Shown here: positions 1 through 64,000 of the stretch, piece by piece
How the letters are laid out: each line of letters begins with the position of its first letter
Numbering within the stretch: position 1 is the stretch's first letter
Origin: an uncultured Opitutales bacterium
GTDB taxonomy: Bacteria; Verrucomicrobiota; Verrucomicrobiia; Opitutales; T3Sed10-336
Assembly: GCA_964645585.1 (NCBI GenBank)
Contig: CAZYAN010000012.1
Coordinates: forward strand, 5,968-69,967
Direction: 5' to 3'
DNA: 64,000 nucleotides
Made by a program: the position numbers and the translations under genes
Notes under the pieces: generated by a model
Seen by the model: only the letters and a program-made list of their open reading frames with translations
The model's database searches: none
What the model was told of the DNA's origin: nothing

Positions 1-276
1 GTGAATCGACATGGGAAAAATGGGCGGCGAGAAATTTCGCGAAGCTGGTTGTCGGGAAATCTTTTGGCTGTCGCGTATCCAGTTTGGCGATTTTTTCTCG
101 GCGAACCGGACGATTTTTTAAGCGAACCGGGCAAACCGGCGTGAAGTGAGGTGACCCTTTCCGGCTGACCATGCGCGGACGCTGCCGGCGACGACGGGCG
201 CTGGTTCCGCTGGTTTAAAATACTTCTCTCCCCTGTGGCTTTGGGTGTAACATCGGCGCATCAACCAAGATAAACC

Positions 277-1575
277 ATGTCCGCAAAGCCCGTATCCCGA
301 CGAAATTTTCTCAAAACCTCGGCCGTCGCGGCCGCCATCCCGTTTCTTCTTTCAGGACGTCTTCGCGGCGCGGACGTCTCGGCCAATGAACGGATTGCTG
401 TCGGCATAATCGGCGTCGGCAAGATGGGCGGGCTGCATCTCCGCCGGCTGCTCGAGAACGAATCGGTTCAGATTGTGGCGGTTTGCGACGTCGACACCGT
501 TCGCCGGGAGCATCATCGGGAAGCGGTCAACAGTCATTACGCGGCACAGGCCGGGCGGCAACGTTACGCGGGCTGCTCTTCGTATTCGGATTTCCGTGAC
601 CTGCTCGCGCGGGACGACATCGACGCGGTAGTCATTGCGACGCCGGATCACTGGCACGCGCTGATCGCGATCGCGGCGGCGCGCGCGGGGAAAGATATCT
701 ATTGCGAAAAGCCGCTTTGCCAATCGATCGAGGAGGCGCGGGCGATTGTGGAGGCGGTGCGAGCGGAGAATTGTGTTTTTCAAACCGGCAGTCAGCAGCG
801 TTCGACCGGACCGTTTCGCGAGGCGTGTGAACTGGTCCGGAACGGCGCGATTGGGGAAATCCGGCGGATCACGGTCGCGCTTCCGCCGGGCCTCGCCGTG
901 CCATGCGATCTGCCGGAGTCGGACCCGACGGCCGGGCTGGACTGGGACCTTTGGCTGGGACCGGCGCCGTTCCGCGGCTGGAATGAAGTTCTGAGTCCGG
1001 TCGGCGTCCATGACCATTATCCGGAATGGCGTCATTACCGGGAATATGGCGGCGGCATGATCACCGACTGGGGCGCCCATCACTTCGATATTGTGCAGTG
1101 GGCGATGGATCAGGACGAGAGCGGGCCGGTGGAGGTGATTCCGCCCGCGGTGCCCGGTTCGTCCTCGGGGGCGCGCTTTTATTACCGGAACGGGGTCGAG
1201 GTGACCCATCTGGAGGGGAACGGGATCACGTTTTTCGGGACGGATGGCGAAATTTTCGTCAACCGACGGACAATCGAAGTCAAGCCGGCGACGCTGGAGC
1301 GCGAGGCGTTTCTGGCGGAGGCGAAGATCCGGTTGCCCGCGACCGGGAGTCATGAGCGGAACTGGATCGATTGCATCCGGTCGCGGCGGAAGCCGGTGTG
1401 TCATGAGGAGATCGGTGCGCGGAGCGTGACGGTTTGCCACTTGGTGAATTTGGCGTACTGGCACAACGCGCGGTTCGGGTGGGATCCGCGGGCGAATCAG
1501 TTTTTAACCGGGAGCGGGAATCCGGACTGGCTTCGGGTGGAAAACGGTTATCGGGATCCGTGGAAACTGGCGTGA
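277..1575 (+). CDS. Gfo/Idh/MocA-family oxidoreductase with twin-arginine (Tat) signal
   Basis: 432-aa ORF. N-terminal 'SRRNFLKTSAVAAAIPF' Tat motif. Rossmann 'IAVGIIGVGKMGG'. 'DIYCEKPL' EKP motif typical of the family. Confidence 0.85.
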   Translation: MSAKPVSRRNFLKTSAVAAAIPFLLSGRLRGADVSANERIAVGIIGVGKMGGLHLRRLLENESVQIVAVCDVDTVRREHHREAVNSHYAAQAGRQRYAGCSSYSDFRDLLARDDIDAVVIATPDHWHALIAIAAARAGKDIYCEKPLCQSIEEARAIVEAVRAENCVFQTGSQQRSTGPFREACELVRNGAIGEIRRITVALPPGLAVPCDLPESDPTAGLDWDLWLGPAPFRGWNEVLSPVGVHDHYPEWRHYREYGGGMITDWGAHHFDIVQWAMDQDESGPVEVIPPAVPGSSSGARFYYRNGVEVTHLEGNGITFFGTDGEIFVNRRTIEVKPATLEREAFLAEAKIRLPATGSHERNWIDCIRSRRKPVCHEEIGARSVTVCHLVNLAYWHNARFGWDPRANQFLTGSGNPDWLRVENGYRDPWKLA

Positions 1576-1741
1576 ACGAAAGGGTCTTATTCGGGGTCGG
1601 GGCCCCGACCGAGGTCTTGGCGATCATGGGTTCTCTTCCCGGAGCCGCTTCGACCAATTTGGATAAACAATTGACATCATTTTGACAATCGTCTTTACCC
1701 TTGCGGGGATTTTTGGCGAAACCCTCGAAAACAAGAACCCT

Positions 1742-2623
1742 ATGAAAAGAAAACTTACGCAAGGCTTTCTCTCCGCGATGTTCGCGTTTTTCGTTTCCAG
1801 TGCCTCGGTTTCGGGCGCTCTGCTTTTGGATGAGTTCCTTGCGGGTGACGGAACGGGCGGCACGTATGTAATTGATCGGGTGGATAATCAGAGCGGGGGA
1901 TTCGGCTGGGCGCCGGGATCCTCGTGGCTGATGAATGGCTCCGGTATTCTGATGGATGTGACGGAAGGAAATTATGTTTCCGTCACGAGGAACATGGGTA
2001 ACACCACCGGATCCTCCCGCGGAATGCGGCGCGAGTTTGCCGATCCCGGAATCGCAAATTTTGAGATTCGGACGAGGATCGAGTTCGCGGACCTGGCCGG
2101 GTTCGATTTGTTGAATCCGGAGGGCGCTCCGAGCACGGGCGGCGGGGGAAATATCACGGACGACGACTATTTTGCCATCTCGCCGAGAGACACCGCCGGC
2201 GGCCTCGCGAGCACGATCCACTGGTATGTTGAGGCCGTGGGCGGTTTTTGGTACGCGATGCCGGGCAGCGGGAGCAGTTACGGCACGCCGATGCCGGTCG
2301 CGCCGCTGATCGAGGGGGAAACGTATGATTTGAGCATCCGGTTCTCCGGTGAAGACACGTGGGCCTTGTCCGTTTATCTGCACGGCGAGGATGAAACGTA
2401 TGAAACCGGCTGGCTGTCTTACATCAATCCGAATAACAACACGGACGACAACATGAGCCACTGGCTGCATTACCGGTTTTACAATCAGCCGCCGGAGAGC
2501 AATTACGATATTCGAATCCACGAGATTTCAATCATCCCGGAACCGTCGGCGTATGCGCTCGGTTTCGGCGGGATTGCGCTGCTTGTCGCGGCGGTTTGGC
2601 GCTGCCGGCGGAAAGCCGCCTGA
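1742..2623 (+). CDS. Secreted PEP-CTERM-anchored protein consisting only of the ~230-aa module shared with the next three large ORFs
   Basis: ATG at 1742 gives signal peptide 'MKRKLTQGFLSAMFAFFVSSASVSGA'. C-terminus 'IPEPSAYALGFGGIALLVAAVWRCRRKAA' is PEP motif + TM helix + basic tail. The body is near-identical to the C-terminal part of 3543..5462. Confidence 0.85.
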   Translation: MKRKLTQGFLSAMFAFFVSSASVSGALLLDEFLAGDGTGGTYVIDRVDNQSGGFGWAPGSSWLMNGSGILMDVTEGNYVSVTRNMGNTTGSSRGMRREFADPGIANFEIRTRIEFADLAGFDLLNPEGAPSTGGGGNITDDDYFAISPRDTAGGLASTIHWYVEAVGGFWYAMPGSGSSYGTPMPVAPLIEGETYDLSIRFSGEDTWALSVYLHGEDETYETGWLSYINPNNNTDDNMSHWLHYRFYNQPPESNYDIRIHEISIIPEPSAYALGFGGIALLVAAVWRCRRKAA

Positions 2624-2698
2624 CTTTGGCGGGTTCGGATCGCGGTGGAGGCGTTAAGAGCGTCATCCGCTGGTGAGCTTTCGGTATTTCCGGTGTTA

Positions 2699-2720
2699 CT
2701 CCGCTGTTGCGGAGTTTCGC
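2699..2720 (+). terminator. Possible rho-independent terminator
   Basis: CTCCGC-tgtt-GCGGAG hairpin (2699-2714) followed by a T-rich 'tttcgctgttctagtttt'. It lies downstream of the PEP-CTERM gene. Confidence 0.4.
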
Positions 2721-2744
2721 TGTTCTAGTTTTCAGTTAGGTTTC

Positions 2745-3518
2745 ATGCATATGAACGAAAGCAGACATTTTTTGAAAGGGAGTTCGAAGACCGCGTTCAC
2801 CCTCATTGAGCTGCTCACGGTGATCGCGATTATCGGGATTTTGGCGGCGATCTTGATTCCGGTTGTCGGAGCGGCGCGAGACAGTGCGCGCGCTTCGCGC
2901 TGCGTCGGCAATCTGCGGGATCTGACCCTGGCGCTGAATCTGTCCCTGGAGGAGAACGACGGCCGCTTTCACGTGCACAGTGCCAGCGGGGACGGTTCCG
3001 AGCAACTGCGGCACTGGGCGGACAAATTGGAATACGAAGGAATTTTGGACAATCGCGACGTCACGATCTGCCCCTCGGCGCACCCGTATGACTGGGACAC
3101 TATGCGCAGCACGCAGCCGGGACGGCGGAACTTCCGCGTTTACGGGATGAATATGATTACCAAGCGGTCGCCGATCGTGGAAACCCCGGACTACGAAAGG
3201 GCGGGATCGGTTTACGGCGGGGGCTTTTTGCTGAATTCGCATTTGGTCGAGGAGCACTCCCGTTACTTCGTTTTCGCCGACAGCGTTTTTCCCGGAACCT
3301 ACGATCCGGAGAATTCTCCCGGAATGGGAAGCCAGCGTTACCAGATTACCGACTGGCTGCCGACGAGCCAGAACGGGATTCAAACGCGCCACAACAATCG
3401 GGCGAATCTGGCTTTTCTGGACGGCAGTGTGCGGGCGATGAGTCCCCAAGATCTTCGGCAGCTCGGCTTTTTCGGGTATGTCGATGCCGATATGAACAAT
3501 CTTTTGACACCCAACTGA
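2745..3518 (+). CDS. Prepilin-type N-terminal cleavage/methylation protein with H-X9-DG motif (pseudopilin-like)
   Basis: '[26 protein letters not shown]' class-III signal/methylation motif. C-terminal '[13 protein letters not shown]' is H-X9-DG. ATG at 2745 is preferred over the 2673 ORF start. Confidence 0.85.
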
Positions 3519-3542
3519 TCCAGGAATCTTGTCTGACTCTCC

Positions 3543-5462
3543 ATGATGAACGCAAAACTCCCTTTCTCCGTTCTGGCCTCGTCGATTTTGGTGCTGCTGA
3601 TTACCGCGCTTTCCGCGGGCGCGGTTTCCGTGACCACGGCCTTTGATGACGATCTTCCGGATCAGGTTTTGCTTTATGAAACCGATTTCAGCAGCAGCGC
3701 GGGCTGGGATCTGGGCAGCTCGGGCTATATGCTGAGCGGCCAGTTGGGGATTTTTACCGATCCTCCCGAGGGAGCCTGGCGGGGGGTCTACGCCCGATTT
3801 GCCAATGAGTCGATCGTTGGCGTGCCCGTGGAACTGGAGGTCGCCGAGGAAACGACCACCGTCGTGTATTTCAGCGAGCGTTTCGGCGGCACCGGCGAGC
3901 AGAATCAGACGACTTTTCGGCTTCAGGCGGTCGGGGACGGCGCGATGCCCAATCTGGGGGTGCGGATCGGGTCCGCCGAAGCGGAACCGATGCTCGGGAT
4001 TTCGGAGAGTGTGAATATTCTGGGCGAAGGCGATTTCCTTGCCGGTTTGCCGGACATTGCACTGAGCAGCCAGACCTTTTTGCATTACCGCCTCGTCCTG
4101 CACGTGGTTTCGGCGACCGAAACGCTCACGGTTCGTTTCGATCAATACGATCACGGATCAAGTTCGTGGAATGAGGTTGGATCGGTGGAAATTCCGGACT
4201 ACCGCGATCCCTCGCGACTCGGGAGCAGCCAGCTCGACCGCGTCAGCGTGCTCTTCCGAAGCGCGGGCGAGGCGGTGGGCGATCTCGCGATCACGCAAAC
4301 CGCGCCTCCGGGGCCGCCGCTTTTCGCGACGTGGCGGGAAAAGCATTTTACGGAGGCGGAACTCGCGGATGAATCGATCAGCGGGCCGTACGCCGATCCG
4401 GATGGCGACGGTCTTGCGAATCTTGTTGAATATGCGCTGGACGGAGATCCGCGGACGCCGGATTTGGACATCGCTCCCCGGCCGGGAATCTTTTCCGGCG
4501 ATGAAGGCGATTTCCTGACGCTCGGTTTCGTGCCGGCTACGCCGTTGCCGAGCGATCTCCAGTACATCGTCGAAACGTCCGGAGATCTGATCACCTGGGC
4601 TGAAGAGGCGGAACTATTCGGTTTTCTCTTCGACAGCTTCGAAGCGGGGGATGGGACTGGGGGCACGTATGAAACAGGTTCTCTGGACAACAAAACTGGC
4701 GGGTTTGGATGGGTGCCGGGATCTTCCTGGCTGATGAACGGCGCCGGGATCGGATTCAACGTGAATCCGAACCACTACGTTTCCATCAACAGGAATTTGT
4801 CGAACACGACCTCAAGCACCCGCGGTGCGCGGCGCGAGTATGCGGATCCGCTGATTTCGAATTACGAGATCCGCATCTGTGTTGAGCTGGCGGATCTGGC
4901 GGGAATCGACCTGCTGAATCCGGAGGGCGCCCCGAGCACGGGCGGCGGGGGAAATATCACGGATGACGACTATTTTGCGATCTCGCCGAGAAGCACCGCC
5001 GGCGGCCTCGGGAGCACGTTCCACTGGTATGTCGAGGCCGTGGGCGGCTTTTGGTACGCGATGCCGGGCAGCGGATCGTCTTACGGCACGCCTTTGCAAG
5101 TGGCGCCGCTGATTGAGGGAGAAACCTATGATCTGACGATCGCGTTTTCCGGCGAAAACACGTGGTCGCTGAAGGTCTATCTTCAGGATGCGGATGAAAC
5201 GTATGAGTCGGGCTGGCTTCCGTACATCAATCCGAACAATAACACCGACGAAAATCTGGCCCGCTGGGTTCATTTCCGGGTGCAGAATCGGCCGCCGGAG
5301 GTCAATTTTGATATCCGCTTGCACCATGTGTTTATCCCGGATCCATCCGATTCCGCCGATGCGCCGGAGGGCCTGGTGAGATTTCGTGACACGGTATCGA
5401 GCGAGGCAGAGGGGCGCCGGTTTATGAGGCTTCGGGTGGAACTGGACGAGCAAGGTTTGTGA
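3543..5462 (+). CDS. Secreted protein: unknown N-terminal region + DPDGDG Ca-loop-like motif + shared ~230-aa module + 'RRFMRLRVE' terminus
   Basis: Signal peptide 'MMNAKLPFSVLASSILVLLITALSAGA'. Motifs 'ADPDGDGLANLVEYALDGDP', 'YIVETSGDLITW' and 'GRRFMRLRVE'. Module at about nt 4632-5333. Confidence 0.85.
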   Translation: MMNAKLPFSVLASSILVLLITALSAGAVSVTTAFDDDLPDQVLLYETDFSSSAGWDLGSSGYMLSGQLGIFTDPPEGAWRGVYARFANESIVGVPVELEVAEETTTVVYFSERFGGTGEQNQTTFRLQAVGDGAMPNLGVRIGSAEAEPMLGISESVNILGEGDFLAGLPDIALSSQTFLHYRLVLHVVSATETLTVRFDQYDHGSSSWNEVGSVEIPDYRDPSRLGSSQLDRVSVLFRSAGEAVGDLAITQTAPPGPPLFATWREKHFTEAELADESISGPYADPDGDGLANLVEYALDGDPRTPDLDIAPRPGIFSGDEGDFLTLGFVPATPLPSDLQYIVETSGDLITWAEEAELFGFLFDSFEAGDGTGGTYETGSLDNKTGGFGWVPGSSWLMNGAGIGFNVNPNHYVSINRNLSNTTSSTRGARREYADPLISNYEIRICVELADLAGIDLLNPEGAPSTGGGGNITDDDYFAISPRSTAGGLGSTFHWYVEAVGGFWYAMPGSGSSYGTPLQVAPLIEGETYDLTIAFSGENTWSLKVYLQDADETYESGWLPYINPNNNTDENLARWVHFRVQNRPPEVNFDIRLHHVFIPDPSDSADAPEGLVRFRDTVSSEAEGRRFMRLRVELDEQGL

Positions 5463-5507
5463 GTCGCGCGAGAACCGGGTGACTCGGGTCCCGAAGGTTT
5501 GGCTTTC

Positions 5508-5536
5508 GGAAACGGGCTGCCCGTTTCCTCTTCTTT
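5508..5536 (+). terminator. Rho-independent terminator candidate
   Basis: Perfect 9-bp stem GGAAACGGG-ctg-CCCGTTTCC (5508-5528) followed by 'tcttcttt'. It starts 46 nt after the stop of 3543..5462. Confidence 0.6.
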
Positions 5537-5545
5537 AGAGTCTCT

Positions 5546-8500
5546 ATGAGTTTGAGCGGATTCGGGGGCCGCGCGTGTGCGGCGGGCCTTTTTCTTTCGG
5601 CGCTGTGCAGCGCGGGAAATTTGAGCGGCCAGGCGGGCGGCGGATTCGTGACGATTTCTCCGGGCGTCCGAATCGTGCTTCCAGCGAATTTGCCCGCTCC
5701 GGTCGTTCGGGCGACGGAGGATTTGCGGCGGGACTTGGCGAAGGTGCTCGGGGGAGAGTCGCCGGTGGCGGCGAAGGAAGGTTTCCCGTTTTCCGAAGAG
5801 ACGGCGCTGATCGTGGCCGGGCCGGAGACCGACTGGCCAGAGCTGGAGTTGTCGGATGAAGTGACCGGGCGGGAAGCGCACGCGGTGTACGTGAGGAAAA
5901 TCGGTGGAATGCCGCATGTCATTCTCCACGGGAGCGACATGCGCGGCATGATTTACGCGATCTACACCTTTTCGGAAGACGTGCTTGGCGTTCCTCCCTT
6001 GTGGCTTTGGGCTTCGTGGGAGCCGGAGGTGAGCGGATCCCTTGAACTGCCGGCTGATTTTCACCGCCATTTTCCCTCTCCGCAAGTTCGGTGGCGCGGC
6101 TGGTATCCGAATGGGCAAACGATGCTCAGTCCGTGGAGATCCCGTTCGCCGGAGCATCACGACGCGTACGCGGAAACGATGCTTCGTTTGAAGCTGAATC
6201 TCCTCGATACGCTTTCGATTCTCGACGGCGGATTTCGCGACCCGTACAAGCTGCACCCGAACGCCGACATGGCGAAACGTTACGGGCTCGTGCTGACGAC
6301 CACGCACACCGCGCCGCTTGGCGCCCATCCGGAGGAGACGCGCTGGAAGAATTTTTGGCGGCGGGTCAAGGAAACCGACCCGCCGCCGCGTTCGATTTAT
6401 GATCTCGAATCGCTGCGGACCTACTGGGCGTATCATATTGAAGCGGCGATGCATCACGGACTGGAGATGATCTGGCCGATCGGGTTCCGGGGATCGGGAG
6501 ACATTCCGTTTTGGGAGGATGCTTACGAGGATCCGGGGACGGATGAAGAGCGCGCGGCGGTGATCGAGAGAATGCTGACGGCCCAGGTGGAACTGCTGCG
6601 GACGCTGACCGGGGAGGAGGCGCCGGATATGCGGATCACGCTTTACAACGAGAAATCGGATTTCGTGGCGGCGGGGCTTCTCGACCTTCCTGATGAGCCG
6701 GGGCTGGTTTACAATTTCGTCGCGGCGCGCCGGGATCACTATCCGCCGCCCGATCTGCTCGGATTTGATTTCGAACCGCGGCATCTCGCGGGTTATTATT
6801 TCAATTACTCCTTCGTTTCAACCGGATCGTTCATTGCCCAGGGAGAGGGGCCGTGGAAAATGGAGTGGAACTTCCGGACGGCCGACGAGGCGAGTCCGAA
6901 CGGGCTCGTTCTAGCTGTCGTCAACGCCGGGAACATCCGGGAACATGTCATGGAGCTGGCCGCGAATGCGGCGATGATGCGGGATTTCGGCGCTTACGAC
7001 AGCGACGCGTTTCTCCTGAAGTTTTGCGAGACGTACTTTGGGGAAGAACAAGCGGAGGAGATCGCACGATTGTATCGAGATTTTTACGACGGCTATTGGG
7101 TACAGCGGGAACCGGATCTGGACGGCTTTGCGAGACAGTATCTGTTTCAAGACCTGCGGCTTCATCGGGCGATGCGGATTCTCATTCCCTTGCTGCGGTC
7201 GCGGACTCCCGATATGAATCCGTTTTGGGAAGGCGACTGGTTCCGGATCGATCCGGCGGCGAGCGGGACGGATAACGAAATCGCGGCGGTGATGGCCGGG
7301 ATGGAGAAGGCGATCGCCACGTTGGAATCCGTTGTGGAAAAGGCCGACGCGCTGCTGCCGGGAATCGATCCGTCGAAGCGGGCGTTTTTCAACGACAACC
7401 TCCGCGTTCAGGCGTATTTCCTGAAATACGCGAGCGAAGTCGTTTATCATTTGAGCCAGGCGATGCGGGCGCTGCACGATGGGGACGACCTTTGGCCGCC
7501 GGTCGATCGGGCGGACCGGGCGGCGGCGGCAATGATCGCCATACTTGCGGAGACCGAACACGGCATTTTTGACGACTGGTATGCCCCCGACACGCATTTC
7601 CACTTCCACGACCGGAAGGCCGAGATCGCGGAGCTTCTCGCGGGGATCGCGCCGGCCGGTTTCAACGATTTCTCGCGGTGGCAGCGAACGCATTTCACTG
7701 CGGAGCAGCTTTTGAAAGAAGAAGTGGGCGGGCCGCTTGCGGATCCGGATGGTGATGGCCTGGCGAATCTGCTCGAATATGCATTGGGCGGAAATCCGGG
7801 GGCACCCGATGCCGAAGTTTTATCGCGGTTTTCGGGCGCCGGCGCCGGGGAGAACCGGTTTTTGACGCTCGGTTTCACGCCTCCCGCGCCGCTCCCGGGA
7901 GATGTTCGCTACGTGGTGGAGACCTCGGACGATCTGGTCGGCTGGACTGCTGACGCTAAACAGCTGGCCGCTGTTCTGGACGATTTCCGAGCAGGTGGCG
8001 GAGGCGGCGCATCCTATTCGACCGGCGATATCAACGGCCAGCGGGGCGGCACGGGCTGGGCGGAAGGTTCCGAGTGGAGTCTTTCCGGATCCGGCGGGAA
8101 CCGGCGGCATATCGCGCCCGGAGGCTGGCTGGAGTTCAGCAAGTTCAACACCGCCCACGAAAACAATCTGATCAATCTCGCCCGCGAGTATCCGGCCGCG
8201 GCCGACGCTTCGCTCGAGATTCAGATCGAGGTCGAACTCGTCAACCTCGCCGGCATTCGTCTTCTCGAAGGCGGTCCGACCCGCTCGGGCGCGGATCACG
8301 CGACGGATCTTTTTGCGATTTTCGACGGAGGCGGGAGGAAAGGCGCGGTCGGGAGCGACGTCCCTTGGTACGTCGAGGCCGCGGGCGGTTTCTGGCACGC
8401 CTTGCCCGGCTCGGCGGGTGGCGGCAATTACGGGGAGCCTGTTCGCTTGGCGCCGCTAGTCGAAGGGGAAACGTATCGGATCACGGTGGCGATGCTCGAG

Positions 8501-8800
8501 GATGAGCGATGGGAGGTTACGATCCGGGTGATGAATTCTGGAGAAATTCACAAGTCAGGCCCGCTGCCTTTTATCGGCGAAAACCGGGGCGTGAAAAACT
8601 GGATCAACATCCGCGCCGGGTACTCTGACACGGCTGGAAGCGATTACGAGATTCGCCTTCACCGAATCGCGGTGGTCAAGCCGTTTGCCTTTGCGGACCG
8701 ACTGGCACCGGGAGAACCGGTGCTGTTTCGCGACAGATCTCCGATTCGCGACGGGGCACGGCGATTTATGCGCCTGCGTATTGAAAGGAATTCTTCTTAA
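5546..8800 (+). CDS. Secreted glycoside hydrolase, GH115-like (alpha-glucuronidase family) N-terminal part, with C-terminal shared module
   Basis: Signal peptide. 'HGSDMRGMIYAIYTFSEDVLGVPPLWLWASW' resembles the GH115 'GSDxRGxxYGxYxLSExxGVSPWxWW' block, followed by 'VRWRGWY'. C-terminal 'ADPDGDGLANLLEYALGGNP', module at about nt 7975-8690, and 'RRFMRLRIE'. Confidence 0.7.
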   Translation: MSLSGFGGRACAAGLFLSALCSAGNLSGQAGGGFVTISPGVRIVLPANLPAPVVRATEDLRRDLAKVLGGESPVAAKEGFPFSEETALIVAGPETDWPELELSDEVTGREAHAVYVRKIGGMPHVILHGSDMRGMIYAIYTFSEDVLGVPPLWLWASWEPEVSGSLELPADFHRHFPSPQVRWRGWYPNGQTMLSPWRSRSPEHHDAYAETMLRLKLNLLDTLSILDGGFRDPYKLHPNADMAKRYGLVLTTTHTAPLGAHPEETRWKNFWRRVKETDPPPRSIYDLESLRTYWAYHIEAAMHHGLEMIWPIGFRGSGDIPFWEDAYEDPGTDEERAAVIERMLTAQVELLRTLTGEEAPDMRITLYNEKSDFVAAGLLDLPDEPGLVYNFVAARRDHYPPPDLLGFDFEPRHLAGYYFNYSFVSTGSFIAQGEGPWKMEWNFRTADEASPNGLVLAVVNAGNIREHVMELAANAAMMRDFGAYDSDAFLLKFCETYFGEEQAEEIARLYRDFYDGYWVQREPDLDGFARQYLFQDLRLHRAMRILIPLLRSRTPDMNPFWEGDWFRIDPAASGTDNEIAAVMAGMEKAIATLESVVEKADALLPGIDPSKRAFFNDNLRVQAYFLKYASEVVYHLSQAMRALHDGDDLWPPVDRADRAAAAMIAILAETEHGIFDDWYAPDTHFHFHDRKAEIAELLAGIAPAGFNDFSRWQRTHFTAEQLLKEEVGGPLADPDGDGLANLLEYALGGNPGAPDAEVLSRFSGAGAGENRFLTLGFTPPAPLPGDVRYVVETSDDLVGWTADAKQLAAVLDDFRAGGGGGASYSTGDINGQRGGTGWAEGSEWSLSGSGGNRRHIAPGGWLEFSKFNTAHENNLINLAREYPAAADASLEIQIEVELVNLAGIRLLEGGPTRSGADHATDLFAIFDGGGRKGAVGSDVPWYVEAAGGFWHALPGSAGGGNYGEPVRLAPLVEGETYRITVAMLEDERWEVTIRVMNSGEIHKSGPLPFIGENRGVKNWINIRAGYSDTAGSDYEIRLHRIAVVKPFAFADRLAPGEPVLFRDRSPIRDGARRFMRLRIERNSS

Positions 8801-8806
8801 CGACGA

Positions 8807-11800
8807 ATGAACACGAATCGAGACGAATTGCTGATGACGAAGCTTGCCGCGGCGACCTGCGCGGTGTTCCTGATGCTGAGCACCGCGGCTAGCGGTGGAA
8901 CCTTTTTGGAGGAATGGACGGGAGGCGCGGATACGGAGAATCTGGTCGTTCTGGTGGCGGACGGTCAGCCGGCGGCGACCGTTGTTTTGCCGGAAAATCC
9001 GACGGGAGAGCACGAACGTGCGGCGAACTTGCTCGTCGATTCCGTTGAGCAAATGAGCGGCGCCCGGCTTTCCGTTGTTTCCGATCCCGGTTTGGTGGAA
9101 ACAGGAAACCGGATCTGGATCGGTCTGCGCCCGGAGTTGACGCAGTATTTTCCGGAGGCGGATCTCGGGTTCACAAAGCCGGAGGAGCTGGTTATGATCG
9201 CGAAACCGCGTGAGCTGCTGCTGGCGGGCCGCGACGAGACGGTCGACGGCGCTCCGGTTCAGGCGGGAACGCTGCTTTCGGTTTTGACGTTTTTGCAGGA
9301 TCGGCTCGGTGTACGCTGGCTCTGGCCAGGTGAGAACGGTACGGATTATCTCACGTCGGAAAACATCGCGTTCGCGCCGTTCGAATACCGGTATCATCCG
9401 CCGCTGACGCACCGGAATCTTCGCGGAGTGAATTTCGCGAATCGCTGGAACGCCGTCTTGCGCGAGGAGGACCGGCGGAAAGCGCCGAACAAAGAGGCGT
9501 TGATCGAAAAATACGCCGGCGGTTACGACGCGATGCCGGATTTAATGCGGGAAAAAGACCGGGAAGCGCAGGCGTGGTTTAACAAGCAGCGGGTTGGCGC
9601 CCAGAACGCCCGGGTACTCGGCGATTCGTTCAATCAGGCGGCGCGGGGAAGTCTGCCGTATGAGGCGCAGCATTCGTTCGGCGACTGGTATGACCGGTTC
9701 GCCAAGGATCATCCGGAGTGGTTTGCGCTGCAGCCGGACGGAACCCGGGTCAGCGAGCAGGAGGAGCCGTATCCGCAAAAAGATCGCGTAAAGCTCTGCA
9801 TTTCGAATCCGGAAGTCGCCGCCCAATGGCTGGACGATGCGGAGGCGTATTTTTCGGCGAATCCGAACGCGACGATGATCAGCGCCTCGCCGAACGACGG
9901 CGGCTGGCAAGGGTATTGCGTTTGCGAAGTCTGCAAAAGCTGGGACGCGCCGGATGCGCCGATGCTGCCGCGCACGCTGCTTTGGCGCGGGCACCAGGAG
10001 GAGCATCGCGCGCTCACGGATCGTTATGTGAAATTTTGGAATATCCTGGCCCGCGGGCTGAAGGAGCGTTTTCCGGATCGGGATTTGAAGATCGGGGTTT
10101 GGGCGTATTGCGCCTATGAGCCGGCGCCGGTTCGGGAAATGCTGGAGGATAATATCATCCCCGGCTATGTCGGGATTCGGAATCTCGAAGTCGGTCAAAA
10201 TTCCCGGGAACGGATCGAGAACAACGTCGCCGCCTGGCGCGGCTGGGCGGAGCACGGGGCATCGGGAATCGTCTGGCGGCCGAATACATTGAAGCGGAAC
10301 GCGGGTTTGCCTTATGTCTACATGCACCGGCACGGCGATGTCTGGAATGAACTGGCGAAAAACAAGATCGTCGGATTCGATGTCGACAGCATCCACCATC
10401 ACTGGTCGACGCAGGCGCCGCAGTTTTACGTGATGGCGCAGCTCGCGTGGGATCCGACGCGGAAGGCGCGGGAGATCCTGGACGACTTTTACCGGCGTGC
10501 CTTCGGGGAGGCGGCGGCTCGGTATGTGGACGCCTACTTTTCGGTTTTCGAGCAGCTTTATTACAAGATCGATGAAACGCACCAGGACTGGGGCAATCCC
10601 GCGTGGCACTTTTATTCAGGGCTTCCGCGCGCGTATCGCGAGATGAAACTTGCGCCGACGCTGGGACGGTCGATGGCGGATCACGCGTGGGGCGATTACC
10701 TGTGGGAAAAACCGGACGCGACGTTTACCGCCGAGGAGCTGGCCGCGGAATATCTGCGGCGGGCGGAAGCGGCGGTTGCAGACGGACCGGAGATCTACCG
10801 AAAGCGCGTGGCGTTCTTGCGCACGGGTTTTGAGTTGATCGATCCGCAGCTCGATATGATTGAGGTGATGAATGAAATCCGCGCCGGGACGGACGACATG
10901 GATGCGGTGATGAGCCAAGCGTATTCGGCGGCCGAACGCCGGGAAAAGGTGCTCATCGAAAATATCCGCAATTTCGCTTTCGGTTATCCGCAGCTGCTGA
11001 TGCATTACCGCTACATCATGCCGCAGCGCCTCGGGCCGCCGGAGAACCTCGAATCCGCGGCACCTCGCGGTTTCGGTTCGTGGCAGGCGGAGCATTTCAG
11101 TCCGGCGGAGCTGGCGGATGAATCGGTCAGCGGCCCGTATGCCGATCCCGATGGTGACGGGCTGGCCAATCTGCTCGAATACGCTCTCGGCGGAGATCCG
11201 CGATCGGCTTCTCCGGAAATTGCCCCGCGGACGGCGCTTGCGGAGGCGGAGGGAGGGCGTTTTCTGGTGTCGGGTTTTACTCGCCCGCATCCTTTTCCGA
11301 CCGACATCGACTACCGTGTCGAGACTTCGGACGACCTGGTTACATGGTTGGAAGAAGCCGAAGAAATGTCCGTGCTGATCGACGGATTCACGGCTGGCGA
11401 CGGCAGCGGGGGCAGTTACTCCGCTGGTGATATTCATGGCCAAGCGGGCGGTTTCGGTTGGGCGCCTGACTCTGTCTGGACCATGTCCGGGCCGGGCGGG
11501 CATCGGCGGCACATCGTACCCGGAGGCGGCCTGGAGTTTTCGAAGTTTTCCCTGAGCGGGCAAAACAATCTCATCAATCTCGCGCGCGAGCACCGGGCGG
11601 CGCACGACCCGCCGTTTGAGGTGCGGATCGATGTTGAACTTCTCGATCTCACCGGGATCCGGCTTTTGGAAGGTGAGCCGTCGCGCTCCGGCGCGAATCA
11701 CGCAGACGATCTTTTTGCGATCTTTGACGGGGGAGGAAAGCTCGGCCCGGTCACTTCGGATTCTCGGTGGTATTTGGAGGCTGCCGCCGGTCACTGGCAC

Positions 11801-12202
11801 GCGTTGCCCGGATCGGAAGCCGGCGGCAACTACGGAGAGCCGGTTCCGCTCGCGCCGCTGCTTGAGAACGAACGTTACGAGATCGCGGTTTCGATTCTGC
11901 CGGAGGCGAAGTGGCGGGTCTCCATTTTCATGGTGAACGCTGGACAGACCTACAAGTCGGGACCTATGCCGCTGATCGGGCGGAACGAAACCGTCTCGAA
12001 CTGGTTCAACCTGCGCGTCGGCGTTACGGATACGGCGGGCTCCGATTACAGGATTCGCCTGAATCGGCTCACGATCGGAAATCCGTTTGACTCAGCGGAG
12101 GGTTTCTTTGCTGGCGAACCCCGGTTTTTTCGGGACCGTCTGACGGATGGCGAGTCGGATCGGCGGTTTATGCGGCTTCGCGTCGAGCGGTCTGGAGGAT
12201 AA
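8807..12202 (+). CDS. Secreted DUF4838-like (GH20/GH67-like fold) protein with C-terminal shared module
   Basis: Signal peptide (alternative start M10 at 8834). 'SASPNDGGWQGYCVCEVCKSWD' matches the CxCxxC block I associate with DUF4838 proteins. C-terminal 'ADPDGDGLANLLEYALGGDP', module at about nt 11375-12090, and 'RRFMRLRVE'. The start is 6 nt after the previous stop. Confidence 0.7.
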   Translation: MNTNRDELLMTKLAAATCAVFLMLSTAASGGTFLEEWTGGADTENLVVLVADGQPAATVVLPENPTGEHERAANLLVDSVEQMSGARLSVVSDPGLVETGNRIWIGLRPELTQYFPEADLGFTKPEELVMIAKPRELLLAGRDETVDGAPVQAGTLLSVLTFLQDRLGVRWLWPGENGTDYLTSENIAFAPFEYRYHPPLTHRNLRGVNFANRWNAVLREEDRRKAPNKEALIEKYAGGYDAMPDLMREKDREAQAWFNKQRVGAQNARVLGDSFNQAARGSLPYEAQHSFGDWYDRFAKDHPEWFALQPDGTRVSEQEEPYPQKDRVKLCISNPEVAAQWLDDAEAYFSANPNATMISASPNDGGWQGYCVCEVCKSWDAPDAPMLPRTLLWRGHQEEHRALTDRYVKFWNILARGLKERFPDRDLKIGVWAYCAYEPAPVREMLEDNIIPGYVGIRNLEVGQNSRERIENNVAAWRGWAEHGASGIVWRPNTLKRNAGLPYVYMHRHGDVWNELAKNKIVGFDVDSIHHHWSTQAPQFYVMAQLAWDPTRKAREILDDFYRRAFGEAAARYVDAYFSVFEQLYYKIDETHQDWGNPAWHFYSGLPRAYREMKLAPTLGRSMADHAWGDYLWEKPDATFTAEELAAEYLRRAEAAVADGPEIYRKRVAFLRTGFELIDPQLDMIEVMNEIRAGTDDMDAVMSQAYSAAERREKVLIENIRNFAFGYPQLLMHYRYIMPQRLGPPENLESAAPRGFGSWQAEHFSPAELADESVSGPYADPDGDGLANLLEYALGGDPRSASPEIAPRTALAEAEGGRFLVSGFTRPHPFPTDIDYRVETSDDLVTWLEEAEEMSVLIDGFTAGDGSGGSYSAGDIHGQAGGFGWAPDSVWTMSGPGGHRRHIVPGGGLEFSKFSLSGQNNLINLAREHRAAHDPPFEVRIDVELLDLTGIRLLEGEPSRSGANHADDLFAIFDGGGKLGPVTSDSRWYLEAAAGHWHALPGSEAGGNYGEPVPLAPLLENERYEIAVSILPEAKWRVSIFMVNAGQTYKSGPMPLIGRNETVSNWFNLRVGVTDTAGSDYRIRLNRLTIGNPFDSAEGFFAGEPRFFRDRLTDGESDRRFMRLRVERSGG

Positions 12203-12374
12203 AGAAATCCGAAACGAAGCGGCTGCTGCGTCATCTCCGTTTGACGGAAGACGCGTTCTTCCGCGCGCAGCGGGGTGACGCGGAGATCAGAGGGGTTCGG
12301 ATTCGGATCGTGGGTCAGGATTTGCTGCATCGCCTTGGTTTGCCTTTCTCTCGGAATTTTCGATCAGTGAAGCC

Positions 12375-13586
12375 GTGTCGGTTTTTGCACTGATTCTGTT
12401 TTCCTTGCTGTTGCTGAACTTCCTTTGGTGGTGGCGTGCGGATTTTGCACTGAGGAAAAGCGGCTTCCGGTGGCGCGCGCGGATTTGTCCGCTGCTTTGG
12501 GCGCTGGCGATGGCGGGTTTTTTGCTCGTTCTGATATTGGCGAGAGACGCGTCGGCGCCGATCCGCGAGGCGGTTCCCGTTCCGGTGATCGCGGCGGTCT
12601 ATCTCTGGCATCTGCTCATTTTGCCCGTCTGGCTTTTTTTGCTGCCGGTCATCGAGTTCAGCCGCTTGGCCGGATGGTGGAAACGAAAACGCCGCCCGCC
12701 GATCGCTGCCGGCGATGTGCGCTGGAGCCGACGCCAATTTCTCACTTGGATCACCGCGATTCTGCCGCCGGTCTTTCTGACTGGTGTCACCGCGATTTCT
12801 CTGCCGCGGCTCAATCACTTTCGGATTCGGCGGTTCACGTTACCGATTCCGGGTCTGCCCGAAGAACTCGATGGCTTGACGATCGCTCAGCTGGCGGATG
12901 TCCATGTCGGCTCGTTCACCCACGGAAAAACGCTGGCGGCAATTGCGGAAACAACGAATTCCCTGCGGCCTGATCTCGTCGTGCTTCCGGGCGATTTGAT
13001 CAATAACGACATCAAGGACCTCCCCGAAGCAATTGAGATGGTCAAATCTCTCAAGGCGCCGCACGGCGTCTTTCTTTGCGAGGGGAATCACGATTTGATT
13101 CCTGGCCGCGAGCTGTTCGAAAAGCAAACCAAGGCCGCTGGGCTCCAGCTGCTCGTCAATGAAGCGCGGACGATCGGCATCAACGGCGCGCGTGTCCAGA
13201 TTCTGGGTCTTCGCTGGGGCGGTCCGCTGAATCCGCTGGAGCGCCCCGACGATTATTCCGAAGATGCGATTGCGGCATCGATGGAGGAGTTGCTGCGCTT
13301 GAGAGATCCGGACGCGTTTCCGATTCTGCTGGCGCACCACCCGCACGCGTTCGATCCGGCGGCGGACGCGGGGCTGCCGCTTGTTTTCGCCGGCCACACG
13401 CATGGCGGCCAGCTGATGGTGAACGCGAATTTCGGTTTCGGCCCGGCGATGTTTCGCTATTGGAGCGGCATTTACCGGAAGGAGAACAGCACGCTCGCTG
13501 TGTCGAACGGTGTCGGGAACTGGTTTCCGCTCCGCACCGCCGCGCCCGCTGAGATCCTGCATCTTACGCTGCGGCGTGAAGGCTGA
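12375..13586 (+). CDS. Membrane-anchored metallophosphoesterase (calcineurin-like)
   Basis: GTG start. Four N-terminal hydrophobic helices. Metallophosphoesterase motifs 'LADVHVG', 'LPGDLIN', 'GNHD', 'LAHHPH' and 'GHTHGGQ'. Confidence 0.85.
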   Translation: MSVFALILFSLLLLNFLWWWRADFALRKSGFRWRARICPLLWALAMAGFLLVLILARDASAPIREAVPVPVIAAVYLWHLLILPVWLFLLPVIEFSRLAGWWKRKRRPPIAAGDVRWSRRQFLTWITAILPPVFLTGVTAISLPRLNHFRIRRFTLPIPGLPEELDGLTIAQLADVHVGSFTHGKTLAAIAETTNSLRPDLVVLPGDLINNDIKDLPEAIEMVKSLKAPHGVFLCEGNHDLIPGRELFEKQTKAAGLQLLVNEARTIGINGARVQILGLRWGGPLNPLERPDDYSEDAIAASMEELLRLRDPDAFPILLAHHPHAFDPAADAGLPLVFAGHTHGGQLMVNANFGFGPAMFRYWSGIYRKENSTLAVSNGVGNWFPLRTAAPAEILHLTLRREG

Positions 13587-13676
13587 GCGCGCCGCGGAAC
13601 AGTTCGTCGGACAGCAGCAGGTTCGGATGTTCGCCGCTGTCGATCTCGCCGCCGTCATGAAACCATGAATACGTGA

Positions 13677-13880
13677 ACCGCGAGGTTCCTCCCGGCGTCA
13701 GGTGATGTTGAAAAGCGCGACGTGCTCCTGCTCGCGCTGGAGTTGTTTCGCGATTTTTCGATTGATTACACCGAAGCCTGTCTGGCCGCGGAGGCGCGGC
13801 TGACCGGTCATGCCGTCGCAAGTTTCGACACAGATTTTGAAAAGGTCCCGAAGCTGACGGGAAGCGTCCTTAGCCTGCGC
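13677..13880 (+). pseudogene. Truncated PIN-domain (VapC-like) remnant, C-terminal half only
   Basis: The frame opens right after a TGA at 13674-13676. 'LLLALELFRDFSIDYTEACLAAEARLTGHAVASFDTDFEKVPKL' resembles the last two helices/strand of PIN toxins. There is no N-terminal 'DTS' half and no antitoxin. The 3' end runs into the convergent response regulator. Confidence 0.3.
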
Positions 13881-14634
13881 CCTTGCCGGATGATTCGCGG
13901 ACGAGGTGTTTTTTCGCGCGGGCGATCGCGGCTCGGCCGAGGTGAATCGGATGTTTGTAGCCGTCGACTTCAAGATCAGCATGGTCACGGTCGTGTATTT
14001 GAAATTGCGCGACACGTTTGAGATTGATCAAGACGGAGCGGTCGAGGCGGACGAATTCCGTTCCTTTGAGTATCTTTTTCCATTCCTTGAGCGAGCGCAG
14101 AATCAAAACGTTTCCGCCGTCGCTGGTGAGGACCCGGGTGTAGGTATCCTCAGCGAGAATGGCGGCGATTTCGTCAACGGGGACTCGCCGCAAGTGGCTG
14201 CGATCTCCGAGAAAAATGAAACCGCCGGAATCGCCCGCCGCGGAGGACTCGCGAAGCTGGCGCCGGCATTTTTCGACCGACCGCGCGAGCCGTTCCTCGC
14301 GCACCGGCTTAACAAGATAATCGAGCGCTTCCTCCTCGAAGGCTTGCACGGCGAAATCGGCGTGGGCTGTGACGAAGACCACCGAGGTCTCGGGCGAAAT
14401 ATCGGGCAGAAGATCGAAGCCGTTTCTCGGAGACAGCTGGACATCGAGAAACAGGAGATCGATCGGATTCGCCGCAAGGCTGGACCGCGCCTCCTCCAGG
14501 CTTCCGGCTTCGGCCACGACTCGGGTGGCCTCCATCTTTTCGATCATTGCGCGTAAACGGCGACGGGCGAGGCGTTCATCATCGACGATCATGACGTCGA
14601 GATAACAATCGGATTTAGACGGGTCGCCCGGCAT
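13870..14634 (-). CDS. LytTR-family response regulator (REC + LytTR DNA-binding domain)
   Basis: 'VMIVDDERLARRRL', 'DLLFLDVQL' and 'VVFVTAH' REC motifs. C-terminal LytTR-like 'RVPVDEIAAILAEDTYTRVL'. ATG at 14634 overlaps the kinase stop by 20 nt (alternative ATG at 14592). Confidence 0.85.
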   Translation of the reverse strand: MPGDPSKSDCYLDVMIVDDERLARRRLRAMIEKMEATRVVAEAGSLEEARSSLAANPIDLLFLDVQLSPRNGFDLLPDISPETSVVFVTAHADFAVQAFEEEALDYLVKPVREERLARSVEKCRRQLRESSAAGDSGGFIFLGDRSHLRRVPVDEIAAILAEDTYTRVLTSDGGNVLILRSLKEWKKILKGTEFVRLDRSVLINLKRVAQFQIHDRDHADLEVDGYKHPIHLGRAAIARAKKHLVRESSGKGAG

Positions 14635-15691
14635 GGGATAAATGTTGGGCAGCTGGAAAATGAATGGCAACTGTAACCCATCCGCTGGCGGAGGGGGATT
14701 CGGGAAAATCGATCGTTCCTCCAAAATGAGCGACGGCTTTTTTCAGGTTGGCGAGGCCGATACCCAGGCCGGGTTCGTCGCTCGCCCGCACCCATGTACC
14801 CGTGTTCCGGACTTCGAGGCGGATTGCGTCTCCGTCGCGACATCCGGCAATCTCGATCTGGAGCGGACGCGGACTGGTTCGCTGGCCGTATTTGACCGCG
14901 TTTTCGACGGGAAAAAGAAGCATTCCCGCCGGAATGAGCGAAGGGAGAAGTTCGTCGACGACATCGATTCGATACGTCAAATCCTCCTCAAAGCGGTACT
15001 TTTCCAGCTGGAGGTAATTCTTTACAGCGGTCAGTTCGGATTCGAGCGTATTCTCGCGCTGGGTACGGTGCAGCGAAAATTGCAGATGATCGGACAGTGC
15101 CATCGTCATCGCCGTCACGGTTTCCGGTCTGTCGGCGGCGGCAAGGATCGTATTGAGAACGTTGAAGAGAAAATGCGGATCGACCTGCGCTCGCAACAGC
15201 GCGAGTTCGGTCTGGACCATCGCCGCTTCCGCCTGCGCCAGCCGCAAAGCCGTGTCCCGCGAATTTTGCCATTCGCACAAAAGCCAGTACAGGATCGCCC
15301 AGGTGCCGAACAGCGGCCAGCGAAGCAGCGCGGAGATTCCCAGGAAGTAATTCTTAACGTCCGGTATTTCGGAAAGAATCGCAATGTGGTAACTGACGAC
15401 GCCATCGAGAGCACTGGCGATCGCGGCAAACGAAAAGAGATAAAGGGTCATCCGAATGGCGGGCGTGTCCCGGCGCATGAGCCATTGGACGAGCGGTCGA
15501 AAGACGAAGCTCGTCATGAGAAAACCGGTAGAAGCGCGCAGCGTGGCGAAAAAGAAAGCGGAGGCCGGTTCGAGCTGCCAATTAATTGCCAGGAACATTC
15601 CGACCAAAACCGCGAATGACCAGATCAGCCCTTGGATGATCCAAAAAATAAAGGCCGCCGGCAGATTGATTCGGGAGTGCGGTGCGTTCAT
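14615..15691 (-). CDS. LytS/YehU-type sensor histidine kinase
   Basis: Five to six N-terminal TM helices. 'QVDPHFLFNVLNTI' His_kinase box. 'PVENAVKYG' N-box. 'GLGIGLAN' G-box. Confidence 0.85.
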   Translation of the reverse strand: MNAPHSRINLPAAFIFWIIQGLIWSFAVLVGMFLAINWQLEPASAFFFATLRASTGFLMTSFVFRPLVQWLMRRDTPAIRMTLYLFSFAAIASALDGVVSYHIAILSEIPDVKNYFLGISALLRWPLFGTWAILYWLLCEWQNSRDTALRLAQAEAAMVQTELALLRAQVDPHFLFNVLNTILAAADRPETVTAMTMALSDHLQFSLHRTQRENTLESELTAVKNYLQLEKYRFEEDLTYRIDVVDELLPSLIPAGMLLFPVENAVKYGQRTSPRPLQIEIAGCRDGDAIRLEVRNTGTWVRASDEPGLGIGLANLKKAVAHFGGTIDFPESPSASGWVTVAIHFPAAQHLSHAGRPV

Positions 15692-15847
15692 TCCGGCATG
15701 GTTTTAAACCGGGCCACCCGCGGTCGAGCGAGCCGAAAAACCGGGCGGCCATTTCGAATCCGCGGCGTAGCTTGGCGTTCCGGGGCTGCTGCCTGCTCCA
15801 CCGGCTGACGCCGTGTGGCCGCGCTTGTGCAAGCGCCGTCCGCCGCC

Positions 15848-16783
15848 CTACAGTTGCGTCAGGGCGATCAAATTTTGATAACGGCCGTCGATGATCGAGC
15901 GGGATGCTGATTCGAGCTGGGTGGAGCCGAACGCTTCAACCGTCAAACTCGCGGTGGCGGTCGCATAAGCGATCGCATGCTTGAGAGCGGGAAGGTCCGT
16001 TCGGTTTTCCGCCGCGAGATGGCCAACGAGGGCGCCGAGGTAGGAATCGCCGGCACCGGTCGGATCTTCCAGATCGGTGACGGGGAAGGCGGGGAACGCG
16101 AAGAGTCCGTCTGGATGGAAAAGGAGGGAGCCGTGCTGACCCTTTTTGATGACAACCATTCTCGGGCCGAGATTGAGAAGGCGGGCCCCAGCTTTGATCA
16201 GGTTCGTTTCCAGCGTCAGCATCAGCGCCTCCTCGTCATTGAGAACCAGCATGTCGAGGCGCGGGAGCAGTTGAAGGAGTTCGGCCCGTGCTGTTTCGAT
16301 CCAGAGATCGCGCGTGTCGGCCGCGACAAACGGCTTGCTTTTGACCTGGTCGAGCACGTGCAGTTGCAAGCCGGGCTGGATGTTGCCGAGCACGACGAAA
16401 GGTGTGTCTTGGTACGCGTTAGGCAAATGGGGTTTAAAGCGCTCGAAAACATTCAGTTCGATTTCGAGCGTTGTGCAGGTGCTGAAGTTGTCGGCATAAC
16501 GGCCTTCCCAGAAAAACGTTTTCCCGCTCGGATCGCGTTGCAGACCCTCCATGCAGATCCCGCGCTCCGAGAAGCGTGCAATATATTCCGGACCAAAATC
16601 GCTGCCGACGACCCCGATAATCCGCGTCGGAGCGAAGTAGCTCGAGGCGATGGCGGCGTAGGAAGCCGATCCGCCCAGAAGCATCGCCATGCGGTTGCTC
16701 GGCGTGTGAATATTGTCGAACGCGATGGAACCGACAACGACTACGGATGGTGCGGACGTGTCGGGCGTTTTGCTGTTAGCCAT
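15848..16783 (-). CDS. PfkB-family carbohydrate kinase
   Basis: 'VVVVGSIAFD' and 'LLGGSASYAA' motifs. C-terminal 'DPTGAGDSYLGALVGHL' is the ribokinase-family signature. Confidence 0.9.
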   Translation of the reverse strand: MANSKTPDTSAPSVVVVGSIAFDNIHTPSNRMAMLLGGSASYAAIASSYFAPTRIIGVVGSDFGPEYIARFSERGICMEGLQRDPSGKTFFWEGRYADNFSTCTTLEIELNVFERFKPHLPNAYQDTPFVVLGNIQPGLQLHVLDQVKSKPFVAADTRDLWIETARAELLQLLPRLDMLVLNDEEALMLTLETNLIKAGARLLNLGPRMVVIKKGQHGSLLFHPDGLFAFPAFPVTDLEDPTGAGDSYLGALVGHLAAENRTDLPALKHAIAYATATASLTVEAFGSTQLESASRSIIDGRYQNLIALTQL

Positions 16784-16852
16784 ACGTTCCGTAGAGAACG
16801 GAAGGATGCGGGGAATGCAAACGAAACTTGAGAACGTGGCCGCCGCCGGCGT

Positions 16853-17332
16853 TCAGGCGTTGACGGGAAGGCTCGTGACCAGGATCGGTTCGTCGTCGAT
16901 CTCGATGGTGATGCTGTAGTCGCCCGGCTGGTCGAAGCGGAGGTTGCGAATTTCGTTGATCAGGTTGATGCGCTGGACAGGGCTTTGGGATTCGAAGTTT
17001 CGCGCGACGATCTCCTTGGGATTCTCGAGATTCAGGCCGAAAAGGATTCGGATGCGGTGCATGCCGACCGAGACGTCGGTCAGCGTCAGAAACCAGATCA
17101 TGCGCGGATGGGTGACCGGAAAGTGCCTTGCTTTGATATTGGAGAAGACGCCGAGGAGCGTGTGTTTGCCTGAGCCCGGGTCGATATGGACGCCATCGCA
17201 GGTGATCCACGCGAGGATTTGCGGTTTTGCTTGCACCGGAGCACCTTGCGAGTGAGCGTTGCGCGAAGCAATCCTTATCGGGCGGCGGGGCGGGAAGCTT
17301 GGCGGCGAACCGTTCAGCGCGTACGGCCGCAC
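16853..17332 (-). CDS. Hypothetical protein (conserved-looking ~125-aa core)
   Basis: The core 'ILAWITCDGVHID...HTLLGVFSNI...FPVTHPRMIWFLTLTD' has good third-position GC. The start is uncertain: ATG at 17332, or GTG at 17236, which would leave a more normal divergent promoter with pyrG. Confidence 0.55.
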   Translation of the reverse strand: MRPYALNGSPPSFPPRRPIRIASRNAHSQGAPVQAKPQILAWITCDGVHIDPGSGKHTLLGVFSNIKARHFPVTHPRMIWFLTLTDVSVGMHRIRILFGLNLENPKEIVARNFESQSPVQRINLINEIRNLRFDQPGDYSITIEIDDEPILVTSLPVNA

Positions 17333-17364
17333 TTTTTCTTGTCATTTGGTTCCGATTCTCCTGA

Positions 17365-19772
<2,408 letters not shown>

Positions 19773-19964
19773 GCTTGGAACCTGCGGGCATCTTGCGGCT
19801 TTGTTATGCCGATCAGCCGCTTGCGCATGGCCGCCTTCATCGCGCTGCTTTTTGGCCTTTTCATTTCTGACGGCGGTGGACTAGGCTATTGGTTGCGCGC
19901 GTCGGTAATTTGACCTGCACGCAGCGGTTAACTTCCTCAAAATTTGATTCACTACCCGTTTGCC

Positions 19965-22900
19965 ATGCGATTCCTCCGATTCGGCTCATACTTCTTTGCG
20001 ATCGGTCTGGCGGCCGCGGCCGTTGCCGAGGAGCCGGAGATTTATTTCTCCGATAATTTCGATACCGATACATCCGGCAATTGGACGATTCTTTCCGCAA
20101 AGCCTGCCGGCGATGACTGGAGCGCCGTATTCAGCTATGATTACAGTGCCGATGGAATTCCGCCCGCGCCCAACGCATCCGGCGGCACGACCAGCGGCGT
20201 CAAGCTGAGCCTCAATCACCAGTCCGGCGACACCTACGGCGTGCATCTTGTGCCGGCTGGGCAGCATTTCTCCGGCGATTATGTCCTGAAGCTCGATCTC
20301 TGGATCAACTACCCGGGCCCGCTCAGCACCGGCGGCCCCGGATCGACCGAGTTCGCCGGTTTCGGTATCGGGGTTAACGGGACGAATCTCAGCCTGTTCG
20401 GGAATCCCGGCGCCGATGGAGCCTGGTTCGCCGTCGATGGCGACGGCGGAAACGGCCAGGATTACCGGGCGTACAAGGGACACGAATACGAACATCCCTC
20501 GAGCGGACAGTATGCCGCCGGCACGACCTCCAGCGCGCGCGGCGCGAGTCACAGTTATTATGAAAACGCCTTTCCCGGAGGCCAGACCGCGCCGCCGCTC
20601 CAGCAATCGCTTTATCCTTCGCAGACTGGAAGCACCCGTGCCGGAAGGATCGGTTTTGCGTGGCGCGAAGTGGAAATCCAAGTCCGCGGAGGAACGGTCC
20701 GCTGGCTGATCGACGGAGTTTTGATCGCACAGCTCGCCCAAGATCGCGGCTCCGGAAGTTTCCAGACGGCCGGAAATATTGCCCTGAGTTACGTGGATCA
20801 TAATCCGTCGATTTCCGACCCGGACGTCGGCTATGTGCTGTTCGACAACGTGCGGGTGGAGGAGTTGCTGCCGGAACCGGTGCCGGGGAACATTCCGCTC
20901 GTTGGCCATATCAACGCGTTTGGTCAGCAATACGGCGGGGTCGGCGGCGACGGCGATATCGCGGTGACCGGGACTTTTCTGAACAACAACACGAACGGTG
21001 TTGGCATTTACGATATTTCCGATCCCGCGAACCCCGTCCTGGCGGCCGATTATAATCCGCTCGGCGGAGAAACGCGATTCGAGGATGTCTGGGTTCGCGA
21101 CGGAATCGGCTACTTCGGATGCTGGCGCGTGAGCGGCGGGGGCGGTCAGAACGGTGTCCATATTGTCGATCTTTCCGACCCGTACAACCCTGTTTGGCGC
21201 GCGAGTATCGATCCCTCAATCAACGGCCACCCGCAGGTGCATACGCTCTTTCTGGACGGTGATTATTTATACACGGCTGCACATCGCCCATCGGTGATTG
21301 GCCGGACGGTGAAGGTGTTTAATATCAGCGATCCGTACCATCCGGTCTTCGTGCGCGACATTCCGACGACTGAGACCGACAAGGTGCACCAGATTACCGT
21401 GAAGAACGGCCGGCTGTTTACCTCCGGTTGGAGCGGACGAACCGATATTTTTGATGTGAGCGATGTGGAGAATGCGGCGGTTTATCTCGGCACGGCGGAG
21501 TCGGGTCCGAACTCGCACAGCAGCTGGCCGACGGAGGACGGCAACGTCCTCATCGTCTGCCGCGAGATCGCCGGGGGCGACGTCCGTTTCTTCGACATCA
21601 GCGATCCGTCGAATCCGCGGCTGATGCTGATTCTCGATGACACAAACGTCGGGATCGGCGATTTTATTCCCCACAACCCGGTCGTGGTCGGGGATCTGCT
21701 GTTTATTTCCTGGTATGAAAATGGGCTGCAGGTGTTCGATATCAGCGATCCGATGCGGCCGGTGCGTGTTGGTTATTATGCAACCGGCGGCTCCGGACTG
21801 ACCTGGGACGGCAATTGGGGCGTGTATCCATTAAATGGACTCGACCGGGTATTGCTGAGCGATATGTCGGAGGGACTATTCATCGTCGACGCGTCTAACG
21901 TGCTGGAAGATACGGACAACTATCCGCCGCTGCTTGTCGAAATGCCTGTAGATCAGGAGCTCGCTGAAGGTTCGAATGCTGTTTTCTCGGTCACCGTGAC
22001 TGGTTCGGAGCCCATGACCTATCAGTGGCGCCGCAACGGGTCGCCGATGCCCGGTGCGACAAGCGCTGTTCTGGAAATAACCGATATTGGTCTGTCCGAT
22101 GGCGGCAATTATTCTGTGACCGTGAGCAATGCGGCCGGGCAAATCACGTCGACCGCCGGATCCTTGACCGTGATTCCCGCGGGCGAGGCGACGCCGCCGC
22201 AAATTCACTCGGAGCCGCAAAGCCAGGTGGCCACACCAGGTCAGATCGTGCAGTTCTCGGTCACGGCGAGCGGCACGCCGCAATTGCGCTACCAATGGTA
22301 TTACAACGGGGAAGTGATCGAAGGCGCGGAGGCGAGTTCGCTGTCGGTCGGACCGGTGCTGCTGACGCATGAGGGAAATTATTCGGTGCGAATTTCCAAC
22401 AGTGCCGGCGAAGTGCTCAGCGCGGAGGCGGAACTGACAATCGACGACTCTCTCTTCTTTTACGACATCCGCGTGGCGGCCGGTGCCTACAGTGCCGTGG
22501 TCAGCTGGAAAAGCCGCGTGCCGGCGACCGGTGTCATTGAGCACGGGGCGCCCCACCATTTTGAGACCGAGACGGCCATTGTGCCGATGCATGCCGAATT
22601 TGACTTTACGGCGCCGGCGACCTCGCGCGTCACGGCGGTTCATTCGACGATGATCGGCGGGCTGCCGCCGGCGTCTGTCTGGAGTTTTCGGATTGTCGGC
22701 TATACCGATAACGGCAATACCCGGCACGAGTCGCCGGAGTTTCTCTTCTGGACGGAACCGAGTGCAAAAGGTGACGAGGCCGAGCTGCCGGACTGGTGGC
22801 TGGAGCATTTTTTTGAGGACGCTGGTGAAATCGATCCGGAGGTCGATCACGATGGCGACGGCTGGAGCGTTTGGGCGGAATTTCTAAGCGGAACCTCGCC

Positions 22901-23153
22901 GATCGACCCCGCGTCAGGTCCGCAATTTTCGGTGGAAGCAGGGGTGCAGGAAGGTGAATTTCTGCTGCGGTTCTGGCCGATCTACGCGCGGCGGAGTTAC
23001 TTCCTTGAAAGCAGCAGTCAACTCGGGTCTGGCTGGTCGCCGCAAACGGCAACGGAAACGACCACCGACGAGGGCATTCGCGAGTTTCGCGTGAATTTAC
23101 CAGCCGGTGAGCAGCGATTTTTCCGTCTGTTGATCGAACCGCTAGTCGAGTGA
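19965..23153 (+). CDS. Large secreted multidomain protein: LamG/jelly-roll-like + LVIVD-repeat beta-propeller + 2 Ig I-set-like + FN3-like + C-terminal 'RFFRL' domain
   Basis: Signal 'MRFLRFGSYFFAIGLAAAAVA'. Repeated 'xxDISDPxNPV' units (GVHIVDLSDPYNPV, VKVFNISDPYHPV, VRFFDISDPSNPRL, LQVFDISDPMRPV). 'YQWRRNGSPMPGAT...GNYSVTVSNAAG' and 'YQWYYNGEVIEGAE...GNYSVRISNSAG'. C-terminal 'DHDGDGWSVWAEF...QRFFRLLIE'. Confidence 0.85.
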   Translation: MRFLRFGSYFFAIGLAAAAVAEEPEIYFSDNFDTDTSGNWTILSAKPAGDDWSAVFSYDYSADGIPPAPNASGGTTSGVKLSLNHQSGDTYGVHLVPAGQHFSGDYVLKLDLWINYPGPLSTGGPGSTEFAGFGIGVNGTNLSLFGNPGADGAWFAVDGDGGNGQDYRAYKGHEYEHPSSGQYAAGTTSSARGASHSYYENAFPGGQTAPPLQQSLYPSQTGSTRAGRIGFAWREVEIQVRGGTVRWLIDGVLIAQLAQDRGSGSFQTAGNIALSYVDHNPSISDPDVGYVLFDNVRVEELLPEPVPGNIPLVGHINAFGQQYGGVGGDGDIAVTGTFLNNNTNGVGIYDISDPANPVLAADYNPLGGETRFEDVWVRDGIGYFGCWRVSGGGGQNGVHIVDLSDPYNPVWRASIDPSINGHPQVHTLFLDGDYLYTAAHRPSVIGRTVKVFNISDPYHPVFVRDIPTTETDKVHQITVKNGRLFTSGWSGRTDIFDVSDVENAAVYLGTAESGPNSHSSWPTEDGNVLIVCREIAGGDVRFFDISDPSNPRLMLILDDTNVGIGDFIPHNPVVVGDLLFISWYENGLQVFDISDPMRPVRVGYYATGGSGLTWDGNWGVYPLNGLDRVLLSDMSEGLFIVDASNVLEDTDNYPPLLVEMPVDQELAEGSNAVFSVTVTGSEPMTYQWRRNGSPMPGATSAVLEITDIGLSDGGNYSVTVSNAAGQITSTAGSLTVIPAGEATPPQIHSEPQSQVATPGQIVQFSVTASGTPQLRYQWYYNGEVIEGAEASSLSVGPVLLTHEGNYSVRISNSAGEVLSAEAELTIDDSLFFYDIRVAAGAYSAVVSWKSRVPATGVIEHGAPHHFETETAIVPMHAEFDFTAPATSRVTAVHSTMIGGLPPASVWSFRIVGYTDNGNTRHESPEFLFWTEPSAKGDEAELPDWWLEHFFEDAGEIDPEVDHDGDGWSVWAEFLSGTSPIDPASGPQFSVEAGVQEGEFLLRFWPIYARRSYFLESSSQLGSGWSPQTATETTTDEGIREFRVNLPAGEQRFFRLLIEPLVE

Positions 23154-23332
23154 TTCTTCGCACGACGAACGAATCAGGGGCTTAGGCACTGAGGGCTGAG
23201 CTATTACGAGCGGACGCAAACGGATCCCTGTTCCCGTTCTAATTGGAGTCGCTTTACGGCGAAGGATTGACCGGCTGATGGGCATCGGCTAGAACGGCGA
23301 TTTTCTATGGCAGGCCAGAGAGCAGGAGACGC

Positions 23333-24925
23333 ATGAAATCCTTCGTCATCGACATTCCCGTGCCTTCAATGGGGGCCACCGTCAATGAACTCACGCTGAT
23401 CGACATTTTTGTTGAACCGGGTGCCAAAATGACTAAGGGGGAGCGAGTTGCCGAGTTCGAGAGCGATAAATCCGTTTTCGATTTCGAAGCTCCGTGCGAC
23501 GGAGAGGTTCAGGCTGTTTTTTGCCGCGCCGGAGATGTTGTCGCTGCCGACGGGCCGTTTCTGCGGGTCGGAACGGCCGACGAGAGTTTGCGGCACCTCG
23601 AGGTTAAAGAAGAGACATCCGCGGAGACCGTTGTGGCGCAGGGAAAATCATCCGATGAAAAGGTCCTGATGAAAACTGCAGCGGCCCCGTCCGATCGCTC
23701 CGGAAGCCGCCCTTCCATTGCCAGCCGCCCGCGGCCGCCATCTCCTTCAGGCGGCGGGCGGCCTTCCCTCTGGACTCCGCGCGCGACGAAGATCGCCCGG
23801 GAAAACGGCATCGACCCGGGAACTGTCGAGATAACGGGAACCGGTCCCGGTGGTCGCGTATCGGGAGAGGATGTTTTGCGGTTTCTTGAGTCTCGCGCGT
23901 CGGCTTCGGTTGAGGCGCAGCCAGAATCTGGAGGGGCTGGCCAGACAGAGACGGTTTGCGTGGCTGGAATCGGTTACGCCATCCCGAAGAATATCAGGTC
24001 CAACAAAGAGATTCTCAAAGCGTTTCCCGACATGACTGAGGAGGAGATCCTCCGCATCACCGGGATCGAGCAGCGGTATTACGCTGGTGAAGACGAATCG
24101 GCGACGAGTCTCGCGAAAGTCGCGGTTACGCACGCGCTGGCGCAGGCCGGCATGGATGTTCGCGAAATCGACGGGATTATCATGGCGACCATTTTGCCGG
24201 ATCAGCCGGTTCCCAGCGCGGCGAGCGCGCTCGCTCGTGAGCTCGGCGTCCCGGCCGCGCTGGCCTTCGACCTCAATGCGGCCTGCTCTGGCTGGCTTTA
24301 CGCGCTCGAACTTGGGCGTGCGCTGATCCGAGGAGGAAGCGCGCAAAAGGTGCTTGTCGTCACGGCTGAGCTGCTGTCGCGCATCACAAATCCCAAAGAC
24401 CATGCGACGGCATTTCTTTTTGGCGACGGTGCCGGGGCTGCCATCTTGACGAGCGACGGCGGCGGGCACCGGTTACACCGGATGGCGCTGAGCGGTGATG
24501 CGGAGTATTTTGACGCGATCCAGCGTCCCGGAGGCGGGGCGCGGATGCTGCTGCCAAACCCGAAGAATATCGAGCAGTTTTACCTGTTCATGAACGGGCC
24601 GGTCGTTTTTAAACGAGCCGTAATCGCGTTTGCAGATATCATTGAGCAAACGCTGATCCGTCAAAAGATGTCGCCCGACGATGTTTCCTGGATCGTGCCG
24701 CACCAAGCGAACGAGCGCATCCTCCGAGCGGTGAGCAAGCGGATCGGGATACCGTTTGAAAAGTTTGTTGTGACGATCGGCAAATACGGGAATACATCGG
24801 CCGCTTCGGTCTCAATGGCACTCGGCTGGGCCTCCGAAGAGGAAATTTTTGAGCCGGGCGACCGAATCATCTTCTGTTCGGTCGGCGCTGGCTTCACCTT
24901 TGCGGGCGGTTTGCTCGTTTGGTAG
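23333..24925 (+). CDS. Fusion protein: lipoyl(biotinyl) domain + peripheral-subunit (E3)-binding domain + KAS III (FabH-type 3-oxoacyl-ACP synthase III)
   Basis: aa 1-83 form a lipoyl domain with 'EFESDKSVFDFEAP' (Lys46, nt 23468-23470). aa ~146-187 'WTPRATKIARENGIDPGTVEITGTGPGGRVSGEDVLRFL' is PSBD. aa ~207-530 are KAS III with Cys318 'NAACSGW' (nt 24284-24286), His457 'PHQAN' and Asn487 'GNTSAAS'. Single uninterrupted ORF. Confidence 0.9.
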   Translation: MKSFVIDIPVPSMGATVNELTLIDIFVEPGAKMTKGERVAEFESDKSVFDFEAPCDGEVQAVFCRAGDVVAADGPFLRVGTADESLRHLEVKEETSAETVVAQGKSSDEKVLMKTAAAPSDRSGSRPSIASRPRPPSPSGGGRPSLWTPRATKIARENGIDPGTVEITGTGPGGRVSGEDVLRFLESRASASVEAQPESGGAGQTETVCVAGIGYAIPKNIRSNKEILKAFPDMTEEEILRITGIEQRYYAGEDESATSLAKVAVTHALAQAGMDVREIDGIIMATILPDQPVPSAASALARELGVPAALAFDLNAACSGWLYALELGRALIRGGSAQKVLVVTAELLSRITNPKDHATAFLFGDGAGAAILTSDGGGHRLHRMALSGDAEYFDAIQRPGGGARMLLPNPKNIEQFYLFMNGPVVFKRAVIAFADIIEQTLIRQKMSPDDVSWIVPHQANERILRAVSKRIGIPFEKFVVTIGKYGNTSAASVSMALGWASEEEIFEPGDRIIFCSVGAGFTFAGGLLVW

Positions 24926-24974
24926 CGACGAGAAGCTGCCGCTGCTTCTAAGAAAAGACGAAGAGCCAGTGGCG

Positions 24975-25268
24975 CTATCCGTTCCGCAGGGCGTTGACCA
25001 ATTGCTCCTTGTTCATGTGGCTTCGGCCCTGAATGCCTTTTTCTTTCGCTCGATTGTAAAGCTCGTCACGGGTTCGCTCTTCGAGTGATCGGTTGGGATT
25101 GCCGGTGCCCTGGGATGTTTTTTGGGGAGTCCGGCCTTCGGTGCGCCGGCGCTTGTTTACCGTGCGTGCCGCGATTTCTTTAGCTCGTTTTTCCCGCACC
25201 CCGCGATCCTTGCTGCTCTCCTTGATGTGCTCGTACTGCCGTTCATCTTTGCGTGTCCATTTTGGCAT
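24975..25268 (-). CDS. Small basic protein with C-terminal Rho_N/SAP-like motif
   Basis: ATG at 25268: 'MPKWTRKDERQYEHIKES...'. The C-terminal 'ELYNRAKEKGIQGRSHMNKEQLVNAL' resembles the Rho-N helix-extended-helix motif. Confidence 0.7.
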   Translation of the reverse strand: MPKWTRKDERQYEHIKESSKDRGVREKRAKEIAARTVNKRRRTEGRTPQKTSQGTGNPNRSLEERTRDELYNRAKEKGIQGRSHMNKEQLVNALRNG

Positions 25269-25354
25269 CACGTGATCTTCCTTCCTTATGCACAAGATAG
25301 GAACGGAGCCTTCCGGCGCAAACCGGGCGCGCATTCAGAGTGCGGATCTCTCCG

Positions 25355-26791
25355 CTATCGGAACTCGTGAAACTCGCGAGGCGCATCCGCGTTATTGGAT
25401 GTGCCCGCGGATCCGTCATCCAGCTCCAGCGGGTAGTGGAGGTGGAAAACTGTCCCGGTTTCGTCGGAACGAACGAGCGCGAGATCGGCCTCAAGGTTCT
25501 TTGCTAGACGCTGGCTGATCGCGAGCCCGAGCCCGCTGCCGCCGCTGCGGCCGCTTCTTCCGGCGGTGAAGAGATGAGGCCGGATCTCTTCCGGGATTCC
25601 CGGGCCCTCGTCGCCGATTTCAAAAGCGATCTCCGTCGGGCGGCGCATGATGTGGACCCAGATCCGTTTTCCAGCGGGCGTCAGAGCAACGGCGTTGTCG
25701 ATCAGATTGACGAGGATCAGGAGGAGGATGTTTGCCGCGTGTCCCGGAAGGAGGGCTTCGCCGCTCCGTTTCTGTTCAAGATGGAGGCCGGCGGCTGTCG
25801 CTTTTGGACGGAGCTTTTCGGCAAGCACGGCTTCGAGTTCCTCGAGGGTGAGTTGAAACGAAGTGGTCGCGTCCTGTTCTCGGAGAACCTCGACGACGTC
25901 ATCAACGAGGGTCCGGATTTTGTTGGTCGCATCAGCGAGCTGCTTCCAGCTTTCCGGAGACGGTCCGCGAGTCAGCTCGGCATCGCGCGTTTGCAGAAAT
26001 AGATCCAAGCTTGTAAGCGGATTGCGGATACCATGAATCAGATGGGACGTCACAGCGCCGACCGCTGATGTGCGCGCGGTGAGGGAAAGGTCCTGATTGG
26101 CCTTGATCAGGCGCCGGGTTTGCGCCATCAGGGCGCGGTGGGAGCGGGTGAGACGGATGAAGGCAAGGGCGGCCACTGTGATGATTGCGGTGACACCGAT
26201 TCCGAACGCTGTTCCGGCCTGGATAAGGAGGGTGCGGTCGAGTTGGGCAAATTCGTCATGCACCTGGCTGCCATCGATGATGTATTGGATCATGGCGATG
26301 ATCTGGCCGGTCGTCTGGTCGTGAAGAGGAATGACAATTTCTTCTAACGGAACCTGTTCGGTGACCTGCTCGCTCGGCGGTTCCTCAAAGAATGTTTGCA
26401 GGTCGGAGTGCGGGTCGAATTCGGCAATCGGCTCCCCGCGTATAAGCTGGGCCCGCTCCTGTGCCGACAGGACATCTTCCGGAACGTTGTAGGGGAACGA
26501 GAGGAGAAAGTCGCCGTGGAGATCGAAGAGGCGCACCGCGAGCACGCCGCGGAGTTTAGATGTTTGCAGGGCAATGCTTAGTTCGTCGAGCGGGGCCGCT
26601 TCATCGGTGATTTGCAGCATCCTCGCCACGGCCGCGAGAACGTGCGCGTCGCGGTCGAGAATCTGTTGGCGGATTTCACGGCGACTTTGCAGCGCAAGCA
26701 CGAGGACGACCGCGGCAAATACCGCGGAAACGCTCCCAATCGCAAAGGACCAGGTTTTCCAAGAGGGCGCTTTTTCGACGGCTCCGCTCAT
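25355..26791 (-). CDS. Sensor histidine kinase (2 TM + ~190-aa periplasmic domain, HisKA + HATPase_c)
   Basis: ATG at 26791 lies 28 nt after the upstream stop. H-box 'SHLIHGIRNPL', N-box 'LIDNAV', G1 'GDEGPGIP' and G2 'GSGLGLAI'. Confidence 0.85.
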   Translation of the reverse strand: MSGAVEKAPSWKTWSFAIGSVSAVFAAVVLVLALQSRREIRQQILDRDAHVLAAVARMLQITDEAAPLDELSIALQTSKLRGVLAVRLFDLHGDFLLSFPYNVPEDVLSAQERAQLIRGEPIAEFDPHSDLQTFFEEPPSEQVTEQVPLEEIVIPLHDQTTGQIIAMIQYIIDGSQVHDEFAQLDRTLLIQAGTAFGIGVTAIITVAALAFIRLTRSHRALMAQTRRLIKANQDLSLTARTSAVGAVTSHLIHGIRNPLTSLDLFLQTRDAELTRGPSPESWKQLADATNKIRTLVDDVVEVLREQDATTSFQLTLEELEAVLAEKLRPKATAAGLHLEQKRSGEALLPGHAANILLLILVNLIDNAVALTPAGKRIWVHIMRRPTEIAFEIGDEGPGIPEEIRPHLFTAGRSGRSGGSGLGLAISQRLAKNLEADLALVRSDETGTVFHLHYPLELDDGSAGTSNNADAPREFHEFR

Positions 26792-26819
26792 CGTTGCCCC
26801 TATTTCGATCACATTTTTT

Positions 26820-28028
26820 TCACAATTGCCATCCCAGACCGACGGTCCAAGTGTCGACGGAGTATTCCTCGGGAGCATCCCGGGATTCGACAAAATCCCG
26901 CGAATACGTGAGAAACACCTCGATCTGTTCGCCCAGTGCGCGCCGCACCTCAAACGTCAGTCCCGCATTCTCGCGCCGTCGGCGCGAACCTTCCTGTTCA
27001 ACTCGCTGAACGCCATACCGGTATTGTGAGAAACGCGCGGTTGCTTCGACCAACCAAAGCTTGTTATCCCAAGCAATTCCTTGGCGAAGTGAGAACCGAT
27101 CGTAGGAATAGTAATTGGAAATCGCATCGCGAACCAGATCGATTCCGGCGACGGTCGAACTGCTCCAGTGCCCGGATTCCCCCCAAACCTGCCGAATCCC
27201 GAACTCCCAGGCATACTGGTGCTGCCTCGCCTTCTTGTTATTGATCACGCTGGCGTCGTCGCGGAACGCACGGCGATCGTCATCGCTTCTGTATGTGTAG
27301 TCAAATCCGGCGGTGAACTTGGTTTGCCCAGGTTCCCAGCTGATTTTGACCCCGGCGCCGGTCTCCCAGAAGGCACTGACATTTTTGTCCCGGGGCAGAT
27401 GGCGACTGACAATCGGGCCTGTTTCGAGGGACAAGTTGTCGCGCCGCAGCAGGCGAAGAACCGGCCGGAAACCGGCACCGATGGCGCGCAAACGCAGGCG
27501 CTCGCGTTCTCCGTCCGTCATTTCAACTTCGAGGACTTGGTCGAGGTAATAGACCTGAAGCGGAACCGAGATCGCGTAGAGGGCCGAAGGCGATCGGTCG
27601 TAACGGACCACCAGTGCCACAAATGTGTCATTGGGCAGGCCGGATTCGAACTCGAGATGTTGCGAACTCACCAGCAGCGAGAGTGAATCCAAGCTTCCGA
27701 GCCGGATCAGGGAAGCATCGAATCCGCCCAGGAGGAACGCGCCGCCTTCTTCACCGGAGGGTGCGAGAAAAACATTGTCACGATAACCGGCGCCGGCGGA
27801 GAGGCTTACCGATTTGTCCCAGATTATTTCAAAGGCTGGCTGCAAGAGCGCATCCAGGTCGAGCGTTCCGAGGTCATCACCGCGCAGCCAGCCTTCAAGA
27901 AAGTCATCGCCGGCTGAGGGTGCGGCATCGTTCGGTTGTGGTTCGGCGGCGAGAGATTGGGAAGCGCGGCAGATCGGCGGAGAGGTGAGCAGGACGAACC
28001 AGAGGAGGTTGAGCGCGAGCCGTTTCAT
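26820..28028 (-). CDS. Putative outer-membrane beta-barrel protein
   Basis: ATG at 28028 gives signal 'MKRLALNLLWFVLLTSPPICRA'. Alternating amphipathic strands run throughout. There is an early 'LSAGAGYRDNV' strand and a C-terminal 'VDTWTVGLGWQL'. No enzymatic motif. Confidence 0.65.
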   Translation of the reverse strand: MKRLALNLLWFVLLTSPPICRASQSLAAEPQPNDAAPSAGDDFLEGWLRGDDLGTLDLDALLQPAFEIIWDKSVSLSAGAGYRDNVFLAPSGEEGGAFLLGGFDASLIRLGSLDSLSLLVSSQHLEFESGLPNDTFVALVVRYDRSPSALYAISVPLQVYYLDQVLEVEMTDGERERLRLRAIGAGFRPVLRLLRRDNLSLETGPIVSRHLPRDKNVSAFWETGAGVKISWEPGQTKFTAGFDYTYRSDDDRRAFRDDASVINNKKARQHQYAWEFGIRQVWGESGHWSSSTVAGIDLVRDAISNYYSYDRFSLRQGIAWDNKLWLVEATARFSQYRYGVQRVEQEGSRRRRENAGLTFEVRRALGEQIEVFLTYSRDFVESRDAPEEYSVDTWTVGLGWQL

Positions 28029-28047
28029 ACAGCCTGGCTGGATGCAG

Positions 28048-29559
28048 TCACAGGCGGGTGATGAGCAGTCGGAAGAATCCGCGGTCTTTTCCTGGAGGCG
28101 CGTCACTCCGCCAAGTTTGGACGGCGGCCGGTTGTCCGATCAGTTCGTGATCAACGTCGATCCAGGTGACCAGATCTTCCGAGAATTGCGGCCGCCATTG
28201 AAGATCGCCTTTTCGCAGGTCCGCGAAAAATTGAAAGGCTTCACCGAAAACCGTCATCTCGAGTTCAGGGAGGAGCTGGAGATCGGAGGAGTCGAGGGTC
28301 CCGCTGAAGGCGTACGCCAAAAGATTTGGAATGCCGGTTCCCGAAGGATCCGCAAGCGGCTCTTGTTCAGGAAGAGCGAGGTCGGGAAAGCTTGCGATCC
28401 AATCGTGATAATATCTTTCGGACAAACCGTCACGGTTTCTCCCGGAACCGAATGCCGGCCAGGTGGAAACGGCGAGCCCGCTGGTCGTCTCAAAGGCATA
28501 GAGATTGCCATCGCGGCTCCCGATATAGACAATGCCGTTTGGCGCCAGCATCGGTGAGGAATCACTTGGCCCTCCTATAGCGATCCTCCAATTGAGCGTT
28601 CCGTCGGATCGCACCGAATACAGGTATCCATCGCGGGACGCAAAAAATACATCGCCATCCGCGCTCACTGCCGGTGAGGAATAGACCGGTCCATCGGCCG
28701 CATAAGGGGGCCATTTCAACGTGCCGTTCGCCGGATCGAACGCGTAGAGATGATTGTCGCCGGAGCCGACGTAGACCGTGTCATCCGGGCCGATGGCGGG
28801 AGAGGAATCGACGAGACCGCCGGTCGTGTATTCCCAGATCAAGAATCCACCTGTTGAAAGCGCCAGAAGGCGGTCGCCCGCGCCGATGAAAATGATGCCC
28901 TCCTGTCCGATCGCCGGCGAGGAGAAGACGATGTCTTCCGCATAATAATTCCAGAGCAAGGTTCCGCTCGAATCGACGGCATAGATGTACCCATCCCAAG
29001 AGCCAAAATAAATCGCGTCTTCAGATTCCGAATACGCAGGAGAGGAATCGATCCACCCGTCGGTAGGAAAGGACCAAACCATCCCGCCGTCGGGCGCAAT
29101 CGCATAAACGGAAAAATCTCCTGAGCCGACGTACACCGTTCCATCCGGGGCAATGGTCGGCGAGGAAAAGATGAAATTCGCGGTGGGAAACGGTGAAGAC
29201 CAAACGGGGGTCCCCTCAAAGTCGAAAGCGTGGAGATTAAAATCCCAATCGCCGATATAAACGGTGCCGTCTGGATCGACGGCTGGCGTGGAATCGATCG
29301 AGAACGCGGGGCTCGACGGTGCTGTCCAGCGCTGGGAGCCGTCCGGGTTGATCGCATGAAGGAACCCGTCGTCGGATCCGACATAGAGGGTGCCGTCCCA
29401 AGCGAGTGCAGGGGATGAATCGATTTTTCCACCCGCTTCGGTGTAGGTCCACACGGAGGCCGGATCCGCGCGGAGCGGAAAGGGCCGTCCGGCCGCGGCG
29501 AGCACGATAGCGGCGATTGTGACAAGACAGAGAAAACGCGCGGACGGGTGACCGACCAT
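28048..29559 (-). CDS. Secreted PQQ-like (BamB-like) beta-propeller repeat protein with C-terminal 'GFFRL' domain
   Basis: Signal 'MVGHPSARFLCLVTIAAIVLAAAG'. At least 8 repeats of the 'SSPA(I/V)xxDGT(L/V)Y(V/I)GSxDxxLYA' type. C-terminal 'IPNLLAYAF...DLVTW...RGFFRLLITRL'. Confidence 0.85.
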   Translation of the reverse strand: MVGHPSARFLCLVTIAAIVLAAAGRPFPLRADPASVWTYTEAGGKIDSSPALAWDGTLYVGSDDGFLHAINPDGSQRWTAPSSPAFSIDSTPAVDPDGTVYIGDWDFNLHAFDFEGTPVWSSPFPTANFIFSSPTIAPDGTVYVGSGDFSVYAIAPDGGMVWSFPTDGWIDSSPAYSESEDAIYFGSWDGYIYAVDSSGTLLWNYYAEDIVFSSPAIGQEGIIFIGAGDRLLALSTGGFLIWEYTTGGLVDSSPAIGPDDTVYVGSGDNHLYAFDPANGTLKWPPYAADGPVYSSPAVSADGDVFFASRDGYLYSVRSDGTLNWRIAIGGPSDSSPMLAPNGIVYIGSRDGNLYAFETTSGLAVSTWPAFGSGRNRDGLSERYYHDWIASFPDLALPEQEPLADPSGTGIPNLLAYAFSGTLDSSDLQLLPELEMTVFGEAFQFFADLRKGDLQWRPQFSEDLVTWIDVDHELIGQPAAVQTWRSDAPPGKDRGFFRLLITRL

Positions 29560-29762
29560 GCTGGGGATGTTTGGGATGTTGGGGAAACGCCGCAAGTTCA
29601 AATGGGCATCCCGGGCATTCCAAGCGAGAACCCTCCGCGCCGAGGCACCGGATCCAGAGGAAGAATCTTTGTTCTTCTCTGGACGGCGGTCCCGGCGCGG
29701 AGGGCTTGCAACCGAATCACTATGAAAAAGATCCCGTAAAAAAAGCGATGGGTCCGCGCGGC

Positions 29763-30419
29763 CTAGTCCTTGTCGCGGCGCGTCTCCCGGTCTTGGATCA
29801 CCGTATCGCGAATGGCCCGGGCCTGTTCGCGCTGCTGGGCGATAAACTGTTCGCGGAGGGCCGCGAGGGCGTCCTTGATTTCCTGTCCGGTCTTTCCTTC
29901 GCCAAGGAGGGTGTCGCGGAGTTGACGCATCTGGTCGAGGTGGCTGTTTCGCGCGTTCCGGAAATTTTCGAGATGTTCGCGAATTGCCTGGGAGGGAGGC
30001 TCAGCCCGGGGACGGTTTGGATCGGGCGCGATATTTGGAATCGGAAGATCGCCGGGAATAACCAGTTCCGCGGCGGACTCCCGAATATCCTCACTGAGCT
30101 CGCGGAGATTGCGGATCGCCTGGAGGTTCGCCGGGTTTCCTTCAAATTCTCGGATCTTCGCGCGCCGCTGGTCGGGCGTCAGATCGCGCAGTGTCTTCGC
30201 GAATTCCTGCCGGCTCGAGAGTAGTTCCGCTCGCTGGCTTTGGTATTCTTCGATCTGGAGCTGAAGGTCGAGCGGGATAACATCGAGGATGTCGTCGAGG
30301 AGCCCTCCCAGTAAACCGGTTGCTTCCGGCTCCGTCTGAGCGCGCACCGGCAAAGCGGCGACGGCAAAGAGGATGCTCGCGCTGGCAAAGACGGACAAAG
30401 TTGGGATCCGTGTTTTCAT
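29763..30419 (-). CDS. Periplasmic alpha-helical protein with LTXXQ-like motif (Spy/CpxP/ZraP-like, tentative)
   Basis: Signal 'MKTRIPTLSVFASASILFAVAALPVRAQ'. Charged helical body containing 'LTPDQRRAKIREF'. Sigma-54-type promoter directly upstream. Confidence 0.75.
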   Translation of the reverse strand: MKTRIPTLSVFASASILFAVAALPVRAQTEPEATGLLGGLLDDILDVIPLDLQLQIEEYQSQRAELLSSRQEFAKTLRDLTPDQRRAKIREFEGNPANLQAIRNLRELSEDIRESAAELVIPGDLPIPNIAPDPNRPRAEPPSQAIREHLENFRNARNSHLDQMRQLRDTLLGEGKTGQEIKDALAALREQFIAQQREQARAIRDTVIQDRETRRDKD

Positions 30420-30437
30420 CAGTAGCTCTATCGCTGT

Positions 30438-30453
30438 AGCAGAGGTCGTGCCA
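30438..30453 (-). promoter_or_regulatory. Sigma-54 (-24/-12) promoter candidate
   Basis: The minus strand reads TGGCACG-ACCT-CTGCT, against the consensus TGGCACG-N4-TTGCW, with correct GG..GC spacing. The -12 GC lies 20 nt upstream of the ATG at 30419, so the leader would be only ~8-9 nt. A sigma-54 enhancer-binding protein is encoded immediately upstream. Confidence 0.5.
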
Positions 30454-30528
30454 ATTTCACGGAATATTGTAAGATGTTTATGCAGGCTAGGTTATAATTT
30501 CACACGCGAGCCTCGATCAAACGCTTTG

Positions 30529-30544
30529 TGGGAAGTGTTTCCCA
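30529..30544. promoter_or_regulatory. Inverted repeat, possible enhancer (UAS) site
   Basis: TGGGAA-gtgt-TTCCCA lies ~76-91 bp upstream of the -24 element. No second copy was seen. Confidence 0.2.
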
Positions 30545-30695
30545 GGTTAGAGGTGCTGTTGGGTAAAAATCCCCAATTTCGGCTCGGTGGTCGGAACCGA
30601 CAAAAACCGTTTTTTGAAATCGTTGTGTTCGGCGGGTTCATTTCCGAAAACTGTTTCGCACAATCGCGCTAACAGTTCAAGCTAGGGTTTTTACC

Positions 30696-32099
30696 TTACG
30701 ATGATGCCTGTCCGGATTTCTTCTTCAGTCGGTAGCGGATGTAATCGCGCGGCACGGAGAGAAGGCGGGCGGCGGCCGAGACATTCTGCTGGGTTTGCGC
30801 GAGGGCGTGATGAATCAGCCGGTTGATAGCTTCGTTCAAGTCGAACCCATGTTCAGGAAAAACAAACGCGGTGTTGAACCATTCGTTGGTCGCGCCGTTG
30901 CCGTTTCCTCCTGGTGCCGCGGCCGCAAGTTGTTCGAGATCGAGGGGATCCGTCTCTTCAAAGACGACGGCCCGTTCGAGGACATGCTCGAGTTCGCGGA
31001 CATTGCCCGGCCATGGGTGGGCTTTTAGCCGCGCGGTACCTAATTGGGAAACCCGGATCGTTTCGAGCCGGTAGCGGCGCGCGATTTGCCGGAGCAGGTG
31101 ATCAGCGAGTCGCGGAAGGTCCTCAGGCCGCTGGCGCAGCGGCGGGAGGCGGAGGCGGTAAAGGTCGAGGCGGTGGTAAAGGTCTTCGCGGAAGACACCG
31201 GCTCGCAGCGCCTCGCGCAGATCGACATTGGCCGCGGCGATGACGCGCACGTCGGCTTCGATCGTTTTGCTTCCACCGACGCGACGGATCCTCCTGTCTT
31301 CGATCGCGGTCAGCACTTTGGCCTGCAACGGAAGGGACAGGCTCGAAATTTCGTCGAGAAAAAGCGTTCCGCCGTCAGCCGCCTCAAACAGACCGATTCT
31401 TTCTTTCCTGGCGTCGGTGAACGCGCCGCGTTCATGGCCGAAAAGTTCCGATTCTGCCAACGATTCGGGGAGGGTGGAGCAATTTACCTCAACCAGCGGT
31501 CCCTCTTTCCGCGGGCCGTGATAATGAATCCAGCGCGCGATCGAACTCTTGCCGGTCCCCGTCTCGCCTTCGATTAAAACGGGAGGGAGGGCGGCGCGGA
31601 GGCGCTCGTCGGCAGTGAGGATTTTTTCCACCCGCTCCCGCACCGCTTTCAGTCCCGGACTGAATAGAAACTTTTCGGGCGCGACCGCCTCCTGTTCCCG
31701 CCGAAACTCTTCGAGGCGGCGAGCTTGGCGGTGTTGCCGGATTCGGTGGAGCGTGAGCGGAATTTCCCCCGCTTCAAACGGCTTTGCGACAAAATCGGCC
31801 GCGCCGAGCCGCATGGCTTCCACTGCCGTTTCGACACCGTTGCTGGCCGTCATCACGATGACGGAGGTATTGTCGGAGAAGGCGCCATCGCGCAGCAGAT
31901 CGAGCCCGTTTCCATCCGGCAGATTGACGTCGAGCAGGACGAAATCGAACGGCATTTGGCTTAAAAGCTCGCGCGCCTGCTCGCAGTTCGCGGCAGCGGT
32001 TACCGATGCTTGGCGATTCTCTAAAAACGCGCACAGGCGGCGGCGAAGAAGGGTTTCATCTTCCACCACCAGAATCTCCGCGTTTTTCAGCGTTTCCAT
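30696..32099 (-). CDS. Sigma-54-dependent response regulator (REC + AAA+ EBP + Fis-type HTH)
   Basis: ATG at 32099 'METLKNAEILVVEDE'. 'FVLLDVNLPDG'. Walker A 'GETGTGKS'. 'GAFTDA' variant of GAFTGA. 'LFLDEI' Walker B. C-terminal HTH 'NVSAAARLLSVPRDYIRYRLKK'. Confidence 0.9.
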   Translation of the reverse strand: METLKNAEILVVEDETLLRRRLCAFLENRQASVTAAANCEQARELLSQMPFDFVLLDVNLPDGNGLDLLRDGAFSDNTSVIVMTASNGVETAVEAMRLGAADFVAKPFEAGEIPLTLHRIRQHRQARRLEEFRREQEAVAPEKFLFSPGLKAVRERVEKILTADERLRAALPPVLIEGETGTGKSSIARWIHYHGPRKEGPLVEVNCSTLPESLAESELFGHERGAFTDARKERIGLFEAADGGTLFLDEISSLSLPLQAKVLTAIEDRRIRRVGGSKTIEADVRVIAAANVDLREALRAGVFREDLYHRLDLYRLRLPPLRQRPEDLPRLADHLLRQIARRYRLETIRVSQLGTARLKAHPWPGNVRELEHVLERAVVFEETDPLDLEQLAAAAPGGNGNGATNEWFNTAFVFPEHGFDLNEAINRLIHHALAQTQQNVSAAARLLSVPRDYIRYRLKKKSGQASS

Positions 32100-32232
32100 G
32101 ATCGAGGGCCTGCCGCGCGCAAAATGCCGCGTCACTGAAGCACTCCCATTCATGGGCTGGTGCTGGCGCATTTTGCAATATTTTTCGGGACCCGTCTGAA
32201 GTTCGAATTCCGAATTCCGGCTCCCGCGTTTA

Positions 32233-32260
32233 CCTTTCCGCTTTCCCCTTTCCGCTTTCC
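32233..32260. repeat. Perfect 14-bp tandem direct repeat x2 in a polypyrimidine/polypurine tract
   Basis: CCTTTCCGCTTTCC CCTTTCCGCTTTCC, flanked by 'tattttcctctccc'. A second tandem CGAATTC CGAATTC lies at 32204-32217. Both are in the spacer between the P-loop gene stop and the EBP start. Confidence 0.8.
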
Positions 32261-32844
32261 TATTTTCCTCTCCCGGCACAATGCCAGTAACACGCACGGA
32301 AGACCTCTCGCATGTTTCCCCCGTTTTGGTGGAACGCCCCTTCCGCGACCGCGGCCAAGGCGTCGTTCCAGCCGTCTCCAGCGAGGCGTGCGGCCAAATC
32401 GAGGGCGAGGCTGAGATTCGGAGCGGTCGTGTGGAGGACGGGGAGGCCGCATGGACGGTGGACGGTCGCCACGAGTCCGCTGCCGTTGCGGCGAGCCCGC
32501 CGGATCAGGCGCAACCAATGGAATCTTCCGAGGGCTTCGCCTCCGTCGATTAAACACACTTGTCCGGCTCGCAACGAGCCCGCTCGGTCAACTGCATCCT
32601 TCCGTTCGATTTCTGTTGAGCTGCTGTTGAGAAAAGCCCGAACAACCTCCACTCTTTCTTCTTCGAGAGCGCGGCCGAGGTCTTCGAGCAGAACGGACTT
32701 TCCGGTCCCGTGCGGTCCGAGAATGCAGCCGTGCCAGTTTTCGATTCGAAGATGATTGAGCAGCAGCCGCTGTTGTTTCGCTGAAATGCGAAAGCGGATC
32801 TCAGCGATCGCGGAGGATCGAAAAGGATTTTCGTTCGCCCTCAT
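32260..32844 (-). CDS. Small P-loop NTPase of unknown function
   Basis: Walker A 'ILGPHGTGKS' and Walker B-like 'QVCLIDGGE'. ATG at 32844 overlaps the upstream gene by 44 nt. Confidence 0.65.
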   Translation of the reverse strand: MRANENPFRSSAIAEIRFRISAKQQRLLLNHLRIENWHGCILGPHGTGKSVLLEDLGRALEEERVEVVRAFLNSSSTEIERKDAVDRAGSLRAGQVCLIDGGEALGRFHWLRLIRRARRNGSGLVATVHRPCGLPVLHTTAPNLSLALDLAARLAGDGWNDALAAVAEGAFHQNGGNMREVFRACYWHCAGRGK

Positions 32845-33223
32845 CAATTCGCGGCAAGAGGACCGGTTCGCCGGACGGCGAGACCACGATCGGTTCGGTG
32901 ACAAATTTTTCGTGGCGGTGTTCGCGCAGTTCCAGCATCCATTGGAGAGAGATCAATGTCCCGGAAAATGAATACGGCGCGAGCGGAAGTTGCACGGTAA
33001 AACTCTCTTCACCTGCCGAGGCATCCGTGTTCCACTCCACCGTCGCCTCAATTCGAAAATCCTTTGTGCCGCGGCCCTCCGTCCACCAGCCGGCGGTGAG
33101 TTCCAGCTTCTTCGGGGAATGATCAAGCGCCCACAAGATTCTGCCCGTAATCGTTTCGCCCGGTGCATAGGCGGTTTTGGGCAGATCGATGTAAAGTTCG
33201 GGTGCGTTTGCCGGATCGCTCAT
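32801..33223 (-). CDS. Hypothetical beta-sandwich (arrestin/Spo0M-like pattern) protein
   Basis: ATG at 33223. 'YAPGETITGRILWALDHSPKKLELTAGWWTEGRG...FTVQLPLAPYSFSGTLISLQWMLEL'. Its C-terminal half is paralogous to the fragment at 33237..33491. Confidence 0.65.
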   Translation of the reverse strand: MSDPANAPELYIDLPKTAYAPGETITGRILWALDHSPKKLELTAGWWTEGRGTKDFRIEATVEWNTDASAGEESFTVQLPLAPYSFSGTLISLQWMLELREHRHEKFVTEPIVVSPSGEPVLLPRIDEGERKSFSILRDR

Positions 33224-33236
33224 CACGTCACGCTCA

Positions 33237-33491
33237 TCAGAAAGAGGTTCCGCGGACAGTCCGTAAAGATTCCGCTGACAGGGGCCGGACCGCGAGCGGA
33301 TAGGTTTCGTACAAATCGGGCCAGCGCGGAATAGTGCCATGGACCCGAACGCGCCACTCGATGCTATTGTTTTCCCCGCGGAAGGTTGGTACCAAGTTTA
33401 TGGGTACGGAAAACACGATCTCTCCATCTCGTCTTGCAAATGGCTGATCGGTCTCCGCGAGGGTTTCCCGATGAAAGAGACTGTCATCGCT
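33237..33491 (-). pseudogene. Orphan or frame-shifted C-terminal half of a beta-sandwich domain
   Basis: '...GEIVFSVPINLVPTFRGENNSIEWRVRVHGTIPRWPDLYETYPLAVRP' parallels 'ESFTVQLPLAPYSFSGTLISLQWMLEL...PIVVSP' of the next gene. The only in-frame start is GTG at 33416. The frame becomes protein-like exactly where the last TM helix of 33398..34183 ends. Confidence 0.35.
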
Positions 33492-34183
33492 TGCCAGACG
33501 AAAATGCTCACGATGCCGTTCCAGATCAGCGCAAAGACGAATGTGCCGAGCAGCTTTCCAATCGGGCCGACCGACGGTTCCAGTTCGGCCGGACCGGTGC
33601 TGCCGCCGGCGAGGCGTTCGTGACGGGAATGCCGGGGCGACGCGCGTGAAGCGAGAAGCCCGGATCCCGCCAGCATGATCCCGGCGCCCAGAAAAATGAA
33701 GAGGGCGCAGAAGGGGCCCATGAGGTAAACCAGCATGGGAATTTTCCGTGACAGCACGGCTTCCGTCGGATCGTCGGGATTCACCCAGCAAACAGACTCC
33801 ATTCCAACCGGATACCGGGCTACAACTTTGGCTTTTCCTTTCTGTCCGCTGGAAGCGGCATCGTTGAAGTCGTATCGATTGCTTTGATACAGCTTGCCGT
33901 CGACTGCGTATGTGTAGGTGATCGCGATTTTATACGTTACGCCCTCGCTGCTGTGGCGGCTTTTCACCTCGCTGCCGCGAATGGTGCAGGGGACTTTGAC
34001 CCACGAGCGGCTTTCGAACGATTTCACGACCGGCGAGATGACGCCGAGCCAGCAGAGGAAAGCGCCAATCGAAAAGAAGGAGAAACCGAAGAGGATGAGA
34101 AACACGCTCTTGCCTCGGCTCTTTGCAGGCCGAAATCCCGGTTCGACTGTACTCGGGAAAGCGGGACGCATCGTGGAAATCAA
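33398..34183 (-). CDS. DUF3592-like membrane protein (3 TM helices)
   Basis: TM1 'VFLILFGFSFFSIGAFLCWLGVI'. 'WVKVPCTIRGSEV...GVTYKIAITYTYAVDGKLYQSNRY' is a DUF3592-type beta segment. TM2 'MLVYLMGPFCALFIFLGAGIML'. TM3 'LLGTFVFALIWNGIVSIFVW'. Confidence 0.75.
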   Translation of the reverse strand: MISTMRPAFPSTVEPGFRPAKSRGKSVFLILFGFSFFSIGAFLCWLGVISPVVKSFESRSWVKVPCTIRGSEVKSRHSSEGVTYKIAITYTYAVDGKLYQSNRYDFNDAASSGQKGKAKVVARYPVGMESVCWVNPDDPTEAVLSRKIPMLVYLMGPFCALFIFLGAGIMLAGSGLLASRASPRHSRHERLAGGSTGPAELEPSVGPIGKLLGTFVFALIWNGIVSIFVWQAMTVSFIGKPSRRPISHLQDEMERSCFPYP

Positions 34184-34373
34184 TAGCCGGAAGACGGAAT
34201 GAAGAGGTCTCAGAATGCAACATTCGGGTTGGGACGCGAGCAGAAGATTACCGTAACAGAAAGCGGCAGCGGCTTTCAGCCGCCGCCGTGAGCCGGTGGA
34301 CCTCGTATCGGATCAAGCTGCCCGCCGAATAGCGCTTCGTTGATCGAGCTTACGCCCGCGTCATCGAAGTCCG

Positions 34374-35981
34374 CTACCCTTGCGGCGCGACTGCTGGAGT
34401 GCCGATCTTTTCGGATTCTCCAGTCGGGAGTTCCACGGGTTTGTAACCGCCGCGTGCCCGGAAGTAGGCGATCAGGATGAGGTACGACGCGAGCATGATC
34501 ACCGGGAAAATAACGACTTTCGCCAGCGCGCCTTGTTTCGCGCTCGTGACGACGGCCTGAACGTCTTCGCTGCTTTCAAGCTCGCCAACCTTCTTCATGT
34601 CGACAGCGGTATAGCTGCCGAGCACGTAATGATTTTCATAGGCGACTTCCTCATAGACTCCCGGCATTTGTTCTTCCAGTGCCCGTTGGGCCGAAATCTC
34701 CTGCATGTGGCCGATCAGCGGGCCGCCGACAACGCCGACGGTCAGCATGCCGATGCCGGCGATCGCATTGAGAGTGAGCGCGCCGCCTTTTGGCGACTGT
34801 TCGGCGACGACTCCGAGCATGGTTGGCCAGAAGTACGTTTTACCGACCCCGTAAATCGTAGCCGCGACGAAGATCGCGAAAGCTGCTTCGACCATCGAGA
34901 GGAGGAAGAGTCCGACAATGGCCAAACTTGCGCAGACGGCGAGCAGTCCGAGCGGGCCGAAGAAGTTGACAACGGGACCGACCCGGAAGCGCAGGACCAT
35001 CATGATGAACGAAGTGTAAACAAGCACCCATGCCGGATCCGCGCCGATCGCCCGCATGGGCTTTTCCATCAGGCCGGTAATCGCGCCATCGGTCCCGAGC
35101 TCGGTGGTCGCGAGCGGCATCATGATCAGGCAGAGGAGGAAAATCAGCGGGCGGCCAAATGAGCGGCAGTATGCGGCATAGGCTCCGACGACGATCGCGA
35201 CGATCAGGAAGGTAATCCCAAGAGACCACTGGAAGACTTCGCCAAGCTGCGCGACGACTAGAAAACTCGCGAGGGCCGCGCCGAGGATCCCGAACTCAGC
35301 GAGCATCTCGCGATAGGTCGTTCCGGAAGCGACGCGTTCATTAACCGGGAACTTCGCCTTGGCAAGCATCACGAGGTAAATGATCGCGGGGATGGCAACA
35401 AGGTAGATGATCACGCGCCAGTCATTGGCAACTTGCTCGCCGAGCAGGATCATCGCAACTCCGCCCAGGATCAGGCCGCCCGGCCAGCCGGCGTGGAGGA
35501 TATTGAGCCATTTGGTCTTTTCGCGGCTGAACAATGTGGCGACGACCGGATTGACGAACGCTTCGACCGTGCCGTTCCCCAAGGAGAGGATAATGCTGCC
35601 CCAGTACAGGACACTAAAGGCTTTTTCTTGCGCCTCCGTTAGCGCTGCTCCCTCGAGACCCGCTGCATTTACGATCCCGTAAGCCCAGAGTGCCATCGCG
35701 CCGAAAGCCGCGTAGCAGGCGAAGCTGAAAAACATCGAGACGCGGTAGCCGATTTTATCGATAAACAAGCTGAACAGGATGATGCTGATTGCGAACGGCC
35801 AGATGCCGGCGCCGAACAGAACCTGCGCCTTTACGGCGTCGAGCCCGAACTGTTCGGGCCAGGTTGTGCTGACGAGAATGGCCCGGGTAATGAACGCCAT
35901 CGACGTCGTGATCATTGCGACAAAGCAGCCCCAGAACATGAATTGGGACGTGCGGGAGGGGGTGGGGGAGGTTGAAGTCAT
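34374..35981 (-). CDS. Polytopic membrane transporter, MFS-like
   Basis: 535 aa with about 12-14 hydrophobic helices throughout. No ATPase motif. Substrate unknown. Confidence 0.75.
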   Translation of the reverse strand: MTSTSPTPSRTSQFMFWGCFVAMITTSMAFITRAILVSTTWPEQFGLDAVKAQVLFGAGIWPFAISIILFSLFIDKIGYRVSMFFSFACYAAFGAMALWAYGIVNAAGLEGAALTEAQEKAFSVLYWGSIILSLGNGTVEAFVNPVVATLFSREKTKWLNILHAGWPGGLILGGVAMILLGEQVANDWRVIIYLVAIPAIIYLVMLAKAKFPVNERVASGTTYREMLAEFGILGAALASFLVVAQLGEVFQWSLGITFLIVAIVVGAYAAYCRSFGRPLIFLLCLIMMPLATTELGTDGAITGLMEKPMRAIGADPAWVLVYTSFIMMVLRFRVGPVVNFFGPLGLLAVCASLAIVGLFLLSMVEAAFAIFVAATIYGVGKTYFWPTMLGVVAEQSPKGGALTLNAIAGIGMLTVGVVGGPLIGHMQEISAQRALEEQMPGVYEEVAYENHYVLGSYTAVDMKKVGELESSEDVQAVVTSAKQGALAKVVIFPVIMLASYLILIAYFRARGGYKPVELPTGESEKIGTPAVAPQG

Positions 35982-36150
35982 AAAGTGAAATTCGGAAGTA
36001 GGTAGTAGTAGACGTAAGAAGTAACGGCGGAGCTTAAGGTGAGGGGCTCTAAAATTCTAGCACTTTTTTTGCGGGGCCAAAACGGGAAATTTCCGGGTGA
36101 CATGGCAAAAAGTTTGTCTAACCCCAGTCGTCGGCGCTAAGGGTCGGATC

Positions 36151-37761
36151 ATGAACACGAAATTCCGGCTTGCTCGCTTTGGCGCCATTCTTCTCTCCAG
36201 CTTTTTCGCTGCAGCCGTTTGGGCAGCGGACGGTCCGATTGCTGTCTGGGAATTTAGCGAAAGCGCGAACCGCGGCCTCAACCAAACGACGAGTTCCGTC
36301 GGCGGTGTTGCATTCGACGGTGGCGCGACCGGAATTCGCACGGATGGAAACGGCGCTTTGGAAGTCCGTCGCCCCCTTGGCACGGCGATGGTACGCAACG
36401 CGGCAATCGGTCCGATTGATTCGGGGCGCGTCTGGCTTGCGATCGATTTTGCCGGCTGGAATATCACCGGCGCGCCGACCGAGGAACTCCGTTTCGGGTT
36501 CGCGGGGGCGGAGGGTCTCGAGGAGCCGGTCGCGGTGCTTGAGTGGAAGCGTTTGACTGACTCAAAAATCTGGATACACGCCACGGCGCAAGGTGACGGC
36601 GCAACCGATGCCGCCGTCGATGAACTGCTGCCGGCACGCCATCTCAAAACGATCCGCTATGTGCTCGAATGCGATCTCGACCGCTATACGTACGAGATCA
36701 TCAAACAGGTCGAGGGCGGTCCATGGACAACGGTTGGCCGGGGTGCGGTCGCGCAGGGATCGGTGATCCAGTACCTCGGGGTTTCCTTTGCCAGTCATTT
36801 CAGCGATACCGCCGACGAAGGCTTGAAGATCGATCGCCTTGCTGTCACCCGCGAAGACCCTGTCGATCGCGCAAATTGGACTCCACTCGCCGAACACCCG
36901 TTCGTCACCGCTTGGTCGTGGGCTGTGGGCGACGCGAGGACGGGCGAGGTGATTGCGGGACACAATGTCGATGTTCCTCGCAAATCGGCGAGCGTCACCA
37001 AGGCGATGACCACCTATCTCGCTTGCGAACTCGCGAAGGAGGATCCGTCGATTCTCGATGAGATGGTGCACTTTTCGGAGCTCGCGCTGACGGCGCGGGG
37101 ATCGACAGCAAATATTGAGGCTGGAGAAAGTCTGCCGCTGCGCGATGCACTCTACGCGTTCATGCTTCCTTCGGGGAACGCTGTCGGCAACGCGATTGCC
37201 GAGCACTTTCGCGACCGGCTTCCGCGGCCAGACGGTGCCGCTCCTGATGAAAAGCTCGATCCGCGCGCCAACTTTATCGGCGAAATGAACCGCGTGGCCG
37301 CACGCCTCGGCATGACGCAAACCATCTACCGCTCGGCCTTCGGTGACGGCGGCAATTCGACCGATGACCGCACGACGACCGCCCGCGACTTAATCCGGCT
37401 CGCTCACGCCGCGATGCAAAACGACTTGTTCCGAGAAGTGGTCGGCACAAAAGAATATTCCGCGAAAGTCACGCGGCCGGATGGTTCGACCCGGATCGCC
37501 TCGTGGACGAACACGAACCAGTTCTTGGGCGAGGAAGGGTACAACGGTATCAAAACTGGCACCACTAACACCGCCCGCGCTTGCCTTCTTACGAGTGCGA
37601 CCCTGAATGAACGTCCGCTTTATGCGATCGTTCTCGGCAGCAGTCATTCGAGCCGCCGATATGTCGACAGCCGCAACCTTCTCGAATGGGTCGCTGCGCG
37701 CGATCCGGGGGCGCACGCGCGAATCACTTCAGATCGTTCGCGGCTCGGGGGTAACGAATGA
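36151..37761 (+). CDS. D-alanyl-D-alanine carboxypeptidase (S11 PBP) with ~250-aa extra N-terminal domain
   Basis: Signal 'MNTKFRLARFGAILLSSFFAAAVWA'. SxxK 'SASVTKAMT', SxN 'LPSGNA' and KTG 'IKTGTT'. Confidence 0.85.
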   Translation: MNTKFRLARFGAILLSSFFAAAVWAADGPIAVWEFSESANRGLNQTTSSVGGVAFDGGATGIRTDGNGALEVRRPLGTAMVRNAAIGPIDSGRVWLAIDFAGWNITGAPTEELRFGFAGAEGLEEPVAVLEWKRLTDSKIWIHATAQGDGATDAAVDELLPARHLKTIRYVLECDLDRYTYEIIKQVEGGPWTTVGRGAVAQGSVIQYLGVSFASHFSDTADEGLKIDRLAVTREDPVDRANWTPLAEHPFVTAWSWAVGDARTGEVIAGHNVDVPRKSASVTKAMTTYLACELAKEDPSILDEMVHFSELALTARGSTANIEAGESLPLRDALYAFMLPSGNAVGNAIAEHFRDRLPRPDGAAPDEKLDPRANFIGEMNRVAARLGMTQTIYRSAFGDGGNSTDDRTTTARDLIRLAHAAMQNDLFREVVGTKEYSAKVTRPDGSTRIASWTNTNQFLGEEGYNGIKTGTTNTARACLLTSATLNERPLYAIVLGSSHSSRRYVDSRNLLEWVAARDPGAHARITSDRSRLGGNE

Positions 37762-38397
37762 GGTGAGAAAAAGTCCGACGAGAAAGCCGCCGATGTGCGC
37801 GCCGTAGGCGATCCCGGCATCGGTCTGACTCATCAGTCCGCTTACATCGAACGCGATCCCGAAAACCGCCAGCAGCACGAGGTTTGACGGCGGAACTGGC
37901 CGAGCCATCGGCCAGATGTGCGGATTGGGGAGTCGCCAGCGGACCGCCAGCCCGAGATAGGCGCCTTCAAATCCCATGACGGCCCCCGAGGCGCCCAGCA
38001 TCGGGACGGGATCGCCGGCATTCAGAAGCGCGTGGCAGAGGGACCCGCCGATCGCGCTCAGCGCGAAGATTCCGAACATCCAGCGGTCACCGAGCAGCTC
38101 CGCGACAAGCGCCGCGAAAATCCAAAGGAACAGCATATTCACCAAGAGATGGTTCGGGCTGCCGTGGAGAAACGCGCTGGTCAGCAGCGTGGCGAAAGGC
38201 ATGAGCTCAGCAGCGCCAATTTCGCCTCGGCGCAAGCTTTGCCAGCTCGCCTCCAGTTCGCTGGGAACCAGCGGAAAATGCCGGAACGCCTCACCCCCGA
38301 GGAGAAGCTGAAGCAGATAGATCGCGGAAATAACGCCGATCAGGATCAGCAAAGGCTTTTGACGGCGAATAACCGTTCGTGCATGAACATCGAGCAT
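37729..38397 (-). CDS. Rhomboid-family intramembrane serine protease
   Basis: 'HGSPNHLLVNMLFLW', catalytic 'GASGAVMG' and 'AHIGGFLVG'. ATG at 38397. The 3' end overlaps the convergent PBP gene by 33 nt. Confidence 0.85.
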   Translation of the reverse strand: MLDVHARTVIRRQKPLLILIGVISAIYLLQLLLGGEAFRHFPLVPSELEASWQSLRRGEIGAAELMPFATLLTSAFLHGSPNHLLVNMLFLWIFAALVAELLGDRWMFGIFALSAIGGSLCHALLNAGDPVPMLGASGAVMGFEGAYLGLAVRWRLPNPHIWPMARPVPPSNLVLLAVFGIAFDVSGLMSQTDAGIAYGAHIGGFLVGLFLTSFVTPEPRTI

Positions 38398-38571
38398 AGC
38401 AGGGAACCCCCGGACACCGGGGCTCCAGATGCAAGAATGACGTGTCAACCGTGATCGGGCAATACTGTCGGCGAAACATCCGTTGGACACTTCCGCGGTT
38501 CCAACGGAGCATTGACCTTAGCGTGGGGGTGGCGTATTCTTTACTCACAAACCCAAAGAGGGAAGTGATTT

Positions 38572-39054
38572 ATGAGCCAACAAGACATCGTTAAGGAACT
38601 GATAACCGCCTACTGCATGGAGCTGGAGACTGTGCAGAATTACCTCGCCGCTTCGGTGAATCTCGACGGGGTGCGGGCAGAAATTATCAAGGAGGAATTA
38701 GCGGCTGACATTCCGACGGAACTCGGGCACGCGCAAAAGATCGCCGCCCGGATCAAGATCCTCGGCGGGACTGTTCCCGGTTCGCTCGATCTGGAACGGT
38801 CGCAGCGCTCGTTGCAGCCGCCGGAGGATTCGACGGATCTGGTCGCAGTAATCAAAGGCGTGATCGAGGCGGAGGAGAGCGCGATTGAGCAATACACCAA
38901 GATCATTCGGATGTGCGACGGGAAGGATTTCGTCACCCAAGATCTTGCGATCGCTCTACTCGGCGAAGAGGAAGAGCATCGGCGCGATTTCATCGGCTTC
39001 CTGAAGGAGGTCGAGGCATCGAAGGCGGAGGAGAAAATCCGACGCACGGCGTGA
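38572..39054 (+). CDS. Ferritin-like (four-helix-bundle di-iron) domain protein
   Basis: 'MELETVQNYL', 'ELGHAQKIA', 'AEESAIEQY' and 'EEEEHRRDF' are ExxH-type ligand spacing. Confidence 0.8.
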   Translation: MSQQDIVKELITAYCMELETVQNYLAASVNLDGVRAEIIKEELAADIPTELGHAQKIAARIKILGGTVPGSLDLERSQRSLQPPEDSTDLVAVIKGVIEAEESAIEQYTKIIRMCDGKDFVTQDLAIALLGEEEEHRRDFIGFLKEVEASKAEEKIRRTA

Positions 39055-39234
39055 GTCAGGACGCGCGGTGCATGGCACCATGTGCCGTCGGTGTCCCGCG
39101 CCCCGGGAATGAACCCGTGGAGAAGACGCGGCACTGCCGAAAATATCGTAATCGCGAATGGCACGAATAACAGGAAAGACTCGTGTTCGTTCGTGAAATT
39201 CGCGGTCGATATTTTCGCGGGCGAAACGTTCGCG

Positions 39235-39837
39235 CTACTTTCGCAGCCAGCCGAAGAGCTTCCTCAACGCGTCGCCGCGGTGGCTGAGCTGATCTTTGAC
39301 GGCCGGATCGACTTCGGCGAAGGTCTGCTCGAAGCCGTCGGGCACGAATAGCGGATCGTAACCGAAACCGCCCTTGCCGCGTTCGGCGCGGGTGATCCGT
39401 CCGCGGCAAACTCCCTCAAAAATTTGTTCGCGGCCGTCCGGGCCGATCAGCGCGAGAATGCACACGAATCTCGCTGACCGGTTTTCCGCGGCGTGCTTCT
39501 CAAGTTCCCGGAGAAGTTTTGCCCGGTTTTCGGCGTCTGTGGCATTGGCGCCCGCGTAGCGTGCCGAGTGGATACCCGGTTCGCCGCCGAGCGCTGCGAC
39601 TTCCAGACCGCTGTCGTCGGCAAGCACCCAGGTGCCGGCCGGAGCGCGTTCGTGCAAGGCGCGCGCCTTGATGCGTGCATTGCCGGCGAACGTTGGCGCG
39701 TTTTCCTCGACGTCCGGCATGCCGCCCGCCTCCGACGCGGGCCGCACTTGCGCTTCGATTCCCGCTTCCGCAAAAAGCCGGGCGAACTCCTCGACTTTGT
39801 GCGGATTAGCCGTGGCTAAAAGCAACTTCATCGACAC
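39235..39837 (-). CDS. rdgB: RdgB/HAM1 non-canonical purine NTP pyrophosphatase
   Basis: 'LLLATANPHKVEEF', 'GFGYDPLFVP' and 'KDQLSHRGDAL'. Confidence 0.92.
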   Translation of the reverse strand: MSMKLLLATANPHKVEEFARLFAEAGIEAQVRPASEAGGMPDVEENAPTFAGNARIKARALHERAPAGTWVLADDSGLEVAALGGEPGIHSARYAGANATDAENRAKLLRELEKHAAENRSARFVCILALIGPDGREQIFEGVCRGRITRAERGKGGFGYDPLFVPDGFEQTFAEVDPAVKDQLSHRGDALRKLFGWLRK

Positions 39838-40981
39838 TCATTTTTTCGGGATATTGCACGGTGCCTCGCATTAGCTGATCGTCGCCCAGAAAAGCGTGGT
39901 GAACGCCGGTCAGCCGGATCGCCTGGTTGATCTTCTCCGTGCGCAGGCCGCGGAGGGCCGGCTTCGCTTTGTCGTCCGCGAAAAGCATCGGCGCGCGGTA
40001 ACAGAAAAGGTAATCGATCTCTCGCGTCTGCAGCATTTCACTCAGTAAAAGCGAGCCGCCTTCAAAATAGACCCCGACGATCTTCTCCTCGCGGCAGCGC
40101 TCCCGAAACAGGCCGAACGGAACCCGCGGCAGTTTTGAAGGAAGGGACCAGACTTCGATGCCCTCGGTTTTCAGCCGTCGGACATAACCGGTTCCGGCGT
40201 GTTCCGTGGTCACGACGATCGTCCGGTCTCGGAAATCGTCCGTGTAAAGGGAAGGCAATTCCTTCTGGTGGACCGTCCGAAGAAGCCCGTCGAATACGAA
40301 GCGAACGGGGCACCATTCCTCCTCGTTCTCGATTCGGCTCGTCAGCCGCGGCTGATCGGTAATGACCGTGTTGGCACCGACGCCGATTGCCGGAAACAGC
40401 CGTCGCCAGCGCATGACATCCTGGCGGGCGGTTTCGCTGGTGATCCATTTGGATTCGCCGGTTCGGCAAGCGATTTTCCCGTCGATCGTCACTGCGGTTT
40501 TGGCCGCGAAAAATGGCCGGTTCCTGTGTATCCAGTGATTGAACACGATATTAAGGTCACTGCACTCATCACCGAGTACGCCCTCCTCGACTCGCACGCC
40601 GTTTTCGCGCAGGAAATCGAGCCCTTTGCCGTTGTGCGCGGGATTCGGATCGCGGGCGCCGACGACGATGTGGCGGATGCCGGCGGCGAGAATCGCTTCG
40701 GCGCAGGAGCCGGTGGTCCCTTGGGTTGAACAAGGTTCCAGCGTGACGACGAGTGTGGCACCCGCGGCGGGAGGACGGCCGAGATTTTTCAGCGCGACGA
40801 TCTCGGCGTGATCCGCGCCCGCTTCTTCGTGAAAGCCTTCCGCGGCGATCCTGCCCTCTTCGACGATGACCGCGCCGACCATCGGATTCGGGTGCGTCCG
40901 CCCCCAAGCTTTGCGCGCGAGCTCCAAAGCGCGGCGCATGAAGGCTTCGTTCTGTGAATCGTGTGAAGAATCCGAATGCAT
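39806..40981 (-). CDS. ribD: Bifunctional riboflavin biosynthesis deaminase/reductase
   Basis: Deaminase zinc motifs 'HAEIVAL' and 'PCSTQGTTGSC'. C-terminal RibD_C reductase domain. Confidence 0.92.
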   Translation of the reverse strand: MHSDSSHDSQNEAFMRRALELARKAWGRTHPNPMVGAVIVEEGRIAAEGFHEEAGADHAEIVALKNLGRPPAAGATLVVTLEPCSTQGTTGSCAEAILAAGIRHIVVGARDPNPAHNGKGLDFLRENGVRVEEGVLGDECSDLNIVFNHWIHRNRPFFAAKTAVTIDGKIACRTGESKWITSETARQDVMRWRRLFPAIGVGANTVITDQPRLTSRIENEEEWCPVRFVFDGLLRTVHQKELPSLYTDDFRDRTIVVTTEHAGTGYVRRLKTEGIEVWSLPSKLPRVPFGLFRERCREEKIVGVYFEGGSLLLSEMLQTREIDYLFCYRAPMLFADDKAKPALRGLRTEKINQAIRLTGVHHAFLGDDQLMRGTVQYPEKMSVDEVAFSHG

Positions 40982-40987
40982 CGGCAG

Positions 40988-41623
40988 TTATTCCCGAACA
41001 AAAGGATTGGTTTTCTTTTCGGTTCCAACGCTCGTTTCGGGACCATGTCCCGGGTAGAGCCGTGTGGAATCCGGAAGTGTGTAGATTCGCGTGCGGATCG
41101 ATTTTTCGAGCTGTTCAAAACTGCACCCGGGAAAATCGTGACGACCGATGCTTCCGGCGAAGATCGCGTCTCCAACAAACGCGGCGCTGGCGTGGGGAAA
41201 GTAATAAAGAACGTTTCCCGGACAGTGGCCCGGAACGTGACGAACCTCGATCTTCTTGCCGTCCCACCATTCGAGGGTGTCGCCGTCATTCACCGGCACG
41301 TCGATTCGCGCTGGCTCTACTTTGAAGTTGTCTGGCATGAGTGCGGCCATCACTTCGGGACGTTCGATCAGCGGCTGGTCGGCAGGGTGGGCGTAAACCC
41401 GCGCGCCGTCGCGCTGGAAAGCGGCGAGGTCGACGGTGTGGTCCCAGTGCCCATGCGTCAGCAGGATCGCCTTCACTTTTGCCTCCGTTCCGTCCAATGC
41501 CCTTGTCACCGCTTCCCGCGCCCCTTCCGGGCAATCGACGAGGAGCGCCTCGGGACTGTTCGGATCCGTCAGCAAGTAGGCGTTGGTCTCGAGAAGCCCG
41601 GTCGTCAGCCTGCGAATCAGCAT
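40988..41623 (-). CDS. MBL-fold metallo-hydrolase (glyoxalase II-like)
   Basis: ATG at 41623 'MLIRRLTTGLLETNAYLL'. 'LLTHGHWDH' and 'HVPGHCPG'. Confidence 0.85.
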   Translation of the reverse strand: MLIRRLTTGLLETNAYLLTDPNSPEALLVDCPEGAREAVTRALDGTEAKVKAILLTHGHWDHTVDLAAFQRDGARVYAHPADQPLIERPEVMAALMPDNFKVEPARIDVPVNDGDTLEWWDGKKIEVRHVPGHCPGNVLYYFPHASAAFVGDAIFAGSIGRHDFPGCSFEQLEKSIRTRIYTLPDSTRLYPGHGPETSVGTEKKTNPFVRE

Positions 41624-41688
41624 CCTGGCAGGATGGAATCCGAACCTCGCGTTAGCAAGCCGCGGATTCATTTTCGATGGCGAGGTTT

Positions 41689-41716
41689 TATTTGTCACTT
41701 ACTATTTGTCATTTAC
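41689..41716. repeat. AT-rich 14-bp tandem repeat x2 in a divergent promoter region
   Basis: TATTTGTCACTTAC TATTTGTCATTTAC (1 mismatch) followed by GTGAC. It lies between the MBL gene (minus) and the GH9 gene (plus). Confidence 0.7.
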
Positions 41717-41853
41717 GTGACTGGTCGGGCCGTCTAGCGTCGTCGCAACCTTGACTGATGTTTGCGGACGCGCGCGTTTCGAGCCCGCCCGGGCCGACAG
41801 GAATGCTCGCTCTCGTTTGGTTCGAGCAAAAAGCTTTTTTTCGAAAGACCTCT

Positions 41854-43719
41854 ATGAACTGGAATGGTTGTCAAACAAGGCAGTTTCGCCTCTTACGGCG
41901 GATGGTGTTGTCGATGGCGAGTCTTGCTTTGCTGGTCGCGGTCGATGGGCGGGCGGAGGAGGTTTTCATCCGAGCGAGTCAGGTGCCGTATGAGGTTGGG
42001 GATCCGAAAATTGCCGTGGCGTTTTCGCAAGCGCCATTGCCGCGGAATTTTCGCATGGTTGCGCTGAGAGACGACGGAGATGAGCAGGAGGTTTTTGAAG
42101 GTACAATGGTACCAATCAGCGATGCGGCTTGGGGATCGTTCGAACATCATGCCGAACTCGATTTCTCGGCTGTCCAGTATACGGGACGTTATCTGCTGAA
42201 AGTCGGGGATGCGGTTTCGCTGCCGATTGAGATCGGGCGCGGCTCCTACGGGGAGCTTGCAACGCAATGTCTGGAGTTTATGCGGCAGCAGCGCTGCGGA
42301 TTCAATCCGTGGGTCAACGCGGAATGTCACCAGCACGACGGCCGGACAGTCGGAGGACCATTGCCGGATGGAACAGCGATCGACGCAACCGGCGGCTGGC
42401 ACGACGCCGGCGACATGTTGCAGTATCTGCTGACCTCCGGAAACGCGACTGCGCAGCTGCTTCTCGCTTACGAACTGGGGACGGCATCGAGAAATGGCGA
42501 ACCGGGTGAAGGTGACCGGCCGTCGCGATTGACGGCTGATGAGTTTGACGCGCGCGGTCTGCCCGGGGCGAACGGAATTCCAGACCTGCTCGATGAAGCA
42601 CGGTGGGGACTTGATTGGATGCTGAAAATGCACCCGGCACCGGATCAATTGTATCATCAGATCGCGGACGATCGCGATCATGCTGGCTGGCGCTTGCCGC
42701 AGGATGAGTTTGTCGATTACGGCTGGGGGGCAGGGGGCGCCCGTCCGGTATACTTTGCGACTGGCGAGCCGCAGGGACTGCAGCAGTACAAGAGCGAGTC
42801 GGACGGGGTAGCCAATCTGGCCGGCCGCTACGCCGCGGCGATGGCGTTGGCTTATCAGGTTTGGAAGGACGATCCCGAGCAGCGGGAGTTTGCCTTGCGC
42901 TGCTTGAAAGCCGGACGCGAAGCGTACGAGCTCGGGCGAGAGAAGGAAGGCGTGCAGCAAGGGAACTCGTACCGCGCGCCCTACCGTTACGAAGAGAAGA
43001 GCTGGGCCGATGACATGGAATGGGGTGCTGCCGAACTGTATCGGGCGACTGGTGACCGCGGTTACCTGAAAGATGCCAAGCGTTACGCGCGATTGGCGGC
43101 GGATGACGGCTGGATGGGCAGGATCGAGGCGCGCCATTATGAATTTTATCCATTCATGAATGCCGGTCATTTTCGCTCGTACGATCTCGTCGAGCCGGAA
43201 TTTCAGGAAACGCTTGCCGGTTACTATCGCGCCGGAATCGAGCGGTGCGTTGCCGCTGCCCGCGAGAATCCGTACCGGCTCGGTGCGCCGTTTATCTGGT
43301 GTTCGAACAATCTGGTCGCGGCGCTGGCGACGCAATGTTTGCTGTATGAGCGCATGACTGGCGACGCGCGGTATCGAGCGTTTGCCGCTCGGCAAAGCCA
43401 ATGGCTCCTCGGGCGAAATCCATGGGGGACAACGATGCTTACTGGGATTGGTCAGGAGAATCCTGAGGACGTCCATCTTTGGACGGTGCAACTGCTTCAG
43501 CGTCCGGTGCGAGGCGGGCTGGTGGACGGACCGGTTTACCGGCGCATTTTTGAATCGTTGAAAGGGGTGCATATTACGCCGCCTGATCCGTTCGCTCCGT
43601 TTCAAGGCCTCGCGGTCTATCACGATGACGTGAACGACTATTCGACGAACGAACCGACGATGGACGGCACCGCGTCCGCGATCCTGCTGTTTGCCTTGCT
43701 GGAGTCGGTGGGCGACTGA
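41854..43719 (+). CDS. Glycoside hydrolase family 9 (endoglucanase-like) with N-terminal Ig-like domain
   Basis: Signal peptide from the ATG at 41854. 'DATGGWHDAGD' is the GH9 signature. 'WADDMEWGAAELY'. C-terminal 'YSTNEPTMDGTA'. Confidence 0.88.
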   Translation: MNWNGCQTRQFRLLRRMVLSMASLALLVAVDGRAEEVFIRASQVPYEVGDPKIAVAFSQAPLPRNFRMVALRDDGDEQEVFEGTMVPISDAAWGSFEHHAELDFSAVQYTGRYLLKVGDAVSLPIEIGRGSYGELATQCLEFMRQQRCGFNPWVNAECHQHDGRTVGGPLPDGTAIDATGGWHDAGDMLQYLLTSGNATAQLLLAYELGTASRNGEPGEGDRPSRLTADEFDARGLPGANGIPDLLDEARWGLDWMLKMHPAPDQLYHQIADDRDHAGWRLPQDEFVDYGWGAGGARPVYFATGEPQGLQQYKSESDGVANLAGRYAAAMALAYQVWKDDPEQREFALRCLKAGREAYELGREKEGVQQGNSYRAPYRYEEKSWADDMEWGAAELYRATGDRGYLKDAKRYARLAADDGWMGRIEARHYEFYPFMNAGHFRSYDLVEPEFQETLAGYYRAGIERCVAAARENPYRLGAPFIWCSNNLVAALATQCLLYERMTGDARYRAFAARQSQWLLGRNPWGTTMLTGIGQENPEDVHLWTVQLLQRPVRGGLVDGPVYRRIFESLKGVHITPPDPFAPFQGLAVYHDDVNDYSTNEPTMDGTASAILLFALLESVGD

Positions 43720-43839
43720 TCCAACGCTCAATGTTCGGCGTTCGGCGTTCAAAATTTGAAGCGCAACGTTTGAAGGGCGGGCGGCGATTGGCGAAGATTG
43801 AAATTTGACATGTTCCAGCGCGTCGCAAGGCTCGTCTGG

Positions 43840-46053
43840 ATGAAAAAGCTTCCTCTGTCGCGACCCCGTTCTGCTGTCCTGCTGCCCTTTTCGGTCGCCT
43901 TTTTGGCTGTCGCTCTTCTCGCAAATGCGCGACAGGAGAGGCCGAATATTCTTTTTATTTTTTCGGACGATCATGCGTTGAACGCGATTGGCGCGTATGG
44001 ATCGACGATCAATGAGACGCCGAACATCGACCGGCTTGCCGACGAAGGCGCGGTCTTTGCGAATTCCTTTTGCGGAAACTCGATTTGCGGCCCTTCGCGC
44101 GCAACCATTCTCACCGGGAAGCACAGCCATCTGAATGGATTCATGCGAAACGGTGACCGGTTTGACGGGAGCCAGATGACCTTTCCGAAGCTGCTGCGAG
44201 AAGCCGGCTATCAGACGGCTTTGATTGGCAAATGGCATCTGAGCAGCAATCCGACCGGATTCGATTATTGGAAGATCCTTCCCGGGCAGGGCGCCTATTA
44301 CAATCCGGACTTTCTTTTGATGGACGGCACCCGCAAGCGATACGAAGGCTATGTGACGGACCTTATTACAGACGAGGCGATCGAATGGCTTGAGAGCGGA
44401 CGGGATCAGGATAAGCCGTTTCTGCTGATGGCCCAGCACAAGGCGCCGCACCGAAACTGGATGCCTGCGCCGCGGCATTTGAGTTTATATAAGGATGAAG
44501 AGATCCCGGCGCCCGCGACCTTGTTCGATACCTATGAAGGACGCAGCCGGCTCCTCCAGGAAAATGAAATGACGATTCGTAATCATTTCTACTGGGGCTA
44601 CGACATGAAACTCGACGGGGAAAACCCGTTCCCGGAGCATTTCATGTCGCGCGACAATTACGAATATCGACGCATGAATAACGAGCAGCGTGCGGCCTGG
44701 GACGCTGCTTACGGGCTGGAGAATGAGGAGTTTCTAAAGAAAATGCAGGCCGGCGAACTATCCGAAGAGGAGATCGTAAAGTGGAAATACCAGCGCTACA
44801 TCAAAGATTATTTGCGCACCGTCGCCGCAGTCGATGAGAGCATCGGACGCATCCTCAACTACCTTGATGAAAGCGGACAGGCGGAGAATACGATCGTCAT
44901 CTACAGCTCAGACCAGGGTTTTTATCTAGGCGAGCACGGCTGGTACGACAAACGGTGGATGTTTGAGGAATCGTTTAAGATGCCGTTCCTCGTTCGCTGG
45001 CCCGGAGTCATTGAACCCGGATCGCGGCCGGACGCGCTGATTCAGAACATCGATTATGCGCCGACGTTTCTTGATGCGGCCGGTGTCGAAGTTCCAGGGG
45101 AAATGCAGGGGAGGAGCTTGCTGCCGATCTTTCGCGATGCAGCTGGCGAAGCGCCGGCCGATTGGCGGGATGCGGTTTATTATTCGTACTACGAAAACGA
45201 TGCGGTCCATGAGGTACCGATTCACGACGGTATCCGGACCGATCGCTACAAGCTGATGTTTTTCCCGCGCACCCTCGAGTGGCAGCTGTTCGACTTGCAG
45301 AAGGATCCGCAAGAGCTCCAAAGTCTGCACGCCGATCCCGCATACGCGGACATCCTGAAGGCCATGCAGAAGCGTTACCGGGATCTTCGCGCTTTCTATC
45401 AGGTTAATTCGGCGACCATTCCGCAATCGAGAGGGGACGTTGCCTGGTGGAAGGAACGCCAGCAGGAAAAAGATGCCCTTGCTGAGAAAGGCGACATTGA
45501 TTTGGTGCTGATCGGCGACTCGATCACCCATGGTTGGGAGCGGCCGGCCGGCGCGGAAGTGTGGCCGGAGTATTTTGGGGATGTCAAAGCGCTCAACCTT
45601 GGATTCGGCGGCGATCGCACCGAGAACGTCATATGGCGTCTGACGCGTGGAAATTTGAAAAATGTGGATCCCAAAGCGGTCGTTCTGATGATCGGGACCA
45701 ATAATACGGGACATAAAATGCAGGATCCCCAAGAAACCGCGGCTGGAATCAGACGGATTTTGGAAATTCTCGAAGAACGGATGCCGAACGCGAAGATTTT
45801 GCTCCTCGGGATCTTTCCTCGCGGTGAGTCTCCGCTGGATGAAATGCGCCTCAACAATGTCGCGATTAACCAGATCATCCGGAGATACGCCGACGGAGAG
45901 CGTATCCACTACCTGGATATTGGGAATCTCTTTCTCGATCCTGACGGCACGCTTCCAAAAGAGATTATGCCCGATTTGCTCCATCTGTCACCGGACGGCT
46001 ACCGCATCTGGGCCGAAGCAATCAATCCGATCCTGCGCGGTTGGGGAGTGTAG
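43840..46053 (+). CDS. Fusion: formylglycine-dependent sulfatase + C-terminal SGNH/GDSL esterase
   Basis: 'ILFIFSDDH' and 'CGPSRATILTGK' (Cys at nt 44086-44088). 'IGKWHL'. SGNH blocks: 'LIGDSITHGW' (Ser at nt 45520-45522), 'GFGGDRT', 'MIGTNN' and 'DLLHLS'. Confidence 0.9.
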   Translation: MKKLPLSRPRSAVLLPFSVAFLAVALLANARQERPNILFIFSDDHALNAIGAYGSTINETPNIDRLADEGAVFANSFCGNSICGPSRATILTGKHSHLNGFMRNGDRFDGSQMTFPKLLREAGYQTALIGKWHLSSNPTGFDYWKILPGQGAYYNPDFLLMDGTRKRYEGYVTDLITDEAIEWLESGRDQDKPFLLMAQHKAPHRNWMPAPRHLSLYKDEEIPAPATLFDTYEGRSRLLQENEMTIRNHFYWGYDMKLDGENPFPEHFMSRDNYEYRRMNNEQRAAWDAAYGLENEEFLKKMQAGELSEEEIVKWKYQRYIKDYLRTVAAVDESIGRILNYLDESGQAENTIVIYSSDQGFYLGEHGWYDKRWMFEESFKMPFLVRWPGVIEPGSRPDALIQNIDYAPTFLDAAGVEVPGEMQGRSLLPIFRDAAGEAPADWRDAVYYSYYENDAVHEVPIHDGIRTDRYKLMFFPRTLEWQLFDLQKDPQELQSLHADPAYADILKAMQKRYRDLRAFYQVNSATIPQSRGDVAWWKERQQEKDALAEKGDIDLVLIGDSITHGWERPAGAEVWPEYFGDVKALNLGFGGDRTENVIWRLTRGNLKNVDPKAVVLMIGTNNTGHKMQDPQETAAGIRRILEILEERMPNAKILLLGIFPRGESPLDEMRLNNVAINQIIRRYADGERIHYLDIGNLFLDPDGTLPKEIMPDLLHLSPDGYRIWAEAINPILRGWGV

Positions 46054-46056
46054 GAG

Positions 46057-46089
46057 GATTTTAGATTTTAAATTGATGATTTTAGATTT
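46057..46089. repeat. 12-bp perfect direct repeat, 21-bp period, AT-rich
   Basis: GATTTTAGATTT at 46057-46068 and again at 46078-46089, immediately after the sulfatase stop codon. Confidence 0.8.
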
Positions 46090-46091
46090 GG

Positions 46092-46143
46092 CACCAGGTA
46101 CCAGGAACTAAGAACTAAGAACCAAGCACCAGGCACCAAGCAC
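46092..46143. repeat. Heptanucleotide tandem repeat, ~7.4 copies
   Basis: CACCAGG TACCAGG AACTAAG AACTAAG AACCAAG CACCAGG CACCAAG CAC (consensus NACYARG). It lies in the spacer between two convergent stop codons. Confidence 0.9.
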
Positions 46144-46161
46144 ATCCGCTCCGCGGATACC

Positions 46162-47034
46162 CTACACGTCGCAGAGGGTGATTGCTTCGTGGAGGCCGGT
46201 GAATACGTCGCGGGTGGGGAGAAACTCTTGACCGATGTAGCCGGTGTATCCGATGTCGACAAGGGCCTGCATGACTGCGCGATAGTTGATCTCCTGCGTA
46301 TCATCGATTTCATGGCGGCCCGGATTGCCGGCGATGTGAACATGTCCGATGTAGTCCCGGTGGCGATGAATTCTTCGGATGATGTCGCCGCCCATGACCT
46401 GCGCGTGGTAGATGTCGAACAGCAGTTTTAGGCGCGTCGAGCCGACGCCTTTGATGATGTCGATGCAGTAGTCGACATCGTCGCCCTGGTAGCCGGGATG
46501 CCCGCGCATCGGATGCGTGTCGTCCCGTGTATTCAGATGTTCAAGACAAAGCGTCACCTTTTGTTTCTCGGCATACCCGACGATCTTCTTGAAGCCCGCG
46601 ATACAATTTTTGGCACCCTCGTCCCGGCTGATTTCGGGACTTTTAGGATCGTAGGGGTTGAGTGCGGAGAAGCCGGTGAAGCAAATAACGTTTGGCACGT
46701 TATGGGCGACAGCCGCATCGATTGTCTTTTGAGTGACGTCGATCAATTCAGGCCAGAAGGCGGGGTTGTTGAAGCCGCGAACGAATGGCAGATCGGGACT
46801 CATGTCGATTTGGCCGAGTCCGCAAATCAATTCGAAGTCCTTCAGAACAGGCAGCTGGTCCGGTGTGAGTAATTCCACGCTTTTGACGCCGAGTTCGTTG
46901 GCCGCGCGGCAGGTCTGTTCCAGCGTCCATTGCTCGTCGGACTGCTCCAAGCACCAATGCACGAGCGACTGCTTCAGCCGTCCGTTGACGACGGCTTTCC
47001 CTTGAGGTGCGCGATCTGTCGGCGAGCTTTTCAT
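46162..47034 (-). CDS. Xylose-isomerase-like TIM-barrel protein (hydroxypyruvate isomerase family)
   Basis: ATG at 47034. 'VKSVELL', 'LCLEHLN' and 'GHVHIAGNPGRHEIDDTQEINY'. Confidence 0.85.
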   Translation of the reverse strand: MKSSPTDRAPQGKAVVNGRLKQSLVHWCLEQSDEQWTLEQTCRAANELGVKSVELLTPDQLPVLKDFELICGLGQIDMSPDLPFVRGFNNPAFWPELIDVTQKTIDAAVAHNVPNVICFTGFSALNPYDPKSPEISRDEGAKNCIAGFKKIVGYAEKQKVTLCLEHLNTRDDTHPMRGHPGYQGDDVDYCIDIIKGVGSTRLKLLFDIYHAQVMGGDIIRRIHRHRDYIGHVHIAGNPGRHEIDDTQEINYRAVMQALVDIGYTGYIGQEFLPTRDVFTGLHEAITLCDV

Positions 47035-47190
47035 GCTACGGTCGCGCGGTCGCGCTCGTGAGAGCGCGGTATGCGGTCGTTTGTAGCGGATACTGTGAAA
47101 ACCCGATGCTGGACCGTATAATACATCACTGAAACCATGACTGATTAAGGTTCTTGTATCTGGCCGCGCCGCGTGGATCCGATCAGGCAA

Positions 47191-48513
47191 TCAGAGTGCC
47201 CGTGTCTTGCCGGGCGTTGGCACTTCGTAATAACCATTTTCATCCGGCACGGCCGGCGGCATTGCATCCCAGGCAAGGGTTGCCGGCGAATAGTCGAGGT
47301 CGGAGGCGAGTGCTTGATCGAACGAAATCACTTGATTTGAGTAGGTGCACATGCGGCCGAGGATGGCCGTCAAGGTGCTTTTTGCGCCGTAGTCGGTTTC
47401 ATCATACGGGCGATCCTTGCGAATCGCGTCGAAGAGGTCGTCGTGCTCGCGCTGGTACGGATTGGGGTTGGCTCCGCTGTAGGTCCATTTTTGCGAGCCT
47501 TCGATCTGGTAGGCGCTGACATCGGCGCGGCCGCGCGTTCCCTGGACGTGTTCGGAAACGCTGTTCCAGCCGGGCTGGTGGCGGCACTGGCTGTAGAGAC
47601 GGGTGCCGTCGGCGTATTCGAACTCGACGAAATGGTGATCGAAGATCTGGCCGTACTTCTTATCGGTGCGGATGAGTCGTCCGCCTTGGCCTTGGGCGCG
47701 CACGGGAAAGCTGCCTTTGATCCAATTGATGACATCGATATTATGGACGTGCTGTTCGACGATGTGATCGCCGCAGAGCCAGTTGAAGTAGTACCAGTTG
47801 CGCATCTGGTACTCCATCTCGGTCCATTCCGGCTGGCGCTCCTTTACCCAGACGCCGCCGCTGTTCCAGTAGCAGCGCATCGAAACGATGTCGCCGATGG
47901 CGCCGTCTTGGAGGCGTTTGACTGTTTCGACATAACCAGGCTGGTGGCGGCGCTGGAAACCGACCCCGACTTTCAAGTTCTTGCTGCGGGCGATCGCGGC
48001 GGCATCCAGAACCCGGCGGATTCCGGGAGCGTCGACCGCGACCGGCTTTTCCATGAAAACATGCTTTCCGGCCCGAACGGCTTCCTCGAAATGAACCGGC
48101 CGAAACCCGGGTGGAGTTGCGAGAATGACGACATCGGCCTCGGCGATCGCTTTCTTGTAGGCGTCGAACCCGACGAACTGGCGCTCGGGAGGAACATCGA
48201 CCTGATCCGGATGAGCTTTTTTCAGATTGTTGAGGCTTTTTTGAAGCTCGTCAGCAAAGGCGTCGGCCATAGCGACGAGGCGAACGTCTTTGCCGGTGTT
48301 GAGCGCCTGGTTTGCCGCGCCGGTGCCGCGGCCGCCGCATCCGATTACCGCGAGGCGAAGAATGTTTCCGGCGTCGCCAGCCGATTGTTGCGCGCGGCTG
48401 ATAGCAGGAAACCCGCCCGTGAGAATGCCGCCCGCGACCGCCGCGGAGGCGGTCTTGATAAAGGAGCGGCGGGTGACGGCGGAGATCTGGGGAGATTGAG
48501 GGTGCTTTTTCAC
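47191..48513 (-). CDS. Gfo/Idh/MocA-family oxidoreductase with Tat signal
   Basis: 'TRRSFIKTASAAVAGG' Tat motif. 'LAVIGCGGRG' and 'HVFMEKPV'. Confidence 0.88.
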   Translation of the reverse strand: MKKHPQSPQISAVTRRSFIKTASAAVAGGILTGGFPAISRAQQSAGDAGNILRLAVIGCGGRGTGAANQALNTGKDVRLVAMADAFADELQKSLNNLKKAHPDQVDVPPERQFVGFDAYKKAIAEADVVILATPPGFRPVHFEEAVRAGKHVFMEKPVAVDAPGIRRVLDAAAIARSKNLKVGVGFQRRHQPGYVETVKRLQDGAIGDIVSMRCYWNSGGVWVKERQPEWTEMEYQMRNWYYFNWLCGDHIVEQHVHNIDVINWIKGSFPVRAQGQGGRLIRTDKKYGQIFDHHFVEFEYADGTRLYSQCRHQPGWNSVSEHVQGTRGRADVSAYQIEGSQKWTYSGANPNPYQREHDDLFDAIRKDRPYDETDYGAKSTLTAILGRMCTYSNQVISFDQALASDLDYSPATLAWDAMPPAVPDENGYYEVPTPGKTRAL

Positions 48514-48543
48514 GATGGGAAAGGCTAGGTAAACGGAAGGAAG

Positions 48544-50178
48544 TTAGTCGAGATGATTTTCCAGGTCGGCGGCCGAGACGCTCGATTCGATTCCATCTGG
48601 CGGAACCTCGAGACCGGTAATCCAAACGAGGGCGTTCAGCGCGAGTTTGCGGAGATTGTCGTCGCCCCAGTTCACATGGGTGTGCCCGCCTGTAAAGCCG
48701 AAGCCGCGGCCGCCGTTCGGCCGTTCAAACGCCCAGGCGACCGTCTCGACGCGGCCCTTGCCGGCGACGATATGCTCATATGGGCCCTTCGGATTGACGT
48801 ACGGGCCGTCGCGAGTTTCATCGGGCGGCGTCGCCTGCAAAATCGGTGTAATTCCGGCACCGTCCTCGCGCAGCCGAATGTTGAAATACCATTCATCGCG
48901 GACGGAAAAAGGTTCCACGCCGCGAGTGATCGGGTGGTTGGGGAGGTTGCTGAATTCCGGCGTCCAGATCGGGTTGACGGAAAAGCCGGTTTCGTAATAG
49001 CCCCCAACCCATTCGAGAAACTCAGGCCCGCCGCGATCGGCGGGAACTTCGGTGGCGTAGTGAAAAAGAGCCAGGCCGACACCGCGATTCATCAGCCGCT
49101 GGAGGAGCGCGAGACGATCCTCTTGGATGGCCGGATGCCTGCCGCCGCCGTCCATAAAAAAGAGGATGCCGTCGGCGGTTTCCAAAACGGACGGATCGTT
49201 GGGCCAGCCATTGCGGACCGTTACGACCTCGAGTCCCGGAACCGATGCTAAGGCTTGAGCAAAAAGCTGGACGCCGGCGTTGTGCTCATGGGCGCCGCGT
49301 GCGTGACTCGGCCGGCCGGCGACGAGGACGAGGCGTTTTGCTTCGGCCGCTGAGGCAAATCCCGGGGCCGGAGATCCGTCGGCGGTGAGCTTTTGGGCGG
49401 TCCAGAGCAGACCGCGGGTGACGAGATCAAGGTATTCCTCTGTGGCGATTGTTTCGTTGTGGTGTCCGATGGTCGTTCCGAAAACACGGCCTTTACCGTA
49501 GGTGTTCGTCCAAGCCGTCAGATGGTACGCCTGCGTGTCGACGCCGAAGCTTCGTGCAAGAGGAGTCACGCGCGGTCCGGTTTCTTCGATGACATAGAGC
49601 TCGCCTTGCGGGGTATCCCACGACTCACCGGCTCGAAGCATGATTGGATGATCCGGCGCCAGGTTTTCGACGGCAAACGGGCGTTTGGCCTCGTGGCGCA
49701 CCGTTCGGACGCCGAGTAGATCGCGCCACGTGTCAATTTCGGCGTCTCGAAACGTATGCATGGTGCAATGAAGGGCCACGGCCCCGACCCCCGCGCGGTG
49801 CGCCTTGGCGATGTTCTCGATGTAGGCGGCGTCGGTGATCCCGCTGAAGCAGACGTTGTAGACAACAACGTCGAATCCCGCGGCCCAGTCCGGCTGTTCG
49901 AGACGGGCGATCCGGTGGCGACCCCGCTCTTCCGTCGAGCCCTCGACGCCTTCCAAGACAATGGTCCAGTCGACATTGGCCCGCGCGGAAATCCCCTCGG
50001 CGAGCAGATCCTTCTGTGTGACGTAGTCGTGCCAGCCGCCGCCGGTCAGGAGTAGCGCCCGGATCGGTTCGGGCGGCTCGGATTGGGCGGACGCCCCGCG
50101 AGGTAAGAGCGCGACGGCGCTGGCGACGACGGCTAAGAAAAGCGAAGGTAAAGTGAGGTGTTTCGTCATGGGCTGCAA
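48544..50178 (-). CDS. Secreted tandem ThuA-like (trehalose-utilisation/class-I GATase-like) domain protein
   Basis: Signal peptide. First half 'IRALLLTGGGWHDY'. Second half 'RLVLVAGRPSHARGAHEHNAG ... FFMDGGGRHP'. Confidence 0.8.
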   Translation of the reverse strand: MQPMTKHLTLPSLFLAVVASAVALLPRGASAQSEPPEPIRALLLTGGGWHDYVTQKDLLAEGISARANVDWTIVLEGVEGSTEERGRHRIARLEQPDWAAGFDVVVYNVCFSGITDAAYIENIAKAHRAGVGAVALHCTMHTFRDAEIDTWRDLLGVRTVRHEAKRPFAVENLAPDHPIMLRAGESWDTPQGELYVIEETGPRVTPLARSFGVDTQAYHLTAWTNTYGKGRVFGTTIGHHNETIATEEYLDLVTRGLLWTAQKLTADGSPAPGFASAAEAKRLVLVAGRPSHARGAHEHNAGVQLFAQALASVPGLEVVTVRNGWPNDPSVLETADGILFFMDGGGRHPAIQEDRLALLQRLMNRGVGLALFHYATEVPADRGGPEFLEWVGGYYETGFSVNPIWTPEFSNLPNHPITRGVEPFSVRDEWYFNIRLREDGAGITPILQATPPDETRDGPYVNPKGPYEHIVAGKGRVETVAWAFERPNGGRGFGFTGGHTHVNWGDDNLRKLALNALVWITGLEVPPDGIESSVSAADLENHLD

Positions 50179-50306
50179 GGGAGTTAGAGCAAAACTGAAT
50201 CGAAGAGCAGAGGCAACGATTTATGGCTTCGGAGTAAGAGTCGGGACTTCAGCCCCATTTCTTTAGGTGCGAAAGCAACCACGCTGACCTCACTTGACAG
50301 GATGCC

Positions 50307-51701
50307 TCATTCTCGGCTGGTCGGCAGACGCGGTTCGGCGAAGTCGGTTTCCATGTCGTAGGGTAATTCCCAATACCGCAGGCCGGACGAGTCGCCGAAG
50401 TACAGTTTGGAGATGCTCGGTTTGGACGAATCACCATCCGCCCAGAAAAAGAAAAACGGATCGGCCGCGTTGAGCGGTCGCCGGACATAGGTGTGATTGC
50501 GCACGCTGTTGACCGTGACCTGTCGAATCTTTTTCCACGTTTTGCCCTCGTCGCGGCTTTCCCAGAATTCGATCTCGCCGCCGGTGTGCCAGGCTTGCGG
50601 TCCCACGCCGGTGGGTCCGACGATCAGCCAGCGGTCGTCCTCGATGTAGAGACCGCCGAGATCGTAATTGTGGTCCGACCGGCAGACGATGCTGGTTTCC
50701 CATTCCGTGCCGTTCCAGCGGGTGATGCGCCAGAAGCGTGGTTCGTTCATCGGTCCCGGTTCATGTCCTTGGGAGGTTAAATAAAGCAGGACCGGGTTGC
50801 CATTGCGGTCCCAGTTCAGATCGATGGTGTATTGAAAAAGACCTTGGTCGGCATAATTGATGACACGCGCGGGATTGTCGGGCTCAGAGAGCGGAAGGTC
50901 GAGGACGTGTCCGTCGACCGTCGTCCACGTAGTGCCCATATCGGTCGTCTGGACGTAGTAAAGATCGGTTCGACCGTCGGGCCGGCCGTTGATGTGACGA
51001 TTGAAAAAGCTGCCGATTTTGCCGTTGTGATGTGAGCTCACCTGATAGTGCCCTTCGATACCGGCGAGTTTATGATCCTCGCTCCACGTGATGCCATCCG
51101 GACTCGTTTCCCAATAAAGTTCTCGACCGCGAGTGTACTTGGTGAATAAATGAATAAATCCTTTGCCAGGCACCCACCACGGCTGCGGGTAGGTGAGCTC
51201 CTCTTCAGAAATCAATTCAAAATCGTCAGTGCTGTACGGTTCGGCGCTGCGATATTTAAAGCCGGGGCGGGCCCGGCCTCGACCGCTAATGAAGACCCAA
51301 ATATAACCGTCTCCGTCAATGGAAATGCTCGGGTTATCGTGTGGATCGCGGACGCCTTGCTTGTCGTGTACAATTGTTGGACGCGGGACGCGGTGTGCTT
51401 TGTGATCATAGTACGACGCCATGATGAGAAGATGATTCTCGCCGCGCTTTGTCCCGCCATAGACAAAGAAAGTTTTGTCCGCTTCTTCGGCGTAGATCGC
51501 TATCGGAATATGATTTGCTGTATACGTGCCGAGCCCGCCTGCATACTTGTCGCCGTACACGCCAGAATATTGTCCGAGTGTAAACCAAATGCCGCGATAG
51601 CCGTCGTCCTGGGGCGAAGCGTTCACGAGCCCGGCACTCGTGAAATACAGGACAAACAACAGGTGGCAGACGCGGTACAAGGAGGAGTTCAGCCGTTCCA
51701 T
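50307..51701 (-). CDS. BNR/Asp-box repeat beta-propeller protein (sialidase-like fold)
   Basis: ATG at 51701 gives a signal peptide. Three Asp-boxes of S/T-x-D-x-G-x-T-W type: 'TSPDGITW', 'TTDMGTTW' and 'SRDEGKTW'. Confidence 0.75.
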   Translation of the reverse strand: MERLNSSLYRVCHLLFVLYFTSAGLVNASPQDDGYRGIWFTLGQYSGVYGDKYAGGLGTYTANHIPIAIYAEEADKTFFVYGGTKRGENHLLIMASYYDHKAHRVPRPTIVHDKQGVRDPHDNPSISIDGDGYIWVFISGRGRARPGFKYRSAEPYSTDDFELISEEELTYPQPWWVPGKGFIHLFTKYTRGRELYWETSPDGITWSEDHKLAGIEGHYQVSSHHNGKIGSFFNRHINGRPDGRTDLYYVQTTDMGTTWTTVDGHVLDLPLSEPDNPARVINYADQGLFQYTIDLNWDRNGNPVLLYLTSQGHEPGPMNEPRFWRITRWNGTEWETSIVCRSDHNYDLGGLYIEDDRWLIVGPTGVGPQAWHTGGEIEFWESRDEGKTWKKIRQVTVNSVRNHTYVRRPLNAADPFFFFWADGDSSKPSISKLYFGDSSGLRYWELPYDMETDFAEPRLPTSRE

Positions 51702-51793
51702 ATTCGTCGAGTGTGGTCGCGGAGGCTGGAATGTTCCAGAGAAAAAGGGCATCCGTCGAGCTGATCGCGTTCCGGATTTTTTCCGGCAGACGA

Positions 51794-52222
51794 CTAAGCG
51801 GGCATGGGGGCGAGCGGGAAGTTCAAGATTGCGGCTGCCTCCCTCATGCGGCGATCTCCAGTCACCAGAGGCCAATCTTGCGCCTGGTCACAAGCCGCAA
51901 GGTGAAGAGCATCCAGCGAGCGCAATGCGATGTCTGGATGGCAGGTTTCGAGGATTCGACGGGCGCGCTTTAAGACCGGCAATCCGAGCGGATGCAATTG
52001 AATTGCCTGATACGCAACCTGCCGTTCAAAGGCGGCCCACGCGCGGAGGCGCTGGGACGGAGTGATTGCGTTCAAGCGTTCCTTGGTCAACAGTGCTGAG
52101 CAAAACTCCGAACAGGCCAGCACCGAGGAAGAGACCTCTTCGCCGTCGGCCAGCGTTCCGTAAAACTCGCTGTCGGGCTCTCTGATGAAGAGTTTGACGA
52201 GAATCGACGTATCCAAATACAT
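51794..52222 (-). CDS. vapC: Type II toxin, PIN-domain ribonuclease
   Basis: 'MYLDTSILVKL', 'SLDALHLAA' and 'LVTGDRRM' acidic-residue pattern. It starts 4 nt after the antitoxin stop. Confidence 0.9.
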   Translation of the reverse strand: MYLDTSILVKLFIREPDSEFYGTLADGEEVSSSVLACSEFCSALLTKERLNAITPSQRLRAWAAFERQVAYQAIQLHPLGLPVLKRARRILETCHPDIALRSLDALHLAACDQAQDWPLVTGDRRMREAAAILNFPLAPMPA

Positions 52223-52225
52223 GAT

Positions 52226-52543
52226 TCAGTCGCGCTCGTCCCGATTTTTCCGGATCAATTCATCGGCCGACGGTGCCGATTCTCGCAACGGCATCGAAGC
52301 CAGCAGATCCCAATCCACCTTGAATGCCCGGCGGGGCGAATCCACGGGAACGAGCTTGGCTTTCGGGCGGCCATCGCTCGTGATGATAACCTCGTTGCCT
52401 TGCGCCGCCTGATCGAGCAGGCGGGACAAACCATCGCGCGCCGCGCGCACATTGACTACCGCGGGCGCGTCCGCTGTCGCCGATTCCCGGACCTCCAGCG
52501 ACTTGCCCGGCTTCTTCCGGTATTTGGGCGTCTTCTTCGTCAT
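52226..52543 (-). CDS. Type II antitoxin (Phd/YefM-like)
   Basis: ATG at 52543. 'VVNVRAARDGLSRLLDQAAQGNEVIITSDGRPKAKLVPV'. Confidence 0.8.
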   Translation of the reverse strand: MTKKTPKYRKKPGKSLEVRESATADAPAVVNVRAARDGLSRLLDQAAQGNEVIITSDGRPKAKLVPVDSPRRAFKVDWDLLASMPLRESAPSADELIRKNRDERD

Positions 52544-52649
52544 ATGAAGAAGTGTGGCGACAGGTAGCCACAATGTCAACTCCGGAATCAAACGCGCGTG
52601 GCACGGATCGCCCGTGATCGCTAACCGGTTTCTTGGAGATCTCGAACAG

Positions 52650-54275
52650 CTACGCCGTTTTGCGCGTTTGCTCTTGTGAGGCGGGGCTCAGATCGTTTAT
52701 AGCGGGGCCGGTGAGAACTTTCCCATGGGGGTCGAAGCGCGATCCGTGGCAGGGGCAGTCCCACGATTTTGTCTCGGCGTTCCAAGCGACAATGCAACCG
52801 AGGTGCGTGCAGGCTGCGGAATGTTGGTGAAAGGCTCCGGATTCGTCACGGTAGACGGCGATCTTCTTCGATCCACTCCGTACAATGGCTCCTGATCCCG
52901 GGCTGATCTCGTATTTCGAGCTTACTTCGCCGGAGCTGGCATAGGCGGTGTATTGCTTAGCGACGTTAAGGTTTTCTTGTACAAAATGGGTTAATGCCCG
53001 CACCGGCTTCCGGGATGGATTATATAGCGCCTCCCAAGGATTCGAGCGGCCGAGAATCAGGTCCGAAATCAAGATTCCCGCGATCGTTCCGTGCGTCATA
53101 CCCATGCCGGAATCGCCGGTTGCGATGAAGATATTCTCCGGGCCGCGGGGGTTTCGTCCGATATAGGCGAGACCGTCGAGTGTTTCGAGAACCTGTCCGC
53201 TCCACCGAAACGCGACCTCCTCGATCGCTGGAAACCGATGCCGCGCCCAAGCTTCGAGGCGAGCATAACGTTCCCCCGCGTCCGACGCTTGTCCGGTTTT
53301 GTGATCTTCTCCGCCGATGATCAACAGCTCTCGGCTGCTGTCCTCGGGATCGGCTTGCAGGCGCACGTAGTGATAGCTGTCGAGTGTATCCCAGCACAAG
53401 GCGTGGCTGAATGCGCCAGCTGGAACTCGTGCCGCAATGACGTAAGTCCGGTACGGATACAATTTCGTGTGCATCTTGTAACGATCGTTGACCGGCGAAT
53501 TCGTTGCAACAACCACCGCCCGCGTCCGAATTTCGCAGCCTTGCTTCGTGCGGACGGAGGCGACTGCACCGCCGCTAAACTCGACGGCTGGCGTTCGGGC
53601 AAAGAAGTGAACACCGCGAGCAGCGGACCGTTCGACTAAAGCATGCAGGTAGCGGAGCGGATGAAAGTGAGCCTGATTCGGAAACCGTAAGCAGGGGCCT
53701 GAAAGAAAACCGCGCACGGGGGCCTGGGTCAGTTGTTCCACCGACTCCAGGCCCGCCCGGTGCGCGGCCCCCATTTCCTCCTCCAGCAGGCGTTCGGTTT
53801 CGCCGTCCGCCAAAAATAGATATCCGTCGAGCCGCTCAAAGTCGCAATCGATAGTCTGCTCGCGGACGGTTTCAGCGATAAAGTCGATCGCGCGCGAATG
53901 ACTTTGAGCAGCGAGAACCGCGCCGTCAGTTCCGTGAAGGCGTTCGACTTCTGTGTACCCGTCGTCGATGGCGTTGGAGAGGTGAGCCGTGGTATGGCTG
54001 GTCTCGCCGGCGAGGAGCGGGCCGCGATCGATAAGCGCTACCGATTGGCCCTCACCGGCAAGAACAAATGCGGTGGTCACGCCGGCAATTCCGCCGCCGA
54101 CAATGCAGACGTCGACGGCGATGTCGCGCTGGAGCGATGCCGGTTCCGGAGACGCCGAGGGCGCGCGCCAGAGGGATTCATGCTTCAAAGGTGACTGGTG
54201 CGCGGTCATGGGATCGGGTATGGCTGGTGCTTCATCAGTTTCGTTGAGTTTAGCCGTTAACGACCGTTCCTCCAT
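52650..54275 (-). CDS. FAD-dependent oxidoreductase fused to a C-terminal Rieske [2Fe-2S] domain
   Basis: 'DVCIVGGGIAGV' dinucleotide fold. 'CTHLGCIVAW...WDCPCHGSRF' Rieske ligands. The alternative start at 54209 avoids a 26-nt overlap with the upstream SDR. Confidence 0.85.
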   Translation of the reverse strand: MEERSLTAKLNETDEAPAIPDPMTAHQSPLKHESLWRAPSASPEPASLQRDIAVDVCIVGGGIAGVTTAFVLAGEGQSVALIDRGPLLAGETSHTTAHLSNAIDDGYTEVERLHGTDGAVLAAQSHSRAIDFIAETVREQTIDCDFERLDGYLFLADGETERLLEEEMGAAHRAGLESVEQLTQAPVRGFLSGPCLRFPNQAHFHPLRYLHALVERSAARGVHFFARTPAVEFSGGAVASVRTKQGCEIRTRAVVVATNSPVNDRYKMHTKLYPYRTYVIAARVPAGAFSHALCWDTLDSYHYVRLQADPEDSSRELLIIGGEDHKTGQASDAGERYARLEAWARHRFPAIEEVAFRWSGQVLETLDGLAYIGRNPRGPENIFIATGDSGMGMTHGTIAGILISDLILGRSNPWEALYNPSRKPVRALTHFVQENLNVAKQYTAYASSGEVSSKYEISPGSGAIVRSGSKKIAVYRDESGAFHQHSAACTHLGCIVAWNAETKSWDCPCHGSRFDPHGKVLTGPAINDLSPASQEQTRKTA

Positions 54276-55098
54276 TCGGATGCAGCACTTGCCCGGTCAT
54301 ATAGGAAGCGTCCTCGGAGGCGAGGAAGACGTAGGACGGTGCAACCTCTTCGGGCTGTCCGACCCGTCCGAGCGGCGCGCTCTTCCCGAATCCCTCGACC
54401 TCTTTCGCGTCGAAGCTCGACGGAATCAGCGGTGTCCAGATCGGTCCTGGTGCGACGGCGTTGACCCGGATGTTCTTTGCGGCGAGTGCCTGGGACAAAG
54501 ACCGTGTGAAGGCGACAATCGCGCCTTTGGTCGCTGAGTAGTCGATCAGATTGGGTTTTCCTTTGTAGGCGGTGATCGACGTCGTGTTGATGATCGAACT
54601 GCCCTCTGTCAGATGAGGGAGGGCTGCTTTCGTCAGGAAGAAGTGGGCGAAGATATTTGTTCGAAACGTCTTCACCAGTTGTTCCTCGCTGATGTCCATC
54701 AGGCTCGCTTGCGGGTATTGCACGGCGGCGTTATTGACGAGGATATCGAGGCGACCGAACTCCTCGATGGTTTTGGCTACAAGATCGCGGCAATGCTTCT
54801 CGTTTCCGACATCGCCGGGAATGATCACGCACCGGCGGTTCTCGTTGGTGACGGCCTTTTCGGTTGCATGGGCATCTGTGTGTTCTTCGAGATAAGAAAT
54901 GATAACGTCGGCACCCTCCCGGGCGAAGGCGATCGCAACCGCCCGTCCGATTCCGCTGTCGCCCCCGGTGATCAGCGCAACCTTGCCGCGTAATTTGCCT
55001 GCGGCGGGAGCGCCGGCCTCGCTGGTCTTCGGCTCGGGCGTCATCTTTTCCTGTCTCCCTGGCTGGTGCTCCTGCTGCTGTTTCGGCGGCTGTTCCAT
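54250..55098 (-). CDS. Short-chain dehydrogenase/reductase (SDR)
   Basis: 'KVALITGGDSGIGRA', 'NNAA' and catalytic 'YSATKGA'. Confidence 0.9.
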   Translation of the reverse strand: MEQPPKQQQEHQPGRQEKMTPEPKTSEAGAPAAGKLRGKVALITGGDSGIGRAVAIAFAREGADVIISYLEEHTDAHATEKAVTNENRRCVIIPGDVGNEKHCRDLVAKTIEEFGRLDILVNNAAVQYPQASLMDISEEQLVKTFRTNIFAHFFLTKAALPHLTEGSSIINTTSITAYKGKPNLIDYSATKGAIVAFTRSLSQALAAKNIRVNAVAPGPIWTPLIPSSFDAKEVEGFGKSAPLGRVGQPEEVAPSYVFLASEDASYMTGQVLHPNGGTVVNG

Positions 55099-55413
55099 TC
55101 GATTTTCGGAAAGGGAAGCAGCGAACGTGCCAGCCTGGCGGACAGGAGGCGCGGCGGGTGAGGTTTGTCGGCGTCAATGCGAGCTTGGGGGAGCGAACGA
55201 GTGGGTTTGGTTGCGTTCTGCACGCGGGCGAAGCGGCGGGGTTGCGCATTGCAAAACGCGGTTTCTCGTGGACTGGCGAAACGTGGAAGGGAGTCAGGAC
55301 ATGCCTGCGGCAGTGAAGTCCAGCCGGGGCGCATCCAGTCGACGAATCGGAGAGTTTCGATTTTTGTTCGATCCCGCGCTTGTCGCGGATATCGTTTCCG
55401 GTGGAACAGTGTG

Positions 55414-56043
55414 ATGAAAGCGATAATCGGTACGGATCCTCAGATTGATTTTTGTCCGGGCGGTGCGTTGGCCGTGGCGGACGGAGACGCGGTGATTGAG
55501 CCAATCAACCGGATGTTTGAAGTGTTTCGCTGTCGTGTGCTGACGCAGGACAACCATCCTCCAGGCCACCTTTCGTTCGCTTCGTCCCATGAAGCAAAGC
55601 GTCCCTATGACCTTCTGCAGGTTGCGTACGGCGAGCAAATTCTCTGGCCGGACCATTGTGTGCAAGGCTCCCGCGGCGCGGAATTCCATCCGGACGTTGC
55701 CGTGGAGCGCGCCGATGTCATTATTCGCAAGGGGTTTCATCGCGAAATTGATTCGTATTCGGCCTTCTTTGAAAACGATCACAAGACGTCGACCGGTCTT
55801 GCGGGATACCTGCGCGAGCGAGGAGTCACGACGGTTTATATCGCGGGACTGGCGTTTGATTTCTGTGTCGGCTGGTCAGCGCTTGACGCGCGCAAGCTCG
55901 GGTTTGATGCGGTAGTTGTCGAGGAGGCATGCCGCGCGATCGATGTCAACGACTCGGCGGCGAAGATGGCGCGCGATTTGAAGGAAGCCGGCTGCCGCGT
56001 CTGCACGGTTGAGGAAGCGCTGCGGGAAGCGCGGCAGGCGTAG
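55414..56043 (+). CDS. pncA: Nicotinamidase/pyrazinamidase (isochorismatase family)
   Basis: ATG at 55414 'MKAIIGTDPQIDFCPGGALAV'. 'WPDHCVQGS'. Catalytic Cys in 'IAGLAFDFCV'. Confidence 0.9.
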   Translation: MKAIIGTDPQIDFCPGGALAVADGDAVIEPINRMFEVFRCRVLTQDNHPPGHLSFASSHEAKRPYDLLQVAYGEQILWPDHCVQGSRGAEFHPDVAVERADVIIRKGFHREIDSYSAFFENDHKTSTGLAGYLRERGVTTVYIAGLAFDFCVGWSALDARKLGFDAVVVEEACRAIDVNDSAAKMARDLKEAGCRVCTVEEALREARQA

Positions 56044-56122
56044 GCAGCGGGGACGGCTTGTCGCCTCCGCTGGCGCAGTCGCTAATCGCCGGCCGTCCCA
56101 TGGACAGGCGGCTTCACTCACT

Positions 56123-56566
56123 TTACCCGTTGGAAACAGGTACGCCGGGCGATCTGCCGTGGTAGGTAACGATGGTGTGGAGGCGCCGTCCGATCGTTTC
56201 GGCGAGAGCGATCAATTCCTCGGCTTCCGGGGTGTTTAGATGGATACGGCAGTTTCGCCGCCACAGGTCGAGCCAGGCATCAAAATGTTTTTGACCGAGC
56301 TGCAACGGAAGGTGTTTCAGCGGCATCGCGCCCCGATAAGTTGGCGGGCCACCGGTCGCCGTGCCCCAGAAATCGGCGATATTTGCGATGTGCGCCGGCC
56401 AGTCGGAAACTGTCGCGTTAAAGATCGGCCCGATCGTGTTATGCTGCCGCACATCGGCGTAAAAGTGATGCAGTAACGGAAGGATCCGTTCGCGTCCGCC
56501 GATCCGGTCAAAGAGGCTTTTTCGATCGGCAGGCACCGGATGACTGGCGTGTGGAGGTTCATTCAT
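56123..56566 (-). CDS. Truncated-hemoglobin-like globin (group II/III)
   Basis: 'LFDRIGGRERILPLLHHFYADV', 'FWGTATGGPPTYRG', 'HLPLQL' and 'HFDAWLDLW'. Confidence 0.7.
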   Translation of the reverse strand: MNEPPHASHPVPADRKSLFDRIGGRERILPLLHHFYADVRQHNTIGPIFNATVSDWPAHIANIADFWGTATGGPPTYRGAMPLKHLPLQLGQKHFDAWLDLWRRNCRIHLNTPEAEELIALAETIGRRLHTIVTYHGRSPGVPVSNG

Positions 56567-56669
56567 CACGCGCAAGGATACGATATCTTACGCGATTTTC
56601 CAGCGTTCAAACGAACGCGGACAGATTTGCATCGGGCGGATGGGCACTGGGGTGAACCGTTCAACCGCC

Positions 56670-56689
56670 GCTGAATTGCGCGATTCAGC
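56670..56689 (-). terminator. Weak hairpin downstream of the giant-protein operon
   Basis: GCTGAAT-N6-ATTCAGC has a 7-bp stem. No U-tract follows. Confidence 0.3.
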
Positions 56690-56720
56690 GACGGGTTTGG
56701 CTGGGTTCTCCCGGCTCTTG

Positions 56721-59700
56721 TTATTTTAAGCGCAAACCAACCCTCCAGAAGTTGCGATCGAATCCTTCCGACGGAACCAGGACTTCAAACATTCCGGGCA
56801 GAGGGCTGGTGATCTCCTGAACAGCGGGTGTCCAGTCGCCGCTGAGACCGGGGTTTTCGTAGAGTTCAAACTCAAGGTAGTTCGCGTACAGTGCCGGAAA
56901 CTCGAAGGAGATCAGCGTGTGGTCGGGACCGGCCGGCTCGATCAAGAGGACGGGCAGGGTGAGGGCCGCTGCCGGAACCGTCGAATAGCTCGGAAAGAGA
57001 AACGGATCTTTTCCGGCGATGTATTTTTGAAGATTGGAATACCCGTCGTTGTTGATGTCGGCCCACGGGTTGTTGCCAGTGTCGCCGAAGAAGGCTTTTT
57101 CCCACTCATCGCCGAGGAGGTTGCCGTCGGTATCCTCGCCGGTGCCGGATGGGAGCAGAACGACCTCCGCGTCCGGGCGTCCACCGACATTAATCACTTC
57201 GACAGCGGCTCCCGCGCAGGCGGCAAATGGCGCGTCGGTGAAGACTCGTGCCTGAAGCTGCGTTCCCGGCAAAATGCTGAAATTGCCGGGAAGCCGGAAC
57301 GCTTGGCCATCGCGATTGAACAGGCTGTACAAGATCGCCGGGAAATTGACTTCGTTGAGGACGAGGCATCCGGGATAAGCCAGCGAGTCGGGCCGGAACT
57401 CGAGCGTGAGGACTTGCACCGGCCGGGGATCCGGAGCACCCAAGGCCGCGTCCAGGCCGTTGAGGGCGCTGGTGTAATTCGCTGGGGTGAGGGCGGAAAA
57501 CGGAGCGCCGGCAAGATCGCTGAAGTCGGCGCGGTACGGGGCAGGAATCTCACCGGTTGCAAGAAACGCGCGCAGAACATCGATTGGAGGATCGAAGGCG
57601 CCGGGGAAGGTGTTGCCGTGCGCGGCGCTGATTCGGAAGATCTCGACAGCCAGATTCCTCAGCGCTTCCATGTCGGGATCGGCAGATGTTCGAACCGTGT
57701 CGCGAATCGCGGCCGCGGCGTCAGTGAGCCGATAGGATGGATGCAGCGGCTGCCAGGTTTCCAGCGCTTGCAGTGCCTCCTTGGTCGGTGCCAGCGCTCC
57801 TTCGGTCGCCTCGCCCATCGATGAAACGGTCTCGACCGAACGGAAGCCGGACAACGAAAGAAAGTTTGGATTCGGCGCCGGCGGATTGTTTGCATCGGCC
57901 GCCGGCGGGGTGAAGGAGCCGGGAAGAAGATTTCGTTCGATGAAACGGAGCAGCAGCCATCGCTCGAAAACCAGCGCGGCGATCACGTCAACCGAGTCGA
58001 TGGTCTCGGCCGCGACAGGCGGAGGTTCGCCTGCATAGAAAGCCGCGGCGCCCGCTATCCATTCACCGGCCTCGAGACCGTGGGTGCCTCCGGTATAGGC
58101 GCGCGTGTATTGCGGAAATGCGGGAGCCGCCATCGGCAGCAGACCGAACAATTGCCGCCCGCGATAGCTCGACTCGATGGCGGGCGGGAGAGGACCTTCG
58201 AGCGGAAAGGAAGGGCGGGTCGCCGCGAGATAAACTGTCGCTCCGGCGCCGCCGATATTCGGGAGGAAGGCTGACGGCTCGCTGAAGGGCGGATTGTGGA
58301 GGCCAAGACCTTCGTTTCGGCTGGAGGTTGCGGGAATCGGATCAGCACCTTGCCCAATGAAGGATCCATCGAGTGAATACACGAAAACCTGGTTCCCGGT
58401 GTATTCGGTTCCGTCGGGAAGGACCTCGGCCGGATTGGTTGCCAGTCGGCTTCCGGTCGCCGGATTCGCCCCGCCGTCGTGCGACAGCGGGCGGACGTAC
58501 AGGTCGACGGCGGTGCCCGCGAGCCAGCGCGGATCGATACCGGAACCGTCCAAAACGTGCTGCAAAGCGGTTGAGAGACCGCTCGACGCGTCTCCATCCG
58601 GCAAGTGGAACGGGTTGAGGCCCAAACCGAGCTTCACGTAATCGGGAACGTTGTCGCCAAGGGAACTGAGTGTATCGGGCGGTGCGGTGAACTGATAATG
58701 CGCCCGGCGGATCGGGGTGCGCTGGCCGGAGCCGTTCTCGCCGTAGTACTCGATCGTTGTTTCCTCGAAGCGCACAAGCCGGACGAATTTGTCAAACCAT
58801 ATTGCGTAGCCCGGGTCGCTCTCGGCCGGTTCCGGTCCGGGATCGACGTAGGTCTGCCAAGTGCCGCCAGCGTCTCGGAAATAGATTGTGAGGCCGGCAG
58901 GCATCGAGCTGAAACTGAGTTGAACCGCCTGGGAAAATACACCCGGGCGCGGGGAAATCGCGATCTGGCCAGTCTGTCTTCCACCGGCACGCGCGAGGGT
59001 GAAAACGGAGATGCCGTCATGGTACTGATTCAGCAGCGAGTGGCTGGCACCGGCTGGAAAGCTGCCGAGGTTTGCCGGCACGGGATCTCCGAGTCCGTCG
59101 AATTCGCCGAGGAAGGATTCCGCGACTACATCGATTGAACCGGGGGCCACGGGCGCCGTTCCGGACGTCCAGTCACGGGCATTGCGCAGCATCACCGGAC
59201 GCGCGGCCGGATCGACGAACGGCTCGGCAGTCAGCAGCACGATGTTGCCGGAGCCGGCGCGCGGGGCGATTTCTCCGAAATACTGCAGCGGCTCCGCAGT
59301 GTATTGGCCGGTGCCGGGATCCCAAGTGTGCGCGCGGGCGGAAGCGGTGCCACGACCCGCTCCGTCCGAGTAGAGGGCGACGAATCCGCCGGCGTTTCCG
59401 AGGGCGACAAAGCCGGACAAGGGAAGCGCTGGCGACGGAGCTTCAATAACCTGAATGAGCGATCCGAGCGCATTGCCGCCGGTGTATTCAAAGATGGATA
59501 CTTCGGAATAGTCATCTCGCATAACGGCCAAATGAATTTCACCGCCGCCGTCGATTGCCGAGATGGACGCTGCCGGATAGGGAAGAGAAACCGATTCCGG
59601 CGCGCCGGGTGTGTAAACATTCGCGGGATCTTCGGTAATCGAAATCCGCGTCATCAGGTCCTCGCCCGGAAGATAGGCGAGCAAGGTTCCATGGGTGTTT

Positions 59701-60551
59701 CCATTAAACGGGACGAGAAGGTAGCGCGAGTCGACTGGCAGATCGGTGACAGTCAGGCGAACCGGCGATCCCGGTTCATTGAGAGAAACCACTCGCAGGA
59801 TCGCGCTGGCCTCCGACCGTTCCATATAAGCGACTGTCGAGTCGAGGCCGGTCTTCAGCACGACGCGGCTAACGTCGTCAAGGGTGCGGGGCGTGGAAGC
59901 AGCGGTCCCGTGCAGCGTCAGCGTGCCTGCCGGCTGATTCGTGTACCGTCCGGCGCGATAGGGATTGGGGGCGCTGTTGAGGGACGAGGTGAGGAAGAGA
60001 TCTTCCAGCGAGGTTGTTCCAGCAATCTGCCCGGAAGCGATCGAAAGCGGACCAAGAGCGCCGGCGATATCGTTGGCAACCGGACCAGCGGCCGGGTGCA
60101 GCGGATCGACGAAGTTCACCCGGTTGGCGTCCGGTGCTGTGACGGCTAAGGAGTAGCGGGCGAGGTCCAGGAAAATGCCTCCTGTGGCTGCGGTCACTTC
60201 CGCGATGCCGGATGCTTCGGGCTCCTGCCAAACAAAACTTCCCGGCACGACCTGACGCCCGAGCCGATAGGCGCCGGAAGTTCTATCGACGATCACGGTG
60301 TCGACGAGCCCGTCGCCCGTGAAGTCCGCCGCCACATGCACCTCCAGCTCGGTATCGGCCACGGTAACCGGCGGCAGCGCGGCCGCGGCGGGGAGCGCCC
60401 AGGCGGCGAACAAGGCGGTCGACAGAACAGCAGGCGTCGCGAGCGCCTTGGCGGCGCGCGACACGGATTGCCGTCCCGGTGAAATTTCCCTTGCGGGAAT
60501 CTGGGTCCGGACTTGTGCCCGGCGCCGTTTACAGTTGTTTTCCCATTTCAT
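56721..60551 (-). CDS. Giant secreted protein (1,276 aa) with FG-GAP/VCBS-like N-terminal motif and C-terminal Ca-loop + 'FWRV' domain
   Basis: Signal-like 'ALATPAVLSTALFAAWALPAAAA'. 'ADFTGDGLVDTVIVD'. C-terminal 'DTDGN...ADINNDGYSNLQKYIAGKDP...LSGDWTP...RNFWRVGLRLK'. The start is 20 nt after the upstream stop. Confidence 0.8.
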   Translation of the reverse strand: MKWENNCKRRRAQVRTQIPAREISPGRQSVSRAAKALATPAVLSTALFAAWALPAAAALPPVTVADTELEVHVAADFTGDGLVDTVIVDRTSGAYRLGRQVVPGSFVWQEPEASGIAEVTAATGGIFLDLARYSLAVTAPDANRVNFVDPLHPAAGPVANDIAGALGPLSIASGQIAGTTSLEDLFLTSSLNSAPNPYRAGRYTNQPAGTLTLHGTAASTPRTLDDVSRVVLKTGLDSTVAYMERSEASAILRVVSLNEPGSPVRLTVTDLPVDSRYLLVPFNGNTHGTLLAYLPGEDLMTRISITEDPANVYTPGAPESVSLPYPAASISAIDGGGEIHLAVMRDDYSEVSIFEYTGGNALGSLIQVIEAPSPALPLSGFVALGNAGGFVALYSDGAGRGTASARAHTWDPGTGQYTAEPLQYFGEIAPRAGSGNIVLLTAEPFVDPAARPVMLRNARDWTSGTAPVAPGSIDVVAESFLGEFDGLGDPVPANLGSFPAGASHSLLNQYHDGISVFTLARAGGRQTGQIAISPRPGVFSQAVQLSFSSMPAGLTIYFRDAGGTWQTYVDPGPEPAESDPGYAIWFDKFVRLVRFEETTIEYYGENGSGQRTPIRRAHYQFTAPPDTLSSLGDNVPDYVKLGLGLNPFHLPDGDASSGLSTALQHVLDGSGIDPRWLAGTAVDLYVRPLSHDGGANPATGSRLATNPAEVLPDGTEYTGNQVFVYSLDGSFIGQGADPIPATSSRNEGLGLHNPPFSEPSAFLPNIGGAGATVYLAATRPSFPLEGPLPPAIESSYRGRQLFGLLPMAAPAFPQYTRAYTGGTHGLEAGEWIAGAAAFYAGEPPPVAAETIDSVDVIAALVFERWLLLRFIERNLLPGSFTPPAADANNPPAPNPNFLSLSGFRSVETVSSMGEATEGALAPTKEALQALETWQPLHPSYRLTDAAAAIRDTVRTSADPDMEALRNLAVEIFRISAAHGNTFPGAFDPPIDVLRAFLATGEIPAPYRADFSDLAGAPFSALTPANYTSALNGLDAALGAPDPRPVQVLTLEFRPDSLAYPGCLVLNEVNFPAILYSLFNRDGQAFRLPGNFSILPGTQLQARVFTDAPFAACAGAAVEVINVGGRPDAEVVLLPSGTGEDTDGNLLGDEWEKAFFGDTGNNPWADINNDGYSNLQKYIAGKDPFLFPSYSTVPAAALTLPVLLIEPAGPDHTLISFEFPALYANYLEFELYENPGLSGDWTPAVQEITSPLPGMFEVLVPSEGFDRNFWRVGLRLK

Positions 60552-60570
60552 CGAAGAGCACTCCTTGTAT

Positions 60571-63500
60571 TCAGGGAATGGTTACGGTTCCCGCCGGGAT
60601 AATTTTGAAGATCTCCTTGGAGATCGGATCGAAGAGCACCAGCAGATAATAGTACGTTGCCCCGATGACCTGGGGCTGTGTGTCGAGCAGATAAATATCG
60701 GCCTTGCTTTGATTGATGTAGGAGTGGCCGACGTGAATGAACGGATCTTGGATGTATTGGCCTTCCACTGTCTCCTCGGCGACGATGGTCTCCATCAACG
60801 GCGAAACCTGTACGATATCGCCGGGCACCTGCGAATAGAGGGTGCCGTCGGGCACTTGCGTCCGGTAGAGGGCCGCCGGGAGAATTGTGCGCTCCCCGGC
60901 CGGCGCGGCAAAATTCGCCTTGAACAGCCAGACATCCACATCGTGCGGCATTTGGATAACGAAGGTTGGGTACCCTTCTTTCTCGCTAACCGGGCGGAAG
61001 TATCCATCCACTTGGCCGATGCGAACACCGACCATCGAACGTTCGTCGATGTAGACAGCGCCGAGGTGCGGACTGAAAGAGTCAGCCGTGTCGACGCCCG
61101 GCAGCGGGCGCGCGGGCCACGGGACGTCGGGTCCGCTGCCTTCCTCCTCGGGCTTCCATTCAAACTCCTCGACATTGCTCCATGGACCGACCTCGCCGCT
61201 GGCGGTTACGGCCGCTACTTTCACGCGCAGCCGTGTACCCGGAAGAACCGGAACGTCGAGCGAAAACATCGCGCCGTCGCCGAACAGCGGTCCAACCAGT
61301 TCGGTATTGAACGAAGCGTAGTCGAAATTTTCCATGACCCCGTTTCCGACATCCTCGGACACGATGTTCGGTGACGGGGTGTCGGGGTCGTCGTAGAGTA
61401 AGTCCGAGGAGGCGGCCGAAATCACGCTCGGTGTCGCGGCGATCCAGAGGCGGAACCGTTCGACGCCGTGGGGCGGGCAGAACCAGCGGATGCCCGCGTT
61501 GGGAACGATGCCGTCGACCTTCGACTCGATTGGTGCCAGCATCGGCTTGGGAATCGGCTGCGTGCCCTGCACAGGAAGGCACCCGAGGCGCGTCATTCTG
61601 CTGGGGTTTCCGTTGAGGTCAAAGACTTGCAGGAAGAAGCAAAGCTCCGATTCGGTTGCCGGAAGCAGCTCCACGGCGACAAAAACCGGGATCAGCGGGT
61701 TAAATTCGCCGGAATCTTCATGCACGAGCGTGAGCGGACCATCGTCGATTCGGGCGTAGAGCTTGTATTGAACCGTGCCTTCGGGAGGCAGAAACTCGAC
61801 GGTGATTCCCGGATGTTCATCCGGCGGGATGAATTCGGGCGGCGGGATGAGATGGGTTTGGCAATAGCGCGAGCCTTGTCCGGGAACTTCGATTTGATCA
61901 ACGCGCTGATACTCCCCCCAGACCGCCCACGGAACTTCGGTCGCGGTATCCGCCGTCGGCACAAGCGGAACGTCGATCGTGCTCCAGCCGGACACCTCGC
62001 CGTGAATCGTCACGGCGCGGGCTTGGAAGTTCCAGAGCTTTTGATCCTGGTTCATTCGAACCTCGCGGTAGGGGAGGGTGAGCTTTCTTGCATTGTCAGC
62101 AAAGGTCACGCGGCCGAGGTCGTGGAAAATCCCTCCCGCTTCGACGCGGCGGAAATCGACCGCGACAATATTCGGTTCATTTTCGGGGCGTTCAGCGGTG
62201 AGGTAAAAAGTAAGATAGTCGGGATCCGGGCGTTCAATCGGGCGTCGCGCCGGCGATTTTCCTTCAATTTTTGGAACAACGCACCAAGTTTGAATGGTGC
62301 CGTCGGGCCGTGCCGGACCCACGCGGTCCCGCAAGACACCAGGAGCCGGCGCGCTGTGCCCGGAGAGATTGTAAAAGGGGGGATCCGCGCAAACCGCCGC
62401 GCCGGGAGGAGAGAGCATGCCGTCGTCCACGGCGCGGATCGTGTACCATACGGTGTTGTCGAAAATAAGGCCGGTGGACATATCGTAGGGCCCGGGATCC
62501 TCCCAGGAGGTTTGCGTATACGGAAGCGGGATCGGTGTAACGAGGTTGACGCTCGGGTCGCCTCCGAGCTGATAGACTTCGTCGGAACGGCTCCATCGGT
62601 AAATGAGGTAACCGGTGGTCTTCTTATCTCCGCTGTTGTCGGGGGCGTCCCAGTGGAGGCGGAGCACTTGCTCTTCGGCGCCGCCGTTGTAGGTGAACTC
62701 GTTGGTGACCTTTAAGCCTCGAGGCGTGCGCGGCGGCATCGTGTCGCAAAAAGTGCCGAGCGTGCCCGGTGAGGTTCCGCTGTGAATATCGCGTCCAAGG
62801 ATGTCGCGCACCGTGACAAAATAATAAAACTGGTCGCCATGTTTCGGCGCGGTGTGTGTGTCGGGAAAACCTGGAAATCTCGTTTCCTCGTCGATATAGA
62901 AAAAGACCTCGTGATCCGCGGTCGTCACTTCCGGAGCGGTCAGCATCTGGTCCGGCGTAATGGGTGCTTGGTTCACGCGATCGACGCCCGATCCCGGCAT
63001 TTCGCTCAGTGCGGAGATAATTTCGCCGGATGGCGGTGAACCGGGCCAGCCGTCACCTTCCGCAAAAGTCTTGTCCACCCGGTAAAGGTTGAAGCCTTGT
63101 GTCAGCAATTGCACGCGGCGCAAGGCGTCGGGTGTATCCCAGCGAAGTTTAATGTTCAGGTTGCTGAAGCCTGTTTGCGGGTTCATGGGCGCCGCCGCGA
63201 CCGCGGTTGGCGGCGGCAGCAGCACCGGCGCGGCGTGATTGACCGTGACGCGCCCCACAACACCGAGATCCGCGTTTCGGGCCGAGTCATGTTCGCGGAT
63301 CTCAAACGTCATGTCCCCCGCGGGCGGAATCGGCAGGGCGACCGCTTGGCCGAGCGCCATATTCAGGGCCGGGTGGCGGCGGGCGGCAAGAAGGAGGTTC
63401 TCGACATGGCGATCTTCAGTGAGGGCGCCGAGGATGACGCCGGAGATTTTTTCCGGCAGGCCGATGGACCCGGTGGCGAGATCCTCGAAGAGATTGGTGA

Positions 63501-63879
63501 TGGTATTCTCGAGAGCGACCGGATCTTCGCCGAGGGCGTGAACCGCGCGATCGACCAAGGCGGAGATGGCGAGCGGATCGACTTGCAAATTGACCACGGC
63601 CGCCCGCGTATAGGGGCCGAGCGCGTTCGCGGCGCCCTCCTTGACCCAGATGCTGTAGCTGGTGCCGGGCAGCAGCTCGGGCGCGTTGCTTTGCCAGATC
63701 AGGTACGCCCACGTCTGGCCGCCGCCTTCCGCGGTGACGCCGGCGGTGAAAATCGACTCTTGTACGGGGAGAGCGTCCTGGGCGGAAGCCGACGCGGCGG
63801 AGAGCAGAAGCGCTGTTCCCAAGAGGAGAGAGCGAAGAGACGTTCTCCGCGCGGGAAGCCGAGAAAGGAATGTTTTCAT
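60571..63879 (-). CDS. Giant secreted protein (~1,102 aa) with several FN3-like segments, function unknown
   Basis: ATG at 63879 gives signal 'MKTFLSRLPARRTSLRSLLLGTALLLSAASASA'. FN3-like patterns 'LRLHWDAPDNSGDKKTTGYLIYRW' and 'VKVAAVTASGEVGPWSNVEEFEW'. No catalytic motif recognised. Confidence 0.8.
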   Translation of the reverse strand: MKTFLSRLPARRTSLRSLLLGTALLLSAASASAQDALPVQESIFTAGVTAEGGGQTWAYLIWQSNAPELLPGTSYSIWVKEGAANALGPYTRAAVVNLQVDPLAISALVDRAVHALGEDPVALENTITNLFEDLATGSIGLPEKISGVILGALTEDRHVENLLLAARRHPALNMALGQAVALPIPPAGDMTFEIREHDSARNADLGVVGRVTVNHAAPVLLPPPTAVAAAPMNPQTGFSNLNIKLRWDTPDALRRVQLLTQGFNLYRVDKTFAEGDGWPGSPPSGEIISALSEMPGSGVDRVNQAPITPDQMLTAPEVTTADHEVFFYIDEETRFPGFPDTHTAPKHGDQFYYFVTVRDILGRDIHSGTSPGTLGTFCDTMPPRTPRGLKVTNEFTYNGGAEEQVLRLHWDAPDNSGDKKTTGYLIYRWSRSDEVYQLGGDPSVNLVTPIPLPYTQTSWEDPGPYDMSTGLIFDNTVWYTIRAVDDGMLSPPGAAVCADPPFYNLSGHSAPAPGVLRDRVGPARPDGTIQTWCVVPKIEGKSPARRPIERPDPDYLTFYLTAERPENEPNIVAVDFRRVEAGGIFHDLGRVTFADNARKLTLPYREVRMNQDQKLWNFQARAVTIHGEVSGWSTIDVPLVPTADTATEVPWAVWGEYQRVDQIEVPGQGSRYCQTHLIPPPEFIPPDEHPGITVEFLPPEGTVQYKLYARIDDGPLTLVHEDSGEFNPLIPVFVAVELLPATESELCFFLQVFDLNGNPSRMTRLGCLPVQGTQPIPKPMLAPIESKVDGIVPNAGIRWFCPPHGVERFRLWIAATPSVISAASSDLLYDDPDTPSPNIVSEDVGNGVMENFDYASFNTELVGPLFGDGAMFSLDVPVLPGTRLRVKVAAVTASGEVGPWSNVEEFEWKPEEEGSGPDVPWPARPLPGVDTADSFSPHLGAVYIDERSMVGVRIGQVDGYFRPVSEKEGYPTFVIQMPHDVDVWLFKANFAAPAGERTILPAALYRTQVPDGTLYSQVPGDIVQVSPLMETIVAEETVEGQYIQDPFIHVGHSYINQSKADIYLLDTQPQVIGATYYYLLVLFDPISKEIFKIIPAGTVTIP

Positions 63880-64000
63880 GGCGATAGATAGTCTGATCAT
63901 ACTCCCCCGGCCCCGCTCATGGAGCCGTCCGAGCCGATTTCGGTTTCGATCGTGGCGGATTTGCTGAATTTGATGCAGAAGGCGCACGGACCAATTTCGC

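What the first reader, a model, noticed from the sequence alone, without database searches (positions are those of the whole stretch)
1742..12202. Four adjacent secreted proteins share an uncharacterised ~230-aa module, apparently nested inside their C-terminal domain in three of them
Seen directly:
- ORFs 1742..2623, 3543..5462, 5546..8800 and 8807..12202 each carry one copy of the segment, at about nt 1829-2530, 4632-5333, 7975-8690 and 11375-12090.
- The shared blocks are 'F.AGDG.GG.Y', 'GGFGW.P.S.W', 'DL.G..LL..E..P', 'D..FAI', 'WY(V/L)EA.GG.W.A.PGS', 'G.P...APL.E.E.Y' and 'Y.IR(I/L)'.
- In the three large proteins the segment sits between the strand 'Y.VETS.DL..W' and the terminal 'RRFMRLR(V/I)E'.
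- In other proteins of this window (19965..23153, 28048..29559) those two elements are only ~25-35 aa apart and appear to belong to one small C-terminal domain. That implies a domain-in-domain insertion.
- The first ORF is the module alone with a signal peptide and a PEP-CTERM anchor.
- The fusion partners look like GH115 and DUF4838 glycan-active enzymes.
Inference: this is a candidate new carbohydrate-binding or surface-tethering module, with a free cell-anchored copy encoded in the same locus.
Basis: partly seen in the sequence, partly recalled or inferred. Interest (0 to 1): 0.75.

Follow-up and report, generated by a model that had tools for sequence, protein, structure and literature searches.

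The report
Lectin-like module nested in C-terminal domain
Four secreted proteins in one sugar-degrading gene cluster share a rare, unclassified ~237-aa domain with a plant-lectin-like fold: one copy stands alone on a cell-surface anchor, and three sit inside a loop of the small C-terminal domain of larger proteins, two of them glycan-cutting enzymes, so it is a candidate new glycan-binding family rather than a new kind of biology.

Summary
ORFs A (1742-2623), B (3543-5462), C (5546-8800) and D (8807-12202) each carry one copy of a 236-239-aa module, and the window holds no other copy.

No Pfam, NCBIfam or PDB sequence family covers the module. An exhaustive HMMER search of 1.84 billion cluster representatives found only 12 true clusters, most of them signal peptide + module + PEP-CTERM.

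AlphaFold2 models it confidently (pLDDT 91.9). Foldseek places it in the concanavalin-A-like lectin/glucanase jelly-roll superfamily, with legume lectins, VIP36 and ERGIC-53 as best hits (E ~1e-7, TM ~0.5).

The nested-insertion reading holds at sequence level:
- An HMM built only from uninterrupted host domains matches B, C and D as two collinear pieces either side of the module.
- A paralogue in a related MAG has B's N-domain and host domain with only ~27 aa where B has ~280.
- Orthologues of C and D in that MAG end exactly where the ~380-aa host+module cassette begins.
- B's module groups with free copy A, not with its orthologue's module, so the module moves as a unit.

The AlphaFold test of packing was inconclusive. 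Glycan binding is inferred, not shown. This is a new family of a known fold in an unusual nested arrangement.

The parts
277..1575 (+). TAT-signal Gfo/Idh/MocA oxidoreductase, first gene of the same-strand cluster (context)
   Evidence: Pfam GFO_IDH_MocA 3.5e-24 and TAT_signal. A GFO_IDH_MocA gene also sits in the related locus L007.
1742..2623 (+). Protein A: signal peptide + module + PEP-CTERM anchor (free copy)
   Evidence: ORF. N-terminus MKRKLTQGFLSAMFAFFVSSASVSG. PEP-CTERM Pfam hit at aa 265-290.
1820..2536 (+). Module copy 1 (type I), aa 27-265 of A
   Evidence: Alignments A2 and A4. AF2 pLDDT 91.9. Foldseek hits to L-type lectins.
2534..2611 (+). PEP-CTERM sorting signal of A (IPEPS, hydrophobic helix, RCRRK)
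   Evidence: PF07589 21.8 bits, cutoff 20.7. TIGR02595 13.2 bits, below its cutoff of 16.
2673..3518 (+). Prepilin-type N-methyl / H-X9-DG (DUF1559-like) protein between A and B
   Evidence: Pfam N_methyl and SBP_bac_10; NCBIfam IV_pilin_GFxxxE and HX9DG. Orthologues at 77% identity in L001 and 66% in L007.
3543..5462 (+). Protein B: signal peptide + unclassified ~225-aa N-domain + host C-terminal domain with nested module
   Evidence: ORF. No Pfam hit. Orthologue P0004 46% identical.
3621..4301 (+). B N-terminal domain of unknown family
   Evidence: No Pfam or PDB hit. Unrelated to the module by hhalign. The same domain precedes an uninterrupted host domain in L007 GH115_1077.
4323..4598 (+). 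Host domain, N-terminal piece in B (W..HF, DPDGDG Ca-loop-like motif, helix, strands up to Y.VETS.DL..W)
   Evidence: Host HMM positions 2-85, 56 bits. AF2 helices and strands.
4623..5339 (+). Module copy 2 (type I), nested
   Evidence: 72% identical to A. Foldseek on the B model again hits L-type lectins.
5340..5459 (+). Host domain, C-terminal piece in B (LVRFRDTV ... RRFMRLRVE)
   Evidence: Host HMM positions 95-116, 11.1 bits. 0 of 300 shuffled tails reach the score.
5546..8800 (+). Protein C: GH115 enzyme + host::module cassette
   Evidence: Pfam GH115 1.5e-41. aa 6-698 are 63% identical to the 705-aa GH115 of L007, which ends there.
7670..7945 (+). Host domain N-piece in C
   Evidence: Host HMM positions 3-89.
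7970..8677 (+). Module copy 3 (type II), nested
8678..8797 (+). Host domain C-piece in C
   Evidence: Host HMM positions 92-116, 8.2 bits.
8807..12202 (+). Protein D: DUF4838 (GH163/GH185-type catalytic domain) enzyme + host::module cassette
   Evidence: Pfam DUF4838 1.6e-37. aa 13-746 are 68% identical to the 741-aa DUF4838 protein of L007, which ends there. DUF4838 is the catalytic domain of GH163 and GH185 (PMC10570127).
11072..11347 (+). Host domain N-piece in D
   Evidence: Host HMM positions 2-88.
11372..12079 (+). Module copy 4 (type II), nested
12080..12199 (+). Host domain C-piece in D
   Evidence: Host HMM positions 96-116, 8.4 bits.
22782..23150 (+). Uninterrupted host domain at the C-terminus of protein E (19944-23153; Ig and LVIVD repeats)
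28051..28413 (-). Uninterrupted host domain at the C-terminus of protein F (28048-29601; PQQ-like beta-propeller)
56724..57119 (-). Uninterrupted host domain at the C-terminus of protein G (56721-60551; no Pfam hit)

Best explanation
The shared segment is a previously unclassified sequence family of the concanavalin-A-like (L-type lectin/glucanase) beta-jelly-roll fold. Its usual form is a small secreted protein of about 290 aa: signal peptide, module, PEP-CTERM anchor. Protein A has this form.

In this Opitutales-like lineage the module has been inserted into a loop of a small C-terminal domain. That host domain ends many large secreted proteins of these bacteria. It consists of W..HF, a DPDGDG calcium-loop-like motif, a helix, then beta strands ending in RFFRL.V at the extreme C-terminus. 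The insertion lies between the 'Y.VETS.DL..W' strand and the last two strands, so the host's terminal strand stays at the C-terminus.

The resulting ~380-aa host::module cassette was then copied onto the C-termini of a GH115 enzyme (C) and a DUF4838/GH163-185-type enzyme (D). The module inside B was later exchanged with the type carried by the neighbouring free copy A.

Most likely function (inferred): a non-catalytic glycan-binding module. It would hold the two hydrolases and protein B on the same, probably uronic-acid-bearing, polysaccharide that the anchored copy A captures at the cell surface. That would make it a functional analogue of CBMs and surface glycan-binding proteins.

Shown: the repeat, its rarity, its fold class, the split host domain, the cassette gain and the module swap. 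Inferred: ligand binding, surface location and the role of the host domain.

My sub-confidences: fold class 0.9, nested insertion 0.85, glycan binding 0.55.
For: Repeat. Four copies at E 1e-119 to 1e-123, and no others in the window.

No known family. Pfam, NCBIfam and PDB sequence searches give nothing on the module.

Rarity.
- 14 hits among 1.84e9 representatives. 12 are real and 2 are low-complexity repeats.
- One genome among 185,579 species representatives.
- None in the metagenome contig scan.

Architecture. Seven of 14 aligned members carry PEP-CTERM, and the standalone ~290-aa form dominates.

Fold. AF2 on the 13-sequence alignment gives pLDDT 91.9 and pTM 0.90, all-beta. Foldseek against the PDB gives legume lectins at E 7e-8 to 1e-6, probability 1.0, TM ~0.49. 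Weaker hits include VIP36, ERGIC-53, Emp47p and TtX122A. The result is reproduced with B's nested copy. The viral library gives ConA-like phage tail proteins, TM up to 0.57.

Nesting.
- A host HMM built from 13 uninterrupted domains matches B, C, D and P0004 at positions 2-88 before the module and 95-116 after it.
- Excising the module gives an end-to-end match and adds 9-13 bits.
- Only 0-1 of 300 shuffled tails reach that score.
- Among 136 window ORF C-termini, the B, C and D tails rank directly after E, F and G.
- L007 GH115_1077 aa 718-1077 is 43% identical to B aa 31-352. It then has only ~27 aa before 'GSRFMRLRVRLAN'.

Cassette gain. The L007 orthologues of C (63% identical) and D (68%) stop where the cassette starts. 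The C and D cores are 24% identical over 169 aa, but their cassettes are 58% identical over 374 aa.

Module swap. B versus P0004 is 36% in the module against 53-56% in the flanks. In the NJ tree, (A,B) has 100% support and (C,D,P0004) has 100%.

Context. The genes form a same-strand cluster with gaps of 6-83 nt. The module recurs next to GH115 in three genomes: the window, L007 and L011. Remote relatives sit near alginate-lyase/heparinase and GH38C-like genes.
Against: - No binding assay exists, and I had no coordinates to map conserved residues onto a surface.
- TM scores to lectins are moderate (~0.5), and sequence identity is 10-14%.
- The L-type lectin metal and sugar-binding residues were not checked.
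- Catalytic jelly rolls (PL7, PL20, PL28, GH16) also appear among the structural hits.
- The AF2 model of the nested construct gives low confidence for both linkers (<50) and for the terminal strand (~57-63), with pTM 0.68. Physical packing of the two host pieces is therefore not demonstrated.
- P0012 has module + 'RRFLRIR' tail without the host N-piece. The nesting model does not explain this.
- No exosortase gene is in the window.
Confidence: 0.6

Rival explanations
1. The module is catalytic: a beta-jelly-roll polysaccharide lyase or hydrolase (like PL7, PL20, PL28 or GH16), or a 3-keto-glycoside-cleaving domain working with the neighbouring Gfo/Idh/MocA oxidoreductase. C and D would then be bifunctional enzymes and A a surface-anchored enzyme.
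For: - Foldseek also hits alginate lyase AlyV (7w16), ulvan lyase (6d2c), glucuronan lyase (2zzj), vAL-1 (3a0n) and GH16 (3dgt) at E 1e-5 to 5e-5.
- The loci are rich in enzymes for uronic-acid glycans: GH115, PL8, alginate-lyase/heparinase.
- Invariant or near-invariant polar residues lie in or next to predicted strands (Y16, R71, Y169, R219), with Q24 in a loop. That pattern suits a cleft.
- Oxidoreductase and AP_endonuc_2 genes recur nearby.
Against: - Lectins outrank every enzyme hit by about 2 log units of E-value, in two independent models.
- The acidic residues of 'WY.EA' and 'EGE.Y' are not conserved in the remote clade P0009-P0012.
- By inspection, the PL7 signature blocks (RxELR, QIH, YFKAGxYxQ, recalled from the literature) are absent.
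- There is no Pfam hit to DUF1080 or any lyase or GH family at E<=1.
Confidence: 0.15
2. The module is a protein-protein assembly device. Enzyme-borne copies would pair with the PEP-CTERM-anchored free copy by lectin-like sheet-to-sheet oligomerisation. This would dock B, C and D on the cell surface as a cohesin-dockerin-like multi-enzyme complex.
For: - A free anchored copy is encoded in the same cluster as three enzyme-borne copies, and the arrangement recurs in L001.
- A and B stay similar (72%), with a 186-nt tract at 87-95% nt identity that suggests ongoing gene conversion.
- Legume lectins are obligate oligomers (established knowledge).
Against: - The C and D modules are only 35% identical to A.
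- Most family members are standalone, on contigs where no fused partner was seen.
- L007 has a fused copy but no free copy within 22 kb.
- No oligomer prediction was possible with these tools.
Confidence: 0.1
3. There is no true nesting. The terminal '...RRFMRLRVE' would be an autonomous C-terminal motif, such as a sorting signal, that merely follows the module. The host N-piece would be a separate upstream domain.
For: - P0012 carries module + 'GNERRFLRIRSEF' without any host N-piece.
- In the AF2 model the tail is low-confidence and is separated from the module by a disordered linker.
- In standalone proteins the same position after the module is occupied by another sorting signal, PEP-CTERM.
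Against: - In 13 or more uninterrupted examples, N-piece and tail always occur together, 25-45 aa apart, as one domain.
- The closest uninserted paralogue has the same RFMRLRV tail directly after the N-piece.
- DSSP assigns the tail as a paired strand in the model.
- The P0012 tail match is weak, at 5.8 bits.
Confidence: 0.08

Closest known systems
L-type (legume) lectins and animal relatives VIP36, ERGIC-53 and Emp47p (ConA-like lectin/glucanase superfamily)
   Same: A beta-jelly roll of about 230-240 aa. These are the best Foldseek matches for two independent models (E 5e-8 to 1e-6, probability 1.0, TM 0.45-0.53). They are secreted or luminal glycan-recognition domains.
   Different: Sequence identity is 10-14%. 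There is no Pfam Lectin_legB or other clan hit at E<=1. The metal and sugar-binding residues were not verified. The distribution is bacterial (PVC group), with a PEP-CTERM anchor or nesting in another domain.
Beta-jelly-roll carbohydrate-binding modules and LamG / Laminin_G_3 domains appended to CAZymes
   Same: A non-catalytic-looking ConA-like module at the C-terminal side of glycoside hydrolases (GH115 and DUF4838-type). It also occurs as a separate surface protein in the same locus.
   Different: It matches no described family at sequence level. It is not simply appended but inserted inside another small domain. The family is extremely small: 12 clusters in 1.84e9 representatives.
PEP-CTERM / exosortase-sorted surface proteins (Haft et al. 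2006; Pfam PF07589, TIGR02595)
   Same: A and most relatives end in the PEP motif, a hydrophobic helix and an Arg cluster.
   Different: The passenger domain is not one of the named PEP-CTERM families; NCBIfam hits touched only the tail and were far below cutoff. The fused copies have replaced PEP-CTERM with the host-domain tail.
TtX122A (PDB 8q28/8q29), a domain of unknown function from Teredinibacter turnerae TERTU_3803 (PMC10916295)
   Same: A bacterial ConA-like domain of unknown function within a large extracellular protein linked to polysaccharide breakdown. Foldseek E ~1e-5.
   Different: A weaker match than the lectins, with no sequence similarity and a different (redox protein) context.
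Jelly-roll polysaccharide lyases and hydrolases (PL7 AlyV 7w16, PL28 6d2c, PL20 2zzj, GH16 3dgt)
   Same: The same superfold, in loci for acidic polysaccharides.
   Different: E-values are about two orders weaker than for the lectins. The signature catalytic motifs were not seen, and candidate acidic residues are not conserved across the family.
Known domain-in-domain insertions in CAZymes (for example PA14 inserted in GH3 beta-glucosidases; from general knowledge)
   Same: A beta-sandwich binding-type module inserted in a loop of another domain. This is made possible by the module's adjacent N- and C-terminal strands.
   Different: Here the host is not the catalytic domain. It is a ~120-aa C-terminal accessory domain, and the composite behaves as a mobile cassette.

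Membership tests
ConA-like lectin/glucanase fold superfamily | Two-sheet beta-jelly roll of about 200-250 aa, detectable by structure comparison | tested here: met
   AF2 pLDDT 91.9, pTM 0.90, 15 strands. 122 PDB matches at E<=0.001, the top ones legume lectins at TM ~0.49, probability 1.0. Reproduced with the nested B copy and in BFVD.
Any Pfam/NCBIfam family of that clan (Lectin_legB, Laminin_G_3, DUF1080, PL7 and others) | Profile-HMM match at or near the gathering threshold | tested here: not met
   No hit at E<=1 on the module in any of the 14 family members scanned against Pfam (B, C and D also as whole proteins). No module hit in NCBIfam for A, B, C or D. PDB sequence profile search: nothing better than E 0.76.
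L-type lectin (functional) | Conserved Ca2+/Mn2+ ligands and the Asp/Asn/Gly-Arg sugar-binding triad in the loops above the concave sheet | not testable with these tools
   No model coordinates or residue-level structural alignment were available. Needs superposition on, for example, 3zyr or 2duo.
PL7-type alginate lyase | Signature blocks R(S/T/N)E(L/V)R, Q(I/V)H and YFKAG(V/I)YNQ (recalled from the literature) | tested here: not met
   By inspection of alignments A3 and A4, only a loose 'RRE(Y/F)' is present, with no QIH or YFKAG block. This is inspection, not a profile test.
PEP-CTERM sorting signal (protein A) | C-terminal PEP motif + TM helix + basic cluster, with an HMM score above cutoff | tested here: met
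   PF07589 21.8 bits against cutoff 20.7, aa 265-290. The sequence is IPEPSAYALGFGGIALLVAAVWRCRRKAA. The TIGR02595 score of 13.2 is below its cutoff of 16, so the match is borderline.
PEP-CTERM sorting system | Cognate exosortase (EpsH/Xrt) encoded in the genome | not testable with these tools
   None among the window ORFs scanned. The rest of the genome is not available.
GH115 (protein C) | Pfam Glyco_hydro_115 above gathering score | tested here: met
   143.4 bits against cutoff 27, aa 178-515. 63% identical to a 705-aa GH115 in L007.
DUF4838 / GH163-GH185-type hydrolase (protein D) | Pfam PF16126 above gathering score | tested here: met
   129.8 bits against cutoff 26.6, aa 178-578. PF16126 is the catalytic domain of GH163 and GH185 (PMC10570127). 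Assignment to a GH subfamily was not tested.
Host C-terminal domain = one domain split by the insert | Collinear match of both flanks to a profile built only from uninterrupted domains, plus an uninserted homologue | tested here: met
   HMM positions 2-88 before the module and 95-116 after it. +9-13 bits on excision, with 0-1 of 300 shuffles reaching that. Uninserted paralogue L007 GH115_1077.
Host C-terminal domain = one domain split by the insert | The two flanks pack into one beta-sheet in a 3-D model | tested here: inconclusive
   In the AF2 model of B aa 254-639, strands 60-93 and 374-381 form. However, pLDDT is 57-70 there, both linkers are below 50, pTM is 0.68, and no coordinates were available to check contacts.
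Named families for the host domain (TSP3_bac, Amuc_1099_fam, dockerin/EF-hand) | HMM score above cutoff over the domain | tested here: not met
   Amuc_1099_fam 22.1 bits against cutoff 50, covering only the W..HF..DxDGDG part. TSP3_bac E 0.0015 in one member. PDB: calmodulin and dockerin Ca-loops at E 0.4-1.2.

The most novel reading that the evidence does not exclude
The ~120-aa host domain is a PVC-specific C-terminal sorting or surface-retention domain whose last strand must remain at the extreme C-terminus. That would explain why the lectin-like module was inserted into an internal loop rather than appended.

The anchored free copy A and the enzyme-borne copies would then form a surface glycan-capture and degradation assembly, a Verrucomicrobial counterpart of SGBP/PUL machinery or of a cellulosome. 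They would do so by binding the same polysaccharide or by lectin-like oligomerisation. The host::module cassette would be a mobile unit that recruits new enzymes to this assembly.
Probability: 0.12. Interest if true: 0.75.

Novelty: new member of a known kind. Interest (0 to 1): 0.45.

Why it matters
If binding is confirmed, this would found a new CBM or lectin family linked to GH115 and GH163/185-type enzymes in Verrucomicrobiota. That phylum's glycan-capture machinery is much less understood than the Bacteroidota Sus-like systems.

The locus also gives a clean natural example of domain-in-domain insertion. Inserted and uninserted paralogues, cassette spread to two unrelated enzymes, and module exchange between a free and a nested copy can all be read from a few genomes.

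Keeping the host's terminal strand at the C-terminus hints that this widespread but unnamed PVC C-terminal domain has an end-dependent role. That hypothesis is testable.

Tried and rejected
- **Word-indexed homologue searches.** The exhaustive search was needed.
- **Metagenome contig scan.** The second found 64 pattern matches, but none was a relative.
- **Genome scan.** One MAG only.
- **PDB sequence searches.** Module: none. Host: only Ca-loop noise. B N-domain: none.
- **B N-domain versus module.** hhalign shows no relation (probability 0.3), so B does not carry a second cryptic copy.
- **Source contig of protein A.** Not on record.
- **First nested-structure job.** MAFFT placed the penultimate strand of the short host domains inside the module columns, which may have weakened the model of the tail.
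- **Amuc_1099 pilus-like family as an identity for the host domain.** Rejected: sub-threshold and partial.
- **PL7-like catalytic reading.** Considered and down-weighted (see rival explanations).
- **A/B DNA identity tract.** Examined as gene conversion. Support is only modest: synonymous codon identity 76% against 56%, post hoc p = 0.01.

Full report
**1. Observation**

The window has about 59% GC. It carries a same-strand gene cluster:
- a TAT-signal Gfo/Idh/MocA oxidoreductase, 277-1575
- A, 1742-2623
- a prepilin-type N-methyl/H-X9-DG protein, 2673-3518
- B, 3543-5462
- C, 5546-8800
- D, 8807-12202

The intergenic gaps from A to D are 49, 24, 83 and 6 nt. All four proteins begin with plausible Sec signal peptides (read by eye, no predictor was available).

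Each protein contains one copy of a 236-239-aa segment:

| Protein | aa | nt |
|---|---|---|
| A | 27-265 | 1820-2536 |
| B | 361-599 | 4623-5339 |
| C | 809-1044 | 7970-8677 |
| D | 856-1091 | 11372-12079 |

A profile of the four copies scores E 1e-119 to 1e-123 on each and finds no fifth copy in six frames. Pfam confirms PEP-CTERM at the end of A, GH115 in C and DUF4838 in D. DUF4838 is the catalytic domain of families GH163 and GH185 (PMC10570127).

**2. Is the module a known family?**

No Pfam or NCBIfam model touches it at E<=1 in any of the 14 family members scanned. Profile searches of PDB sequences give nothing meaningful.

An exhaustive HMMER search of 1.84 billion 50%-identity cluster representatives gave only 14 hits at E<=1e-3. 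Two of these (P0013, P0014) are low-complexity repeats, leaving 12 clusters including A and C themselves. A scan of one genome for each of 185,579 species found a single MAG, an uncultured Opitutales bacterium. A metagenome-contig scan found none. The family is real but very small in public data.

Most members are about 290 aa: signal peptide + module + PEP-CTERM. This covers P0005, P0007, P0008 and the remote clade P0009-P0011. P0006 ends without an anchor, and P0002 has a PEP-CTERM-like tail but is called from an internal start. The standalone, anchored form, as in A, is therefore the default architecture. Fusions occur only in this lineage and its relatives: B, C, D, P0004 and the truncated L001 gene.

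**3. Fold**

AlphaFold2 on a 13-sequence alignment gives pLDDT 91.9 and pTM 0.90, with 15 beta strands.

Foldseek against the PDB returns 122 matches at E<=0.001:
- It is led by legume lectins (3zyr, 5eyx, 2gme and others; E 7e-8 to 1e-6, probability 1.0, TM ~0.49).
- These are followed by a phage esterase (6yp6), PL7 alginate lyase, TtX122A, GH16, botulinum HCN domains, ERGIC-53, Emp47p, and ulvan and glucuronan lyases.

The independently modelled nested copy of B gives the same ranking, adding VIP36. The viral library gives ConA-like phage tail proteins.

The module is therefore a new sequence family of the ConA-like lectin/glucanase jelly roll, closest in shape to L-type lectins. This removes any claim to a new fold but not the claim to a new family.

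**4. Is it nested in the C-terminal domain?**

The host is a ~120-aa domain at the extreme C-terminus of E (19944-23153), F (28048-29601, minus strand) and G (56721-60551, minus strand) in this window. It also ends several proteins in the related loci L001 and L007 and in metagenomic fragments.

Its layout is W..HF, a DPDGDG Ca-loop-like motif plus helix, three strands ending in Y.(V/L)E.S.DL..W, then 25-45 aa and a final (R/G)FFR(L/V).(V/I). No named family covers it. There are only sub-threshold TSP3_bac and Amuc_1099 matches to the Ca-loop part, and calmodulin or dockerin noise in the PDB.

Three sequence tests support a split domain.

(a) An HMM built only from 13 uninterrupted domains matches B, C, D and P0004 as two collinear pieces: positions 2-88 before the module and 95-116 after it. 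Deleting the module in silico gives an end-to-end match worth 9-13 bits more than the N-piece alone. Only 0-1 of 300 composition-preserving shuffles of the tail reach that score. Among 136 ORF C-termini in the window, the B, C and D tails rank immediately after E, F and G.

(b) In MAG GCA_003558065.1 (locus L007), a 1077-aa GH115 protein ends with a region 43% identical to B aa 31-352, which is B's N-domain plus the host N-piece. It then has only ~27 aa before 'GSRFMRLRVRLAN'. B and its orthologue P0004 have about 280 aa (module plus linkers) in the same place. This is a natural uninserted counterpart.

(c) The module evolves separately from its flanks. B versus P0004 is 53% in the N-domain, 56% in the host N-piece and 55% in the tail, but only 36% in the module. 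B's module is 72% identical to free copy A. NJ bootstraps are 100% for (A,B) and 100% for (C,D,P0004).

The structural test was weaker. The AF2 model of B aa 254-639 (pLDDT 83, pTM 0.68) folds the module and the host helices well. It forms host strands 60-93 and a terminal strand 374-381. However, confidence there is 57-70, both linkers are below 50, and I could not inspect contacts. Established knowledge that the ConA-like fold has adjacent N- and C-terminal strands makes a loop insertion geometrically easy. That is a supporting argument rather than a test.

**5. History of the cassette**

The L007 orthologues of C (705 aa, 63% identical to C aa 6-698) and of D (741 aa, 68% identical to D aa 13-746) end exactly where the host::module cassette begins. 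The C and D catalytic bodies are barely related (24% over 169 aa), yet their cassettes are 58% identical over 374 aa.

The simplest reading has three steps:
1. A B/P0004-type protein already had the type II module nested in its host domain.
2. The ~380-aa composite was copied onto C and D in the window's lineage.
3. B's module was later replaced by the type I module of its neighbour A. The L001 B-like gene is also type I.

A 186-nt tract (2090-2275 versus 4893-5078) at 87-95% nt identity, with raised synonymous identity (76% against 56%, post hoc p = 0.01), hints at continuing A/B gene conversion.

**6. Function and mechanism (inferred)**

- **Context.** This is polysaccharide utilisation: GH115 and a GH163/185-type enzyme here, with GH9, a sulfatase-GDSL fusion, a BNR protein and ThuA elsewhere in the window.
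- **L007.** It has two GH115 genes, PL8, LacI, DUF4838 and Gfo/Idh/MocA.
- **L011.** A standalone module sits directly upstream of GH115, Big_5 and CBM96 genes.
- **Remote relatives.** They lie near alginate-lyase/heparinase and GH38C-like genes.
- **Pilin-like gene.** It is conserved in the three closest loci, at 77% and 66% identity.

The best-supported model is a non-catalytic lectin/CBM-like module. It would bind the target polysaccharide, probably uronic-acid-bearing given the recurrent GH115 association and the conserved Arg and aromatic residues. One copy is anchored on the cell through PEP-CTERM, and further copies sit on B and on two hydrolases.

The main rivals are a catalytic jelly roll (about 0.15), a lectin-like docking system between free and enzyme-borne copies (about 0.10), and an autonomous C-terminal motif instead of true nesting (about 0.08). 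The last is prompted by P0012, which has module + 'RRFLRIR' tail without the host N-piece. That observation remains unexplained.

**7. Verdict**

- The nested-insertion reading is supported by comparative sequence evidence but not yet by structure.
- The module is an unclassified, very rare family of a familiar fold.
- Glycan binding is plausible but untested.

I rate this as a new member of a known kind, with an unusual nested and mobile architecture. Interest is moderate.

Noticed in passing
window 22782-23150 (+), 28051-28413 (-), 56724-57119 (-); also L001 and L007: An unnamed ~120-aa C-terminal domain (W..HF, DPDGDG Ca-loop-like motif, helix, beta strands, terminal RFFRL.V) ends at least six large secreted proteins in this 64-kb window, counting B, C and D. 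Their N-terminal parts are unrelated: Ig/LVIVD, a PQQ propeller, GH115, DUF4838, and unknown. No Pfam or NCBIfam model covers it. Its strict position at the extreme C-terminus suggests a sorting or retention role.
   Followed up: partly
window 3621-4301 (+); L007 GH115_1077 aa ~718-945: B's ~225-aa N-terminal domain has no Pfam or PDB match and is unrelated to the module. It recurs fused after a GH115 catalytic body in L007, so it is a second unclassified accessory module in the same system.
   Followed up: partly
window 2090-2275 vs 4893-5078: This tract is 87-95% identical at nucleotide level between A and B, within otherwise 52-83% identical module DNA. Synonymous codon identity is 76% against 56% elsewhere (post hoc p = 0.01). 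It is a possible recent gene-conversion tract covering the low-pLDDT loop 'DLLNPEGAPSTGGGGNITDDDYFAISPR'.
   Followed up: partly
window 5331-5345 (B aa 597-601) vs 2531-2545 (A aa 264-268): Directly after its module, B reads 'IPDPS' where A has the PEP-CTERM motif 'IPEPS'. This may be a remnant of a PEP-CTERM gene as the donor of the insert, or it may be chance. C, D and P0004 lack it.
   Followed up: no
L003 8001-8885 (P0012) and 8990-9427: A remote family member has module + 'GNERRFLRIRSEF' tail with no host N-piece and no PEP-CTERM. A second, tandem module gene follows it, cut by the contig end. The nesting model does not explain this.
   Followed up: partly
window 2673-3518 (+): A prepilin-type N-methyl / H-X9-DG protein sits between A and B. 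It is conserved at 77% (L001) and 66% (L007) in the related loci, next to GH115 or the module genes. Its role in the cluster is unknown.
   Followed up: partly
window 43798-46053 (+): A sulfatase (Sulfatase + SGSH_C) is fused to a C-terminal GDSL esterase domain, next to a GH9 cellulase-like gene (41758-43719). This looks like another glycan-processing cluster.
   Followed up: no
window 23333-24925 (+): An unusual fusion: biotin/lipoyl + E3-binding domains precede a FabH-like 3-oxoacyl-ACP synthase III.
   Followed up: no
window 277-1575 (+), 46162-48513 (-), 48544-50178 (-): TAT-signal Gfo/Idh/MocA oxidoreductases occur with a xylose-isomerase-like TIM barrel and a ThuA-like protein. AP_endonuc_2 or Gfo/Idh/MocA genes also neighbour module genes in L003, L004 and L007. 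This may link to oxidative glycoside-cleavage pathways.
   Followed up: no

Follow-up and report, generated by a model that had tools for sequence, protein, structure and literature searches.

The window analyzed here, a 64,000-nucleotide stretch of contig CAZYAN010000012.1 from an uncultured Opitutales bacterium, carries five genes on the minus strand that encode, in order, a sigma-54 enhancer-binding response regulator (EBP), a small helical protein, an exported beta-propeller, an outer-membrane beta-barrel, and a sensor histidine kinase, separated by gaps of 276, 203, 19, and 28 nt. An open reading frame check of the window agreed with the gene ends and gaps given in a first-pass annotation of this DNA, and the motifs picked out there ("LTPDQ" in the helical protein, "GAGYRDNV" in the barrel, and the propeller tail, which reads "GFFRLLITRL") were all read in the sequence. 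The features of the locus are as follows.

30696-32099, minus strand: sigma-54 enhancer-binding response regulator, 467 aa (Pfam, orthologue alignment)
30560-30575, no strand assigned: distal enhancer-like palindrome TGGGTAAAAATCCCCA, TGGG-N8-CCCA (pattern scan)
30529-30544, no strand assigned: proximal enhancer-like palindrome TGGGAAGTGTTTCCCA, TGGG-N8-CCCA (pattern scan)
30439-30453, minus strand: sigma-54 promoter TGGCACGACCTCTGC, -24 GG and -12 GC, 19 nt before the ATG of the helical gene
29763-30419, minus strand: secreted Arg/Glu-rich helical protein, 218 aa (AF2 model, family alignment, HMM)
29560-29762, minus strand: 203-nt spacer between the helical and propeller genes, without a convincing terminator or conserved promoter
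28423-29559, minus strand: secreted PQQ_2/BamB-like beta-propeller, residues 1-379 of 503 aa (Pfam)
28048-28422, minus strand: C-terminal tail domain of the propeller protein, residues ~380-503 (jackhmmer)
26820-28028, minus strand: 16-strand outer-membrane beta-barrel, 402 aa (AF2 model)
25355-26791, minus strand: sensor histidine kinase, 478 aa (Pfam, NCBIfam, orthologue alignment)

The longest open reading frame of the EBP starts with a GTG at 32297; alignment of orthologues favored the ATG at 32099. The protein is built of a receiver domain (Response_reg, 85.8 bits), an AAA+ sigma-54 activation domain (Sigma54_activat, 202 bits) with the invariant "GAFTDA" loop, AAA_lid_14, and a Fis-type helix-turn-helix (HTH_8, 23 bits), and orthologues with 50-63% identity have kept D57, K106, the Walker A motif, GAFTDA, and the HTH. 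Orthologues (460-620 bits) were clearly separated from paralogues (≤300 bits). No NCBIfam equivalog cutoff was reached: the best scores were those of AtoC (351 bits against a cutoff of 714) and NtrC, followed in third place by PEP_resp_reg (TIGR02915, 301 bits). The presence of rpoN, on which the first-pass annotation had made its sigma-54 proposal depend, was borne out by a gene in this genome scoring 428 bits, above the cutoff.

A -24/-12 promoter had been placed in the 276-bp spacer, and we located it there, reading from 30453 to 30439. Taken alone, such an element is within chance (58 window sites at ≤2 mismatches versus 54 expected). Between 76 and 122 bp upstream of it lie the two palindromes, perfect and 16 bp each, with 76 bp from the end of the proximal one to the -24 element. 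TGGG-N8-CCCA has two matches in the whole window, 31 bp apart, and 28 in the 3.9-Mb genome, where these two form the sole pair within 70 bp; the promoter pattern has 46 genomic matches, and only this one has two perfect palindromes upstream. The element is also kept in relatives: of 23 related loci, 22 have TGGCA[CT]-N5-NTGC ahead of the helical gene, and in most of the related loci the palindrome also lies upstream of the orthologous promoter. Eight genomes (G002, G003, G004, G006 [twice], G007, G009, G016, and G023) have this promoter type before the helical gene, usually with a palindrome, as do metagenome contigs L035 and L037-L039 and another eight genomes from other families and orders. 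Because the palindrome pairing is unique in the genome and the arrangement is kept in relatives, the combination of promoter and palindromes at this locus is far beyond chance. The conserved HTH of the EBP matches the conserved palindrome, and it is very likely that the EBP acts on this sigma-54 promoter to express the helical gene.

The helical protein, whose gene is the nearest one downstream of the sigma-54 promoter, has a type I signal peptide without a lipobox, followed by two helical-hairpin modules with a Pro-rich linker between them. In the AF2 model (mean pLDDT, 74.8; pTM, 0.40), the helices at residues 50-119 and 144-217 reach a pLDDT of ~90. Searches with the family HMM found a single copy in this genome. 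In G006 and L038 the gene is duplicated, with a separate promoter for each copy, and a strong hairpin follows it in G006 and G009 (fold z, -3.2 and -4.3); duplication and trailing hairpins together are what one would expect if the product is abundant and stress induced. The protein had been described as LTXXQ-like, of the Spy/CpxP/ZraP type, but every test of membership failed. It had no match in Pfam, NCBIfam, or the PDB; PF07813 and PF13801 did not match even at E ≤ 5; the family profile recovered no Spy, CpxP, or ZraP chain from the PDB; hhalign against Spy/CpxP/ZraP gave probabilities of <1% (versus 98.4% for the Spy-CpxP control); and Foldseek returned nothing at E < 1. At the "LTPDQ" position, the family alignment reads D-[AL]-[ST]-x-E-E-R, not LTXXQ. 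Since the profile, hhalign, and Foldseek searches detected no relation to a known chaperone or modulator, we argue the role of this protein from its position and composition.

These results bear on the possibility that the locus is a true ZraPSR orthologue whose LTXXQ chaperone responds to metals. In its favor, the two share their wiring logic, one "LTPDQ" motif occurs, and the kinase has an H-box of the NtrB/ZraS type. However, besides the lack of any LTXXQ or Metal_resist match and of a conserved motif, the EBP scored 279.7 against a ZraR cutoff of 760 (NF007689) and the kinase scored 48.8 against a ZraS cutoff of 479 (NF007688), with coverage from TM2 onward only. Membership is thus largely refuted, and we consider orthology extremely improbable.

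The 203-nt spacer that follows the helical gene has a fold z-score of +2.15; a scan predicted neither a terminator nor a sigma-70 site on its minus strand, and the aligned spacers of relatives contained no conserved block. Together with the 19- and 28-nt gaps, this terminator-free stretch fits read-through in this genome, and the sequence suggests that the four genes downstream of the promoter are probably cotranscribed. The propeller region of the next gene product matched Beta-prop_ACSF4 (166.7 bits) and PQQ_2 (154.2 bits) in Pfam, and orthologues with 42-54% identity occur in the same cassette. BamB itself was considered and rejected (TIGR03300, 91.2 bits against a cutoff of 285.2). The tail domain had no Pfam match; jackhmmer found it in 101 open reading frames of the genome, at the extreme C terminus in 85 of them, with tails like RF[MLI]RLRV. 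It is a lineage-wide exoprotein tail, and propellers of other families have a different C-terminal domain.

That the propeller always has a C-terminal domain of the exported-protein type would suit an export or surface-display unit, in which the barrel translocates or anchors the propeller or the helical protein and the two-component system merely regulates it. The 19-nt gap between the propeller and barrel genes, and the persistence of this pair in contigs without the kinase, point the same way. Yet ~100 proteins of this genome share the tail, whereas the barrel gene is single-copy and adjoins none of those others. Moreover, the kinase gene lies between barrel and propeller in the common gene order, and no propeller was found beside the G100 cassette. 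An export unit is, in our judgment, quite improbable.

The barrel protein begins with a signal peptide and ~45 disordered residues and ends in "VGLGWQL." Its AF2 model (mean pLDDT, 83.8; pTM, 0.73) confidently predicts a 16-strand outer-membrane barrel with only short connections between strands. The window's own sequence had no match in Pfam or NCBIfam. The family is large and uncurated (912 representative clusters at E ≤ 1e-3), and at the family level weak links were seen only to TIGR03016, BBP2_2, and OMP_b-brl; among 54 relatives, 10 weakly matched TIGR03016, 3 matched BBP2_2, and 8 matched PF13505. A resemblance to DUF560/Slam- or BcsC-like barrels, suggested in the first-pass annotation, did not hold up: no relationship was found, and the Foldseek matches were generic (porins, FadL, OprO, and BcsC, at TM 0.3-0.47). 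Such porin-like matches are as compatible with uptake as with a stress function.

The locus could alternatively be a regulon for substrate uptake. The barrel would then form an outer-membrane channel specific for the substrate, the propeller would bind it at the surface or in the periplasm, and the kinase and EBP would induce both once the substrate is present, much as NtrC-family systems do in the DctBD, AtoSC, or ChiS-chitoporin circuits. The top barrel matches were indeed substrate-specific channels (chitoporin, OccD/OccK, OprO/OprP, FadL, and CymA), the EBP scored best against AtoC and NtrC, and many NtrC-family two-component systems control transport. However, TM values of 0.3-0.47 are generic for 14- to 18-strand barrels and unspecific, and the barrel model has only the short connections noted above. 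No inner-membrane transporter or catabolic gene was conserved in the cassette in the loci examined, and the promoter-proximal gene, duplicated in some genomes, encodes the helical protein, for which uptake provides no role. We therefore regard uptake as unlikely.

The TIGR03016 matches of barrel relatives, and TIGR02915 as the third-best match of the EBP, would also suit a divergent PEP-CTERM/exosortase system, in which PrsK/PrsR and a TIGR03016 outer-membrane protein control exopolysaccharide-linked surface proteins. PrsK/PrsR is sigma-54 dependent (PMC1569441, PMC9850573), and a trypsin-like PEP-CTERM protease gene adjoins the cassette in G003, G006, and G009. This protease gene is missing, however, from the window and from most loci; the scores are far under the cutoffs (301 versus 502.6 for TIGR02915 and 49.5 versus 300 for TIGR02916); the window's own barrel has no TIGR03016 match; and the gene under the promoter does not encode a PEP-CTERM protein. 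With no exosortase or EPS genes in the cassette, such a system is very improbable here.

The kinase consists of TM1, an extracytoplasmic domain of ~155 aa, TM2, a helical linker, a DHp domain with the H-box "HGIRNPL," and HATPase_c (71 bits); HisKA, at 23.1 bits, was just under its cutoff of 26.9. Orthologues align from residue ~10 to 455, including the conserved sensor domain, which matched no Pfam family or solved structure, and they adjoin the barrel gene in most loci examined. The genome contains no close paralogue at E < 1e-20. Since four other REC-EBPs in the genome have no adjacent kinase, this genome alone would allow cross-pairing with another regulator; co-inheritance makes it likely that the kinase and the EBP are partners. 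Contigs L034, L037, and L038 carry the helical, propeller, and barrel genes without an adjacent kinase, which counts against the circuit proposed below.

Conservation of the gene set, left as a check by the first-pass annotation, was evident across the phylum, where the five genes usually follow the order activator, helical protein, barrel, kinase, propeller. This order was found in six of eight further loci, and the EBP, helical, barrel, and kinase genes were present in all eight. Only in the window's family does the propeller gene lie between the helical and barrel genes, and the locus looks "split" because this family moved it. The propeller/barrel pair is not the expansion that had been supposed, since across the phylum the barrel, kinase, and propeller genes all come after the helical gene. 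The five-gene cassette is real and conserved in Verrucomicrobiota-type genomes, and we found no description of it in the literature searched. The earlier proposal of a sigma-54 two-component unit with envelope proteins is supported, and we assign a probability of roughly 0.6 to the region being a self-contained sigma-54 two-component envelope-signaling cassette of an Opitutales-type (Verrucomicrobiota) bacterium. The circuit is probably autoregulated, with the secreted helical protein probably its main output.

We propose that the kinase senses an extracytoplasmic signal through its conserved ~155-aa domain and phosphorylates the NtrC-family activator (30696-32099), which would bind the two TGGG-N8-CCCA palindromes and activate transcription from the sigma-54 promoter (30439-30453). 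The small secreted Arg/Glu-rich helical protein would be the first gene product and probably the most plentiful one. Transcription here would probably continue into the propeller, barrel, and kinase genes, and read-through to the kinase gene would give positive feedback on the kinase. As to function, we tentatively prefer a role in envelope stress, possibly the monitoring or repair of the outer membrane and periplasm. In such a role, the helical protein may be a stress-induced effector or feedback modulator, like CpxP, ZraP, or Spy in action and unrelated to them, and the barrel and exported propeller may be accessory sensing or target components.

Several known systems share parts of this design. 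In the PspF-PspA phage-shock system, the EBP PspF acts at essentially a single promoter, from which the helical stress protein PspA is made in abundance, much as proposed for the EBP here; but PspA stays in the cytoplasm and PspF lacks both a receiver domain and a kinase, whereas the cassette has both and its helical protein is secreted. In the enterobacterial QseE(GlrK)-QseG(YfhG)-QseF(GlrR) system, also a sigma-54 two-component system, the kinase and EBP genes are similarly kept apart by the gene of an accessory helical protein of the envelope. QseG is a lipoprotein of the outer membrane that the kinase requires for its activity, and that system targets the sRNA gene glmY; the helical protein, in contrast, lacks a lipobox and is itself the promoter target. 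CpxP-CpxAR and Spy resemble the cassette, as read here, in having a stress-induced small helical periplasmic protein encoded beside a two-component system, and the helical protein may plausibly exert feedback on the kinase. CpxR, however, is an OmpR-type, sigma-70 regulator and the cassette activator is a sigma-54 EBP; the helical family, apart from failing the LTXXQ tests, differs from Spy/CpxP in its two-module Arg/Glu-rich build with a Pro-rich linker. PrsK/PrsR with TIGR03016 is comparable as an NtrC-family sigma-54 two-component system with an uncharacterized outer-membrane beta-barrel (PMC1569441, PMC9850573), to which barrel relatives show faint profile similarity, and differs in its scores, exosortase/EPS context, and target, as set out above. 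Finally, the first-pass annotation had drawn a parallel with ZraPSR of E. coli and Salmonella (reviewed in PMC4987338), in which ZraR has been discussed as a narrow-target regulator (PMC8249747). The parallel stands for the wiring (an EBP, sigma-54, and a secreted helical-protein gene beside a kinase gene) and fails for the membership of the helical protein and for the EBP and kinase, which score far below the ZraR and ZraS cutoffs and are not equivalogs. In both systems, a sensor kinase that has a periplasmic domain is combined with an NtrC-family EBP, a sigma-54 promoter serves chiefly to express a small secreted helical protein whose gene adjoins those of the two-component pair, the regulon is very small, and the wiring is probably autoregulatory. 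In contrast, the small protein and the kinase sensor domain have no detectable homology to those of ZraPSR, the cassette has no metal-binding His/Gly-rich tail, and its genes are codirectional, whereas zraP and zraSR are divergent; the cassette also adds a 16-strand outer-membrane barrel and an exported propeller. The cassette resembles E. coli ZraPSR in wiring only, not by descent.

An ORF listing of the window confirmed the five minus-strand frames that the first-pass annotation had placed within 25355-32099, together with the gaps of 276, 203, 19, and 28 nt between them. The genes of this cassette and the regulatory elements that precede the helical-protein gene are as follows.

32099-30696, minus strand: sigma-54 enhancer-binding response regulator (EBP)
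30529-30544 and 30560-30575: two perfect TGGG-N8-CCCA palindromes, 31 bp apart, 76-122 bp upstream of the promoter
30453-30439, minus strand: sigma-54 promoter TGGCACGACCTCTGC, 19 nt ahead of the helical-gene ATG
30419-29763, minus strand: helical protein, 218 aa
29559-28048, minus strand: propeller, 503 aa
28028-26820, minus strand: barrel, 402 aa
26791-25355, minus strand: sensor histidine kinase

The longest ORFs for the EBP, propeller, barrel, and kinase begin further upstream than these starts; orthologue alignments and signal-peptide-like N termini favor the ATG codons at 32099, 29559, 28028, and 26791. The genome (3.89 Mb, 108 contigs, 97% complete) carries a single rpoN (428 bits), and a genome search found about nine EBP genes. 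Beginning 20 nt past the kinase stop codon is a gene for a very basic 119-aa protein (24975-25334, minus strand), which has a weak, below-cutoff Rho_N-like C-terminal motif (E = 5.6e-4) and might be cotranscribed with the kinase gene.

The assignment of the EBP to the NtrC family of sigma-54 activators held: receiver, AAA+, and Fis-type helix-turn-helix (HTH) domains all matched Pfam models above the cutoff (Response_reg, 85.8 bits; Sigma54_activat, 202 bits; AAA_lid_14, 69.8 bits; HTH_8, 23 bits), and orthologues keep D57, K106, the Walker A motif, and the HTH without exception. The sigma-54 contact loop reads GAFTDA, invariant in 7 orthologues; compared with GAFTGA, the F and T are kept and Gly5 is replaced by Asp. 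The kinase likewise has the H-box HGIRNPL that had been read in it, with an HATPase_c match of 71 bits and a HisKA score of 23.1 bits, slightly under the cutoff of 26.9. Two transmembrane segments flank an extracytoplasmic domain of ~155 aa, and a helical linker runs from TM2 straight into the DHp domain, with no HAMP or PAS domain detected by Pfam; the TM1-sensor-TM2 layout is kept in an alignment of 15 orthologues. The extracytoplasmic domain is itself conserved (motifs RDA..L.AVA, GVLAVR, PLLEV.VPL, and DG...EF..LDR). Pfam and PDB searches returned no relative of it, and a CBS match at E = 0.001 was judged spurious.

The -24/-12 promoter predicted upstream of the helical gene is present, with the -24 GG, the -12 GC, and TGGCAC-N5-TTGC spacing, and it is accompanied by the palindromes and by rpoN in the genome. 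Near-consensus promoter strings are not rare on their own: with ≤2 mismatches allowed, the window has 58, versus 54 expected. The palindrome pair includes the only such sites in the 64-kb window, and among 28 sites in the whole genome it is the single pair lying within 70 bp. Of 46 promoter-like strings in the genome, the helical-gene string alone has two palindromes 40-250 bp upstream, and a genome-wide scan found no other combination of tandem palindromes and promoter; the activator thus appears, on sequence, to have a single target promoter in this genome. A promoter string lies no more than about 100 nt upstream of 22 of the 23 helical genes examined. A second near-consensus string in the window, TGGCACGTTCGCTGC (55118-55132, minus strand), lies 19 nt before an ORF that starts at 55098 and encodes a 282-aa product whose GGDSGIG motif is short-chain-dehydrogenase-like; no TGGG-N8-CCCA sites lie near this string. 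One related genome, G100, has a second sigma-54 promoter with two palindromes (contig L046, 13470-13611), about 380 nt upstream of a gene for a secreted repeat protein of 842 aa with a YRVRSL-type tail at its end (L046, 10564-13092, minus strand). Some genomes may have a larger regulon.

The five-gene set recurs in the family to which the window belongs and in other families and orders, with parts of it seen on metagenome contigs, and comparison of these loci indicates that it is ancient in the phylum. Within the family, propeller, barrel, and kinase genes are adjacent in five genomes, and G007 has the same propeller-barrel pattern with the kinase on another contig. EBP orthologues share 50-67% identity and score 500-620 bits, versus ≤300 bits for paralogues; the orthologue is on the same contig in G003 and G006 and beside the helical gene in G002. 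Between EBP and propeller, family members have either a single gene or a pair of genes for small, secreted, Arg/Glu-rich helical proteins, each gene having a TGGCAC-N5-NTGC promoter and TGGG-N8-CCCA sites to itself. The metagenome contigs, which came from the exhaustive barrel search, show promoter, small protein, and barrel, in some cases followed by a kinase; on one of them the EBP gene directly precedes this group. A soda-lake brine metagenome (PMC7923331) is the source of one close relative of the cassette. In six of eight further genomes from other families and orders, the co-directional order is EBP, palindromes and promoter, helical gene, barrel, kinase, propeller; in G141 it is EBP, barrel, kinase, promoter, helical gene, and in G100 the propeller is absent from the vicinity of the cassette. 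The proposed organization, with three envelope genes separating the kinase from the EBP, therefore stands for the window but not as the general layout: the recurrent order implies a rearrangement specific to the family, which moved the propeller gene from behind the kinase to before the barrel.

Several loci depart from these patterns. In G003 and G006, a gene for a trypsin-like serine protease lies between the EBP and helical genes, divergent from the latter, and G009 has one upstream of its helical gene; the copies in G006 and G009 carry a PEP-CTERM tail. The gene is absent from the window, and no sigma-54 promoter was found for it.

L015 (G003), 12874-13776, plus strand: trypsin-like protease gene
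L014 (G006), 9515-10465, plus strand: trypsin-like protease gene
L013 (G009), 14588-15547, plus strand: trypsin-like protease gene

Three metagenome contigs (L034, L037, and L038) have helical, propeller, and barrel genes and no kinase gene after the barrel; a HipA-like gene lies downstream of the barrel in L034, and a convergent lipoyl-FabH fusion gene directly follows it in L037 and L038. In the window, a convergent lipoyl-FabH fusion gene is found about 430 nt past the end of the kinase gene. The G023 orthologue of the EBP (L028, contig C80) is unlinked from the helical-barrel-kinase-propeller cluster and is flanked by an O-antigen-ligase-like gene and by lptF/lptG, which are envelope-biogenesis neighbors.

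Gene neighborhood in this one genome does not settle the kinase-EBP pairing, since four other receiver-bearing EBPs in the genome likewise have no adjacent kinase. A locus search started from the kinase returned unrelated kinases only. Colocalization across the phylum, together with the finding of no close kinase paralogue in the genome, argues that the kinase would phosphorylate the cassette EBP. Transcription in this genome would run from the helical gene through the propeller, barrel, and kinase genes: the 203-nt gap after the helical gene contains no hairpin (fold z = +2.15), the following gaps are only 19 and 28 nt long, and there is no conserved internal promoter. A second promoter ahead of the propeller gene would be the alternative to such read-through, but the corresponding spacers of relatives share no conserved element and contain no correctly spaced -24/-12 site. 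Attenuation is suggested in G006 and G009, where a strong hairpin follows the helical gene. We give the regulatory wiring, in which the EBP acts through the sigma-54 promoter on the helical gene, a probability of about 0.85.

The helical protein has a cleavable-looking signal peptide (VRA|Q), and its structure model comprises two helical-hairpin modules (pLDDT about 90) joined by a Pro-rich linker. Family members share the repeats F-R-x5-L-x2-E-R-R ... L-R-D-[AL]-[ST]-x-E-E-R, with frequent PERP/PEKP runs, and the window protein has no Pfam or NCBIfam match. It had been proposed as an LTXXQ-like protein, a proposal that the data do not bear out. The window protein failed to match LTXXQ (PF07813) or Metal_resist (PF13801) even at E ≤ 5, seven family members gave no match to either at E ≤ 1, and the family reads D-[AL]-[ST]-x-E-E-R in place of an LTXXQ motif. 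A profile search of the PDB with the family (hmmsearch) recovered no Spy, CpxP, or ZraP structure. Aligned by hhalign against Escherichia coli Spy, CpxP, and ZraP (from NC_000913.3), the family scored 0.2-0.8% probability versus 98.4% for the Spy-CpxP control, with sensitivity for ZraP limited because the ZraP-Spy single-sequence control was itself undetectable. The best PDB hit of the model in Foldseek had an E value of 1.1, at a model pTM of only 0.40. Weak OmpH/Skp matches in three of seven members (best E = 0.027) were judged compositional. The gene is single copy in this genome; in two lineages, the locus has two helical genes, and a separate sigma-54 promoter and palindrome accompany each copy.

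L014, 7420-8043 and 8403-9113: duplicated helical genes
L038, 1472-2095 and about 4721-5392: duplicated helical genes, with three pseudopilin-like/DUF7305 genes between them

The AlphaFold2 model of the barrel (pLDDT 83.8, pTM 0.73) has 16 strands with short connections and about 45 disordered N-terminal residues, and the chain ends in ...GLGWQL (...W.F in relatives). By this model, the protein is an outer-membrane beta-barrel with the generic features of the class (signal peptide, closed barrel, C-terminal beta-signal). Foldseek gave 341 outer-membrane barrel matches at E ≤ 1e-3, a generic similarity to 14- to 18-strand channels. Two more specific assignments had been suggested. Proteins of the DUF560/Slam group combine an N-terminal TPR region with a 14-strand barrel; no DUF560 match was found in the barrel or in 54 relatives, and the 16-strand model has no TPR. 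A BcsC-like barrel fared no better, ranking 10th in Foldseek with a TM score of 0.39, no higher than porins, with no TPR in the barrel and no bcs genes nearby. No other named family gained support from Pfam, NCBIfam, Foldseek, or profiles of the relatives. The barrel itself matched no Pfam or NCBIfam model, and some of its relatives matched PF13505 (8/54), BBP2_2 (3/54), or, weakly, TIGR03016 (10/54; best E = 7.4e-6). Word-indexed homologue searches with the barrel or the helical protein returned almost nothing; the barrel family surfaced only in the exhaustive HMM search, which gave 912 clusters at E ≤ 1e-3 and 377 at E ≤ 1e-30. The family is uncurated, with no dedicated Pfam or NCBIfam model, and it is patchy in the phylum (15 of 301 sampled genomes at E ≤ 1e-8).

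The propeller had been described as PQQ/BamB-like, of which the repeat class stands (Pfam PQQ_2 and Beta-prop_ACSF4) and BamB itself does not: the equivalog scores fall far below the cutoffs (TIGR03300, 91.2 versus 285.2; NF008351, 65.9 versus 423), the N terminus reads without a lipobox, and there is an extra C-terminal tail domain. This tail (the last ~125 residues, 28048-28422) has no Pfam model and occurs in 101 ORFs of the 3.9-Mb genome, at the extreme C terminus in 85, with RF[MLI]RLRV-like ends such as RRFMRLRVE and GFFRLLITRL. It has the look of a docking or sorting domain shared by exoproteins across the lineage. In other families, the propeller ends in a different C-terminal domain; these two distributions indicate that the propeller is probably exported or surface docked.

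What the circuit is for can be stated only tentatively. The helical gene lies directly at the promoter and is duplicated in two lineages with a promoter for each copy, all products are placed in the envelope, and the regulon has a single promoter, as in Psp and Zra. These features point to a role in envelope surveillance or repair, to which we assign somewhat less than even odds, and in which the helical protein would be an abundant induced effector and possibly a feedback modulator. A more elaborate version, which we consider unlikely, would join the barrel, the exported propeller, and the extracytoplasmic domain of the kinase into one connected trans-envelope sensor, with the helical protein as effector and feedback brake, in a pathway specific to Verrucomicrobiota and relatives. 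If it were true, the sensor would inform sigma-54 of the condition of the outer membrane or cell surface, a new coupling of outer-membrane state to transcription with the barrel and propeller as sensor parts. Such a surveillance pathway, drawn from two families without a curated Pfam or NCBIfam model, would be a functional analogue of Rcs, Cpx, and Zra, yet unrelated to them.

Envelope-stress sensing is known almost wholly from Proteobacteria (Cpx, Rcs, sigma-E, Bae, Zra, and Psp), and Verrucomicrobiota are plentiful in soil, seawater, and guts and have an unusual envelope biology. In the literature searched, we found no characterized envelope-stress pathway in Verrucomicrobiota and no description of such a cassette there. 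The cassette joins a sigma-54 two-component system to a secreted protein of accessory or effector type and draws on two uncurated families, of which two of its three envelope proteins are founding members (at 50% identity, there are about 900 clusters in the barrel family alone). It is compact and testable, with one kinase, one activator, and one promoter with a defined enhancer palindrome, and the promoter and palindrome could serve as an orthogonal sigma-54 reporter in Verrucomicrobiota.

Among known systems, PrsK/PrsR-TIGR03016 is a weak relative at best. As PEP-CTERM regulators, the EBP scored 301.2 against a cutoff of 502.6 (TIGR02915) and the kinase scored 49.5 against 300 (TIGR02916), every score being below the cutoff, and the window barrel did not match TIGR03016. 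QseEGF has an accessory gene between the kinase and EBP genes, a layout that it has in common with the cassette. The parallel with ZraPSR that was drawn initially is the closest in circuit logic and fails as a statement of membership: the EBP scored 279.7 against the ZraR cutoff of 760 (NF007689), and the kinase scored 48.8 against the ZraS cutoff of 479 (NF007688), in a match that begins only at TM2. Spy/CpxP stands as ZraPSR does, the helical protein having failed the membership tests. The cassette, as we read it, works like ZraPSR without being ZraPSR.
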